From assembly GCA_045641025.1 (NCBI GenBank), contig JAZUGD010000018.1, forward strand, positions 1 to 30,811: a stretch of DNA of 30,811 nt, in the 5' to 3' direction. This document shows positions 1 to 30,811 of the stretch, one piece after another (within the stretch, counting starts at the first letter, position 1; every line of letters starts with the position of its first letter). The DNA is from Eubacteriales bacterium (GTDB lineage Bacteria; Bacillota; Clostridia; Oscillospirales; CAG-272). The position numbers and the translations under genes were made by a program. The notes under the pieces are model-generated. The model was not told where the DNA came from. It made no database searches and was given only the letters and a program-made list of their open reading frames with translations.

Positions 1-129
1 CATCGCGCCATAGAACATCTGAACGATGAGAATGGCTATGAAGAAGAACACATACTGCTTGAAATTGAAGAAGATGGTTTTTCTCGCAATGGTCAGACTT
101 CTCTTGAGATACTCGAATAATCTTTCCAA
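1..129 (-). CDS. N-terminal part of a membrane protein running off the window (possibly an ABC transporter permease)
   Basis: Not in the ORF track. Minus frame reads (TTG at 129) MERLFEYLKRSLTIARKTIFFNFKQYVFFFIAILIVQMFYGAM, a basic amphipathic start followed by a hydrophobic helix, typical of FtsX-like permease N-termini. Start codon and product are uncertain. Confidence 0.5.
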   Translation of the reverse strand, partial: MERLFEYLKRSLTIARKTIFFNFKQYVFFFIAILIVQMFYGAM

Positions 130-184
130 ATCCGAATACAGACCGCGAAGGGCGGTCCTGCCCTTCCTTTCATATTATTTTTAT

Positions 185-205
185 AAAACACGGTGGGGAA
201 CCGTG
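185..205 (-). terminator. Probable intrinsic terminator after recR
   Basis: Minus strand CACGGT-TCCCC-ACCGTG followed by TTTT, about 10 nt after the recR stop. Confidence 0.55.
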
Positions 206-214
206 AAATATACG

Positions 215-826
215 TTATGATTCCGATAAGTCGTAACGCCCCTCGAGCGCGCGTCTCATCGTAATTTCGTCGGCGTACTCAATGTCGCCGCCTACGGGAA
301 CGCCGTTTGCGATTCTCGTGACGCGGATGCCGAGCGGGGATATGAGGCGCGAGAGATACATCGCCGTCGTCTCACCCTCTACCGTCGGGTTCGTCGCAAG
401 AATAACCTCGTTCACCTCGCCGTCCTTAAGACGGGGAAGCAAATCCTTAATCGTAAGCTCGTCGGGACCGACGCCGCTCATCGGAGATATCGCTCCGTGA
501 AGCACGTGGTACAGCCCGCGGTATCCGTGAGTACGCTCGATTGCGGTAACCGCCTTGAAATCCTCAACCACACAAATGGTCGAGCGGTCTCTCTCACCGT
601 CCTCACATACGGGGCAGAGAGAGCCGGCGGCGGAGACGTTCTTGCATACCGGGCAGAAGCCGAGCTCGTTCTTTACCGCAAGAAGCGCGTCCGAGAACGT
701 CTGCACGTCGCCGTCGTCCATTTCGAGAACGGAGAACGCCATGCGCAGTGCGGTTTTTCTGCCGATACCGTTCAGTCTGCGGAAGCAGTCCGCGAGTCTT
801 TCAATCTGTTCTATGTACTCCGCCAT
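215..826 (-). CDS. recR: Recombination mediator RecR
   Basis: HhH motif LNGIGRKTALR, C4 zinc finger (CPVC...CPVC), Toprim EVILATNPTVEGETTA, C-terminal GGDIEYADEITM; canonical dnaX-ybaB-recR synteny. Confidence 0.98.
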   Translation of the reverse strand: MAEYIEQIERLADCFRRLNGIGRKTALRMAFSVLEMDDGDVQTFSDALLAVKNELGFCPVCKNVSAAGSLCPVCEDGERDRSTICVVEDFKAVTAIERTHGYRGLYHVLHGAISPMSGVGPDELTIKDLLPRLKDGEVNEVILATNPTVEGETTAMYLSRLISPLGIRVTRIANGVPVGGDIEYADEITMRRALEGRYDLSES

Positions 827-1173
827 CAGAAAAGTCCGGGCATACTAAGCGCGCCCGTGATTTTACCCATTTCCTCGGAGTTCGTGTCGTTTACGGTTTT
901 GATAGCCTCGTTTACGCCCGCTACGAGAACGTCGGAGAGGGTTTCAACGTCGTCGGGGTCGACGAGAGCGGGGTCTATGTCGATGCCGAGAATTTCAAGC
1001 GTGCCTTTTATACGAACGGAAACGGCACCGCCGCCCGCCTTGATTTCATATTCCTTTTCGTCGAGCTCATCCTTGAGCGTCGCCATGTCTTCCTGCATTT
1101 TCTGAGCCTGACGGAGCATGCCGTTCATGTCGGTCGGTCCGCCGCCCATTCCCTTGGGTAATCTTGCTTTCAT
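826..1173 (-). CDS. ybaB: YbaB/EbfC family nucleoid-associated protein
   Basis: MNGMLRQAQKMQ...AGGGAVSV...DPDDVETLSDVLVAGVNEA; located between dnaX and recR; stop overlaps the recR start. Confidence 0.96.
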   Translation of the reverse strand: MKARLPKGMGGGPTDMNGMLRQAQKMQEDMATLKDELDEKEYEIKAGGGAVSVRIKGTLEILGIDIDPALVDPDDVETLSDVLVAGVNEAIKTVNDTNSEEMGKITGALSMPGLF

Positions 1174-1216
1174 CGTAAACCTGCCTTATATAAATGAATG
1201 AATAAGTTGTTATGCA

Positions 1217-1245
1217 AATGTAAAATACAGTTATGCGTTTGTCAA
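1217..1245 (-). promoter_or_regulatory. Probable internal sigma-A promoter for ybaB-recR
   Basis: TTGACA (1245-1240, overlapping the dnaX TGA), 17 nt, TACATT (1222-1217). Confidence 0.5.
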
Positions 1246-2807
1246 ATAAGCTCGTCGAGCGGGTCCGACGGCGGTGCCTTCTTCTGCGGAGCACCTACCG
1301 TTATCTCGGGAAGAGCAGAGCACTTGCCGGAGAGCAGAAGCGCCTCCGCTACCGCACGGAGAATGTTCGGGCGGTCTATCATCATCTTGCCGAACTGACT
1401 GCCGGGGATGATTTTCACGCGTTTGCCGTCCGCCGATACGTAAACGGATGAATCGGTAATGAAGCCCGCGGCCTCGGGGCTGCTCGTCTGCAGCTTGTCA
1501 AGCACCGCGCCGAGGTCGTCGAGATACGTCTCTCCGTCCAAGGGAGTCACGGTGACGGGCGCGGGAACAGCCTCTGCGGGAGTCTCCGCAGGTGCTTTCT
1601 CTTTCGGCTCCTCGTGAACCGGAGCGGGAGCGGGTGTCACCGGTGCGGCACCGAATTCCATAAGCTTTACCTTGTCCTCAAGCGCCGATACTCTTGCCGT
1701 AAGAGACGCGGCGGTGGTGCTGAGCGACGGGTCGCACAGACGTACGAGCGTAACCTCCGCGTTCAGTCTCTTGGTTTGGGGAGACTGAAGCATCGTTCTG
1801 TACGCGTCGTCCATCGCGCCGAGCTGATATACGAGAGCGGCAACGGAAAACTCCGAAGCGGCACCCGAGAGAAGCGCGGCGTCCGGCTCGGTCAGGTCAA
1901 GATAACTCTTGAAGTCCGTGGTGTATTTCGATACGAGCATGTCCTTCCAGAAAGAGATAAGCTCCTGCCAGAACACGCTTACGTCCTTCGATGATTCAAC
2001 AACCGTCTTAACTGCGGCGAAAATCGACGATATATCGCGCTTTGCAACCGCGTGAGCAACGGCGGCAACGGCATCGTACCCGGTCTGTCCGAGTATCTTC
2101 TGCGCCTTCTCGTCGTCTACCGAGGCACCTCCTCCGGCACAAAGCTCAAGGAGGCTGATGGCGTCGCGCATACCGCCCTCTGCGGCTTTCGCGATGCGTG
2201 CGGCGGCGTCATCGGTGAGCGAAATGTTTTCGCAATCCGAAATATATTTGAGTCTCGATACGATTTCACCGACACCGATGCGCCTGAAATCGAATCTCTG
2301 ACATCTTGATACTATGGTAACGGGGAGCTTGTGCATCTCCGTGGTCGCGAGGATGAAAAGCACGTGCTCCGGCGGCTCCTCGAGCGTTTTAAGCAGAGCG
2401 TTGAACGCCGAGCCCGAAAGCATGTGTACCTCGTCGATGATATATACTCTCCGCCTCAGCATAACGGGAGGATACGTGACCTCGTCGCGCAGCTCGCGGA
2501 TATAGTCAACGCCGTTGTTCGAGGCGGCGTCCATTTCCACAACGTCGGTAGCGATGCCGCTGTCAATCGCGCGGCACGCCTCGCACTCACCGCACGGCTC
2601 TCCGTCAACGGGGGAGAGGCAGTTTGCGGCCTTTGCGAGAATTTTCGCGGCGGAGGTTTTTCCCGTTCCGCGGGAACCGCAGAAGAGATATGCGTGAGAG
2701 AGACGCTCGTTTGCCACCTCGTACTTAAGAACGGAGGTGACGTGCTCCTGACCGCACATATCACGGAAGACAGAGGGACGGTATTTACGGTAAAGCGCGA
2801 GATGCAT
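1242..2807 (-). CDS. dnaX: DNA polymerase III subunit gamma/tau
   Basis: Start at MHLALYRKYRP (ATG 2807); Walker A GSRGTGKT, zinc module CLSPVDGEPCGECEAC, DAASNNGVD, IIDEVHML, SRC motif. The extra 70 aa in the ORF track overlap the SRP RNA. Confidence 0.98.
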   Translation of the reverse strand: MHLALYRKYRPSVFRDMCGQEHVTSVLKYEVANERLSHAYLFCGSRGTGKTSAAKILAKAANCLSPVDGEPCGECEACRAIDSGIATDVVEMDAASNNGVDYIRELRDEVTYPPVMLRRRVYIIDEVHMLSGSAFNALLKTLEEPPEHVLFILATTEMHKLPVTIVSRCQRFDFRRIGVGEIVSRLKYISDCENISLTDDAAARIAKAAEGGMRDAISLLELCAGGGASVDDEKAQKILGQTGYDAVAAVAHAVAKRDISSIFAAVKTVVESSKDVSVFWQELISFWKDMLVSKYTTDFKSYLDLTEPDAALLSGAASEFSVAALVYQLGAMDDAYRTMLQSPQTKRLNAEVTLVRLCDPSLSTTAASLTARVSALEDKVKLMEFGAAPVTPAPAPVHEEPKEKAPAETPAEAVPAPVTVTPLDGETYLDDLGAVLDKLQTSSPEAAGFITDSSVYVSADGKRVKIIPGSQFGKMMIDRPNILRAVAEALLLSGKCSALPEITVGAPQKKAPPSDPLDELI

Positions 2808-2852
2808 GAATATCGAACCTGCCTTTCGTGGAATTTCAGCCGACGGAAAAAC

Positions 2853-3127
2853 AAGACCATACACCCGAAGTTCGAACGAACGTTTCCACGCGCTCTCTCC
2901 GCAAGACGCTCCGGACAGGCAACCCTGCGGCACATCGCCGTATCCGCTTAATGCTGCTTGGTTCCCCACCTGACATGGTTCACGGACGACAATCGCGCAA
3001 GACCCATCCTTCATCACGAATTAACGAAGCGCTGACGTACAAACGACGCCCTCGCTCCGGGATACCACCCCTGCTGTAGCGGACTGCAGGTACAGGGAAC
3101 CGCTGCCTCCCCGGCTGGTATGGCCTT
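2853..3127 (-). ncRNA. ffs: Bacterial large signal recognition particle RNA (scRNA, with Alu domain)
   Basis: Minus strand has the Alu-type 5' part GCCGGGGAGGCAGCGGTTCCCTGTACCTGCAGTCCGCTACAGCAGGG and the helix-8 core GTGAACCATGTCAGGTGGGGAACCAAGCAGCATTAAG, closely resembling B. subtilis scRNA. Terminal stem AAACAAGGCCATAC (3131-3118) pairs with GTATGGTCTTGTTT (2862-2849). Canonical position upstream of dnaX. Ends are approximate. Confidence 0.95.
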
Positions 3128-3168
3128 GTTTATACGTCGGCATAGATAGCCGACATACTCCACCGATA

Positions 3169-3197
3169 ATTTTAGCACATAATTTCCCCGTTTGCAA
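3169..3197 (-). promoter_or_regulatory. Sigma-A promoter of the SRP RNA (and probably dnaX)
   Basis: TTGCAA (3197-3192), 17 nt, TGc-TAAAAT (3174-3169). Confidence 0.75.
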
Positions 3198-3262
3198 GGG
3201 GTTGCACGCCATAATTCACGGCTCGTCGAAAAAAGTTAACAAGTTACGGAAAATGAGCAAAT

Positions 3263-3640
3263 TTACTTCCGTGAGGCGCGTTTGCGTAAGAGTCCGACTG
3301 CACTTGATGTTCCGGCGATGATGAGGAACACCGCGAACACGCGCCGCACGGCACCCGCACCGAGAAATTCTCCCGCAAGCACCCCGAGGTACGAGCCGCC
3401 GATTGCAAGAAGCGCACACGCGGACGTCATTTTTATATCAAGATTCCTTTTGTATCTGTGGATGAAAAGCGAGGCGGAGGAGGAGAAAACGAAAAACAAA
3501 AGATTGCACCCCTGCGCGGAAAGCTGACCGAGCCCGCGCACGGCGGTCAGATAAATCACGAGGAGTCCGCCGCTCCCGATTCCCATTCCGGACAGCGTAC
3601 CTATCACGAGTGCCGTCGCCGCGTCAATAAGATAAGTCAT
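3263..3640 (-). CDS. TauE/SafE (TSUP) family transporter, half-size (125 aa)
   Basis: About 4 hydrophobic helices; Gly-rich signature GTLSGMGIGSGG; C-terminal VRRVFAVFLIIAG typical of TSUP repeat units. Confidence 0.8.
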   Translation of the reverse strand: MTYLIDAATALVIGTLSGMGIGSGGLLVIYLTAVRGLGQLSAQGCNLLFFVFSSSASLFIHRYKRNLDIKMTSACALLAIGGSYLGVLAGEFLGAGAVRRVFAVFLIIAGTSSAVGLLRKRASRK

Positions 3641-3745
3641 GGTAAACTGAGCATTCCTTTCGGCACTTCGTGTCTGAAGGCACGAACGTGCGGAGTGAAA
3701 TAACGGTATTTCAAATAAGGTTTATTCGGATGTTTCACACAGACC

Positions 3746-4147
3746 TCACGCGATAAGCATTCTGAAGCCCGAGAAGAGCAGTATTGCCGTAAAGAACGCG
3801 CGCAGCACGTCCGTGTTCAGCCTGTCCGACAGATATGCGCCGGCGATACCGGCCGCAAGTGCGGGGATAAGCATGACGGTCACCTCGTCAAGGCTCACGT
3901 TGCCCCGTGCGGCGTACGTAAGGGCTGAGACGAGCGACGTGGGCAGAATGACCGCAATAACCGATGCAAAGGCATCCTTCTCGCTTGAGGAAACGCCGTC
4001 TGCACGGCTTTTTACAAGCCGCCTGAAGGCATAGAACATAATGACTCCGCCTCCCGTGCCGATAAGACCGTTCATGAATCCCGCAAGCACGGCGGCACCG
4101 AGAAGGGCGGCAGTCCCCGCGTAACGTACGGCGGCGCCTTTTTTCAT
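3746..4147 (-). CDS. TauE/SafE (TSUP) family transporter, half-size (133 aa)
   Basis: Start MKKGAAV (ATG 4147, SD GGGAGG); AGFMNGLIGTGGG signature, PTSLVSA, GIAGAYLSDRL...LRAFF. Confidence 0.8.
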   Translation of the reverse strand: MKKGAAVRYAGTAALLGAAVLAGFMNGLIGTGGGVIMFYAFRRLVKSRADGVSSSEKDAFASVIAVILPTSLVSALTYAARGNVSLDEVTVMLIPALAAGIAGAYLSDRLNTDVLRAFFTAILLFSGFRMLIA

Positions 4148-4188
4148 AAATACCTCCCGAATCTTTTTCACTACATTATAAATAAATA

Positions 4189-4217
4189 TTGCCAAAACCC
4201 GTAAAGTGTGATAAAAT
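4189..4217 (+). promoter_or_regulatory. Sigma-A promoter for the ftsK operon
   Basis: TTGCCA (4189-4194), 17 nt, TGa-TAAAAT (4212-4217). Confidence 0.7.
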
Positions 4218-4325
4218 AGATAGGTAATACATAATGGTAAGTCTGTTTGTGCGGGACATTCCGCACCTGACTTTGAAATAATTATTCCCATGCGGAATAC
4301 AGAGATACGCAAAACGGAGGCGTCA

Positions 4326-6986
4326 ATGGCACAGAAAAAATCCGGAGGCGGAAAAAGCACAGCCGCACGCAAGGAAAAATTCAAGGTAACAAACAAAAAG
4401 AAGAAGAGCGGCGGCCGCACGGCGGGCGAGGTACGCGAAACGCGCAGAGAAAGCGCGGGCGCGCTCGTCGCACCGTATATCATCGGGCTTTTTGCGCTTC
4501 TTCTCGGTATATTCATTTACGCACAGCCTTATTCGGGAGTCGTCGGCGGCGCGATAGGCGCGTTCTTCAAGGGCGTCTTCTCGATAGGTGCGTTCTTCAT
4601 TCCGCCCGTGCTCCTCGTGCTCGCTCTCCGCGTGAGAAGCGACATTGAGGAAGGGCTCCGCGCTCTCCGCACGGTGTTCGGTATACTCATAATAATCCTT
4701 CTCTCGATGCTGCTCCATCTGTGGACGGGCGGCAAGCACGTGCTTGAGGCGGCGGTTCACTATGCGGACGGTAAGCTTCTCGTCGGCGGCGGTGTCGTCG
4801 GCGGTGTGCTCGGCGAACTGCTCTACAAGGGAATCAGAGTAGGCATGCCGATAATCGCGGTAATCGGGCTTATCGTGCTCATACCGCTTTTCGTCGGAAT
4901 ATCTCCGAGAAGCGTAGTCGCGTTCGTGACCGACAAGGCGGGCGAGGCTAAGGAAAGACGCGAAATAGAGGCTGAGGAGAACAGACTTCTCCGCGAGGAC
5001 AGACGTGCGCAGAGAGAAGCCGAGAGGGCGGAAAGATACGCCCGCGAGGCTGAGGCGCGTCCGGGCAGACAGATAGCGCTCGATGAGGAACCCGTACGTC
5101 CGAGACGAAACAGAAGCGACAAATACGTAGCCGACGTTCCGATGCCGGACGGCGACAAATACGAGGACGTGGCACCCGAGGTCGATCAGTCTCTCTTCGG
5201 ACGTGAGCCCGAAGAGGAAGAAGAGGAAGACGCACTCGACGGACGTCTTTCGGAGAAAATCGACGCATTTGACGAGAGCGACGAGGTCGTACCCGAAAAG
5301 GAGCCCGCGGTTGCGGAAAACCCGACTCCCGACCTCAAAAAGATATTTACCGAGCCCGCTGCGGGCGCCGACATAGACAAGCTCTGCGAGGATGCGGCAG
5401 GCGAGGACGCCTCCGCCGAGACGGAGTTTGAGGTTGTCAGAGAGCCCGTGCAGGAGAAAAAGCCGACTCTTAAGCCCGCACCCGAAAAACCGACGGAGCC
5501 GAAATACAAATTCCCGCCCATCGACCTTCTTATCGAGGATACCTCAAAGAAGGATCCGGGCGTCAAGGAAGAACTCAAGGAGAACGCCGCCAAACTCGTT
5601 GAAACCCTCGCAAGCTTCAACGTAAAGGCGAACGTCGTTGCAATATCCCGCGGACCTACGATTACGAGATACGAGCTCGAGCCCGAGCTCGGCACGAGAG
5701 TCCGCAACATTACGAACCTTATCGACGATATATCTCTCGCATTCGCGTCGAGCGGCGTCAGAGTCGAGCCCGTACCGGGTAAATCCGCCGTCGGCGTCGA
5801 GGTGCCGAACAAATCCTCCTCCGTCGTAAGACTGCGTACCCTCATCTCCGACAGCCGCTTCAAGAACTCTTCAAGCAAGCTTACCGTCGGTCTCGGTGAG
5901 GACGTTGCGGGCGACGCAATGTATACCGATATCGCCAAGATGCCGCATATGCTTATCGCAGGTACCACCGGCTCCGGTAAATCGGTGTGCATCAACTGCA
6001 TGCTCATAAGCCTGCTTTACAAGTCGACTCCCGACGAGGTAAAGTTCATCCTCATCGACCCCAAGAAGGTCGAATTCAACGTATACAACAGCCTGCCTCA
6101 TCTGCTCGTTCCCGTAGTCAGTGACCCCAAGAAGGCGGCGGGTGCACTCTCGTGGGCGGTATCCGAAATGGAGCGCCGCTTCGGACTTATCGAGAGAATG
6201 GGAGTGCGCGACCTCGAGCATTACAACGCGGCGGCAAAACTGCAGCCGGGATGCGAAATTCTCCCGCAGATAGTCATAGTAATAGACGAGCTTGCAGACC
6301 TCATGATGACCGCGCGCGACAGTGTCGAGGCATCCATCTGCCGTATCGCGCAGAAGGCGAGAGCCGCGGGTATGCACCTCGTAATCGGTACGCAGAGACC
6401 GTCCGTCGACGTCATCACCGGTCTTATCAAGTCGAACGTGCCGTCACGTATAGCGTTCACCGTAGTATCGCAGGTTGACTCGCGTACGGTTATCGACCGT
6501 GCGGGAGCGGAGCGCCTTATCGGACGCGGCGATATGCTTTATAACCCCGTCGGCGCACCGAAGCCCATGCGTGTGCAGGGCGCGTTCATCAGCGACGCGG
6601 AAATCGACGCGGTTGTCGAGTTCATCAAGAACAGCGGCGTGAGCGCCGGATACAGCGACGAGGTCATCGCGCAGATTGACCGCGAGGCAGAGCAGTGCGC
6701 TCCTCAGAAGAAGCGTGCGGGCGGCGACGACGATTCACCCTCCGAGGGCGGAGGAGACGAGGACGCTCTCTTTACGAAGGCGCTCGAAATCGCCGTAGAC
6801 GCGAGAAAGATATCGACCTCGCTGCTTCAGCGTAAGATGTCCGTCGGTTACGGCAGAGCGGCAAAAATCATCGACATGATGGAAAGCCGCGGATACATAT
6901 CGGCGCAGGACGGTCAGAAGCCGAGAGAGGTTCTCATTACGAGAGAACAGTTCCTCGAAATGTCCGTTCGCGGCGATGATGAATGA
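4326..6986 (+). CDS. ftsK: DNA translocase FtsK/SpoIIIE
   Basis: ATG 4326 with GGAGG SD; N-terminal TM domain, acidic linker, Walker A GTTGSGKS, IIIDELADLM-like Walker B, GTQRPSVDVITG, gamma domain STSLLQRKMSVGYGRAAKII. Confidence 0.97.
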   Translation: MAQKKSGGGKSTAARKEKFKVTNKKKKSGGRTAGEVRETRRESAGALVAPYIIGLFALLLGIFIYAQPYSGVVGGAIGAFFKGVFSIGAFFIPPVLLVLALRVRSDIEEGLRALRTVFGILIIILLSMLLHLWTGGKHVLEAAVHYADGKLLVGGGVVGGVLGELLYKGIRVGMPIIAVIGLIVLIPLFVGISPRSVVAFVTDKAGEAKERREIEAEENRLLREDRRAQREAERAERYAREAEARPGRQIALDEEPVRPRRNRSDKYVADVPMPDGDKYEDVAPEVDQSLFGREPEEEEEEDALDGRLSEKIDAFDESDEVVPEKEPAVAENPTPDLKKIFTEPAAGADIDKLCEDAAGEDASAETEFEVVREPVQEKKPTLKPAPEKPTEPKYKFPPIDLLIEDTSKKDPGVKEELKENAAKLVETLASFNVKANVVAISRGPTITRYELEPELGTRVRNITNLIDDISLAFASSGVRVEPVPGKSAVGVEVPNKSSSVVRLRTLISDSRFKNSSSKLTVGLGEDVAGDAMYTDIAKMPHMLIAGTTGSGKSVCINCMLISLLYKSTPDEVKFILIDPKKVEFNVYNSLPHLLVPVVSDPKKAAGALSWAVSEMERRFGLIERMGVRDLEHYNAAAKLQPGCEILPQIVIVIDELADLMMTARDSVEASICRIAQKARAAGMHLVIGTQRPSVDVITGLIKSNVPSRIAFTVVSQVDSRTVIDRAGAERLIGRGDMLYNPVGAPKPMRVQGAFISDAEIDAVVEFIKNSGVSAGYSDEVIAQIDREAEQCAPQKKRAGGDDDSPSEGGGDEDALFTKALEIAVDARKISTSLLQRKMSVGYGRAAKIIDMMESRGYISAQDGQKPREVLITREQFLEMSVRGDDE

Positions 6987-7002
6987 AAGGAATGAGCGTA
7001 CT

Positions 7003-7695
7003 TTGGGTAAACTTATAGCAATAGAAGGGCTCGACGGCTCGGGCAAGGAAACGCAAAGCAAGCTTCTGCTCGAGGCGCTGACGGCGTCGGGAGTGAAAGC
7101 GGTCTGCATCAGCTTCCCCGATTACGAAAGCAAATCGTCGGAGCCCGTAAAGATGTATCTGTCAGGCGAGCTCGGCACATCACCGGGTGACACGGGCGCG
7201 TACGCCGCCTCGTCGCTTTTCGCAGTCGACCGGCTCGTCGCGTTCAGAACGAAACATAAAGATATTGCCGCCCACCCCGATACGGTGATTATAGCAAACC
7301 GTTACACTACAGCGAACGCATATCATCAGCTCTCAAAGCTTCCCGAGAGCGAGTGGGACGCCTTCCTTGCGTGGCTGTGGGACTTTGAGTTCGGAAAGCT
7401 CGGACTCCCCGAGCCCGCGGGAACGGTAATGCTCTCGCTTTCTCCCGAAATTTCAGCCCGCCTTATAGAGAAGCGGTGCGAGCAAAACGGGATCGTAAAA
7501 GATATTCACGAGGCGGATATGGATTATCTCGCGTCGTGCCGCCGTGCGTCGGCTTACGTGTCCGAAAAGATGAACTGGACCGTGATAGACTGCGGTGACG
7601 GAAACGGAGAAATCCGTTCAAGAGAAGAAATTCACAAGGACGTATGCCGTGCGGCGTCGAAAGTTCTCGGTGTCACGGTATCGCCCGTAAGATAA
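7003..7695 (+). CDS. tmk: Thymidylate kinase / deoxynucleoside kinase family protein
   Basis: P-loop IAIEGLDGSGKETQ, ISFPDY, (D/N)RYTT motif, KDIHE. TTG start at 7003 preferred; ATG at 6976 or 6979 is possible. Confidence 0.88.
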   Translation: MGKLIAIEGLDGSGKETQSKLLLEALTASGVKAVCISFPDYESKSSEPVKMYLSGELGTSPGDTGAYAASSLFAVDRLVAFRTKHKDIAAHPDTVIIANRYTTANAYHQLSKLPESEWDAFLAWLWDFEFGKLGLPEPAGTVMLSLSPEISARLIEKRCEQNGIVKDIHEADMDYLASCRRASAYVSEKMNWTVIDCGDGNGEIRSREEIHKDVCRAASKVLGVTVSPVR

Positions 7696-7707
7696 AAGGA
7701 GTTTAAT

Positions 7708-8250
7708 ATGGTACTCGTATTTCTTGCAGAAGGTTTTGAAGAGATTGAGGCGCTTACCGCCGTCGATCTCCTGAGACGTGAAAAAATCGACGTCCGCCTT
7801 GTCGGAGTCGGAGCAGAAACCGTAACCGGTGCTCACGGCATCAAGGTAGTAACCGACGTGAAGGAAGAGGACGTTTCCGCTCTTCTCCCCGACGTTGAGA
7901 TGGTAGTGCTTCCCGGCGGTATGCCCGGCACTCTTAATCTCGGAGCATCCGAGACCGTTAAGAACGCCGTTTCCGCGACTGCGGAAAAGGGCGGCTTTGT
8001 CTGCGCTATCTGCGCCGCCCCCTCCGTGCTCGGAGACATGGGACTGCTCGACGGCAGAATGGCTACCTGCTTCCCGGGATATGAGGACAGACTTAAGGGC
8101 GCGCAGACCTACGATTGCGACGTTATAAGGGACGGCGAGTTCATCACCGGACGCGCCATGGGAAGTGCAACCGAGTTCGCTCTCGAACTCGTCGGCGCAC
8201 TCAAGGGCGACGATGAGGCGGAGCGTCTCCGCGAAGCCATCATCGCCTGA
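7708..8250 (+). CDS. DJ-1/PfpI family (YajL/ThiJ-like) glyoxalase/deglycase
   Basis: GFEEIEA (catalytic Glu), LPGGMPG, AICAAP (catalytic Cys), TCFPG. Confidence 0.93.
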   Translation: MVLVFLAEGFEEIEALTAVDLLRREKIDVRLVGVGAETVTGAHGIKVVTDVKEEDVSALLPDVEMVVLPGGMPGTLNLGASETVKNAVSATAEKGGFVCAICAAPSVLGDMGLLDGRMATCFPGYEDRLKGAQTYDCDVIRDGEFITGRAMGSATEFALELVGALKGDDEAERLREAIIA

Positions 8251-8252
8251 CT

Positions 8253-8873
8253 ATGGCGGGGGAAAACGTTTCCTTCACGCCTGCGGTCAACCCCGTAAAG
8301 GCGGCGAAGGACGCTATGCGGGCGGAGTATAAGGAAAAACGCCGCCTCATGGATGCGGGCGAGCGTGAACGCCGCGACGCGGTCATCTGCGGCGCAGGTG
8401 CGGCTCTTGCAAGCTTCCGCTTTGCCGATTACGTGCTTCTCTATGCCGCAACGGAAAACGAGATAAATCTCCGTGCTCTCGCCGAGAGGGCACTCTCAAA
8501 GGGTAAAAAGATTGCGTTTCCGCGCTGCCATAAGGAAAGCCACACGATGACCTATCATTTCGTGAGCTCGTACGACGAGCTGTACCCCGACAGCTACGGC
8601 ATACCCGAGCCGCCCGCGGACGCGCCCGTTTACGACGGGCAGGGTGCGGGCACGGCGATATGCTTCGTGCCGGGTATCGTGTTCGATAAACAGGGCTACA
8701 GAATAGGTTACGGCAAAGGCTTCTACGACAGATTTCTCTCGTCGTTTTGCGGCTCGTCAATCGGAGTCGTCTACGGCGATTTCATTCTCCCCTCGGTACC
8801 GAGAGGAAGATACGACGTCAGTGTTGACGTCCTTCTTACCGAAAACGGAGTTGTAAACACAAGTGAAAACTAA
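8253..8873 (+). CDS. 5-formyltetrahydrofolate cyclo-ligase
   Basis: Family signature FVPGIVFDKQGYRIGYGKGFYDRFL and C-terminal VDVLLTE. Confidence 0.95.
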   Translation: MAGENVSFTPAVNPVKAAKDAMRAEYKEKRRLMDAGERERRDAVICGAGAALASFRFADYVLLYAATENEINLRALAERALSKGKKIAFPRCHKESHTMTYHFVSSYDELYPDSYGIPEPPADAPVYDGQGAGTAICFVPGIVFDKQGYRIGYGKGFYDRFLSSFCGSSIGVVYGDFILPSVPRGRYDVSVDVLLTENGVVNTSEN

Positions 8874-9768
8874 ACCGGTAATTGCGGCACCCGCGCTTCT
8901 GCTTATCGTGTTCATACTGATGGAGGCGATAACGGTGCTTCCCGCCGACGTGTTCGGCACCGACAGCGACCCGTATATCACGGCGTCACTGCTTCAGCTT
9001 TTCATTATCGCCCTGCCTACGGTCGTGTTCGCACGTCTGCGCGGCAAGGGATATTCGGGCAGAATGCGTCTGCGCCCGTTCACGGCGCGGCACGTGGCGA
9101 TTATTATATTCGCCCTCGGATTTCTTTTCTTCGGCTCGTCGGGACTCAGCTATGTGCTTCATCTTGCGTTCCCGCAGAGCGAGGTCGTGACCACGTATGA
9201 AACGAACGGCGGAATGCTCGGCGGCTTTTACGTTATTCTCACAATGGCGGTGCTTCCCGCTATAACGGAGGAGCTTCTCTTCCGCGGCGTCATCTGTGCC
9301 GAGTACGAGTCCTGCGGTATGCCCGCGGCGATAATTCTCTCGTCACTTTCGTTCGCCATGTTCCATTTCAGCTTCGTACGTCTCCCCGTGTATCTCTTCG
9401 GCGGATTTGTGCTTGTGCTCGTTCTGTATGCAACGCGCTCCGTCTTTGCGAGCATGGTCGTACATATCCTTTATAACACCGCCACCATATTCTTCGGTGA
9501 CCTCATATACAGAGTCGTCAGCAGTCAGGGACTCGTAATGTTCGGATTTTTGCTCGTTACGCTTTCGGTAGTGTTCGCAATACTCACCTTCGGTGAGGCC
9601 GAAAGACTGTACGCAGGCTACGCCGAGAAAAACGAGCCGTCCGGCTACGTGGTCGAAAAGAAGAACGGCGGCGGCGCGGCGGGACTCGCAAAAGCGGCGT
9701 TCTCGCCTCTCTATACGGCGCTTATCGTGCTGTACATAGTTGCCGCGGCAATAAACGTGTCAAGGTAA
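8863..9768 (+). CDS. CPBP (Abi/CAAX) family intramembrane glutamic endopeptidase
   Basis: Multi-TM protein with EELLFRG, FAMFH and HILYN motifs; GTG start overlaps the upstream gene. Confidence 0.9.
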   Translation: MKTKPVIAAPALLLIVFILMEAITVLPADVFGTDSDPYITASLLQLFIIALPTVVFARLRGKGYSGRMRLRPFTARHVAIIIFALGFLFFGSSGLSYVLHLAFPQSEVVTTYETNGGMLGGFYVILTMAVLPAITEELLFRGVICAEYESCGMPAAIILSSLSFAMFHFSFVRLPVYLFGGFVLVLVLYATRSVFASMVVHILYNTATIFFGDLIYRVVSSQGLVMFGFLLVTLSVVFAILTFGEAERLYAGYAEKNEPSGYVVEKKNGGGAAGLAKAAFSPLYTALIVLYIVAAAINVSR

Positions 9769-9795
9769 CCAAGTACCCTTTGAAAGGTAATATTT

Positions 9796-11826
9796 ATGGA
9801 AAATAACAAAATCCCGGGAGACGTGCCCGAAAGACCGTCCGGGACGCGGCACGTACGAGGTACGGAGCAGGGCGACACGGTAATGATACCGGTAACAAAA
9901 CGCCCCGATTCGGCAAAGCCGGGCGTTACCCGTGTGCCGAAGCCGACTCCCGTGCCGAGACCCACTCCCGTAACCCGTCAGATGCCCGTATCGGGAAGCG
10001 GTACACAACGTCCCGTGCAGAGGGGTACGGTTCCGCGTCCGACGCCCGTATCACGTCCGGTTCCCACCGGCACCGACATGAACGCCGAAACGCGGCAGAT
10101 TCCCGTGCAGAGAAGTGCACCTCAGGTAAGCCGCCCTGCACCTCAGTCCGCAGTCAGACCGCAGACCGACGTAGGCGGTGAAACGAGACAGATTCCCGTG
10201 CAGAGAAGCGCACCGCAGGTGAGCCGCCCTGCACCTCAGTCCGCAGTCAGACCGCAGACCGACGTAGGCGGTGAAACGCGTCAGATTCCCGTGCAGAGAA
10301 GTGCACCTCAGGTAAGCCGTCCCGCACCTCAGTCTGCAGTCAGACCGCAGACCGACGTAGGCGGTGAAACGAGACAGATTCCCGTGCAGAGAAGTGCGCA
10401 GACAAGCCGTCCCGCACCTCAGCACTCTGTCAGACCGCAGACCGACGTCGGCGGTGAGACGAGACAGATACCCGTGCACAAGCCCGCTGCGTCCGATAGC
10501 GGAGAAATGTCCGCCACCCGTCCCGTCAAGCTGAAGACCGAACTCAACCCCGAGGTAACCGCGAAGGTAAATCCCGAGGCTACCGTCGTAATAAAAACGC
10601 CCGCACCCGTTGCCGTAAACGGCGGCGCCGACGACGGCGGTACGAGACCGATGCATTTGCCGAAAGCCGAGCCCGAGAAACCGAAAAAAGAAAAGGCTTC
10701 CTTCTTCTCAAGGCTTCAGACTGCGGGAAGCGAGAGCGGCGGCAACACCGTCATGAGCATAGTCAAAGCGGTGGTTTACATGGTGCTCGTGCTTCTGGTT
10801 TCCGTCGGCATATCTCTTTTCATTATCCTCGTCGGCAACGACGTTTTCGCATTTGTCAAAACGGACGAGGAGATAACCGTCACGATTCCCGAGGATGCGG
10901 GTATAGAGGACGTCGCGGATATCCTTGCCGAAAACGGAGTAATCAAGTATCCGGGCATCTTCAAGTTCTACGCGTCGTATAAGAATGACGACGGCAAGTT
11001 CCTCGCGGGAACTTATACCGTAACTCCCGCCACCGACTACGAGGACCTTCTGTACGGCTTCAAGGAGCACGAACCCGAGGGTACGTCGTGGATAACGATT
11101 CCCGAGGGCTTTACCACCGACGAGATTATAAACCTTCTCGTCGAGTCGGGCATCGGTACCAAGGAGAAATACGTTGACGTCATCAACAATTACGATTTCG
11201 ACTACTGGTTCGTTGACGAGCTTGACGCGACCGACTGGAAGAGCACGGGCCGCTTCTACCGTCTTGACGGATACCTTTTCCCCGATACGTACGAGTTCTA
11301 CAATCAGTCGTCCGAGAAGACCGTTATAAACAAGCTGCTTGCGCGCTTCAACGTCATATACGGTGACAAATATAAGGAGACCGCAACGTCCGCGGGCTTC
11401 ACCACCGACCAGGTGCTTATCATTGCCTCCATGATAGAGAAGGAGGCGGGCATGGCGGCGGACTACAACACCGTTTCCTCCGTCTTCCGCAACAGACTCG
11501 CAAGCGACTATTATCCGCGTCTCGAGAGCGACGCTACGATACTGTACGCAATCCACCACGATACGGGTACCCGCCCGAATACGTGCACGGGCGAGGACCT
11601 CAAATACGACTCTCCGTACAACTCGTACCTGAACGACGGGCTTCCTCCGGGACCCATCGCAAACCCGAGTGCGAGTGCGATAAACGCCGCGCTGACCCCG
11701 GCAGACACGAACTATTATTATTTCGTATCGTACGAGGGCAAGACCTACTTTGCCTCGACCAACGAGGAGCACGAAGCAAACAAAGCCTACGTGAACGGAC
11801 TCCGCGAGCAGTCGGCACAGCCGTAA
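9796..11826 (+). CDS. mltG: Endolytic transglycosylase MltG with a long repetitive cytoplasmic N-terminus
   Basis: Single TM near aa 320-348, then a YceG domain: TIPEGFT, LDGYLFPDTY, ASMIEKEA (catalytic Glu), SPYNSY, GLPPGPIANPS, YYYFV. Confidence 0.95.
   Translation: MENNKIPGDVPERPSGTRHVRGTEQGDTVMIPVTKRPDSAKPGVTRVPKPTPVPRPTPVTRQMPVSGSGTQRPVQRGTVPRPTPVSRPVPTGTDMNAETRQIPVQRSAPQVSRPAPQSAVRPQTDVGGETRQIPVQRSAPQVSRPAPQSAVRPQTDVGGETRQIPVQRSAPQVSRPAPQSAVRPQTDVGGETRQIPVQRSAQTSRPAPQHSVRPQTDVGGETRQIPVHKPAASDSGEMSATRPVKLKTELNPEVTAKVNPEATVVIKTPAPVAVNGGADDGGTRPMHLPKAEPEKPKKEKASFFSRLQTAGSESGGNTVMSIVKAVVYMVLVLLVSVGISLFIILVGNDVFAFVKTDEEITVTIPEDAGIEDVADILAENGVIKYPGIFKFYASYKNDDGKFLAGTYTVTPATDYEDLLYGFKEHEPEGTSWITIPEGFTTDEIINLLVESGIGTKEKYVDVINNYDFDYWFVDELDATDWKSTGRFYRLDGYLFPDTYEFYNQSSEKTVINKLLARFNVIYGDKYKETATSAGFTTDQVLIIASMIEKEAGMAADYNTVSSVFRNRLASDYYPRLESDATILYAIHHDTGTRPNTCTGEDLKYDSPYNSYLNDGLPPGPIANPSASAINAALTPADTNYYYFVSYEGKTYFASTNEEHEANKAYVNGLREQSAQP
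10087..10476 (+). repeat. In-frame tandem repeat, 93-nt unit (31 aa ETRQIPVQRSAPQVSRPAPQSAVRPQTDVGG), about 4.2 copies
   Basis: Units start at 10087, 10180, 10273, 10366 (90-nt variant) and 10456 (partial); copies differ mostly at synonymous sites. Confidence 0.97.
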
Positions 11827-11831
11827 CGAGC

Positions 11832-11859
11832 GCAGAACGCAGAGTGTAGAGTGCAGAAC
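11832..11859 (+). repeat. Degenerate heptamer tandem repeat
   Basis: GCAGAAC GCAGAGT GTAGAGT GCAGAAC, starting 5 nt after the mltG stop. Confidence 0.7.
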
Positions 11860-12001
11860 TAATGTAAAAAACCGTTCGGATTTATTTGCGACAGCCTGAT
11901 AAGGATGTTTTTCGGGATGTGGATTTTGTGCGGTAAAATCCGATGCTCGTTATGGATGTGGACAAATTAGAATTTGTAAGGCTGTCCAGGGAAGGAATAG
12001 A

Positions 12002-12328
12002 ATGACAAAAAGGAAAGGAAAAAAGCAACCAAACATACGTATTGTACTTTTAGCTTACTTTCATCGCTATGGATGGATAGCCTTGATGCTTCTTCTTATG
12101 TATATCACAAAAAGTAAGTATGCCATTGGCATAAGTTTAATCGCATTCTCAATTTGGTCATTCTTTGGGTATATATTCCGATGGAAGCATATTTATTGTT
12201 CAAACCAGAATGCCTATCATCAGCCCATGACACCGGACAAGATTCGTTGGGATACTGTCAAAAAAATAGATGCCTATGGCGTTCCTGCTATATTTATGAT
12301 TTTGGGGGTTGCATTATTATTGGTTTAG
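12002..12328 (+). CDS. Hypothetical small membrane protein (about 3 TM, 108 aa), horizontally acquired
   Basis: SD GGAAGGA upstream; basic N-terminus, hydrophobic segments near aa 13-35, 40-59 and 91-108; AT-rich codons unlike its neighbours. Confidence 0.8.
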   Translation: MTKRKGKKQPNIRIVLLAYFHRYGWIALMLLLMYITKSKYAIGISLIAFSIWSFFGYIFRWKHIYCSNQNAYHQPMTPDKIRWDTVKKIDAYGVPAIFMILGVALLLV

Positions 12329-12364
12329 ATTATATAGTGCAAATCCCGGTTTGTTGAGATGAAA

Positions 12365-12405
12365 AAATAACCCTCAGAAAAGAAACTCTTTTCTGAGGGT
12401 TATTT
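12365..12405. terminator. Bidirectional intrinsic terminator (19-bp perfect stem)
   Basis: AAATAACCCTCAGAAAAGA-AAC-TCTTTTCTGAGGGTTATTT, between the convergent orphan gene and udg. Confidence 0.85.
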
Positions 12406-12455
12406 GTTTCAAAAAACATCCTTATGGGGCTCAACCCTTCCGAACGGTTTTGTTT

Positions 12456-13022
12456 TTATTCTTCAAAAGGATTGTAATTTCCGTCGAGGTAGGCTTTTAT
12501 GTTCTTCATGTCGGTGAACATGTCTTCTTTTCTTCTCGGGTCGCGCAGGAGCGCCGCGGGGTGGAAGACCGCCGTCATGACGAAATTACCCTTCCTCACA
12601 AATTTTCCGTGCTCTTTTGTAATCTTGAAATCGGGAGAAATCAGCCTCATCGCCGATATTCTGCCGAGGCACACGATTATCTCGGGGCGGATGAGCTTCA
12701 CCTGCTCGCGCAGGTAACCGATGCACGCGTCCTGCTCCGCGGGGAGCGGGTCGCGGTTTTTCGGCGGGCGGCATTTCAGTATGTTTGCGATATATACGTC
12801 CTCACGCGGAATGTCAACGGCGCGAAGGTACGTGTCAAGCAGTTTTCCGGCGGCACCGACGAACGGTACGCCGGAGAGGTCCTCTTTTTCTCCGGGAGCC
12901 TCGCCTACGAACATAAGCCGCGCATCGGTCGAGCCGGTACCGAACACGCAGTTCGTGCGGCTTTCGCACAGCGGGCAGGCGGTGCATTCCCGGCAGGTTT
13001 TTTCAAGCTCTTCCCAGTTCAT
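12456..13022 (-). CDS. udg: Uracil-DNA glycosylase, family 4 (Fe-S type)
   Basis: CRECTACPLC Fe-S ligands, GEAPG, KCRPP, HPAA. Confidence 0.96.
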   Translation of the reverse strand: MNWEELEKTCRECTACPLCESRTNCVFGTGSTDARLMFVGEAPGEKEDLSGVPFVGAAGKLLDTYLRAVDIPREDVYIANILKCRPPKNRDPLPAEQDACIGYLREQVKLIRPEIIVCLGRISAMRLISPDFKITKEHGKFVRKGNFVMTAVFHPAALLRDPRRKEDMFTDMKNIKAYLDGNYNPFEE

Positions 13023-14641
13023 GCCTGTCCCTCCACGTGCGATGCAAGCTTGCTCTTGATACTGTCAAACGACAGACCGTATTTGTCGGCAATGTCGGAG
13101 GCGTAGCTCTTTCCGTCGGGCGTGCGGCGCACGATACGGAAGCTTCGCTGACCGTCACGTATGTCTGCCGAAAGGTTGTCTATCTTAACTCCGCCGGCGG
13201 CGGTGCATTTTTCATTGAGCTCGGGTACTGCGGCGGCAAGGTCGTGCAGGTGAGTCGAGAAGATGCCGCGGCAGCCCGCAATGCTGAAGCCCGCAAGTAC
13301 CTCCGCGGCAATGTACGAACCCTCGTACGAGCCGGTTGAGGAGAGGGACTCGTCAAGAAGCACGATGCTCTCGCACGTAACGCGGTCGAATATTTCACCC
13401 AGTCGTGCGCATTCCTCACCGAGACGGCCCTTCTCAACGGTGTCGTCGCTTCCGGTGGGGAAGTGGGTGAATATATTGTCGCACGGGCTGACCGTCGCGG
13501 CGTCGGCGCATACGGGCAGACCGAGCTGAGTCATCGCCTGAGCCTGACCCACGGCGCACGTGATGACCGATTTACCGCCTCTGTTGGGCCCCGTTATAAC
13601 GTAAATCATGCCGTCGTCGTCGAAGGCGAAATCGTTCGGTACGAGCTCACCGTCCGTCTTCAGCGCGATGAGCGGGTTTATGAGTGCTTTCGCGTCAAAG
13701 CGCTTCTCACACGCCTCCGCAACCGTCGGGAAGGTGAGGGTGCAGCCTCTCTCTTTGAGCTTTTCGCAAAGCTTCACGCCCTTGGTCACAAACTCTATCT
13801 CCGGCATCAGTCGTAGCAGAAAGTCGGTGTTTTCAAGCACGTACGCCTGAACGATGCGCTTCCACTGACGTACCGACGAGCGGAACACGTTCGCAATACC
13901 CGACGAGAACGCCTGCGACATTGCCGTCTGCTCGTTTTCCGACTGACCTTTCTTAAAGGGGGTCAGCGGAGCGATGCACGTCATGTCACCGGGCTTGAAC
14001 TCAAGACGCAGAATACGGTCGAGAAGCTCGCCCGAGCGGAACTGCTCGTTGTTTACGGCAAGCACACCGGCACTCTCGGGTTTCATTCTGCCGTCGAGAT
14101 TCACGCCTATCGTAACGCTCTTTATCTCTCTCACGCGGGATGAAAGCTCGGAGAGTCTCTCGTTCAGCTCAAGTGCGTCGGGGCTTTCCGTAAGCTCGCT
14201 TATCCTGCGTGAAAACTCCTTCATCGCACCGCTTGAGAATTTATCCGCGTGCGGCAGAATACCGTCGCGCAGAAGCTCAAGCAGGGAAAGGTAAATCTCC
14301 GCCTCCGCGACGGAATAAAGGTAACCCTCGCCGTCGGACGCGGAAAAATCGCTTCCCATTCTGCGAAGCTCCGATATGTCGTCGAGCATCGGTATCATCC
14401 GTCTGAACGTCTCGCAGATTTCGGGAGCGCCGAGCAGGTCGGAGAATACCTCCTGACGGTATCTGACCGTTTCCGCGTCACGCGTAACGAGACGCGCCAC
14501 AGCCTCCGCGTTCATGTCGAGCGCCTCGTCAAGCGAAAGCTGAACGGCGGCAGCCGCCCACAGCTTTTCCGCGGCGCCGCTCTCCTCGGACGGGGAGAAT
14601 GCCGTTTCGGGATTCGGATATAAAAGGCTGATGTCTGTCAT
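13019..14641 (-). CDS. MutS-related ATPase (domain III/V type, lacking the mismatch-binding domain)
   Basis: N-terminal TRDAETVRYRQEVF motif, Walker A ITGPNRGGKS, FTHFP, GRLGEEC, Walker B LLDESLSST, FSTHLH, HTH SYASDIADKYGL; 540 aa. Confidence 0.9.
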   Translation of the reverse strand: MTDISLLYPNPETAFSPSEESGAAEKLWAAAAVQLSLDEALDMNAEAVARLVTRDAETVRYRQEVFSDLLGAPEICETFRRMIPMLDDISELRRMGSDFSASDGEGYLYSVAEAEIYLSLLELLRDGILPHADKFSSGAMKEFSRRISELTESPDALELNERLSELSSRVREIKSVTIGVNLDGRMKPESAGVLAVNNEQFRSGELLDRILRLEFKPGDMTCIAPLTPFKKGQSENEQTAMSQAFSSGIANVFRSSVRQWKRIVQAYVLENTDFLLRLMPEIEFVTKGVKLCEKLKERGCTLTFPTVAEACEKRFDAKALINPLIALKTDGELVPNDFAFDDDGMIYVITGPNRGGKSVITCAVGQAQAMTQLGLPVCADAATVSPCDNIFTHFPTGSDDTVEKGRLGEECARLGEIFDRVTCESIVLLDESLSSTGSYEGSYIAAEVLAGFSIAGCRGIFSTHLHDLAAAVPELNEKCTAAGGVKIDNLSADIRDGQRSFRIVRRTPDGKSYASDIADKYGLSFDSIKSKLASHVEGQA

Positions 14642-14652
14642 AGGCTCACCTT

Positions 14653-15462
14653 TCAGTCTATTTTGATAATCTCCGCGCCGTCCTCCGACGGTACGGTAAG
14701 ATATTTGAAGCCAATTGATTTCAGATATTCCACGGAGTCGGCAACGTCGGCGCAGGTATCGCCCACTATGTGTGCATCCGACCCGCAGGAGACGATTTCA
14801 CCGCCGCATTCGCGGTAGAAGCGGAGCACGCCGTCGTCGGGTGAGATTCCGTATTTCTTGCGTATGCCGGAGGTGTTAAGCTCAAGCGCGAGTCCTCTTT
14901 CCTTCATTTTATCAAAGAGAACGCGGTAAAGGTCAAAATATTTGCGGGTATCGAGGCGCCGCCCGTCACGGTTTATATATCTGCACGGGTAGGTGCAGTG
15001 CGCAATAACGTGTGCGGGCTCAAACGAGGTCGTGCGTATTACGTCGTTCAGGTACCGCTCGAACAGGTTTTCGATAAACACCTGCGGCATCTCGTCGTAT
15101 TTCAGAAAGATAAAATCGGGTACGTTTTCAAGGTTATGCACCGATGCGATGACAAAGCGTACGTCATTTTCTTTAATAAACTTAATAGCCTCGGTCTCGC
15201 GCAGATGCGGCTGACCGAGCTCGATGCCGAAAACGAAGTCGAGCTTGCCCTCGTATTTTTTCTTTGCCGCCTCAAATTCGGCGCGCGCGCCTTTGACGTC
15301 GTACTCGGGGTAGAGCCCGTCAAGCATGCAGTCTATGTCGTAGTGGTCGGTGAGCGCCACGCGGGAGGCACCGTGTGCAACCGCAGTCGCGCAGATATCG
15401 TCCGCCGTCTGCTCGCCGTCAAACGAAAAATGAGTGTGGGTATGGGTATCACAGAGAATCAT
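14653..15462 (-). CDS. PHP-domain phosphatase (HisJ/HisK histidinol-phosphatase family)
   Basis: DTHTHTHFSFDG, TDH, GIELG, SVHN, ELNTSG, GSDAH metal-binding motifs. Confidence 0.9.
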   Translation of the reverse strand: MILCDTHTHTHFSFDGEQTADDICATAVAHGASRVALTDHYDIDCMLDGLYPEYDVKGARAEFEAAKKKYEGKLDFVFGIELGQPHLRETEAIKFIKENDVRFVIASVHNLENVPDFIFLKYDEMPQVFIENLFERYLNDVIRTTSFEPAHVIAHCTYPCRYINRDGRRLDTRKYFDLYRVLFDKMKERGLALELNTSGIRKKYGISPDDGVLRFYRECGGEIVSCGSDAHIVGDTCADVADSVEYLKSIGFKYLTVPSEDGAEIIKID

Positions 15463-15516
15463 AATAATTCATGCATTCCTTTCGGCACGAATATACAGCG
15501 TAAAACAAGTGGCTGT

Positions 15517-16719
15517 TTATACAATCATGCCGGCAGCCTCGTGCTTCAGCACGTCTGCGGCGGCGATGATTCCTTCAAGCGACTCTCCCGCAAGGAAGAG
15601 AGAGTAGAAACGGCTTACGTAGTCAAAGAGCACACCGTCCGAAACGCCCGAAAGGGAAGTATAGTGCTCCATTGCGCGGGGCAGAGCGGTCTCGCCCTCA
15701 CCGTCAAGCGACGCCGTGTAGGTGAAGAGCGCGGCGGCGGCACCGAGCGCGATATAAACGGGAGACGCACCCGCTTCGATAACGGAGAGAGCGGCTCCGG
15801 TAAGACGGTCGGAGGGGGCAAGCTTACGCGGGATATCCGCGCCGACTCTCGCGCAGGTATCGCCGAGCGCACGGTTTCCGAAGCGGCGGATAAGGTCTGC
15901 GGCGTGATTCATAATCGGGGCGGGGTCAAGGTTATATCTCTTAGCAAGAGCAAGCACCGATTCCGTCATTGCCTCGGTCACGATAACTCTGACCGCGGTA
16001 TCGGCGATGGACGTACATATTTTTTCGTATCCCATATAGTCGCCGAGGTATGCGCATACCGCGTGACCCATGTTGTGAAGATACAGTTTTCTTTCAATAT
16101 AATATTTGAACGGGCTGAACGGCACAATCTGCTTAACGGCAGGAGGCTCGCCCCTGAACGCGTCGCGGTCAACGGGAAGCACGCCGTATTCCTCAACCGC
16201 GATAAAGAGCGGGTCGGCGGCAAGCTTGTCCTTGTCGGGGGCGGGAACCATTCTGCCGACGGAGGTCTCAACGAGACCGACAGATGCAAGCTCGTCGGGG
16301 GTAAGCTCACCCTCGAGCATCGAGCGCACGTACTCGTCGGCGTTCATGAGGTTTTCGCATATAAGAAGGTCAAGGGGACGTCCGCTTTCCGCAAGACGGA
16401 GACGGAGTCCGCGAATGAAATTCGGCAGAATGAACTTTATCGCCTTCGCGCCCACGCAGGTCGCGGTGATGTCCGCATCCGCAATAGCGCGTGCGGCGGC
16501 GTCCGCGTCGTTGCCGTCAACGGCGTATACGTTATTTATCGTTACCTCTCTCTCGCCGTCGTTCGATACGATGCGCAGAGTATATTCGTGAGTTTTGTTT
16601 ACGGCTTCTATAAGCACCTGCGACACGTCGATAAACGTGACCTCATAGCCCGCTCCCGAGAAAAGAGGAGCGATGAATCCGCGGCCGATGTTGCCCGCGC
16701 CGAAAATTACTGCTTTCAT
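15517..16719 (-). CDS. mtlD: Mannitol-1-phosphate 5-dehydrogenase family protein
   Basis: MKAVIFGAGNIGRGFI Rossmann motif, ICENL, VGRMVP, ERKLYLHNMGH. Exact substrate is uncertain. Confidence 0.82.
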   Translation of the reverse strand: MKAVIFGAGNIGRGFIAPLFSGAGYEVTFIDVSQVLIEAVNKTHEYTLRIVSNDGEREVTINNVYAVDGNDADAAARAIADADITATCVGAKAIKFILPNFIRGLRLRLAESGRPLDLLICENLMNADEYVRSMLEGELTPDELASVGLVETSVGRMVPAPDKDKLAADPLFIAVEEYGVLPVDRDAFRGEPPAVKQIVPFSPFKYYIERKLYLHNMGHAVCAYLGDYMGYEKICTSIADTAVRVIVTEAMTESVLALAKRYNLDPAPIMNHAADLIRRFGNRALGDTCARVGADIPRKLAPSDRLTGAALSVIEAGASPVYIALGAAAALFTYTASLDGEGETALPRAMEHYTSLSGVSDGVLFDYVSRFYSLFLAGESLEGIIAAADVLKHEAAGMIV

Positions 16720-16747
16720 GGATAAGAACACTTCCTTTCAATTTATC

Positions 16748-16776
16748 ATTTTATCACAAGCGCCGCCCGCGGTCAA
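16748..16776 (-). promoter_or_regulatory. Sigma-A promoter for mtlD-PHP-mutS-like-udg
   Basis: TTGACC (16776-16771), 17 nt, TGa-TAAAAT (16753-16748). Confidence 0.75.
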
Positions 16777-16797
16777 CATATAATATGAAAGAAGTAC

Positions 16798-16826
16798 TTG
16801 AAAGTGACACCGTTTGCGTGTATAAT
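16798..16826 (+). promoter_or_regulatory. Sigma-A promoter for the GNAT gene
   Basis: TTGAAA (16798-16803), 17 nt, TATAAT (16821-16826). Confidence 0.8.
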
Positions 16827-16858
16827 ACGAAATGAACGAAAAAGAGAGGAGGGCGCGT

Positions 16859-17449
16859 ATGCTGACCCGTGACGAAATAACCCATACCTTCAGGGATACA
16901 CCGGTGCTTGAAACCGACAGACTGATTCTCCGCCGTATGGATAAACGCGATGCGGACGATATGTTCGACTACGCTCACCGCGAGGAAACCACGCGCTATC
17001 TCACGTGGGAGCCTCATCCCACCCGCAAGTTTTCGTATCAGTATCTCGTTTATCTGCAGACGAAATACCGCTCGGGCGAATTCTTCGACTGGGCAGTCGA
17101 GCTTCGTGAGACCGGAAAGATGATAGGTACGTGCGGCTTTACCCGTTTTGATTTTGCAAACGACTCCGCCGAGGTCGGCTATGTCATAAACCCCGACTAC
17201 AAGGGTAACGGATACGCAACCGAGGCGCTTCGCCGCGTTATCCGCTTCGGGTTCGACTATCTCGAGCTGCATCGCATTGAGGCGCACTATATGGAGGAAA
17301 ACGCCGCAAGCCGCCGCGTCATGGAGAAATGCGGCATGACCTTTGAGGGTGCCCACCGCGACAGTCTCGCCGTCAAGAGGCGTTACGAGACCGTCGGTAT
17401 CTGCGCAATACTCCGCTCCGACTACAATACGGACCGCATAAGCGGCTGA
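16859..17449 (+). CDS. GNAT family N-acetyltransferase (RimJ/RimL-like)
   Basis: LETDRLILR, MIGTCG, AEVGYVI...YKGNGYATEA, NAASRRVMEKCGM. ATG 16859 has a GGAGG SD; ATG 16832 is an alternative start. Confidence 0.92.
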   Translation: MLTRDEITHTFRDTPVLETDRLILRRMDKRDADDMFDYAHREETTRYLTWEPHPTRKFSYQYLVYLQTKYRSGEFFDWAVELRETGKMIGTCGFTRFDFANDSAEVGYVINPDYKGNGYATEALRRVIRFGFDYLELHRIEAHYMEENAASRRVMEKCGMTFEGAHRDSLAVKRRYETVGICAILRSDYNTDRISG

Positions 17450-17635
17450 AAAGTGAATGATTTTCCGCGAAGGGATTCTTTTTTGCCTTCGCGCAAATAT
17501 TTTTATATGCGGGCTTTCGTATATATATACCTGCAGATTAACCGATACCGCCCGATATCGGCATAATTATACCGTATTTGCCGAAAATGCGAAAAAACGG
17601 ATGAATCCGTCACTCCCTGCGGGTGTCATTTGCCA

Positions 17636-17664
17636 TTGACAAAACGGATGCATGGTGATATAAT
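17636..17664 (+). promoter_or_regulatory. Consensus sigma-A promoter of the opp operon
   Basis: TTGACA (17636-17641), 17 nt, TGa-TATAAT (17659-17664). Confidence 0.88.
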
Positions 17665-17757
17665 ATCGAATAACTATAATGTGTGGATTATCGGTATTTA
17701 TGCCGTTTTCAGGCATTTTCGATACCCAAAGCAATTTAAAGTGAGGCATTTTCATTT

Positions 17758-18675
17758 ATGGCAAAGTATATCTTAAAGCGTGTTCTGCTTGCCATTCTTA
17801 CGATTTGGCTTGTAGCTACGCTCACGTTCTTCCTGATGAATGCCGTTCCCGGCGGACCTTACGAGGCTGAAAAAGCCATAAGTCCGCAGGCAAAGGCAGC
17901 TCTCGAAGCAAAATTCGGTCTTGATAAACCGCTGCTTGAGCAGTACGTTACATATATGAAGAACATTCTTCACGGGGATTTCGGTCCTTCTCTTAAGCAG
18001 AGAGGTCGTGAGGTTATCGACATTATCCTCGATAAGTTCCCCGTTTCCGCGAAAGTGGGCGGCGTTTCCGTTCTTGTTGCTCTGGTCGTCGGTATTCCCG
18101 CCGGCTGCTTTACGGCGTTTAAACGGGGAAAATTCTCGGATAAACTGATAATGGTGCTTGCCACAATCGGAATAGCCGTGCCGAGCTTTGTCGTTTGTAC
18201 GGTTACCATGTATTTCTTCACCAACAAATTGCATTGGCTGCCGTCTATCGGCAACATGACGTGGCAGAGATACGTTCTCCCGGTATTCGCGCTCGCATTC
18301 TATCCCACCGCGTACATCGCACGACTGATGCGTTCCTCGATGCTTGACGTTCTCGGTCAGGACTATATGCGTACCGCAAAGGCAAAGGGACTTTCTCAGA
18401 CGGTCAGCCTCTTCAAGCACGCACTCCGTAACGCAATCCTTCCCATCGTTACGTACGTAGGTCCTATGCTTGCATATACCTTAACGGGTTCTTTCGTAGT
18501 TGAGAAAATATTCACCATTCCGGGACTCGGACGTGAGTTCGTCAGCTCAATCACCAACCGTGACTACATGATGATTATGGGGACCACCATATTCCTCGCT
18601 ACCCTTATGGTCGTAATGAACGTTATCGTCGATATCGTTTATAAGCTTATCGACCCGAGAATTCAGTTGAAGTAA
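17758..18675 (+). CDS. oppB: Oligopeptide ABC transporter permease
   Basis: MAKYILKRVL, PGGPY, GDFGPS, EAA loop ARLMRSSMLDVLGQDYMRTAKAKGL, YKLIDPRI. Confidence 0.95.
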   Translation: MAKYILKRVLLAILTIWLVATLTFFLMNAVPGGPYEAEKAISPQAKAALEAKFGLDKPLLEQYVTYMKNILHGDFGPSLKQRGREVIDIILDKFPVSAKVGGVSVLVALVVGIPAGCFTAFKRGKFSDKLIMVLATIGIAVPSFVVCTVTMYFFTNKLHWLPSIGNMTWQRYVLPVFALAFYPTAYIARLMRSSMLDVLGQDYMRTAKAKGLSQTVSLFKHALRNAILPIVTYVGPMLAYTLTGSFVVEKIFTIPGLGREFVSSITNRDYMMIMGTTIFLATLMVVMNVIVDIVYKLIDPRIQLK

Positions 18676-18686
18676 GGAGGAAGGAC

Positions 18687-19730
18687 ATGAATCTCAGAAA
18701 CCCCTTAAGCTTTCAGCTGAAAACCGAGGATTTCATCCCGGCAACAAATGAAGAAAAGCAGAGTCTCGTTATAATGCGCGAATCCGTCTCTTTCTGGAAG
18801 GACGGCTTCAGACGGCTCGTTAAAGACCCCATTGCAATGATAAGCTTTGCGGTTATCCTCGTTATAATGTTCTTCTCGTTCGTTGTACCGAGCTTTTATC
18901 CTTATACCTACGATACGCAGTACAAGGGCTGCGAGCATCTCGCTCCCATGGAATATTCCGCAGTCGAGCAGGAGAGAATCGATGCGGGTGAGGACGTCTT
19001 CCCCCACGTTCTCGGCACCGACAACCTCGGCCGTGACTATGCCGCCCGTATGATGATGGGCAGCCGCATTTCCCTTATGGTCGGTCTTATCGCTGCAGCC
19101 ATCATTCTCGTTATCGGTTCGCTTTACGGCTCCATTGCCGCATTCTGCGGCGGATGGGTCGATATAATCATGATGAGAATCGTCGATATCATCTACACCA
19201 TTCCCGACGTGCTTCTCATCGTGCTGATTTCCTTCGCAATCACCGAACCGCTTGAAAGCCTTTCAAAAGTACCGGGCTTTACGTGGATTAACACCGTCGG
19301 TACTAACCTTATCAGTATCTTCATCGTGTTCGCACTTCTTTACTGGGTCGGCATGGCAAGAATCGTCCGTTCTCAGGTGCTCGTACTTAAAGAGAGCGAA
19401 TACGTTACCGCGGCACGCGCTCTCGGCGCGGGAAGCGGCAGAATCATAAGAAAGCATCTGCTTACGAACTGTATCGGTACTCTTATCGTTACCACGACTC
19501 TGCAGATTCCTTCGTCCATCTTTACCGAGAGCTTCCTTTCCTTCCTCGGCCTCGGCGTTGCGGTTCCGCTCCCCAGCCTCGGAAGCCTTGCAAGTGCGGC
19601 AATCAACGGTATGGCTACGTATCCCTACCTTCTGTTCGCACCCGCGATTCTCATAAGCCTTATTATTCTCAGCTTCAACCTGTTCGGCGACGGTCTGCGT
19701 GACGCATTCGACCCGAAGATGAAGAACTAA
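18687..19730 (+). CDS. oppC: Oligopeptide ABC transporter permease
   Basis: LGTDNLGRD, EAA loop ARIVRSQVLVLKESEYVTAARALGA, FNLFGDGLRDAFDP. Confidence 0.95.
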   Translation: MNLRNPLSFQLKTEDFIPATNEEKQSLVIMRESVSFWKDGFRRLVKDPIAMISFAVILVIMFFSFVVPSFYPYTYDTQYKGCEHLAPMEYSAVEQERIDAGEDVFPHVLGTDNLGRDYAARMMMGSRISLMVGLIAAAIILVIGSLYGSIAAFCGGWVDIIMMRIVDIIYTIPDVLLIVLISFAITEPLESLSKVPGFTWINTVGTNLISIFIVFALLYWVGMARIVRSQVLVLKESEYVTAARALGAGSGRIIRKHLLTNCIGTLIVTTTLQIPSSIFTESFLSFLGLGVAVPLPSLGSLASAAINGMATYPYLLFAPAILISLIILSFNLFGDGLRDAFDPKMKN

Positions 19731-19745
19731 AAGGAGGGGAGAATA

Positions 19746-20741
19746 ATGAGCGATTACTTAATGGAAATACAGAACGAGCGTCTCTCGTTCTTTACCCCCG
19801 CAGGAGAAGTCAAAGCGCTTAACGACGTATCTCTCCACCTTAACAAGGGCGAGGTGCTCGGCATCGTCGGCGAGTCCGGCTCGGGCAAATCGGTTACCGC
19901 GTACAGCCTTATGGGTCTGACGGCACACCCCGGAAAACTTATCGGCGGTACTCTTGATTTCAACGGTCACCGCATCAACGATATGTCGGAAAAGGAATTC
20001 CGCAAGATGAGAGGAAACGAGGTTTCCATCATCTTCCAGGACCCCATGACGAGCCTAAACCCCGTATATACGATAGGCAACCAGATCTGCGAGGTTATCA
20101 AGCTTCATACCGATAAAACCGCAAAGGAAGCAAAGGAAAGAGCAAAAGAACTGCTCACTCTCGTAGGCATCAACGAGCCCGAAAAAAGACTGAAGCAGTA
20201 TCCTCACGAGCTTTCCGGCGGTATGAGACAGAGAGTCATGATTGCAATAGCTCTTGCCTGCGAGCCCAAGCTTCTTATAGCCGACGAGCCCACGACGGCT
20301 CTCGACGTTACCATTCAGGCACAGATTATCGAGCTTATTATGGAGCTTAAGGATAAGCTCGGTATGGCAGTTATAATGATAACTCACGACCTCGGTGTCG
20401 TTTCCAGTATCTGCGACAGAATCGCCGTAATGTATGCGGGCAGAGTCGTAGAATACGGCACAACCGACGATATATTCTATAATCCGAAGCACGAATACAC
20501 GAAGGGACTTCTCAGAAGTATCCCGCGTCTTGACGAAAAAGAGCACAAGAAGCTCGTTCCCATCGAGGGTACGCCCGTGGATATGCTTAATCTCCCGAAG
20601 GGCTGCGCTTTCGCTTCAAGATGCGAAAACTGCATGAAGATTTGTCTCCGTGAAATGCCTCCTTATACGGATATTGACGACGTGCATTACAGCGCATGCT
20701 GGATGCTCCAGAAAGAACAGACGGAAAAGGGGGAGATTTAA
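19746..20741 (+). CDS. oppD: Oligopeptide ABC transporter ATP-binding protein
   Basis: GESGSGKS, ELSGGMRQR, IADEPTTALD, C-terminal FASRC...C...C...C oligopeptide-transporter extension. Confidence 0.96.
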   Translation: MSDYLMEIQNERLSFFTPAGEVKALNDVSLHLNKGEVLGIVGESGSGKSVTAYSLMGLTAHPGKLIGGTLDFNGHRINDMSEKEFRKMRGNEVSIIFQDPMTSLNPVYTIGNQICEVIKLHTDKTAKEAKERAKELLTLVGINEPEKRLKQYPHELSGGMRQRVMIAIALACEPKLLIADEPTTALDVTIQAQIIELIMELKDKLGMAVIMITHDLGVVSSICDRIAVMYAGRVVEYGTTDDIFYNPKHEYTKGLLRSIPRLDEKEHKKLVPIEGTPVDMLNLPKGCAFASRCENCMKICLREMPPYTDIDDVHYSACWMLQKEQTEKGEI

Positions 20742-21800
20742 ATGGACAACAAAAAAATGGTTGAAGTCCGGAACCTGAAGCAGTATTTCCCCGTTTCCGG
20801 CGGCGGACTTAAGAGAAAATACGTAAAAGCGGTCGACGACGTTTCCTTCTTCCTCTACAAGGGCGAAACTCTCGGTCTCGTCGGCGAGTCCGGATGCGGT
20901 AAAACCACCACGGGAAGAACGCTTCTCCGCCTTTACGAGCCTACCTCGGGCAGAATCATATACGACGGCAAGGTTCTTTTCGATTCCGGCGACGTTCCCG
21001 TATATAACGAGGACGGTTCGGTTAAAACCGGAGCGGACGGCAAGCCCGTTTTCGGCAAAAAAACCGCCGTTAATATGTTACCTTACCGCCGTAAGATGCA
21101 GATAGTCTTCCAGGACCCCTATGCATCTCTCGACCCCCGTATGACCGTCGGTGATATCGTCGGTGAAGCCATCGACATTCATCACCTTGCCAAAAACAAA
21201 AAAGAGAGATACGACAAGATTATCTCCATGCTTGAAAAGGTCGGACTCAACTCCGAGCACGCAAACCGCTACCCGCACGAGTTCTCGGGCGGTCAGCGTC
21301 AGAGAGTCGGTATCGCCCGCGCTCTCGCGGTAGACCCCGAGTTTATCGTCTGCGACGAGCCTATCTCGGCACTTGACGTGTCGATTCAGGCACAGGTTAT
21401 CAATATGTTTGAGGACCTGCAGGACGAGCTCGGTCTCACCTACCTCTTCATCGCGCACGACCTCAGCGTAGTCAAGCACATCTCCGACAGAATCGGCGTT
21501 ATGTATCTCGGTAAGCTCGTCGAGCTTGCGGATTCCTACGAGCTCACGTTCCACAGCGTACATCCCTATACGAGAAGCCTTATTTCCGCGATTCCGATAG
21601 CTGACCCGCAGGTATCGAGAAATTCGAAGAGAATCGTTCTCGAGGGCGACGTGCCCAGCCCCGTGAATCCCCCGTCGGGCTGCCGCTTCCGCACACGCTG
21701 TCCCTATGCCGACAAGCTGTGCGCCGAATGCGAGCCGGAATGGAAGGAAGTATCCCCCGGGCACTATGCGGCGTGCCATCACATCGACAGAGTAAAATAA
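20742..21800 (+). CDS. oppF: Oligopeptide ABC transporter ATP-binding protein
   Basis: GESGCGKT, EFSGGQRQR, CDEPISALD, PSPVNPPSGCRFRTRC. Confidence 0.96.
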   Translation: MDNKKMVEVRNLKQYFPVSGGGLKRKYVKAVDDVSFFLYKGETLGLVGESGCGKTTTGRTLLRLYEPTSGRIIYDGKVLFDSGDVPVYNEDGSVKTGADGKPVFGKKTAVNMLPYRRKMQIVFQDPYASLDPRMTVGDIVGEAIDIHHLAKNKKERYDKIISMLEKVGLNSEHANRYPHEFSGGQRQRVGIARALAVDPEFIVCDEPISALDVSIQAQVINMFEDLQDELGLTYLFIAHDLSVVKHISDRIGVMYLGKLVELADSYELTFHSVHPYTRSLISAIPIADPQVSRNSKRIVLEGDVPSPVNPPSGCRFRTRCPYADKLCAECEPEWKEVSPGHYAACHHIDRVK

Positions 21801-21873
21801 TTTACTCTCCCAAATCAGGAAGAAGCGCCGAAAGGCGTTAATTCACAATATATTTTTATAAAGGAGAAATCCA

Positions 21874-23532
21874 ATGAAAAAGTTAGCTCTTATTCTGGCG
21901 CTTATCATGGTATTGAGCATGGTACTGGTATCCTGCGATAACGGTAATACCAATACTCCCGATACCACCGGAACCGGCAACACTGACACTCCTGTTGAAG
22001 GAAAGCAGCTCGCAGTTCAGGTAGGCCCCAACCCCGAGACTCTCGACCCCGCACTTAACAGTGCAGTGGACGGCGGCAACATGCTCCTCCACATCTCCGA
22101 GTGCCTCCTCATCGTTGACGAGAAGGGTGAACTGGCTCCCGGCCAGGCAGAATCCTGGAGCGTTTCCGATGACGGTCTCGTATGGACCTTCAACCTCCGT
22201 TCCGACCTTAAGTGGTCCGACGGTACTCCCCTTACCGCTGAAGACTTCGTTTACAGCTGGAAGAGAGTTGCAGACCCTGCAACCGCTGCTCCCTACGCTG
22301 AAACCGTTCTTCTCCCCGTAAAGGGCTTCGCAGAAGCACAGGAAGGCAACCTCGATGCACTTCAGGTTGTTGCTAAGGACGCAACCACCCTCGTGGTTAC
22401 CCTTGAGTCTCCCTGCTCTTACTTCGGCAGCCTTGCAGCATTTGCAACTCTGAGCCCTGTTCAGAAGGCTACCGTAGAAGCTAACGGCGACGCTTGGGCA
22501 GTATCTCCCGAGACCTATGTCTGCAACGGTCCCTTCATGATCACCGAGTGGGTACCCGGCAGCCATATCATCACCGCTAAGAACCCCAACTACCGTGACG
22601 CTGACGCCATCAAGCTCGGCAGCATCAAGTGGCTCCTCATCGAGGACTCCAATGCAGCTTACTCTGCATACCAGTCCGGTGAAGCTCTCATGATCAAGGA
22701 CGTTCCCACCGAGGAAATTCCTTCTCTTAACGGCAACGCTGAATTCCACATCGATCCTATCATCGGTACCTACTACCTCAGCCTTAACGACGGTATTGAG
22801 CCCTTCAACAATGCTGACGTAAGAAAGGCACTCAGCCTTGCAATCGACCGTGAGTACGTTGCAGGTACCCTTATGCAGGGCACTTATCTCCCCGCATACA
22901 ACTTCATGGGTCCCGGTTGGGCAGATCCCAAGGGCGGCGACTTCATGGAAAATGCTAACGGCGGCAAGACCTACATCAGCAACGACTTCGAAGCTAACCT
23001 CAAAGAGGCTAAAGAGCTTATGAAGAAGGCCGGCTACAATGCAGATCCCGAAAATCCCGACGTTAAGTTCACTTATTCCACCAACGACGCAGGTTACCAC
23101 AAGGTTGTTGCAGAGTATCTGCAGCAGGCTTGGAAGGAAATCGGTGTTGACCTCAACGTTGAGGTTGTAGAGTGGGCAAGCTTCACTCCTCTCCGTCGTG
23201 CAGGTGACTATGAGTCCGCACGTAACGGTTGGGTAGGCGACTACAGCGACCCCTCCAACATGCTTGACCTTCCTTATTCCACCAACGGTAATAACGACGG
23301 TAAGTACAACAACCCCGAGTTCGATAAGCAGATGGACATCGCTCGTTCCACCACTGACGTTGAGGCTCGTTCCGCAGCTCTCCACGCAGCAGAGGACGTT
23401 CTGATGGGTGACGCAGGTCTCGTTCCTGTAGCTTACTACACCGACTTCTATCTCCAGAGCGCGAAGCTTACCGGTTCCTGGCATTCGCCTTACGGTTACT
23501 GGTACTTCATGTATGCTGACATCGCCGACTAA
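21874..23532 (+). CDS. oppA: Oligopeptide ABC transporter substrate-binding lipoprotein
   Basis: Lipoprotein signal MKKLALILALIMVLSMVLVS-C; family 5 signature AESWSVSDDGLVWTFNLRSDLKWSDG; WVGDYSDP. Confidence 0.95.
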   Translation: MKKLALILALIMVLSMVLVSCDNGNTNTPDTTGTGNTDTPVEGKQLAVQVGPNPETLDPALNSAVDGGNMLLHISECLLIVDEKGELAPGQAESWSVSDDGLVWTFNLRSDLKWSDGTPLTAEDFVYSWKRVADPATAAPYAETVLLPVKGFAEAQEGNLDALQVVAKDATTLVVTLESPCSYFGSLAAFATLSPVQKATVEANGDAWAVSPETYVCNGPFMITEWVPGSHIITAKNPNYRDADAIKLGSIKWLLIEDSNAAYSAYQSGEALMIKDVPTEEIPSLNGNAEFHIDPIIGTYYLSLNDGIEPFNNADVRKALSLAIDREYVAGTLMQGTYLPAYNFMGPGWADPKGGDFMENANGGKTYISNDFEANLKEAKELMKKAGYNADPENPDVKFTYSTNDAGYHKVVAEYLQQAWKEIGVDLNVEVVEWASFTPLRRAGDYESARNGWVGDYSDPSNMLDLPYSTNGNNDGKYNNPEFDKQMDIARSTTDVEARSAALHAAEDVLMGDAGLVPVAYYTDFYLQSAKLTGSWHSPYGYWYFMYADIAD

Positions 23533-23563
23533 TCGGTGCGCCGCATATAACGGTTTCTGAATA

Positions 23564-23600
23564 ACAAAGGCTGGCTCCTTCGGGGGCGTGCGTTTTGTTT
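23564..23600 (+). terminator. Probable terminator after oppA
   Basis: GCTCC-TTCG-GGGGC core with a cUUCGg loop, an imperfect outer stem (ACAAA/TTTGT) and a T-rich tail. Confidence 0.5.
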
Positions 23601-23604
23601 GTCC

Positions 23605-24432
23605 TCAGAAAATTGCTTTTTCTATCTCTTCAAGACTTTCTGCTATAATATCGGGCTTGTCTTCATCGGGCAGGGCGTCGGCGTCCTCTCTCGTGCCCTC
23701 ACCGGTGAGCGTCAGCACAGCGGTGATGCCGCCACGTCTGCCTGCGGCGATGTCGGTATAAAGTCTGTCTCCTATCATGCAGATGGAATCTCTGTCCGTG
23801 CCCGTCGCGGCGCATATCATTTCCGCAACCTCGGGTGACGGTTTACCGAGGAATTTCGGAGAAATTCCGGTCGAAGCGGTGACCGCCGCGGCTATGGACC
23901 CGCTGTCGGGCTCATAGCCTCCCTCTATCGGGCAATTGTAGTCCGGGTGGGTACAGATGTACTCCGCGCCGTTTCTCAAAAATCCGCACGCGAGGTTGAG
24001 CTTGTCGAAGGTCAGCTCACGGTCGTAGCTCGTAACGACGATACCGGGCACGGTGTCCGTTGTGAGTCTGCCGTCCGCGCCGTTCACAAGCGGGATACCC
24101 GCCGTGTGAAAATCCCCCCATAGTGCCGTCGTGCCCATAAGGTAAACGGGAACGCCCGCACGCTTTCTCGTGAGGAATTCGAGCGTTACGTCGCCCGCCG
24201 TCATAATCTCGCTCTCGTTTTGCGCAAGACCGAGACTTGTCAGTCTTTCCGTATACATCGCGTGACTGCGCGAGGCGTTGTTCGTGAAAAACAGTACCCG
24301 TCTGCCGTGCTCGCGGAGAGACGCGATAAAATGCGCCGCCTCGGGGAAAACCTTTCCGCCGAGATACACGGTGCCGTCAAGGTCGAAAACGAAGAGCTTT
24401 TTGTCTTTCAGTACGGATGGTTTTTGATACAT
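23605..24432 (-). CDS. HAD-IIA family hydrolase (NagD-like)
   Basis: FDLDGT, FFTNN, LGKPS, IGDRLYTDI motifs I-IV. Confidence 0.94.
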   Translation of the reverse strand: MYQKPSVLKDKKLFVFDLDGTVYLGGKVFPEAAHFIASLREHGRRVLFFTNNASRSHAMYTERLTSLGLAQNESEIMTAGDVTLEFLTRKRAGVPVYLMGTTALWGDFHTAGIPLVNGADGRLTTDTVPGIVVTSYDRELTFDKLNLACGFLRNGAEYICTHPDYNCPIEGGYEPDSGSIAAAVTASTGISPKFLGKPSPEVAEMICAATGTDRDSICMIGDRLYTDIAAGRRGGITAVLTLTGEGTREDADALPDEDKPDIIAESLEEIEKAIF

Positions 24433-24433
24433 C

Positions 24434-24462
24434 TTGATTATTCTCCGTGTTTGTGTTATAAT
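24434..24462 (+). promoter_or_regulatory. Sigma-A promoter for the pantothenate kinase gene
   Basis: TTGATT (24434-24439), 17 nt, TGt-TATAAT (24457-24462). Confidence 0.7.
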
Positions 24463-24495
24463 ACATCGACAGTAATGGAAAGGGCGTGTATAACC

Positions 24496-25341
24496 GTGTC
24501 CAGAAAAATTATTATAGGTATCGACGTCGGCGGAAGCTCGACGAAAATCGTCGGCTTCGACGTAACCGACGGGAGCAGTGCGCCTCGCCTTATGAACCCG
24601 ATGTTCGTCCGCGCAACCGACCCGATAACGTCGGTTTACGGCGCGTTCGGTAAATTCATCGAGGAAAATTCGCTTACCCTCGAGGACGTTTCCAAGGTTA
24701 TGATAACCGGCGCGGGCTCAAGCTTCGTGTCTCACCCGCTTTACGGTCTCCCGTGCGAGATAGTACCCGAATTCCGCTGCATAGGCTTCGGCGGGCTTTA
24801 TCTGTCGGGACTTAAACGTTCCGTCGTTGTCAGCATGGGCACCGGCACGGCGCTCGTTATAGCCGAGGAGGGCAGGGAGCCCGAGCATCTCGGCGGTACC
24901 GGAGTCGGCGGTGGTACCCTTGTGGGGCTTTCAAAGCAGATTCTCGGCATGGATACGGTTCAGCATATAGAGGAGCTTGCGCTTGACGGCGATCTTACCA
25001 AGGTCGACCTGCGCATCAACGATATTTCCAAGGTTGCGATAACTCCCAACCTTACCGAGACGATGACCGCCGCAAACTTCGGCAAGGTCAGTGATATTGC
25101 GACAAAGTCCGATATCGCGCTCGGCATTATCAATATGGTATTCGAGACCATCGCAATGGTCAGCCGTTTCGCCGCCGAGGCTCACGGTACGAGAGACATT
25201 GTCCTCACCGGCAACCTTTCCGCAATGAAGCAGGCGGGCGAGATATTCGGCAGACTCAATACGATGTTCGACCTCAATTTCATAATACCGGAGCAGGCAC
25301 AGTTCGGTACGGTAATCGGCTGCGCACTTTCCGGAATCTGA
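24496..25341 (+). CDS. coaW: Type II pantothenate kinase
   Basis: GIDVGGSSTK, ITGAG, EFRCIGFGG, VSMGTGT, HLGGTGVGGGTL, ANFGK, VLTGN match the S. aureus/eukaryotic-like PanK-II pattern. GTG 24496 preferred; ATG 24475 is possible. Confidence 0.87.
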   Translation: MSRKIIIGIDVGGSSTKIVGFDVTDGSSAPRLMNPMFVRATDPITSVYGAFGKFIEENSLTLEDVSKVMITGAGSSFVSHPLYGLPCEIVPEFRCIGFGGLYLSGLKRSVVVSMGTGTALVIAEEGREPEHLGGTGVGGGTLVGLSKQILGMDTVQHIEELALDGDLTKVDLRINDISKVAITPNLTETMTAANFGKVSDIATKSDIALGIINMVFETIAMVSRFAAEAHGTRDIVLTGNLSAMKQAGEIFGRLNTMFDLNFIIPEQAQFGTVIGCALSGI

Positions 25342-25354
25342 CTCTTTAGCAGTC

Positions 25355-25390
25355 GGGGCTGTTGCATAAAGCAACAGCCCCTTTCTTTTT
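25355..25390 (+). terminator. Intrinsic terminator after coaW
   Basis: GGGGCTGTTGC-ATAAA-GCAACAGCCCC followed by TTTCTTTTT. Confidence 0.88.
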
Positions 25391-26607
25391 TACAGCATTC
25401 TTATAATCGATTCCGCTCCGAGAGTTTCGGCGGCGCGTCTTGCGTCTTTTCCTTTAACGGGAGAGGTGATAAATTCGGTATATCCCTCGGGAGAGCCCTC
25501 AAGCGGCGTCACGTCGCCGAGCAGATGCGAGGCGTTCTCGCACGTGCCGCGCACGTCTCCGTTTGCAATTCTTATATAGAAGCGTGCCTCAAGCTCGCTC
25601 TCGGGGAGAACAAAGCCCGCGGGGGCTTTCTTCCACGTTTTCGGGAACTCGCCGTCTGCATTGCCGGAGGCTGCGGAGAAAACGTCACCGACCATTGCGG
25701 CGGCGGTGGGGTAGCGTCCCGCGCCTCTGCCGTAGTACATTACGTCACCGGTCATCGCGCACGAGACGAGCACGCCGTTGAAAACGTCGTCAACGCCGCA
25801 AAGCGGACACTCACCGGGAACTACGGCGGGAGATACGAGCACTGCAACTCCCGTGTCCGTACGCTTCATCTGACCGAGAAGCTTGACCGTACCGCCCATT
25901 CTCTTTGCGGCATCCATGTCCGCACGGGTGATTTTTGTCATCGTTTCTCTGTAAACGTCGCCCTCGGCAGGGAGCACTCCCGTAGCGATTGCGGTAAGTA
26001 TCATGATTTTGCGCTGAGCGTCGAAGCCGTCAACGTCAGCCGACGGGTTTGCCTCGGCATATCCGAGCTTCTGCGCTTCCTTCAGCACGGTGTCAAAATC
26101 GGCACCGCGTCTGTCCATGGCGGTAAGTATGTAGTTCGTCGTTCCGTTGAGAATACCCACAACGGAGTCGATTCTGTCGGATGCAAGGGACGTGCGGAGA
26201 GAACGGAGCACGGGAATACCGCCTCCGACAGCCGCCTCGTAAAGGTAGTGCACACCGCATTCCTCAGCCGTCGCGAGCAGCTCGGTGCCGTGCTTTGCCA
26301 CAACCTCCTTGTTGGAGGTAACGACGGATTTACCCGCCTTCATTGCGGCAAGCGAGAAGTCGAGAGCGGGATGAACACCGCCCATCGCCTCGCATACTAT
26401 GCTCACGTCGGGATCGGAGGTAATCACGCCGATATCGTGAACTATGCGCTCACCGTAGGGAGAATCCGGGAACTCTCTGAGGTCGAGGATGTATTTGACG
26501 TATATCTCCTCACCGAGATATTCGGAGAAGCGACCGCCGTTTTCCTCAAGCACGCCGACGATACCGCCGCCGACCGTGCCGAAGCCGAGAATGGCTATGT
26601 TTATCAT
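25390..26607 (-). CDS. hom: Homoserine dehydrogenase
   Basis: GFGTVGGG, VVTSNK, YEAAVGGGIP, GILNGTTNYIL, GYAEANPSADVDG, YGRGAG. Confidence 0.96.
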   Translation of the reverse strand: MINIAILGFGTVGGGIVGVLEENGGRFSEYLGEEIYVKYILDLREFPDSPYGERIVHDIGVITSDPDVSIVCEAMGGVHPALDFSLAAMKAGKSVVTSNKEVVAKHGTELLATAEECGVHYLYEAAVGGGIPVLRSLRTSLASDRIDSVVGILNGTTNYILTAMDRRGADFDTVLKEAQKLGYAEANPSADVDGFDAQRKIMILTAIATGVLPAEGDVYRETMTKITRADMDAAKRMGGTVKLLGQMKRTDTGVAVLVSPAVVPGECPLCGVDDVFNGVLVSCAMTGDVMYYGRGAGRYPTAAAMVGDVFSAASGNADGEFPKTWKKAPAGFVLPESELEARFYIRIANGDVRGTCENASHLLGDVTPLEGSPEGYTEFITSPVKGKDARRAAETLGAESIIRML

Positions 26608-26624
26608 AAATTATGATACCTTTC

Positions 26625-27629
26625 TTATCGAGGAAGCTCCGTGAAGCCTATCTTGCGGCGAACCTTGGACATGGTACGCGAAGCGGCGTAAGCGGCAGCC
26701 TCCGCGCCTTCCTTCATGACGCTCTCAAGGTAAGCCTTGTCGGCGAGAAGACGGTTATATTCTTCCTGAACGGGAGCGAGCGCATCTGCGCAGACCTCAC
26801 CGACGGCTGCCTTGAAGTCGCCGTAGCCCTTGCCTGCGAATTCCGCTTCGATTTCTTCCATGCTCTTTCCGGTAAAGCCGGAGTAGATGGACATGAGGTT
26901 TTCAACGCCCGCCTTGCCTTCTCCGCGGCGAACCTCGCTGCCGGAGTCGGTAACTGCACGCTTGAATTTTTTAAGGATAACTTCACGCGGGTCGAGAATA
27001 CGTACGACGGCGTTCTCGTTATCGTCGGATTTGCTCATCTTCTTGTCGGGCTCTGCGAGAGACATGACCTTCGCGCTTACGGGCGGGATGTACGGCTCGG
27101 GCACTACGAAAGTGTCGCCGTAAACACCGTTGAAGCGGTTGGCAACGTCACGTGCAAGCTCAAGGTGCTGCTTCTGGTCAACGCCTACGGGAACCATCTC
27201 CGTCTGGTAGAGGAGAATATCCGCCGCCATAAGGGAAGGATAGGTGAACAGACCTGCGTTGATGTTGTCGGCGTTCTTCGCACTCTTGTCCTTGAACTGC
27301 GTCATGCGGGAAAGCTCGCCGAACATGGTGTAGCAGTCGAGAATCCAGCCGAGCTCCGCGTGAGCGGATACGTGGCTCTGTACGAACAGCGTGTTCTTCT
27401 GCGGGTCAAGACCGCACGCAATGTAAAGAGCGAGGGTCTCGTAGGTGCGGCGGCGAAGCTCCGCGGGTACCTGACGTACCGTAATCGCGTGCATGTCGAC
27501 GACGCAGTAGTAGCAGTGGTATTCGTCGGAGAATGCGGAGAAGTTGCGCATCGCTCCGAGGTAGTTTCCTATCGTCAGCATTCCGGACGGCTGAACGCCC
27601 GAGAATACAACTTTTTTGTCTTTAAACAT
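26625..27629 (-). CDS. trpS: Tryptophan--tRNA ligase
   Basis: FSGVQPSG..TIGNY, YPSLMAADILLY, VPVGVDQKQHLE, KMSKS. Confidence 0.98.
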   Translation of the reverse strand: MFKDKKVVFSGVQPSGMLTIGNYLGAMRNFSAFSDEYHCYYCVVDMHAITVRQVPAELRRRTYETLALYIACGLDPQKNTLFVQSHVSAHAELGWILDCYTMFGELSRMTQFKDKSAKNADNINAGLFTYPSLMAADILLYQTEMVPVGVDQKQHLELARDVANRFNGVYGDTFVVPEPYIPPVSAKVMSLAEPDKKMSKSDDNENAVVRILDPREVILKKFKRAVTDSGSEVRRGEGKAGVENLMSIYSGFTGKSMEEIEAEFAGKGYGDFKAAVGEVCADALAPVQEEYNRLLADKAYLESVMKEGAEAAAYAASRTMSKVRRKIGFTELPR

Positions 27630-27644
27630 AATTTATATCCTTTG

Positions 27645-29813
27645 TCAGATTACTTTAATATCAACGGTGTCCTTCGTGTAGCAGTCGCGGCCGGTGAAGA
27701 TGATGAACTTACCGGGCTCAACGTAATACTGCTTGTCGAAGTGGTAGAAGCCGAGCTCTTCCCAGCCGAGCTCGAAGGTATAGGTTACGGTCTCGCCGGG
27801 TTCGATGTATTTCTTGTCAAAGCCGCGAAGCTCCTTTATCGGGCGGGTAGCGGTTGCGAGCACGTCGCGCACGAAGCACATTGCGGTCTCCTTGCCGGGT
27901 CTGTCGCCGACGTTCTTAACGTCAACGGATACCTTGAACTTCTTACCCGCCTTGATTTCGTCAAGCGTGAGAGTTTCCGTGTCAACGCGGGGCTTCGAGT
28001 ATTCAAACTCGGTGTAGGAGAGACCGTGACCGAACGGGTACATGGGAGTGCCGTACTCGTCGCGGTAGTTCTCGAGAGCGTTTTCTCTGCCGTAGTATTC
28101 GTCTATGCAGCGGCAGCTCTTGGGAGAGTTGTAGTAAATCGGAATCTGACCCGTAACGCGGGGCAGGGTGACGGAAAGCTTACCGGAGGGGTTGACGTCA
28201 CCGAAGAGAATGTCTGCGGCGGCGGTACCGGTCTCGCTGCCCGAGGTCCAGCACCAGAGTATCGCGTCAAAGAGATACTCGACGTTCGAGAGTGCCATCG
28301 GCCTGCCGTAGAAGAATACGCCGACGACTTTTTTGCCGTACTTGCGGGCATTCTGAATGTCGATTACCTGCTCCGGCGGAATCTCGATTGATGCAACGCC
28401 GCTCGCTTCTCCCTCGAACATACAGTTCTCGCCGAGCGCGAGTACGACGACGTCGCTGCCTTTTATGTTGTGAGCACGAAGACGGGTCTCGTCAATCGAC
28501 CAGCCCCATAATTTCGTGTTCGGGGATACTTCGCGGATACCGTCCTCAAGCGACTTTATGAAGGTGGGCTCGGGGTCGCAGGTCCATGCGCCGAGGATAC
28601 TGCGCTTTTCGGTGAGGAACGTGCCGTTGATAACGAGCTCTTCGGTGTTCTTCGAGAGCGGGAGTACGCCGTTGTTCTTGAGAAGCACCATGCACTCGCC
28701 TGCCATTTTTCTTGCAAGCGCCATGTGTGCGTCGTAGTCCACGGGAACCTCGCTCACGTACGGGTTGTCAAACAGACCGAGGTCAAACTTAACGCGCAGA
28801 ACGCGGCGAACCGCCTCGTCGAGCACCTCCATGGAAACGCGTCCCTTTTCAACTGCGGACTCAAGACCGCGGTTGTACGCAAAGTCGTCCATGTCCATGT
28901 CAAGACCTGCGTTTATCGCAAGCGCGGCACAGTCCTCTTCGGTTTCGGCAACACCCTGACGGATAAGCTGGATAATCGACCAGTCGTCGCTGACGACGTA
29001 GCCGTTGAAGCCGAGCTCGTCACGGAGTATCTCGGTGAGAAGATAGTGCGACGAGGTAGTCGGCTGACCGGAAATCTCGTTGAAGGAGCTCATTATCGTA
29101 CGGACTCCCGCGTCAACCGCACCCTTGAAGTTGTAGAGGTACGAGTTGCGGAGAGTATAGTCGGAAAGCTCCGCCTTCTGATAGTCACGGCCGCCCTCTG
29201 CCGCACCGTAACCGATGTAATGCTTTGCGCAGGCGGCAATGTGACCGTGCTCTTTAAGTTCTTCGGGAGTACGTCCCTGATAGCCGCTTACCATGGCGTA
29301 CGCCATATTGTAGCCGAGCCACGGGTCCTCGCCGGGGCCTTCTACGCAGCGTCCCCAACGCGGGTCACGCGCGACGTCGACCATCGGCGCGAACGCCCAC
29401 ATGACGCCGTCGTTCGTGCACTCGGAGGCGGTAGCCGCATAGCACTCCTCAACGAGTGCGGGGTTGAAGCTTGCCGCAAGTGCCATCGGAACGGGGAATA
29501 CGGTGTTGTGACCGTGAATTACGTCACGTCCGAAAATCGCGGGAATGTGCATACGGCTGCCTTTTACGGCCTCATCCTGAAGCGAGTTGAGGTAATCGAG
29601 GTTTTTGCGTCTCTTCTCGGGGTTATTTCCCCAGCCGCCTTCGGTGAGGAAGCCGCCGAGCTCGCCGCTACGCAGCATTTCGCGGACTCTCTGCTCATTG
29701 CCTCCGCCGGGATGATCGGTAGTCCATTGCGACAGCTGACCGACTTTTTCGTGTACGGTCATTTCGGCAAGAAGCGCGTCTATTTTCTTTTCGTTTTCGG
29801 GATTGAGTTTCAT
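27645..29813 (-). CDS. Glycoside hydrolase family 3 (BglX-like beta-glucosidase), no signal peptide
   Basis: Start MKLNPENE (ATG 29813); GRDVIHG, FAPMVDVARDPRWGR, KHY, VVSDD nucleophile region, C-terminal Fn3-like domain (PFGHGLSYTEF...VKNVG). Confidence 0.94.
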   Translation of the reverse strand: MKLNPENEKKIDALLAEMTVHEKVGQLSQWTTDHPGGGNEQRVREMLRSGELGGFLTEGGWGNNPEKRRKNLDYLNSLQDEAVKGSRMHIPAIFGRDVIHGHNTVFPVPMALAASFNPALVEECYAATASECTNDGVMWAFAPMVDVARDPRWGRCVEGPGEDPWLGYNMAYAMVSGYQGRTPEELKEHGHIAACAKHYIGYGAAEGGRDYQKAELSDYTLRNSYLYNFKGAVDAGVRTIMSSFNEISGQPTTSSHYLLTEILRDELGFNGYVVSDDWSIIQLIRQGVAETEEDCAALAINAGLDMDMDDFAYNRGLESAVEKGRVSMEVLDEAVRRVLRVKFDLGLFDNPYVSEVPVDYDAHMALARKMAGECMVLLKNNGVLPLSKNTEELVINGTFLTEKRSILGAWTCDPEPTFIKSLEDGIREVSPNTKLWGWSIDETRLRAHNIKGSDVVVLALGENCMFEGEASGVASIEIPPEQVIDIQNARKYGKKVVGVFFYGRPMALSNVEYLFDAILWCWTSGSETGTAAADILFGDVNPSGKLSVTLPRVTGQIPIYYNSPKSCRCIDEYYGRENALENYRDEYGTPMYPFGHGLSYTEFEYSKPRVDTETLTLDEIKAGKKFKVSVDVKNVGDRPGKETAMCFVRDVLATATRPIKELRGFDKKYIEPGETVTYTFELGWEELGFYHFDKQYYVEPGKFIIFTGRDCYTKDTVDIKVI

Positions 29814-29851
29814 AACGTACGCCTTTCCGATTGAAAGTTTTATTACCTTAT

Positions 29852-29881
29852 ATTTTACCTTTTTTTCGGTATGTTTGTCAA
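29852..29881 (-). promoter_or_regulatory. Sigma-A promoter for GH3-trpS-hom
   Basis: TTGACA (29881-29876), 18 nt, TAAAAT (29857-29852). Confidence 0.7.
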
Positions 29882-29900
29882 GTATTTTCATCTTCCGTAC

Positions 29901-29929
29901 GTATAAAAAAACGCCCGCGTGCAATACTT
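29901..29929 (+). promoter_or_regulatory. Possible forespore (SigG/SigF-type) promoter for the GerA-family gene
   Basis: GTATA (29901-29905), 17 nt, AATACTT (5/7 to CATACTA); fits the known forespore control of gerA/spoVA genes. Confidence 0.45.
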
Positions 29930-29958
29930 TTACCGAATATTCACACCGGAGGCGCAAA

Positions 29959-30628
29959 GTGGAGAGAATGAGCGGTAATTTCGACGGCGACGTTGCAGAG
30001 TTCGAGTTGCTGTCGCGTGCGGGAGAGAGCTACGATATTTTGAAGCGTGAAATGACGGCGGCGGGGCGGCGACTCGTATTTTACTATATCGACGGATTTG
30101 TCAAAGCGGAGCTTATGCAGAAGCTTATGATGCATTTTACGACCCTTAAGTATTTCGGCGACGGCGGGACGGGTGCGGCATCACGCTTCGCCGAAACGGT
30201 ACCCGCGGTCGAGGTCGACGTTACGGGAGACTACGAAACTCTCGTTCGTATGTTCATGTCGGGCTGTACGATTATGTTTTGTGACGGCTTCGGCGAGGAG
30301 GCGCTCGTAATCGACGCGCGCACCTATCCCGCCCGCGACACCGCGGAGCCCGATAACGACAGGGTAATGCGCGGGAGCCGCGACGGCTTCGTTGAAACGT
30401 CCGTATCGAACGTCACGCTCATCCGCCGCAGAATCCGTGACCCCGCTCTCACCGTCGAGTATTTCTGCGTCGGAAGCGAGAGCATGACCGACGTCTCGCT
30501 CGTCTATATGAAGGGAAAAGCCGACCCGGGCTACGTCGCGTATCTGCACGAAAAGCTCAAGGGCATCAAAACCAAATCGCTTACGATGGGACACCGCAGT
30601 CTTATAGAAACACTCGTGCCGACGAGGT
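29959..30628 (+). CDS. GerA/SpoVAF family spore germination protein, N-terminal part only (assembly ends in adapter)
   Basis: GTG 29959 with GGAGG SD; SYDILKRE, FYYIDGFVK, DARTYPAR..EPDNDRVMRGSRDGFVET, TLIRRRIRDP. The apparent TAA is formed by the adapter junction. Confidence 0.9.
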
Positions 30629-30712
30629 AAGTCGGTGGCCAAGCGGTCTTAGGAAGACAAATTATTGTGCCATCTCCTTGCCACACAGAACGACATGGCT
30701 ACGATCCGACTT
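30629..30712 (+). other. MGI/BGI DNBSEQ library adapter plus 10-nt barcode (technical contamination)
   Basis: 30629-30660 matches AAGTCGGAGGCCAAGCGGTCTTAGGAAGACAA at 31/32; 30661-30670 ATTATTGTGC is barcode-sized; the reverse complement of 30671-30712 matches AAGTCGGATCGTAGCCATGTCGTTCTGTGAGCCAAGGAGTTG at 39/42. Confidence 0.97.
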
Positions 30713-30811
30713 GCTACGTCGCGTACCTGCACGAAAAGCTCAAGGGCATCAAAACCAAATCGCTTACGATGGGACACCGCAGTCTTATAGAAACACTCGT
30801 GCCGACGAGGT
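30713..30811 (+). repeat. Artefactual second copy of 30530-30628 (99-nt library insert read again after the adapter)
   Basis: Identical to 30530-30628 except T30543 versus C30726; the copy ends exactly where the adapter began. Confidence 0.95.

What the first reader, a model, noticed from the sequence alone, without database searches (positions are those of the whole stretch)
9796..10755. MltG cytoplasmic tail is a repeat array of T-x-x-(I/V/M) motifs: candidate multisite phospho-Thr/FHA scaffold
Seen: about 320 aa before the TM helix are Pro/Arg/Thr-rich and low-complexity, with a 31-aa tandem repeat (about 4.2 copies). The recurring element is Thr plus a hydrophobic residue at +3: TRHV, TVMI, TRQM, TRQI x5, TRPV, TAKV, TVVI, TRPM. 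It occurs inside and outside the exact repeats. Established: FHA domains read pThr with selectivity at +3 (often I/L/V); PASTA Ser/Thr kinases regulate envelope synthesis in Bacillota; streptococcal MltG also has a large cytoplasmic domain. Inference: glycan-chain termination here may be tuned by multivalent Thr phosphorylation, with valency set by repeat copy number.
Basis: partly seen in the sequence, partly recalled or inferred. Interest (0 to 1): 0.7.

Follow-up and report, generated by a model that had tools for sequence, protein, structure and literature searches.

The report
Conserved threonine-motif array in MltG tail
A cell-wall-cutting enzyme (MltG) of an uncultured gut Clostridia bacterium has a long floppy tail inside the cell with six copies of a short conserved threonine motif, which is most likely a multi-site target of the cell-wall stress kinase, a lineage-specific elaboration of a control route recently shown in enterococci.

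Summary
A 93-bp x 4.2 tandem repeat lies at 10087-10478.

It is T-[RK]-x-[IVM]-P, here ETRQIPVQR, not loose T-x-x-hydrophobic, which is not enriched in homologous tails.

- Units 1-3 encode identical peptides but differ at 8 nucleotide sites, all synonymous.
- Same-genus orthologues have repeat units of 22-32 aa with unrelated spacers, yet all keep the core.
- All nine array-bearing tails hold 5-7 copies.
- Thr at position 0 is about 7-fold preferred over Ser.
- The motif matches the M. tuberculosis Hanks-kinase consensus T-x-(x/V)-hydrophobic-(P/R)-I.

The genome has a canonical PrpC-PrkC (three PASTA domains) locus. PASTA kinases phosphorylate MltG tails in E. faecalis and streptococci.

The FHA part is weak. 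Arrays persist in three genomes where no FHA was found. The single FHA protein here sits in a separate kinase/phosphatase cassette that has its own TTVL motifs.

Verdict: probable multi-site PrkC phospho-acceptor array (about 0.5), with a phosphorylation-independent docking array as the main rival. It is a new variant of a known kind. Nothing was tested biochemically, and copy number was not independently confirmed.

The parts
9796..11826 (+). mltG ORF, 676 aa: disordered cytoplasmic tail, one TM helix, LysM-like and YceG lytic transglycosylase domains
   Evidence: YceG E 6.4e-78; AF2; Lmo1499 4IIW, E 1.3e-47. An AAAGG Shine-Dalgarno-like site lies 9 nt upstream of the ATG. The M-[DE]-N-N N-terminus is shared with orthologues.
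9796..10743 (+). Cytoplasmic tail, residues 1-316: Pro/Val/Arg/Thr/Gln-rich, net +19, predicted disordered
   Evidence: pLDDT below 50 and no secondary structure for residues 1-315; composition and charge
10087..10478 (+). Tandem array, 93 bp x 4.2 (31-aa unit ETRQIPVQRSAPQVSRPAPQSAVRPQTDVGG)
   Evidence: TRF; units 1-3 encode identical peptides, and all 8 variable nucleotide sites are synonymous.
9973..9987 (+). Motif copy 0, T60 (TRQMP), upstream of the array
10090..10104 (+). Motif copy 1, T99 (TRQIP)
10183..10197 (+). Motif copy 2, T130 (TRQIP)
10276..10290 (+). Motif copy 3, T161 (TRQIP)
10369..10383 (+). Motif copy 4, T192 (TRQIP)
10459..10473 (+). Motif copy 5, T222 (TRQIP)
10642..10656 (+). 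Membrane-proximal G-G-T-R-P-M element (T283), about 35-45 aa before the TM helix. Orthologues have a G-T-[RK]-x-[MVI] element at a similar position.
10744..10848 (+). Transmembrane helix, residues 317-351, preceded by a Lys-rich stretch (N-terminus inside the cell)
10879..11784 (+). Extracytoplasmic YceG catalytic region, residues 362-663. E550 in the IEKEA motif is invariant.

Best explanation
Proposal. The cytoplasmic tail of this MltG is an intrinsically disordered, basic segment. It displays six copies (five spaced 30-31 residues apart, plus one upstream) of a short linear motif, [acidic or small]-T-[RK]-Q-[IM]-P-V-Q-[RK]. A related G-G-T-R-P-M element lies near the membrane. I propose that the threonines are phospho-acceptor sites of the genome's PASTA kinase PrkC (contig C83), reversed by the adjacent PP2C phosphatase PrpC.

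How it would work. Each 31-aa unit has net charge +2, so one phosphate per unit would roughly cancel it. Multi-site phosphorylation would change the tail's charge and its contacts with partners or the membrane. That would shift the localisation, the partnerships or the activity of the extracellular glycan-strand-terminating domain. The proposal is a repeat-amplified version of the PASTA kinase to MltG route shown in Enterococcus faecalis.

Shown: the array, its conservation and selection, the Thr specificity, the presence of the kinase and phosphatase, and the predicted topology and disorder.

Inferred: phosphorylation itself, the identity of the kinase, and the downstream effect.
For: 1. Selection on the peptide. 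Units 1-3 differ at 8 nucleotide sites, all synonymous. In 20 units from 5 species, T0, Q+2 and P+4 never change, and +1 and +3 change only R/K and I/M.

2. Motif kept while spacers diverge. Same-genus orthologues L010, L011 and L012 have 32-, 29- and 22-aa units with unrelated spacers. P0002-P0005, P0016 and P0050 show further versions.

3. Enrichment. T[RK]x[IVLMF]P occurs 62 times in 25 of 141 tails of 50%-identity representatives, against about 4 in shuffles (maximum 11). Thr at position 0 is about 7-fold over Ser, Ala and the other residues after normalising for composition. The motif remains enriched without the array proteins (22 against 3.4; the Ser version 10 against 4.7).

4. Fit to a kinase consensus not used to define the motif. 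The M. tuberculosis STPK motif is X-acidic(4)-T-X-(X/V)-hydrophobic-(P/R)-I (review PMC6888350). With one vote per protein, I/V is enriched at +5 (8 of 25, p 0.001), V at +2 (8 of 25) and acidic residues at -5 to -1 (20-32% against 10%). G at -2 (GET, GAT, GGT) fits the only enriched pThr motif in C. difficile, GXT (PMC9674922).

5. Writer and eraser are present. There is a canonical RlmN-PP2C-PrkC(3 PASTA)-RsgA locus. A PASTA-type kinase of about 620 aa (610-635 aa) is found in the array-bearing genomes G002, G004, G006 and G007. In G006 it is the only Hanks kinase found. In G041 the kinase frame is split.

6. Precedent.
- E. faecalis MltG's disordered cytoplasmic segment is phosphorylated directly by IreK at T20, and this changes ceftriaxone resistance (PMC12369325).
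- S. mutans MltG has three PknB-dependent pThr sites (PMC12625713).
- S. pneumoniae MltG T155 is a putative StkP site.

7. In this genome the array is unique to MltG.
Against: - There are no phosphorylation data for this organism or any relative.
- PASTA kinases of Bacillota have no agreed substrate consensus. Studies of S. aureus and C. difficile found none beyond GXT. The fit is therefore to an actinobacterial motif.
- A motif with five constrained positions (T, R/K, Q/V, I/V/M, P) is as typical of a docking motif as of a kinase site.
- The kinase is near-universal in the group, so co-occurrence cannot discriminate.
- The enterococcal and streptococcal sites are not alignable with this tail.
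- Most sister lineages (57-65% catalytic identity) have long tails, often repetitive, without this motif. The motif is therefore not needed for MltG function in general.
- The motif pattern was defined after seeing the data, and related sequences are not independent.
Confidence: 0.5

Rival explanations
1. Phosphorylation-independent docking array. T-[RK]-Q-I-P-V-Q-[RK] is a short linear motif bound as such by a cytoplasmic partner. Candidates are the Jag domain of KhpB/EloR, DivIVA, or an elongasome or divisome component. Six copies would give multivalent recruitment or clustering of MltG.
For: - The motif is strict at five positions, which is typical of peptide-domain docking.
- In S. pneumoniae the Jag domain of EloR binds the cytoplasmic part of MltG (bioRxiv 10.1101/2020.12.18.423453).
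- In S. suis DivIVA interacts with MltG (cited in PMC12625713).
- KhpB (C53, 357 aa) and a DivIVA homologue (C167) are encoded in this genome.
- A copy number held at 5-7 fits avidity.
Against: - The strong preference for Thr over Ser or Ala at position 0, and the fit to a kinase consensus at +2, +3, +4 and +5, are not predicted by a generic docking motif.
- The pneumococcal Jag contact needs the DUF1346 domain, and Pfam does not detect that domain in this tail.
- No partner was identified.
Confidence: 0.28
2. One reading: the phosphorylated array is a multivalent scaffold read by FHA domains (pThr with a hydrophobic residue at +3).
For: - The T-x-x-I geometry fits the known +3 preference of FHA domains (established knowledge).
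- Thr, not Ser, is selected, and FHA domains bind pThr only.
- This genome encodes one FHA protein, DUF6382 plus FHA.
Against: - No FHA (PF00498) or FHA-like (PF16697) domain was found in G006 (90% complete, six copies). PF00498 found none in G007 (72% complete) or G041 (six copies).
- FHA was found in only 5 of 24 other genomes of the same family.
- The one FHA protein of G000 sits in an accessory cassette (WG/TPR protein, DUF5702, PP2C, non-PASTA kinase, giant surface protein). That cassette has its own [EA]TTVL motifs on the FHA protein and on a neighbouring membrane protein. This is the kind of cassette described beside T7SS and Tad loci (PMC11217815).
- FHA recognition would not explain the constraint on R/K at +1 and P at +4.
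Confidence: 0.1
3. No specific function. The tail is a neutral low-complexity spacer or entropic bristle. The motif is kept only because tandem units are homogenised by recombination, or the array is an assembly artefact.
For: - Tails of this clade are generally repetitive and evolve fast. L040 has about 25 units of a 10-aa repeat, and L039 and L043 carry other repeats.
- The array could not be spanned by independent contigs.
Against: - Homogenisation cannot explain conservation of the core between species whose spacers and periods differ.
- It cannot explain purely synonymous divergence between units, nor separate occurrences of arrays on the catalytic-domain tree.
- The units carry distinguishing SNPs, and contigs of related strains enter the array from both sides with 95-99% identity.
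- Orthologues from other assemblies carry equivalent arrays.
Confidence: 0.07

Closest known systems
Enterococcus faecalis MltG - IreK (PASTA kinase) pathway (Knotek & Kristich 2025, PMC12369325)
   Same: Both are MltG/YceG proteins with an extended, intrinsically disordered N-terminal cytoplasmic segment. In E. faecalis a PASTA kinase directly phosphorylates Thr in that segment. The same architecture and a PASTA kinase plus PP2C pair exist here.
   Different: E. faecalis has one functional site (T20) and three minor sites, with no repeat and no defined motif. Here there are six copies of a conserved T-[RK]-Q-I-P motif in a tandem array. The tails are not alignable, and phosphorylation is untested here.
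Streptococcal MltG/MpgA cytoplasmic domain (S. mutans pT102/166/191, PMC12625713; S. pneumoniae T155 and EloR/KhpB Jag binding, bioRxiv 10.1101/2020.12.18.423453)
   Same: The MltG cytoplasmic part undergoes multi-site, PASTA-kinase-dependent Thr phosphorylation. The tail serves as a contact point for cytoplasmic regulators.
   Different: The streptococcal tail contains a DUF1346 domain that mediates Jag binding. No such domain is detected here. The streptococcal tail also has no tandem motif array.
Mycobacterium tuberculosis Hanks-kinase substrate consensus X-acidic(4)-T-X-(X/V)-hydrophobic-(P/R)-I (Prisic et al. 2010, as quoted in PMC6888350)
   Same: Both have Thr at 0, V allowed at +2, a large hydrophobic residue at +3, Pro at +4, I/V at +5 and an acidic tendency upstream.
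   Different: That consensus comes from a different phylum. It does not require R/K at +1, which is invariant here. It describes sites in many unrelated proteins, not an array in one protein.
Thr-x-x-Leu motif tails read by FHA domains in T7SS/Tad-associated kinase-phosphatase cassettes of Bacillota (Garrett, Higginson & Palmer 2024, PMC11217815)
   Same: Both are disordered cytoplasmic tails of membrane proteins with repeated Thr-centred motifs, in genomes that encode Hanks kinases and PP2C phosphatases. Such a cassette is present in this genome on contig C238.
   Different: Those motifs ([EA]TTVL here) sit on proteins encoded inside the cassette, next to the FHA gene. The MltG array is at a housekeeping locus, has a different motif, and occurs in genomes where no FHA was found.
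Listeria monocytogenes Lmo1499 (PDB 4IIW) and E. coli MltG (2R1F, 8YQ7)
   Same: The extracytoplasmic LysM-like and YceG region is homologous (E 1.3e-47 over residues 357-662), with the IEKEA catalytic-Glu motif conserved.
   Different: The solved proteins lack a long cytoplasmic tail.

Membership tests
MltG / YceG endolytic murein transglycosylase | YceG domain | tested here: met
   Pfam PF02618 E 6.4e-78, residues 362-663, profile positions 1-273 of 275. PDB 4IIW E 1.3e-47.
MltG / YceG endolytic murein transglycosylase | Single N-terminal membrane anchor with the catalytic domain outside the cell | tested here: met
   The hydrophobic maximum is at 326-348. AF2 gives a helix at 317-351, followed by a confident fold (pLDDT above 90). 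A Lys-rich stretch precedes the helix.
MltG / YceG endolytic murein transglycosylase | Catalytic glutamate | tested here: met
   E550 is invariant in 37 homologues and aligns with the IEKEA motif of Lmo1499. Its equivalence to E. coli E218 rests on my own knowledge.
PASTA-kinase substrate of the E. faecalis MltG type | Extended disordered cytoplasmic segment bearing Thr | tested here: met
   Residues 1-315 have pLDDT below 50 and no secondary structure. The tail contains 31 Thr.
PASTA-kinase substrate of the E. faecalis MltG type | Cognate PASTA kinase and PP2C phosphatase in the genome | tested here: met
   Contig C83 encodes a 628-aa Pkinase with 3 PASTA domains next to a PP2C gene and RsgA.
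PASTA-kinase substrate of the E. faecalis MltG type | Thr actually phosphorylated in a kinase-dependent way | not testable with these tools
   No proteomic data exist, and no RNA or protein runs were listed for this organism.
PASTA-kinase substrate of the E. faecalis MltG type | Site homologous to E. faecalis T20 or S. pneumoniae T155 | not tested
   The enterococcal and streptococcal sequences were not fetched. The papers state that the sites are not conserved between those species.
FHA-domain ligand (pThr-x-x-I/L/V) | Thr with a hydrophobic residue at +3, with Thr not replaceable by Ser | tested here: met
   I, M or V occupies +3 in all copies. Thr is about 7-fold over Ser at position 0.
FHA-domain ligand (pThr-x-x-I/L/V) | An FHA protein co-occurs with the ligand | tested here: not met
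   FHA is present in G000, G001, G002 and G004. None was found in the array-bearing G006 (90% complete), G007 (72% complete) or G041. These genomes are incomplete, so absence is not proven.
FHA-domain ligand (pThr-x-x-I/L/V) | Physical binding of the phosphopeptide to the FHA domain | not testable with these tools
   Phosphorylated residues cannot be modelled. The unphosphorylated complex job gave no verdict.
Hanks-kinase consensus T-X-(X/V)-hydrophobic-(P/R)-I with acidic residues upstream | Residue preferences at +2, +3, +4 and +5, and at -1 to -5 | tested here: met
   With one vote per protein (25 proteins): I/V/M/L/F at +3 and P at +4 (both by definition of the search pattern). V at +2 in 8 of 25, I/V at +5 in 8 of 25 (p 0.001), and D/E at -5 in 8 of 25 (p 0.002). 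R/K at +1 is not part of the published consensus.

The most novel reading that the evidence does not exclude
The array is a multi-site phospho-counting device. About six equivalent PrkC sites, held at a valency of 5-7 across species despite complete turnover of the spacers, would convert graded wall-stress kinase activity into a thresholded or stepwise change in MltG engagement with the peptidoglycan synthases, and hence in glycan strand length. T-[RK]-x-hydrophobic-P would then be the first clear substrate consensus for a PASTA kinase in Bacillota.
Probability: 0.2. Interest if true: 0.7.

Novelty: new variant of a known kind. Interest (0 to 1): 0.5.

Why it matters
How PASTA kinases change cell-wall synthesis is only partly known. 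MltG was validated as a direct substrate only in 2025, and the consequence of its phosphorylation is still unexplained.

A natural lineage has amplified one short Thr motif to about six conserved copies in the MltG tail. This gives a defined peptide (ETRQIPVQR) to test as a PASTA-kinase consensus. It also gives a clean multi-site system for asking whether phosphorylation acts by charge, by partner release or by recruitment, and a motif with which to search for other substrates.

The FHA result also matters. Thr-x-x-hydrophobic arrays are not automatically FHA docks, because here the array persists in genomes where no FHA domain is found.

Tried and rejected
1. Complex prediction of the FHA domain (C238 protein, residues 440-545) with MltG residues 95-200 gave no verdict (score 0.00, controls not run). 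It is reported only here and is not evidence either way.

2. Read support. The look-up of sequencing runs listed no RNA holder. Only Logan contigs from mouse-gut and other gut metagenomes were available, 95-99% alike. These contigs break inside the repeat and none spans it. Copy number is therefore neither confirmed nor refuted. One low-depth contig of run X3 has an in-frame 3-nt insertion in unit 4.

3. The search for homologous proteins with the tail alone (residues 1-330) gave only 3 hits besides the query. The wider survey used the full-length representative search instead.

4. The GpsB-binding motif (S/T)-R-x-x-R-(R/K), recalled from memory, was considered and rejected. The second Arg position is Pro in T-R-Q-I-P.

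5. I searched for the motif in other proteins of the genome as a possible shared regulon signal. TRQIP outside MltG occurs only inside the folded Obg GTPase and in a short spurious frame. No other frame has two or more copies apart from off-frame noise.

6. The PrkC juxtamembrane region and the second kinase carry no comparable motif.

7. The conserved upstream CPBP/Rce1-like protease was considered as a motif reader or processor. Its synteny is independent of the motif, so it is not specific to the array.

8. The second MltG paralogue (C201) has an acidic tail without the motif.
Full report
**What is there**

The window comes from a 2.13-Mb, 319-contig genome bin (95.6% complete) of an uncultured Clostridia bacterium. 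Its nearest public relatives are labelled Candidatus Avispirillum, Oscillospiraceae or Eubacteriales MAGs from animal guts. Near-identical contigs occur in mouse-gut metagenomes.

ORF 9796-11826 (+) encodes 676 aa. Its organisation is as follows.
- Pfam finds one domain, YceG, at residues 362-663 (E 6.4e-78).
- The closest solved structure is Listeria Lmo1499 (4IIW, E 1.3e-47), with the IEKEA catalytic motif conserved.
- An AlphaFold2 model built on 37 homologues gives pLDDT below 50 and no secondary structure for residues 1-315. It gives one long helix at 317-351 and a confident fold (pLDDT above 90) for the rest.
- The tail is followed by a Lys-rich stretch and a single TM helix, and the catalytic domain must face the wall. 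The 316-325-residue tail is therefore cytoplasmic.
- The tail is rich in P, V, R, T and Q, has almost no aromatic residues, and has net charge +19.

TRF reports a 93-bp unit x 4.2 copies at 10087-10478.

Against composition-preserving shuffles the loose motif is enriched in the whole tail (12 against 5.1, p 0.0014). Outside the array it is barely enriched (7 against 3.75, p 0.057). T-[RK]-x-[IVM] is enriched even outside the array (4 against 0.57, p 0.0016).

**The repeat is under selection and is unlikely to be an assembly artefact**

Units 1-3 encode the same 31 residues but differ at 8 nucleotide positions, and all 8 are synonymous. The copies are therefore old enough to have diverged, are held constant at the protein level, and are distinguishable to an assembler.

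Independent contigs from related strains enter the array from both sides but none spans it. The exact copy number therefore remains unconfirmed.

**The conserved element is narrower than T-x-x-hydrophobic**

Same-genus orthologues carry arrays whose units differ in length and spacer sequence but keep the same core.
- L010: 32 aa, DTRQIPVQRN...
- L011: 29 aa, ETRQIPVQRQ...
- L012: 22 aa, ATRQIPTANA...

An exhaustive HMMER search gave 150 representatives at 50% identity. Further versions appear among them.
- P0002: SETKQIPVQRP, five tandem copies plus two TRQIP copies upstream
- P0003: SQTRQIPVQKQ, 5 copies
- P0005: NATRTVPAP
- P0016/L054: GATRQ[IM]P, 6 copies, 19-aa period
- P0050: ARTRV[IM]PTVQQ

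In 20 units from five species, T0, Q+2 and P+4 never vary. Positions +1 and +3 vary only R/K and I/M, and all other substitutions lie in the spacers.

Across 141 tails, T[RK]x[IVLMF]P occurs 62 times in 25 proteins, against about 4 expected (shuffle maximum 11). Thr at position 0 is about 7-fold over-represented relative to Ser, Ala or any other residue.

After removing the seven array proteins, the specific motif is still enriched (22 against 3.4). Loose T..[IVLM] is not (223 against 208).

**Distribution**

On a tree of the TM plus extracytoplasmic part, with tails excluded, the window protein and P0002-P0005 form a well-supported clade (99). All members of that clade have 5-7 copies.

P0016 (6 copies) and P0050 (3 copies) sit elsewhere among array-less lineages. 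At least two or three gains or losses are therefore needed. Single or double copies are scattered through the family.

Most sister lineages at 57-65% catalytic identity have long tails without the motif. These often carry other tandem repeats, and a membrane-proximal G-A-T-R-[VIL]-T-D-[IVM] element.

All nine array-bearing tails have 5-7 copies although the period ranges from 17 to 32 residues. Valency looks conserved, not variable.

In this genome the array is unique to MltG. A second MltG paralogue has an acidic tail without the motif.

**Who could read or write it**

The genome has a canonical RlmN-PP2C-PrkC-RsgA locus, with a 628-aa kinase carrying three PASTA domains.

It also has one FHA protein (DUF6382 plus FHA). 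That protein lies in a separate cassette with a WG-repeat/TPR protein, DUF5702, a second PP2C, a non-PASTA kinase, a small membrane protein and a giant surface protein. The FHA protein and the small membrane protein carry their own repeated [EA]TTVL motifs. This is the sort of self-contained cassette described beside T7SS and Tad loci (PMC11217815). Earlier notes of this scan describe similar cassettes.

Among array-bearing genomes, a PASTA-type kinase is found in G002, G004, G006 and G007; in G041 the kinase frame is split. No FHA-type domain was found in G006 (90% complete), G007 (72% complete) or G041. In G006 the PASTA kinase is the only Hanks kinase found. If the motif is phosphorylated, the PASTA kinase is the writer, and an FHA reader is not required to maintain the array.

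**Fit to kinase specificity**

The only broad bacterial Hanks-kinase consensus I could verify is that of M. tuberculosis: X-acidic(4)-T-X-(X/V)-hydrophobic-(P/R)-I (PMC6888350).

My search pattern fixed T, R/K at +1, a hydrophobic residue at +3 and P at +4. The remaining positions were free, and they match the consensus. With one vote per protein, V at +2 is found in 8 of 25, I/V at +5 in 8 of 25 (p 0.001), and acidic residues at -5 to -1 at 20-32% against a 10% background.

G at -2 (GET, GAT, GGT) fits the GXT motif, the only pThr motif enriched in the C. difficile phosphoproteome (PMC9674922).

As a caveat, studies in S. aureus and C. difficile found no strong kinase motif, and R/K at +1 is not part of the published consensus.

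**Precedent**
- E. faecalis MltG has a disordered cytoplasmic segment that IreK phosphorylates directly at T20. Phospho-ablative and phospho-mimetic alleles shift ceftriaxone resistance in opposite directions, and the mechanism is unknown (PMC12369325).
- S. mutans MltG has three PknB-dependent pThr sites (PMC12625713).
- S. pneumoniae MltG T155 is a putative StkP site, and its cytoplasmic DUF1346 domain binds the Jag domain of EloR/KhpB.

Kinase control of MltG through its tail is therefore known. What is new here is a conserved, amplified motif.

**Verdict**

The best-supported reading is a multi-site PrkC phospho-acceptor array (about 0.5). Each 31-aa unit has net charge +2, so one phosphate per unit would roughly neutralise it. 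That suggests a charge- or partner-based switch, but this step is inference.

The rivals are as follows.
- A phosphorylation-independent multivalent docking motif (about 0.28) is the main rival. KhpB and DivIVA are present as candidate partners.
- The FHA-scaffold model is possible in this genome but is not general (about 0.1).
- Neutral repeat or artefact is unlikely (about 0.07).

The complex prediction gave no verdict. Copy number awaits long reads.

Noticed in passing
window 8253-9768 (+), and 59 of 76 related loci (L010-L085): A 5-formyltetrahydrofolate cyclo-ligase gene and a CPBP/Rce1-like intramembrane protease gene lie directly upstream of mltG. The protease gene ends 28 nt before the mltG start. 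Each of the two genes was found in 59 of the 76 related loci (largely the same loci), whether or not the tail carries the motif. A functional link between the CPBP protease and MltG is possible and has not been examined.
   Followed up: partly
G000:C201:71-1585 (L104): A second MltG/YceG paralogue (504 aa or more, 44% identical in the catalytic part) has an acidic Asp/Glu-rich cytoplasmic tail and no T[RK]xhydrophobic-P motif. The genome therefore has one basic-tailed and one acidic-tailed MltG.
   Followed up: partly
G000:C238 (L102) 2309-18834: An accessory phospho-threonine cassette. It holds a WG-repeat/TPR protein, a BspA-type LRR protein, a DUF5702 protein, DUF6382-FHA (with GETTVL x 2 just before the FHA domain), PP2C, a non-PASTA Hanks kinase, a small membrane protein with ETTVL/ATTVL x 3, and a surface protein of more than 1469 aa with InlB B-repeats.
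   Followed up: partly
L040, L039, L043 (MltG tails of related MAGs): Sister-lineage MltG tails carry quite different tandem repeats. Examples are about 25 copies of a 10-aa A-Q-R-T-A-A-Q-P-Q-S unit, 9 copies of a 15-aa P-A-A-K-P-T-A-Q-P-V-Q-K-S-A-A unit, and 8 copies of a 14-aa P-A-R-P-P-Q-R-P-A-A-P-N-G-A unit. Several also share a membrane-proximal G-A-T-R-[VIL]-T-D-[IVM] element.
   Followed up: partly
G000:C53:166-1239 (L105, minus strand): KhpB/Jag (357 aa, next to YidC) has a linker made of repeated P-K-A-E-K-K-E-A-A-P-A-P-K units and an RGG-like C-terminal stretch.
   Followed up: no
G000:C83 (L103) 6602-8488, minus strand: After its three PASTA domains, PrkC ends in an extracellular Thr/Glu/Lys-rich low-complexity tail (about residues 545-628, with repeated T-E-K-T-T-K-A and T-E-T-E stretches).
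   Followed up: no
window 10396: One low-depth (2x) contig of a related strain in a mouse-gut metagenome (run X3) has an in-frame 3-nt insertion (CAC) in repeat unit 4. This would be a possible strain-level indel in the array.
   Followed up: no

Follow-up and report, generated by a model that had tools for sequence, protein, structure and literature searches.

The closest published case to the locus considered here is IS1272/TnSha1 of staphylococci. These IS1182-family elements insert into hairpins, many of them confirmed terminators, with no sequence specificity and no target duplication (PMC4923244). TnSha1 carries a passenger gene together with the IS1272 transposase, and its insertion cuts within the stem, with loss of part of the hairpin (Furi et al., 2016, PMC4923244). 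The cassette described below is likewise a Firmicute element with a passenger gene, found inside hairpins of arbitrary sequence, but it keeps both arms, apparently inserts in the loop, and has no transposase.

Loop insertion also recalls IS1397 and ISKpn1 (IS3 family), which insert into the loops of REP/BIME palindromic units; these are autonomous, produce 3–4 bp duplications, and use one family of target palindromes. At the present locus too the target is the loop of a dispersed extragenic palindrome, but each site has an unrelated stem, a duplication could not be demonstrated, and the genome's single rve protein is part of an unrelated IS. Multi-copy elements with terminal inverted repeats and no transposase are familiar as mobile insertion cassettes (MICs, such as MIC231 of Bacillus cereus), which carry passenger genes, and as MITEs (Correia, RUP), of which the Correia elements carry promoters and terminators. 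The cassette family is similarly transposase-less, repeat-bounded and multi-copy; unlike these elements, it appears to be targeted by structure to terminator loops, with a standard promoter/terminator frame (its promoter part putative) around exchangeable ORFs. To our knowledge, there is no parent IS with ends matching the cassette repeats.

Two further comparisons concern gene content. Like integron cassettes, those described here are compact single-ORF units bounded by imperfect palindromes, with similar cargo (acetyltransferases, phosphotransferase-like and small unknown proteins), but they have no linked integrase, attI or attC architecture, and are scattered singly, each with its own expression signals, rather than arrayed. 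Phage morons are low-GC promoter-ORF-terminator units between genes, with no terminal repeats or defined insertion chemistry; the cassette resembles them as a low-GC, self-contained unit between undisturbed genes, with a putative promoter, but cassettes have terminal repeats and were not found in phage/viral collections. What is known already, then, is the MITE or mobile insertion cassette kind of element and the hairpin-targeting kind of transposon. What is unusual is the standard expression frame, the dyad-bounded cargo, and the wide spread in gut Clostridia; no published description of such cassettes was found in the full-text literature searched.

The interval between mltG and udg

The window (the whole stretch of DNA analysed, 30,811 nt) contains a low-GC island between the convergent genes mltG and udg, with GC of 0.34–0.38 inside and 0.52–0.63 outside. 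The features of the region are as follows.

9796–11826, plus strand: mltG (YceG family; Pfam YceG, E 6e-78), the upstream host gene; stop codon 11824–11826
11832–11865, plus strand: heptamer repeats GCAGAAC GCAGAGT GTAGAGT GCAGAAC, then TAATGT; the 5′ part of a dispersed heptamer-plus-hairpin repeat
11868–11880, no strand: left arm of the predicted host terminator, AAAACCGTTCGGA, with an A tract before it; target DNA, 13/13 complementary to 12439–12451
11881–11884, no strand: TTTA, likely remnant of the original hairpin loop (identity to contig L137, below, starts at 11885)
11885–12438, plus strand: cassette of 554 bp, ~37% GC, read as an inserted mobile unit from the L137 identity, contig breaks and GC profile
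11885–11912, plus strand: left terminal inverted repeat TTTGCGACAGCCTGATAAGGATGTTTTT, with core GATAAGGAWGTWTTT; 18/20 complementary to 12412–12431, and matched by the family consensus
11913–11961, plus strand: conserved core of the left module, with a hairpin (GGATTTT-N7-AAAATCC) and GGATGTGGA direct repeats
11962–11977, no strand: left 16-bp dyad ACAAATTAGAATTTGT; after it comes the ribosome-binding site (GGAAGG, 11990–11995)
12002–12328, plus strand: cargo ORF, 108 aa; no Pfam match, and 92 homologues, all unnamed
12339–12354, no strand: right 16-bp dyad GCAAATCCCGGTTTGT, which opens the right module and in most cassettes abuts the stop codon
12362–12408, no strand: the cassette's own predicted bidirectional intrinsic terminator, with 22-nt arms, a 3-nt loop, an A tract before and a T tract after
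12412–12438, plus strand: right terminal inverted repeat AAAAACATCCTTATGGGGCTCAACCCT, from the repeat search and the family consensus
12439–12451, no strand: right arm of the predicted host terminator, TCCGAACGGTTTT, then a T tract; from the repeat search, hairpin copies and folding
12456–13022, minus strand: udg (family-4 uracil-DNA glycosylase; Pfam UDG, E 1.5e-33), the convergent downstream host gene; stop codon 12456–12458

The island is bounded by two pairs of inverted repeats. The outer pair (11868–11880 and 12439–12451) is 13 nt long, 100% complementary, with its members 558 nt apart; the inner pair (11893–11912 and 12412–12431) is 20 nt long and 90% complementary (18/20). The spacers between outer and inner blocks are 18 nt on the left (11881–11898) and 13 nt on the right (12426–12438), and the right outer arm, ending at 12451, is separated from the udg stop codon by only 4 nt. 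No transposase-like ORF lies inside the island, where the sole ORF with a ribosome-binding site is 12002–12328, and inspection of the junctions gave no clear target-site duplication at this copy. On all of these points, namely both repeats and their spacers, the extension of the inner block to 18/20, the 4-nt gap, the low-GC island between convergent genes, and the lack of a visible duplication or mobility gene, the repeat search and the sequence agree with the preliminary description of the interval. An Rfam search of the island found terminator look-alikes only, below threshold, and exact-protein look-ups of udg and of the 108-aa ORF found nothing on record.

The same description put forward two models. 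In the first (a), the island is a MITE-like carrier whose two-domain terminal repeats include both blocks, and which has captured a cargo gene; in the second (b), the outer arms are the ancestral bidirectional terminator of mltG and udg, split by an insertion into its loop, with the island bringing a replacement. Each contains part of the answer.

The outer arms are not confined to this site. Across the 2.13 Mb of the genome, 45 occurrences of the 12-mer CCGAACGGTTTT or its complement were counted, against about 0.25 expected (author's estimate), a recurrence far beyond chance. Intact plain hairpins of the form AAAACCGTTCGG – 4 to 7 nt – CCGAACGGTTTT number 20 in this genome, and many of the genomic hairpin copies, on many other contigs, are preceded by heptamer repeats and TTATGG, much as in the window at 11832–11865. 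At one of these sites (C58:10165–10204) the arms are identical to the window's and joined by a 5-nt loop, making it a paralogous empty site. The split hairpin is one copy of a dispersed heptamer-plus-hairpin repeat, not private to mltG/udg. When the window's arms are rejoined through TTTA they fold into a 13-bp stem with a 4-nt loop (−19.3 kcal/mol), between AAAAAA and TTTTGTTTTT, and so have the stem, short loop, preceding A tract and following U tract of an intrinsic terminator. The hairpin would lie 41 nt past the mltG stop and 4 nt past that of udg. To judge from folding and position, a predicted bidirectional intrinsic (rho-independent) terminator for the convergent pair has been split into the outer 13-bp arms. 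The outer block is target DNA, and its sequence differs at every insertion site, including another site of the same cassette.

Model (b) therefore stands in taking the outer arms as a terminator split in its loop, and in giving the island a terminator of its own (12362–12408); the one refinement is that the split hairpin is a copy of the dispersed repeat. Searching for other copies of the two blocks had been proposed as a check, and did turn up paralogous empty sites such as the one on C58, as well as an inner block that is multi-copy without the outer one. The orthologous empty allele that (b) had led one to look for was not found: in the same-genus genomes searched, mltG and udg lie apart, on different contigs, and no metagenome contig with an empty site turned up. 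Metagenome patterns for the two arms joined by 1–14 nt beside udg, and for the start of the ORF, each had zero matches, and no joint skipping the island, whether an excision joint or an empty site, was present in contigs of four metagenome runs.

Limits and spread of the cassette

The limits of the mobile unit can be placed by comparison with other samples. A Logan contig from another sample (L137) has the same cassette, 98.25% identical over 515 nt starting exactly at position 11885, with a cargo protein 97% identical to the window's 108-aa protein. There it is found behind a GAF-domain gene, adjoining a different arm, AAAAATGGGGTGCCCC. In four gut metagenome runs, contigs with the cargo stop at 12439–12441 and contigs with udg start at 12438. 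From the start of the L137 identity and these contig ends and starts at 12438–12441, the mobile unit is taken as 11885–12438, or 554 bp. An assembly artefact was considered and rejected, since four independent runs contain the cassette and the left junction is bridged by a metagenome contig.

About 85 nt are conserved at each end of the island, here called the left and right modules, and the inner block belongs to these modules. Model (a) was correct to the extent that the island is MITE-like and carries a cargo gene, but wrong to include both blocks in a bipartite terminal repeat: the element has the inner block alone, extended to ~25 nt. In the four runs the left module has a summed contig depth of 850–2300, over dozens of contigs, where the flanks have 5–10, a difference of roughly 100-fold or more. 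Conservation among the metagenome contigs stops at 11966–11979. There are ~16 copies of the left module in this genome and several of the right one, including copies with other arms and contents. The left module was not found in six same-genus genomes (whose housekeeping genes are only ~72% identical to the window's), and is 84–93% identical in five other genera of the family; across this and other genomes the range is 83–93%.

Two other cases are informative about insertion sites. L105 and L107 have one and the same 961-bp cassette in two different, unrelated hairpins, and in a sister species (G172) there is an uninterrupted terminator after the stop codon where G105 has a split hairpin. A metagenome contig of a strain 97% identical to this one spans mltG, the left arm and the left module, with different letters at 11884–11888; this may reflect divergence or a separate insertion.

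Profile searches, with left and right modules paired, identified 55 non-redundant complete cassettes of 409–2119 bp. (BLAST with the right module against five genomes found only the query and was too insensitive; nhmmer was used instead.) Perfect flanking inverted arms of at least 8 nt (8–20 nt) are present in 37 of 46 testable cassettes, as against 50 of 920 random placements in the same sequences (5%); with arms of at least 10 nt, the counts are 29 of 46 and 9 of 920. Each site has its own arms, which carry a run of A to the left and of T to the right, and the family as a whole has hairpins of arbitrary sequence as insertion targets. In 23 of the 33 cassettes with both neighbours called, the upstream gene is co-oriented and the downstream one convergent, and element GC is 0.35–0.46, versus 0.5–0.64 in flanks or hosts. 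None of the complete cassettes contains a transposase.

The terminal-repeat consensus, from 92 unique left ends and 86 right ends, is ~25 nt, and the 25-bp terminal repeat of the family is GSSACAGCCSSATAAGGAWGTWTTT and its complement. The exact left-module 25-mer matches 86 stretches of Clostridia MAGs; since this 25-mer was itself used for searching, part of the conservation of the 25-nt core follows from the method. An animal-gut source is given in many of these records, and their labels include Lachnospiraceae, Oscillospiraceae, Acutalibacteraceae, Bianqueaceae, Anaerovoracaceae, Butyricicoccus, Vescimonas, Faecousia and others. Of 401 genomes of the family, 92 contain the repeat core SATAAGGAWGTWTTT, whereas a backwards-read control was near zero. 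By genus the repeat is unevenly distributed: g16 has it in 7 of 7 genomes, g39 and g40 in 0 of 7. Among the matches listed, all repeat pairs seen are 200–1700 bp apart, and several are non-coding, MITE-like forms filled with heptamer-hairpin arrays. Terminal inverted repeats, lack of a transposase and multiple copies are all MITE characters; small size without coding capacity is not found in the window's cassette, which has a 108-aa ORF with its ribosome-binding site. The plasmid, phage and IMG/VR collections had no match to the left module.

Target-site duplications are similarly elusive at the family level. With strict adjacency, just 4 of 37 cassettes have matching junction sequences of at least 3 nt; junctions are T-rich on both sides, and repeat lengths under relaxed matching equal those of a shuffled-pair control. 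In the L105/L107 pair the number of Ts co-varies on both sides, a hint of duplication.

As read from these alignments, this is a large family of enzyme-less, presumptively mobile cassettes in gut Clostridia, located nearly always in the loops of predicted terminators.

Internal arrangement and cargo

The order of parts is the same in every complete cassette: the left repeat (~25 nt), the conserved core with its GGATTTT-N7-AAAATCC hairpin and GGATGTGGA repeats, the first dyad (ACAAATCAGAATTTGT), GGAGG with the start codon, the ORF or a few ORFs, the second dyad (CAAATCCCGGTTTGTCG), a conserved bidirectional terminator, and the right repeat. All ORFs are on the strand of the left module. The dyads are 6-4-6 palindromes (ACAAAT-N4-ATTTGT), of which the left one is kept in most cassettes directly before GGAGG and the start codon, while the second often touches the stop codon. 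The terminator at 12362–12408 in the window was found by both the repeat search and a terminator scan, with a predicted energy of −30 kcal/mol.

Cargo across the family is very diverse, and includes small membrane proteins, lipoproteins, GNAT and YoaP-type acetyltransferases, nitroreductases, SUFU-like, alpha/beta hydrolase and transglutaminase-like proteins, an APH-family phosphotransferase, and XRE-type regulators. The window's 108-aa protein looks, by eye, like a three-helix membrane protein. Some of its homologues are located in other kinds of repeat-bounded units.

The left-module core is probably a promoter, leader or protein-binding region, with position as the reason for considering a promoter. 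A promoter scan found no convincing canonical sigma-70 hexamer pair in the left module, and an Rfam search of 12 related loci gave no matches. One locus (L140) has a homologous dyad-ORF-dyad unit behind a textbook extended −10 sigma-70 promoter in the position of the left module, so that in both arrangements the transcript would start at about the dyad. A 45-nt stretch of the left-module core is also found near the ends of integrative elements that encode a tyrosine integrase with an arm-binding domain, an actin-like partition protein and Cys_rich_VLP; the module may thus have been borrowed from them, either as a type of promoter or as a site for protein binding.

Several cassettes have unusual arrangements at the dyads, each a single case with no linked recombinase. 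In L061 a right dyad and a left dyad, 9 nt apart, connect two ORF units; in C257 the two dyads enclose nothing; in L097 and L047 the inner unit is inverted; L136 has a hybrid dyad between two genes; and in L102 an IS110-family element is inserted within the dyad, which recalls the IS1111-attC elements. From these examples, and from the dyad-bounded unit of L140, the dyads look like joints for exchange of cargo ORFs.

Mechanism, alternatives and meaning

Taken together, the island is probably a non-autonomous, repeat-bounded element of 554 bp, inserted in the loop of a pre-existing, dispersed bidirectional terminator hairpin. An enzyme acting in trans would recognise the terminal repeats of the cassette and target the tip of a DNA hairpin or palindrome by structure, not sequence. 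The cassette itself would be a self-contained expression unit, with a putative promoter/leader side, ribosome-binding site, ORF and its own terminator, whose cargo ORFs could be exchanged at the dyads. Landing in a loop between convergent genes and supplying a replacement terminator would make the insertion nearly harmless to the host; both host transcripts would still be terminated, which may explain why such insertions persist.

The candidate enzymes were sought in the cassette-rich genomes, among them G105, with 21 repeat ends (~10 cassettes). Searches with PF07508, PF05598, PF01797, PF00665, PF01609 and PF01548 gave unrelated matches only: C50 has an IS481-like element, G105 an IS5 fragment, and G172 a serine recombinase located at a tRNA. 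In these searches neither the window's own genome nor G105 yielded a large serine recombinase, a DUF772 (IS1182-type) transposase or a Y1 transposase.

The mover might be of another class. A possible, though doubtful, alternative is that the cassettes are stripped derivatives moved by the site- or structure-specific recombinase of a larger parent element, not by a DDE transposase; within this same doubtful reading, the candidates would be a large serine recombinase or a tyrosine integrase with arm-binding sites. The 45-nt core near the ends of tyrosine-integrase elements is consistent with the latter, and the GGATGTGGA direct repeats of the left module could be arm-type sites, but those integrative-element contexts are without the terminal repeat. 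Clear 25-bp terminal inverted repeats are more typical of transposases, whereas the failure to demonstrate a target duplication is in keeping with a recombinase. As to serine recombinases, no large one was found in the window's own genome or in G105, and that of G172 belongs to an unrelated, tRNA-integrated element.

Single-strand insertion by an HUH-type (IS200/IS605-like) enzyme, into hairpins extruded during replication or conjugation, is improbable. Hairpin-tip targets, subterminal hairpins at both cassette ends and no demonstrable duplication are all compatible with it, but no Y1 transposase was found in five cassette-rich genomes, the ends are inverted repeats and not the direct asymmetric ends of that family, and 5′ of the left end there is no conserved target word of 4–5 nt beyond the T run.

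Very unlikely, too, is an immobile island, in which the modules would be the shared promoter and terminator of a small-gene regulon and the outer arms a long-range RNA stem. The GC drop of ~20 points and the patchy spread across genera and families, at 84–98% identity where same-genus housekeeping genes have ~72%, both argue against it. The covariation of the outer arms might suggest a conserved closing helix, but the arms carry A/T tracts and exist elsewhere as plain terminators; a co-oriented ORF always has the left module before it and the right module after it, as a regulon would have it, but non-coding members have the same terminal repeats.

Model (a) in its literal form, with the outer 13-bp arms part of the mobile unit, is scarcely tenable: both blocks are inverted repeats at similar spacing here (18 and 13 nt), and the genome also has many copies of the outer 12-mer, but the outer arms occur as plain hairpins without the inner block 20 times, the inner block is beside unrelated arms at 37 other sites, and L137 has a different arm, with identity beginning only at 11885.

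Several known types of element were also rejected. A terminator-homing group IIC intron is not indicated, with no Rfam intron domains and insertion inside the loop instead of just downstream of the hairpin; a Xer/dif module would have 11-6-11 Xer sites, of which there are none; and integron cassettes do not fit, with dyads that have neither the GTTRRRY core nor attC structure, and cassettes that occur singly in terminators. A MIC in the strict sense was set aside because no longer element with these ends was seen among the 21 ends in G105 or the matches listed in the family search, and the left module has no plasmid or phage match. A TnSha1-like transposon was set aside because the arms are intact (13/13) and G000, G105, G056 and G163 have no DUF772 match.

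The loop-inserted, non-autonomous element preferred here may have a second level of organisation. Tentatively, the cassettes could form a two-tier, integron-like exchange system without a linked integrase, in which a small repeat-bounded platform, made of the promoter and terminator sides and lodged without harm in terminator loops throughout the chromosome, receives dyad-bounded single-ORF cassettes through a trans-acting recombinase. The inner cassettes, on the same tentative footing, might be swapped, stacked, inverted or lost at the 16-bp dyads. If true, gut Clostridia would have a distributed common stock of accessory genes, ready for expression and shared between bacterial families.

For this locus alone the consequence is modest, with one small putative membrane protein added between mltG and udg. 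On a wider scale, the cassette family accounts for many contig breaks in Clostridia MAGs, and the 25-bp terminal repeat, split terminator arms and 16-bp dyads provide a search image for the moving enzyme. Such an enzyme would insert DNA guided by structure, and might serve as a tool. If the loop-insertion reading is right, mobile DNA in gut Clostridia has a general safe harbour, independent of sequence, in the loops of intrinsic terminators, and one enzyme-less cassette family moves ready-to-express accessory genes, acetyltransferase, phosphotransferase-like and nitroreductase genes among them, across bacterial families in animal guts.

Dispersed heptamer-hairpin repeats

The terminator hairpin between mltG and udg, in whose loop the enzyme-less cassette lies, belongs to a repeat found on 12 further contigs (C-numbers) of the same genome. 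It is built of two to five tandem GCAGAGT-like heptamers, then TTATGG or TAATGT, then a hairpin, AAAACCGTTCGG...CCGAACGGTTTT. There are 20 intact hairpins in the 2.1 Mb of this genome, and the usual place of the repeat is directly 3' of a gene. Possible identities are a mobile terminator and an RNA-protein binding array.

Heptamer-hairpin repeats and foldback elements in the genome
Window 11832-11880 plus 12439-12460: heptamer-hairpin repeat, window copy
C51, C65, C70, C112, C156, C185, C189, C243, C285, C290, C303, C318: heptamer-hairpin repeat, other contigs
C68:1-480, C270:1-450, C143:7384-7605, C4:1-300: foldback elements
C36:11050-11309, C12:1188-1970, C262:11550-11900: foldback elements, further sites

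In the mouse-gut metagenome run X1, a 97% identical strain has the same hairpin occupied, with different letters at the junction (11884 A to C, 11885 T to A, 11886 T to C, and 11888 G to A, 11887 being the same); this could reflect an independent insertion or local divergence. In the neighboring mltG, the N-terminal 320 aa of the product (window 9796-10755) are rich in Pro, Arg, and Thr and contain a tandem repeat of about 31 aa.

Cargo and its replacements

In some cassettes of this genome the cargo place is taken by long foldback elements, made up of GCATTCA or GCGGAAT heptamer arrays and inverted segments (for example, GACGGATGAGTAG / CTACTCATCCGTC and AAGCCTTCCC / GGGAAGGCTT). A search of Rfam gave no matches for them. 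One arrangement, at C262:11510-12030, runs from an intact hairpin through a foldback element and a right module to an extra 3' arm only (CCCGAACGGTTTT), a layout that does not fit simple insertion into a loop.

Homologues of the 108-aa cargo protein on three contigs (L141, L142, and L143) have another repeat frame around them, whose motifs include CCGCATACCGAGGGGG and GTGGACATTCACGGCATCGTCTCGACCCACGTGGAG, and may represent a second cassette family. Among them, the gene and its upstream sequence are identical in two samples, with different DNA downstream.

Cassette parts and other mobile elements

On L102 (JAZQOC010000137.1; 1235-2830 as oriented), a multi-gene cassette has an IS110-family element inserted within its left dyad; the element encodes a 405-aa transposase with the N-terminus MISVGIDVSK. 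Insertion at a dyad is reminiscent of the IS1111-attC elements, whose targets are integron attC sites.

Seven MAG contigs (L075, L096, L072, L053, L115, L116, and L087) also have the left module's 45-nt core, within integrative or plasmid-like elements in which both GGGTATTCAGGGG..CCCCTGG and the TCCACACC..GGTGTGGA hairpin come before it. Adjoining genes encode actin-like, Cys_rich_VLP, DUF6076, and AAA_25 proteins and tyrosine integrases. Possible roles of the core are those of a promoter, a transfer origin, or an arm site.

Follow-up and report, generated by a model that had tools for sequence, protein, structure and literature searches.

Two short dyad sites that flank a single small gene in the genome of a gut Clostridia bacterium (Eubacteriales, lineage CAG-272) are cassette boundaries and homology breakpoints. 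The same cargo is found on different platforms and different cargos are found on one platform, and the arrangement therefore amounts to a two-way modular shuffle with its breakpoints at the dyads. We lean towards the reading that the dyads are boundary sites of promoterless cassettes that are exchanged between platforms by recombination. A preceding sequence-only reading of the same DNA had proposed a solo cassette of a site-specific gene-shuffling system; its boundaries and its exchange unit are borne out, whereas the action of a site-specific recombinase is what we infer from sequence comparison. A literature search by motif sequence and keywords returned no published description of this cassette system, which is apparently undescribed so far.

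A low-GC gene between two conserved dyads

The window, by which we mean the whole analysed stretch of 30,811 nt (contig JAZUGD010000018.1), belongs to a 2.13 Mb assembly that is 95.6% complete. It also encodes, at 2857-3123 on the minus strand, a large bacterial SRP RNA (Rfam RF01854, 176 bits), which fits a Firmicutes-type genome. The cargo gene (12002-12328, plus strand) encodes a predicted 3-TM protein of 108 aa and is located between a YceG/MltG gene on the left (9796-11826, plus strand) and a family-4 UDG gene on the right (12456-13022, minus strand), the protein of which returned no match on record in an exact-protein look-up. As had been noticed before, the ORF is low in GC, its 33-38% contrasting with 53% genome-wide and 52-63% in the genes on either side. 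Dyad 1, the 5′ cassette boundary site on the plus strand, reads GACAAATTAGAATTTGT at 11961-11977, or ACAAATTAGAATTTGT at 11962-11977 in its 16-bp form with 7-bp arms. It is separated by 24 nt from the ATG at 12002. From its sequence, this leader (11978-12001, plus strand) carries an RBS, GGAAGGA, at 11990-11996. Dyad 2, the 3′ boundary site GCAAATCCCGGTTTGT (12339-12354, plus strand), starts 10 nt past the stop at 12328 and is identical to dyad 1 at 10/16 positions. We thus confirm both 16-bp dyads with their coordinates, gaps and identity, and the cassette between them has no promoter of its own. In the predicted mRNA fold, dyads 1 and 2 show no long-range pairing with each other; the leader segment AAGGCUGUCCAG (11978-11989) pairs with the codons of the conserved YGWIAL motif (12070-12085), also in the centroid structure.

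The cargo protein matched neither a Pfam family nor a named Atlas cluster. It has 92 homologues of 108-111 aa with the invariant motifs LAY.HRYGW, WKHIYCS, MTP and DAYG (His, Cys, Trp) and, judged by its sequence, is a real family under selection. We collected 72 homologous loci from Oscillospiraceae, Acutalibacteraceae, Faecousia, Ruminococcus and Acetatifactor MAGs. The expectation that homologues would carry the same flanks was realized in part, with dyad sites kept at about a quarter of these loci in two flavours. Flavour A, ACAAACTTGAATTTGAC, is located directly 5′ of the RBS, and flavour B, (TG)ACAAATTCCAATTTGTC, often contains the TGA stop. The AAATTCC..TTTGT motif that the sequence-only reading named for gut Clostridia turned out to be the B-type site of another lineage.

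The dyads are strongly enriched and precisely placed. The position weight matrix proposed in the earlier reading matched three times in the window (0.02 expected) and 26 times in the whole genome, where 1.3 matches were expected and the reversed control yielded none. The pattern GACAAAY-N3-R-ATTTG occurs 21 times in the genome against 0.18 expected and 0 in the reversed control; shifting its spacing by one base abolished all genome matches. Twenty-four oriented genome sites, dyad 1 among them, share the consensus G-ACAAA(T/C)-C(G/A)G(A/G)-ATTTG, and each separates a platform module (X-module or terminator, see below) from variable cargo. Placement was assessed in 75 related loci that comprise 343 kb, 24% of it intergenic. 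The predicted bias towards gene borders is pronounced: of the 38 sites found when up to one mismatch was allowed, 37 are intergenic and close to ATGs or stops. Among these, 12 A-type sites precede an ATG by 0-60 nt and 11 B-type sites lie ≤25 nt past a stop; reversed controls gave 0.

The conserved core comprises 16 nt with a one-sided extension of ≤8 nt, and a second pair of arms is not visible. The dyads had been described as directly repeated, a description that is doubtful for this genome, where they fit inverted, inward-pointing copies of one asymmetric 16-mer, ACAAAY-CGGR-ATTTG, better than direct repeats. Inward inverted flanking sites are also found in L133, L141 and L182. In the lineage of L060, L103 and L039, on the other hand, a shared right-hand extension, TTTG(A/T)CGAG(G/C)TG, favours the direct orientation. 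The centres of the two dyads differ (TTAG vs CCCGG) and both travel with the cargo. The arms are conserved across families without compensatory change and the predicted dyad hairpins are weak, −1.7 to −2.9 kcal/mol. Recognition therefore points to a sequence-specific rather than a structural mode. We take a likeness of the dyads to CodY, Rex, TnrA, parS, Noc, Spo0A or IHF sites to be rejected, because arms or spacings misfit, and presumably the sites bear no likeness to dif consensus sequences either. In the window and five repeat loci, no Rfam match was obtained for the dyads, the X-module or the non-coding inserts.

Platform modules and a carrier within a split terminator

Two features had been missed in the earlier reading: dyad 1 ends a repeated module, and the whole arrangement forms a larger unit inside a split terminator hairpin. 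A repeated module of ~85 nt (about 11893-11960), which we call the X-module, has dyad 1 as its inner end. At least 10 copies with 75-90% identity are present in the genome, each terminating in GACAAAT-N4-ATTTG, followed on the 3′ side by the RBS and ATG of an unrelated ORF (C18, C23, C135, C161, C191) or by repeat-rich non-coding DNA. A DNA search of 60 relatives, including six genomes of the same genus, found no true copy. From one pattern scan, the X-module core GGATTTTGTGGGGCAAAATCCGATGCTCGTTATAACTGTGGAC was detected at >60 loci in gut and rumen metagenomes, where it is very abundant and highly conserved (L112-L191). A terminator hairpin, GGCGTGACC...GGTCACGCC, often lies ahead of it, and the outer stem of this hairpin varies with compensation.

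A consensus fold of 52 X-modules gave one invariant hairpin only, and consequently provides no covariation evidence. Inspection of the X-module in this genome by eye revealed no convincing sigma-A, sigma-54, sigma-D or sporulation-sigma promoter; by parallel with L141, TAAAAT at 11934-11939 is a possible −10 candidate. The X-module is located upstream of the cargo in this genome, and downstream and convergent in one metagenomic lineage. Since it can occupy either side of the cargo, it is not simply a promoter.

Dyad 2 leads into a strong terminator hairpin, the T-module (12362-12408, no strand assigned), with a stem of 19-22 bp. The cassettes of C161 and C191 lead into homologous hairpins, the stems of which have changed in a compensating manner; in C161, an unrelated 109-aa membrane ORF is succeeded by a dyad 2 site, ~10 nt and the homologous terminator. 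Genome-wide, the outer ends of X- and T-modules start with ATAAGGA(A/T)GTTTTT, and in the window these ends are inverted relative to each other (11899-11912 and 12412-12425). The carrier left end (11885-11960, plus strand) comprises the inverted-repeat end ATAAGGATGTTTTT at 11899-11912 and then the X-module, GGATTTTGTGCGGTAAAATCCGATGCTCG..., and the carrier right end (12412-12438, minus strand) is an inverted copy of ATAAGGATGTTTTT with 90% complementarity to 11893-11912. Outside these ends lie the two halves of a host terminator hairpin, AAAACCGTTCGGA (11868-11880, plus strand) and TCCGAACGGTTTT (12439-12451, plus strand), which are 100% complementary to each other. This terminator is split here, while ~25 intact copies elsewhere in the genome have loops of 3-6 nt. 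A stereotyped terminator, AAAACCGTTCGG-loop-CCGAACGGTTTT, is seen at 11828-11880 of the window and at ~25 other places, often flanked by heptamer repeats of the GCAGAGT/GCAGAAC type. The inverted outer ends within the split hairpin halves delimit a ~550-bp carrier (11885-12438) that occupies the loop of this terminator, which yceG and udg share. In four independent mouse-gut runs, contigs either break off or diverge from the window at 11885-11888 and 12438-12441, and the summed contig depth of the X-module amounts to 800-5400 compared to 3-10 in the flanks.

The sites also bound DNA without a gene. C38:190-555 is a complete non-coding element of ~365 nt with a site at both ends, located between two terminators. 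Elements of this type are internally palindromic and multi-copy, and the heptamers GCATTCAG and GCGGAATTC are repeated in runs near their ends; further places are C68, C270, C143, C4, C36, C77, C262 and C314, and many contigs stop inside the element. C257:8028-8140 contains a T-module and, after it, two inward-facing sites with only ~14 nt between them, which could represent a nearly empty cassette position.

Exchange at the dyads and cassette arrays

Comparison of related loci delimits the exchanged unit at both ends. In the Logan contig L024, the whole carrier is located behind a GAF-domain gene instead of yceG; its protein is 97% identical, and nucleotide identity to the window is 98% from about 11886 onward. 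In L237 the platform itself is different. Compared with C18, the L237 protein is 86% identical. At the nucleotide level, dyad 1 agrees at 17/17 positions, leader plus ORF show 92.3% identity and the region of dyad 2 shows 92%. The flanks outside both dyads are unrelated, and homology stops just past dyad 2. In L237, dyad 1 is preceded by a TTGCGT-16-TGaTACAAT promoter and the last part of a tyrosine-recombinase gene, and another terminator follows dyad 2. The leader is kept together with the ORF, and dyad 2 is kept, in both L237 and L024. The proposal that site, RBS, ORF and site form one exchange unit thus holds for the L237 comparison, with breakpoints at the dyads.

A second type of difference is found between L038 and L039, which are 99.2% identical over 3.5 kb and differ exactly at a site: where L038 carries a single CAAATTCCAATTTGTCGAAC, L039 carries it twice, in direct orientation, with an 86-nt insert in between. 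Past the site, identity falls to 86.8%. The 3.5-kb stretch, an array plus a portion of a large gene beside it, occurs in MAGs labelled Oscillospiraceae and Acutalibacteraceae, the other loci of which match each other at only 65-88%. As the two MAGs are not close relatives, either recent transfer or a binning error would account for the near-identity (99%) of the array. Of the empty or single-site alleles that had been anticipated, this pair with one and two sites is the instance found; an empty platform, made up of an X-module, one site and a reversed promoter module, was encountered in 0 of 64 X-module loci. The yceG-udg region of same-genus genomes offered no empty junction, the two genes being non-adjacent there at identities of 67-76%. 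The circle junction proposed earlier, or a skipping joint, was absent from the contigs of the four runs, in which rare forms are invisible.

As the sequence-only reading had suggested, many gut Clostridia carry the motif beside small accessory ORFs, and it is also found in arrays. The array in L060 starts with a TGCTATAAT promoter, an A site and the family ORF, continues with a B site, a 10-12-nt spacer and an A site ahead of a radical-SAM gene, and proceeds through two further B-spacer-A junctions to a GNAT gene and a membrane-protein gene. Similar arrays are present in L103, L104 and L105, one of them behind rplM-rpsI. Arrays are co-oriented, with a −10 box 6-10 nt before the first site, and contain genes for GNAT proteins, NTP transferases/nucleotidyltransferases, radical SAM, MatE and membrane proteins, a cargo that is typical accessory content. 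Five array-bearing genomes possess 5-17 sites compared to 0-2 in controls. Across 400 Clostridia-class genomes, a loose pattern was several-fold above control, usually with 0-5 copies, making this genome with 21 copies an outlier. By sequence pattern, the cassette system is widespread in gut Clostridia.

Mechanism, alternatives and related systems

In the mechanism that we propose, the cassette unit would consist of dyad, RBS, ORF and dyad, would lack its own promoter and would be swapped between expression platforms by crossover at the 16-24-bp sites. A platform would supply a terminator plus promoter, or an X-module, 5′ of the cassette and a terminator module 3′ of it. The ~550-bp carrier would be a non-autonomous element that landed in the yceG/udg terminator loop. 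From this position, the cassette is probably transcribed by read-through from yceG, by the X-module or by both, and transcription would stop at the carrier's own terminator. Recombination between like sites would generate arrays with junctions of B site, 10-12 nt and A site. Because the centres differ and travel with the cargo, exchange seems to take place at the outer arms or at the B-spacer-A junction of a circular form. The differing centres misfit a simple one-site circle with central crossover.

The exchange enzyme would be unlinked and act in trans. The linked tyrosine recombinase for which the earlier reading had suggested a test was not found: among ~100 site loci no recombinase is linked, except for the tyrosine-recombinase gene upstream of L237. 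There, the cassette (L237:23-520) is located directly downstream of a gene fragment that has no NCBIfam match and is 23% identical to the C116 recombinase of this genome; this single case may be coincidence. Tyrosine recombinases are the sole recombinase class detected in the genome, with two members that score 87 and 47 bits compared to the integron-integrase cut-off of 265. Neither is near a site, and one is Xer-like, a partial gene on C149. Serine recombinases, Y1 (PF01797) and IS110 enzymes were not found in the 95.6%-complete genome, although a MAG can miss repeated genes.

The main rival to exchange by recombination at the dyads, compatible with their reading as cassette boundaries and rather unlikely as the sole explanation, assigns them a cis-regulatory role. 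The dyads would be parts of a portable expression adaptor, either an operator over +1 or an mRNA 5′-end and post-stop element bound by a conserved protein, and shuffling would be a by-product of homologous or microhomology recombination between these conserved sequences, in line with what has been proposed for PeSL motifs in T4-type phages (PMC2839356, PMC4122927). In many seemingly unrelated promoter modules the 5′ site lies 6-10 nt past a good sigma-A −10 box, so that the transcript starts with the site; this spacing also suggests an mRNA 5′-end or operator role and counts against our preferred reading. The 3′ site, 0-13 nt past the stop and ahead of a terminator, likewise suits regulation, as do arms conserved without compensation, which is as expected for a sequence-specific binder, and the indel between 22-bp direct repeats could arise by enzyme-free deletion. 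A regulatory role fits poorly, however, with sites that bound promoterless non-coding inserts between two terminators, with A sites inside arrays away from the mRNA 5′ end and with the weakness of the hairpins. Furthermore, 16-24 bp is short for RecA-dependent exchange, and in this genome we found no site ahead of a core gene.

Less probable still, the dyads could represent terminal inverted repeats. The unit would then be a non-autonomous transposon resembling a mobile insertion cassette, or a MITE that carries a passenger gene, and would rely on a transposase from another locus. The inward inverted sites of this genome, L133, L141 and L182 agree with such ends, which also bound multi-copy non-coding elements, and the outer carrier ends, ATAAGGATGTTTTT, are inverted as well. 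Yet target-site duplications were seen at none of the sites and neither a Y1 nor an IS110 transposase was detected, which weakens this explanation. The DNA outside the sites is always a platform module and not a random target, no autonomous copy with such ends was seen, and sites of the L060/L103 lineage share the direct-orientation extension. That the dyads are chance palindromes in AT-rich intergenic DNA is refuted. The local DNA is AT-rich and each hairpin taken singly is weak, but 21 genomic copies at exact spacing against 0 in the control, and sites kept around homologues in other families, show that the dyads did not arise by chance.

Among known systems, integrons and CALINs resemble the cassettes described here in their promoterless, compact RBS-ORF units with accessory or resistance-like cargo, in one-orientation arrays behind a promoter that adjoins the first site (an analogy of layout only) and in an ORF between a site and its inverted copy, comparable to core and inverse core sites. 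The array junction of B site, 10-12 nt and A site (~42-45 nt, A being close to the reverse complement of B) corresponds to a minimal attC layout of two simple sites. In contrast to integrons, no IntI-type integrase was found in the genome or beside the arrays. Integron attC sites are imperfect palindromes of 57-141 nt with RYYYAAC and GTTRRRY boxes, while the solo sites here are 16-24 bp long, with arms (GACAAAC, GTTTGTC) that fit these boxes at 5/7 positions only, in agreement with the earlier remark that attC boxes are lacking. The loci are many, small and scattered over each genome rather than forming one platform, their cassettes are found in carriers within terminator loops, and the hosts are Clostridia. 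By analogy, one could tentatively, and with considerable doubt, regard the dyads as an integron-like system without a dedicated linked integrase. The ~45-nt B-spacer-A site would then be a minimal attC, the promoter-adjacent A site would be attI, and a trans-acting, possibly housekeeping, tyrosine recombinase would move cassettes among dozens of scattered platforms, many of them in terminator loops.

The dif modules of Acinetobacter plasmids (PMC6449649, PMC7399989, PMC13141974) are likewise gene modules bounded by short, often inverted sites in varied contexts; they lack a recombinase of their own, and a host tyrosine recombinase is presumed to act on them in trans. Their sites are 28-bp XerC-spacer-XerD sequences with a 6-bp centre, compared to 16-24 bp and a 4-nt centre here, and the present cassettes are chromosomal, single promoterless ORFs joined precisely to promoter or terminator modules. 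In PeSL cassettes of T4-type phages (PMC2839356, PMC4122927), conserved regulatory motifs flank small variable ORFs and contain the breakpoints of insertions, deletions and replacements, the motif being both expression signal and recombination handle. Here, the cassettes reside in bacterial chromosomes and not in phage hyperplastic regions, and what they share is a 16-bp dyad that follows the promoter as well as the stop codon, not a promoter-terminator composite. Terminator-promoter modules do flank the cassettes, with breakpoints at the dyad and not in the composite. Mobile insertion cassettes or MITEs and REP/RAYT elements share a non-autonomous, multi-copy nature, inverted-repeat boundaries, occasional passenger genes and hairpins or terminators. 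They differ in that no target-site duplication, cognate transposase or Y1 enzyme was detected here and in that the flanks are specific modules.

As no recombinase is located nearby, current mobile-element finders would miss such cassettes. The consensus GACAAAY-N4-RTTTGTC, with lineage-specific centres, offers a handle to catalogue cassettes, to profile for the enzyme and to probe excision by PCR. Even if the dyads are regulatory, they would constitute a portable and widely shared expression adaptor. If they are true recombination sites, they define a large, unnamed gene-exchange route in dominant anaerobes of the mammalian gut, along which acetyltransferases, nucleotidyltransferases, efflux and membrane proteins would move as ready-to-express single-gene units.
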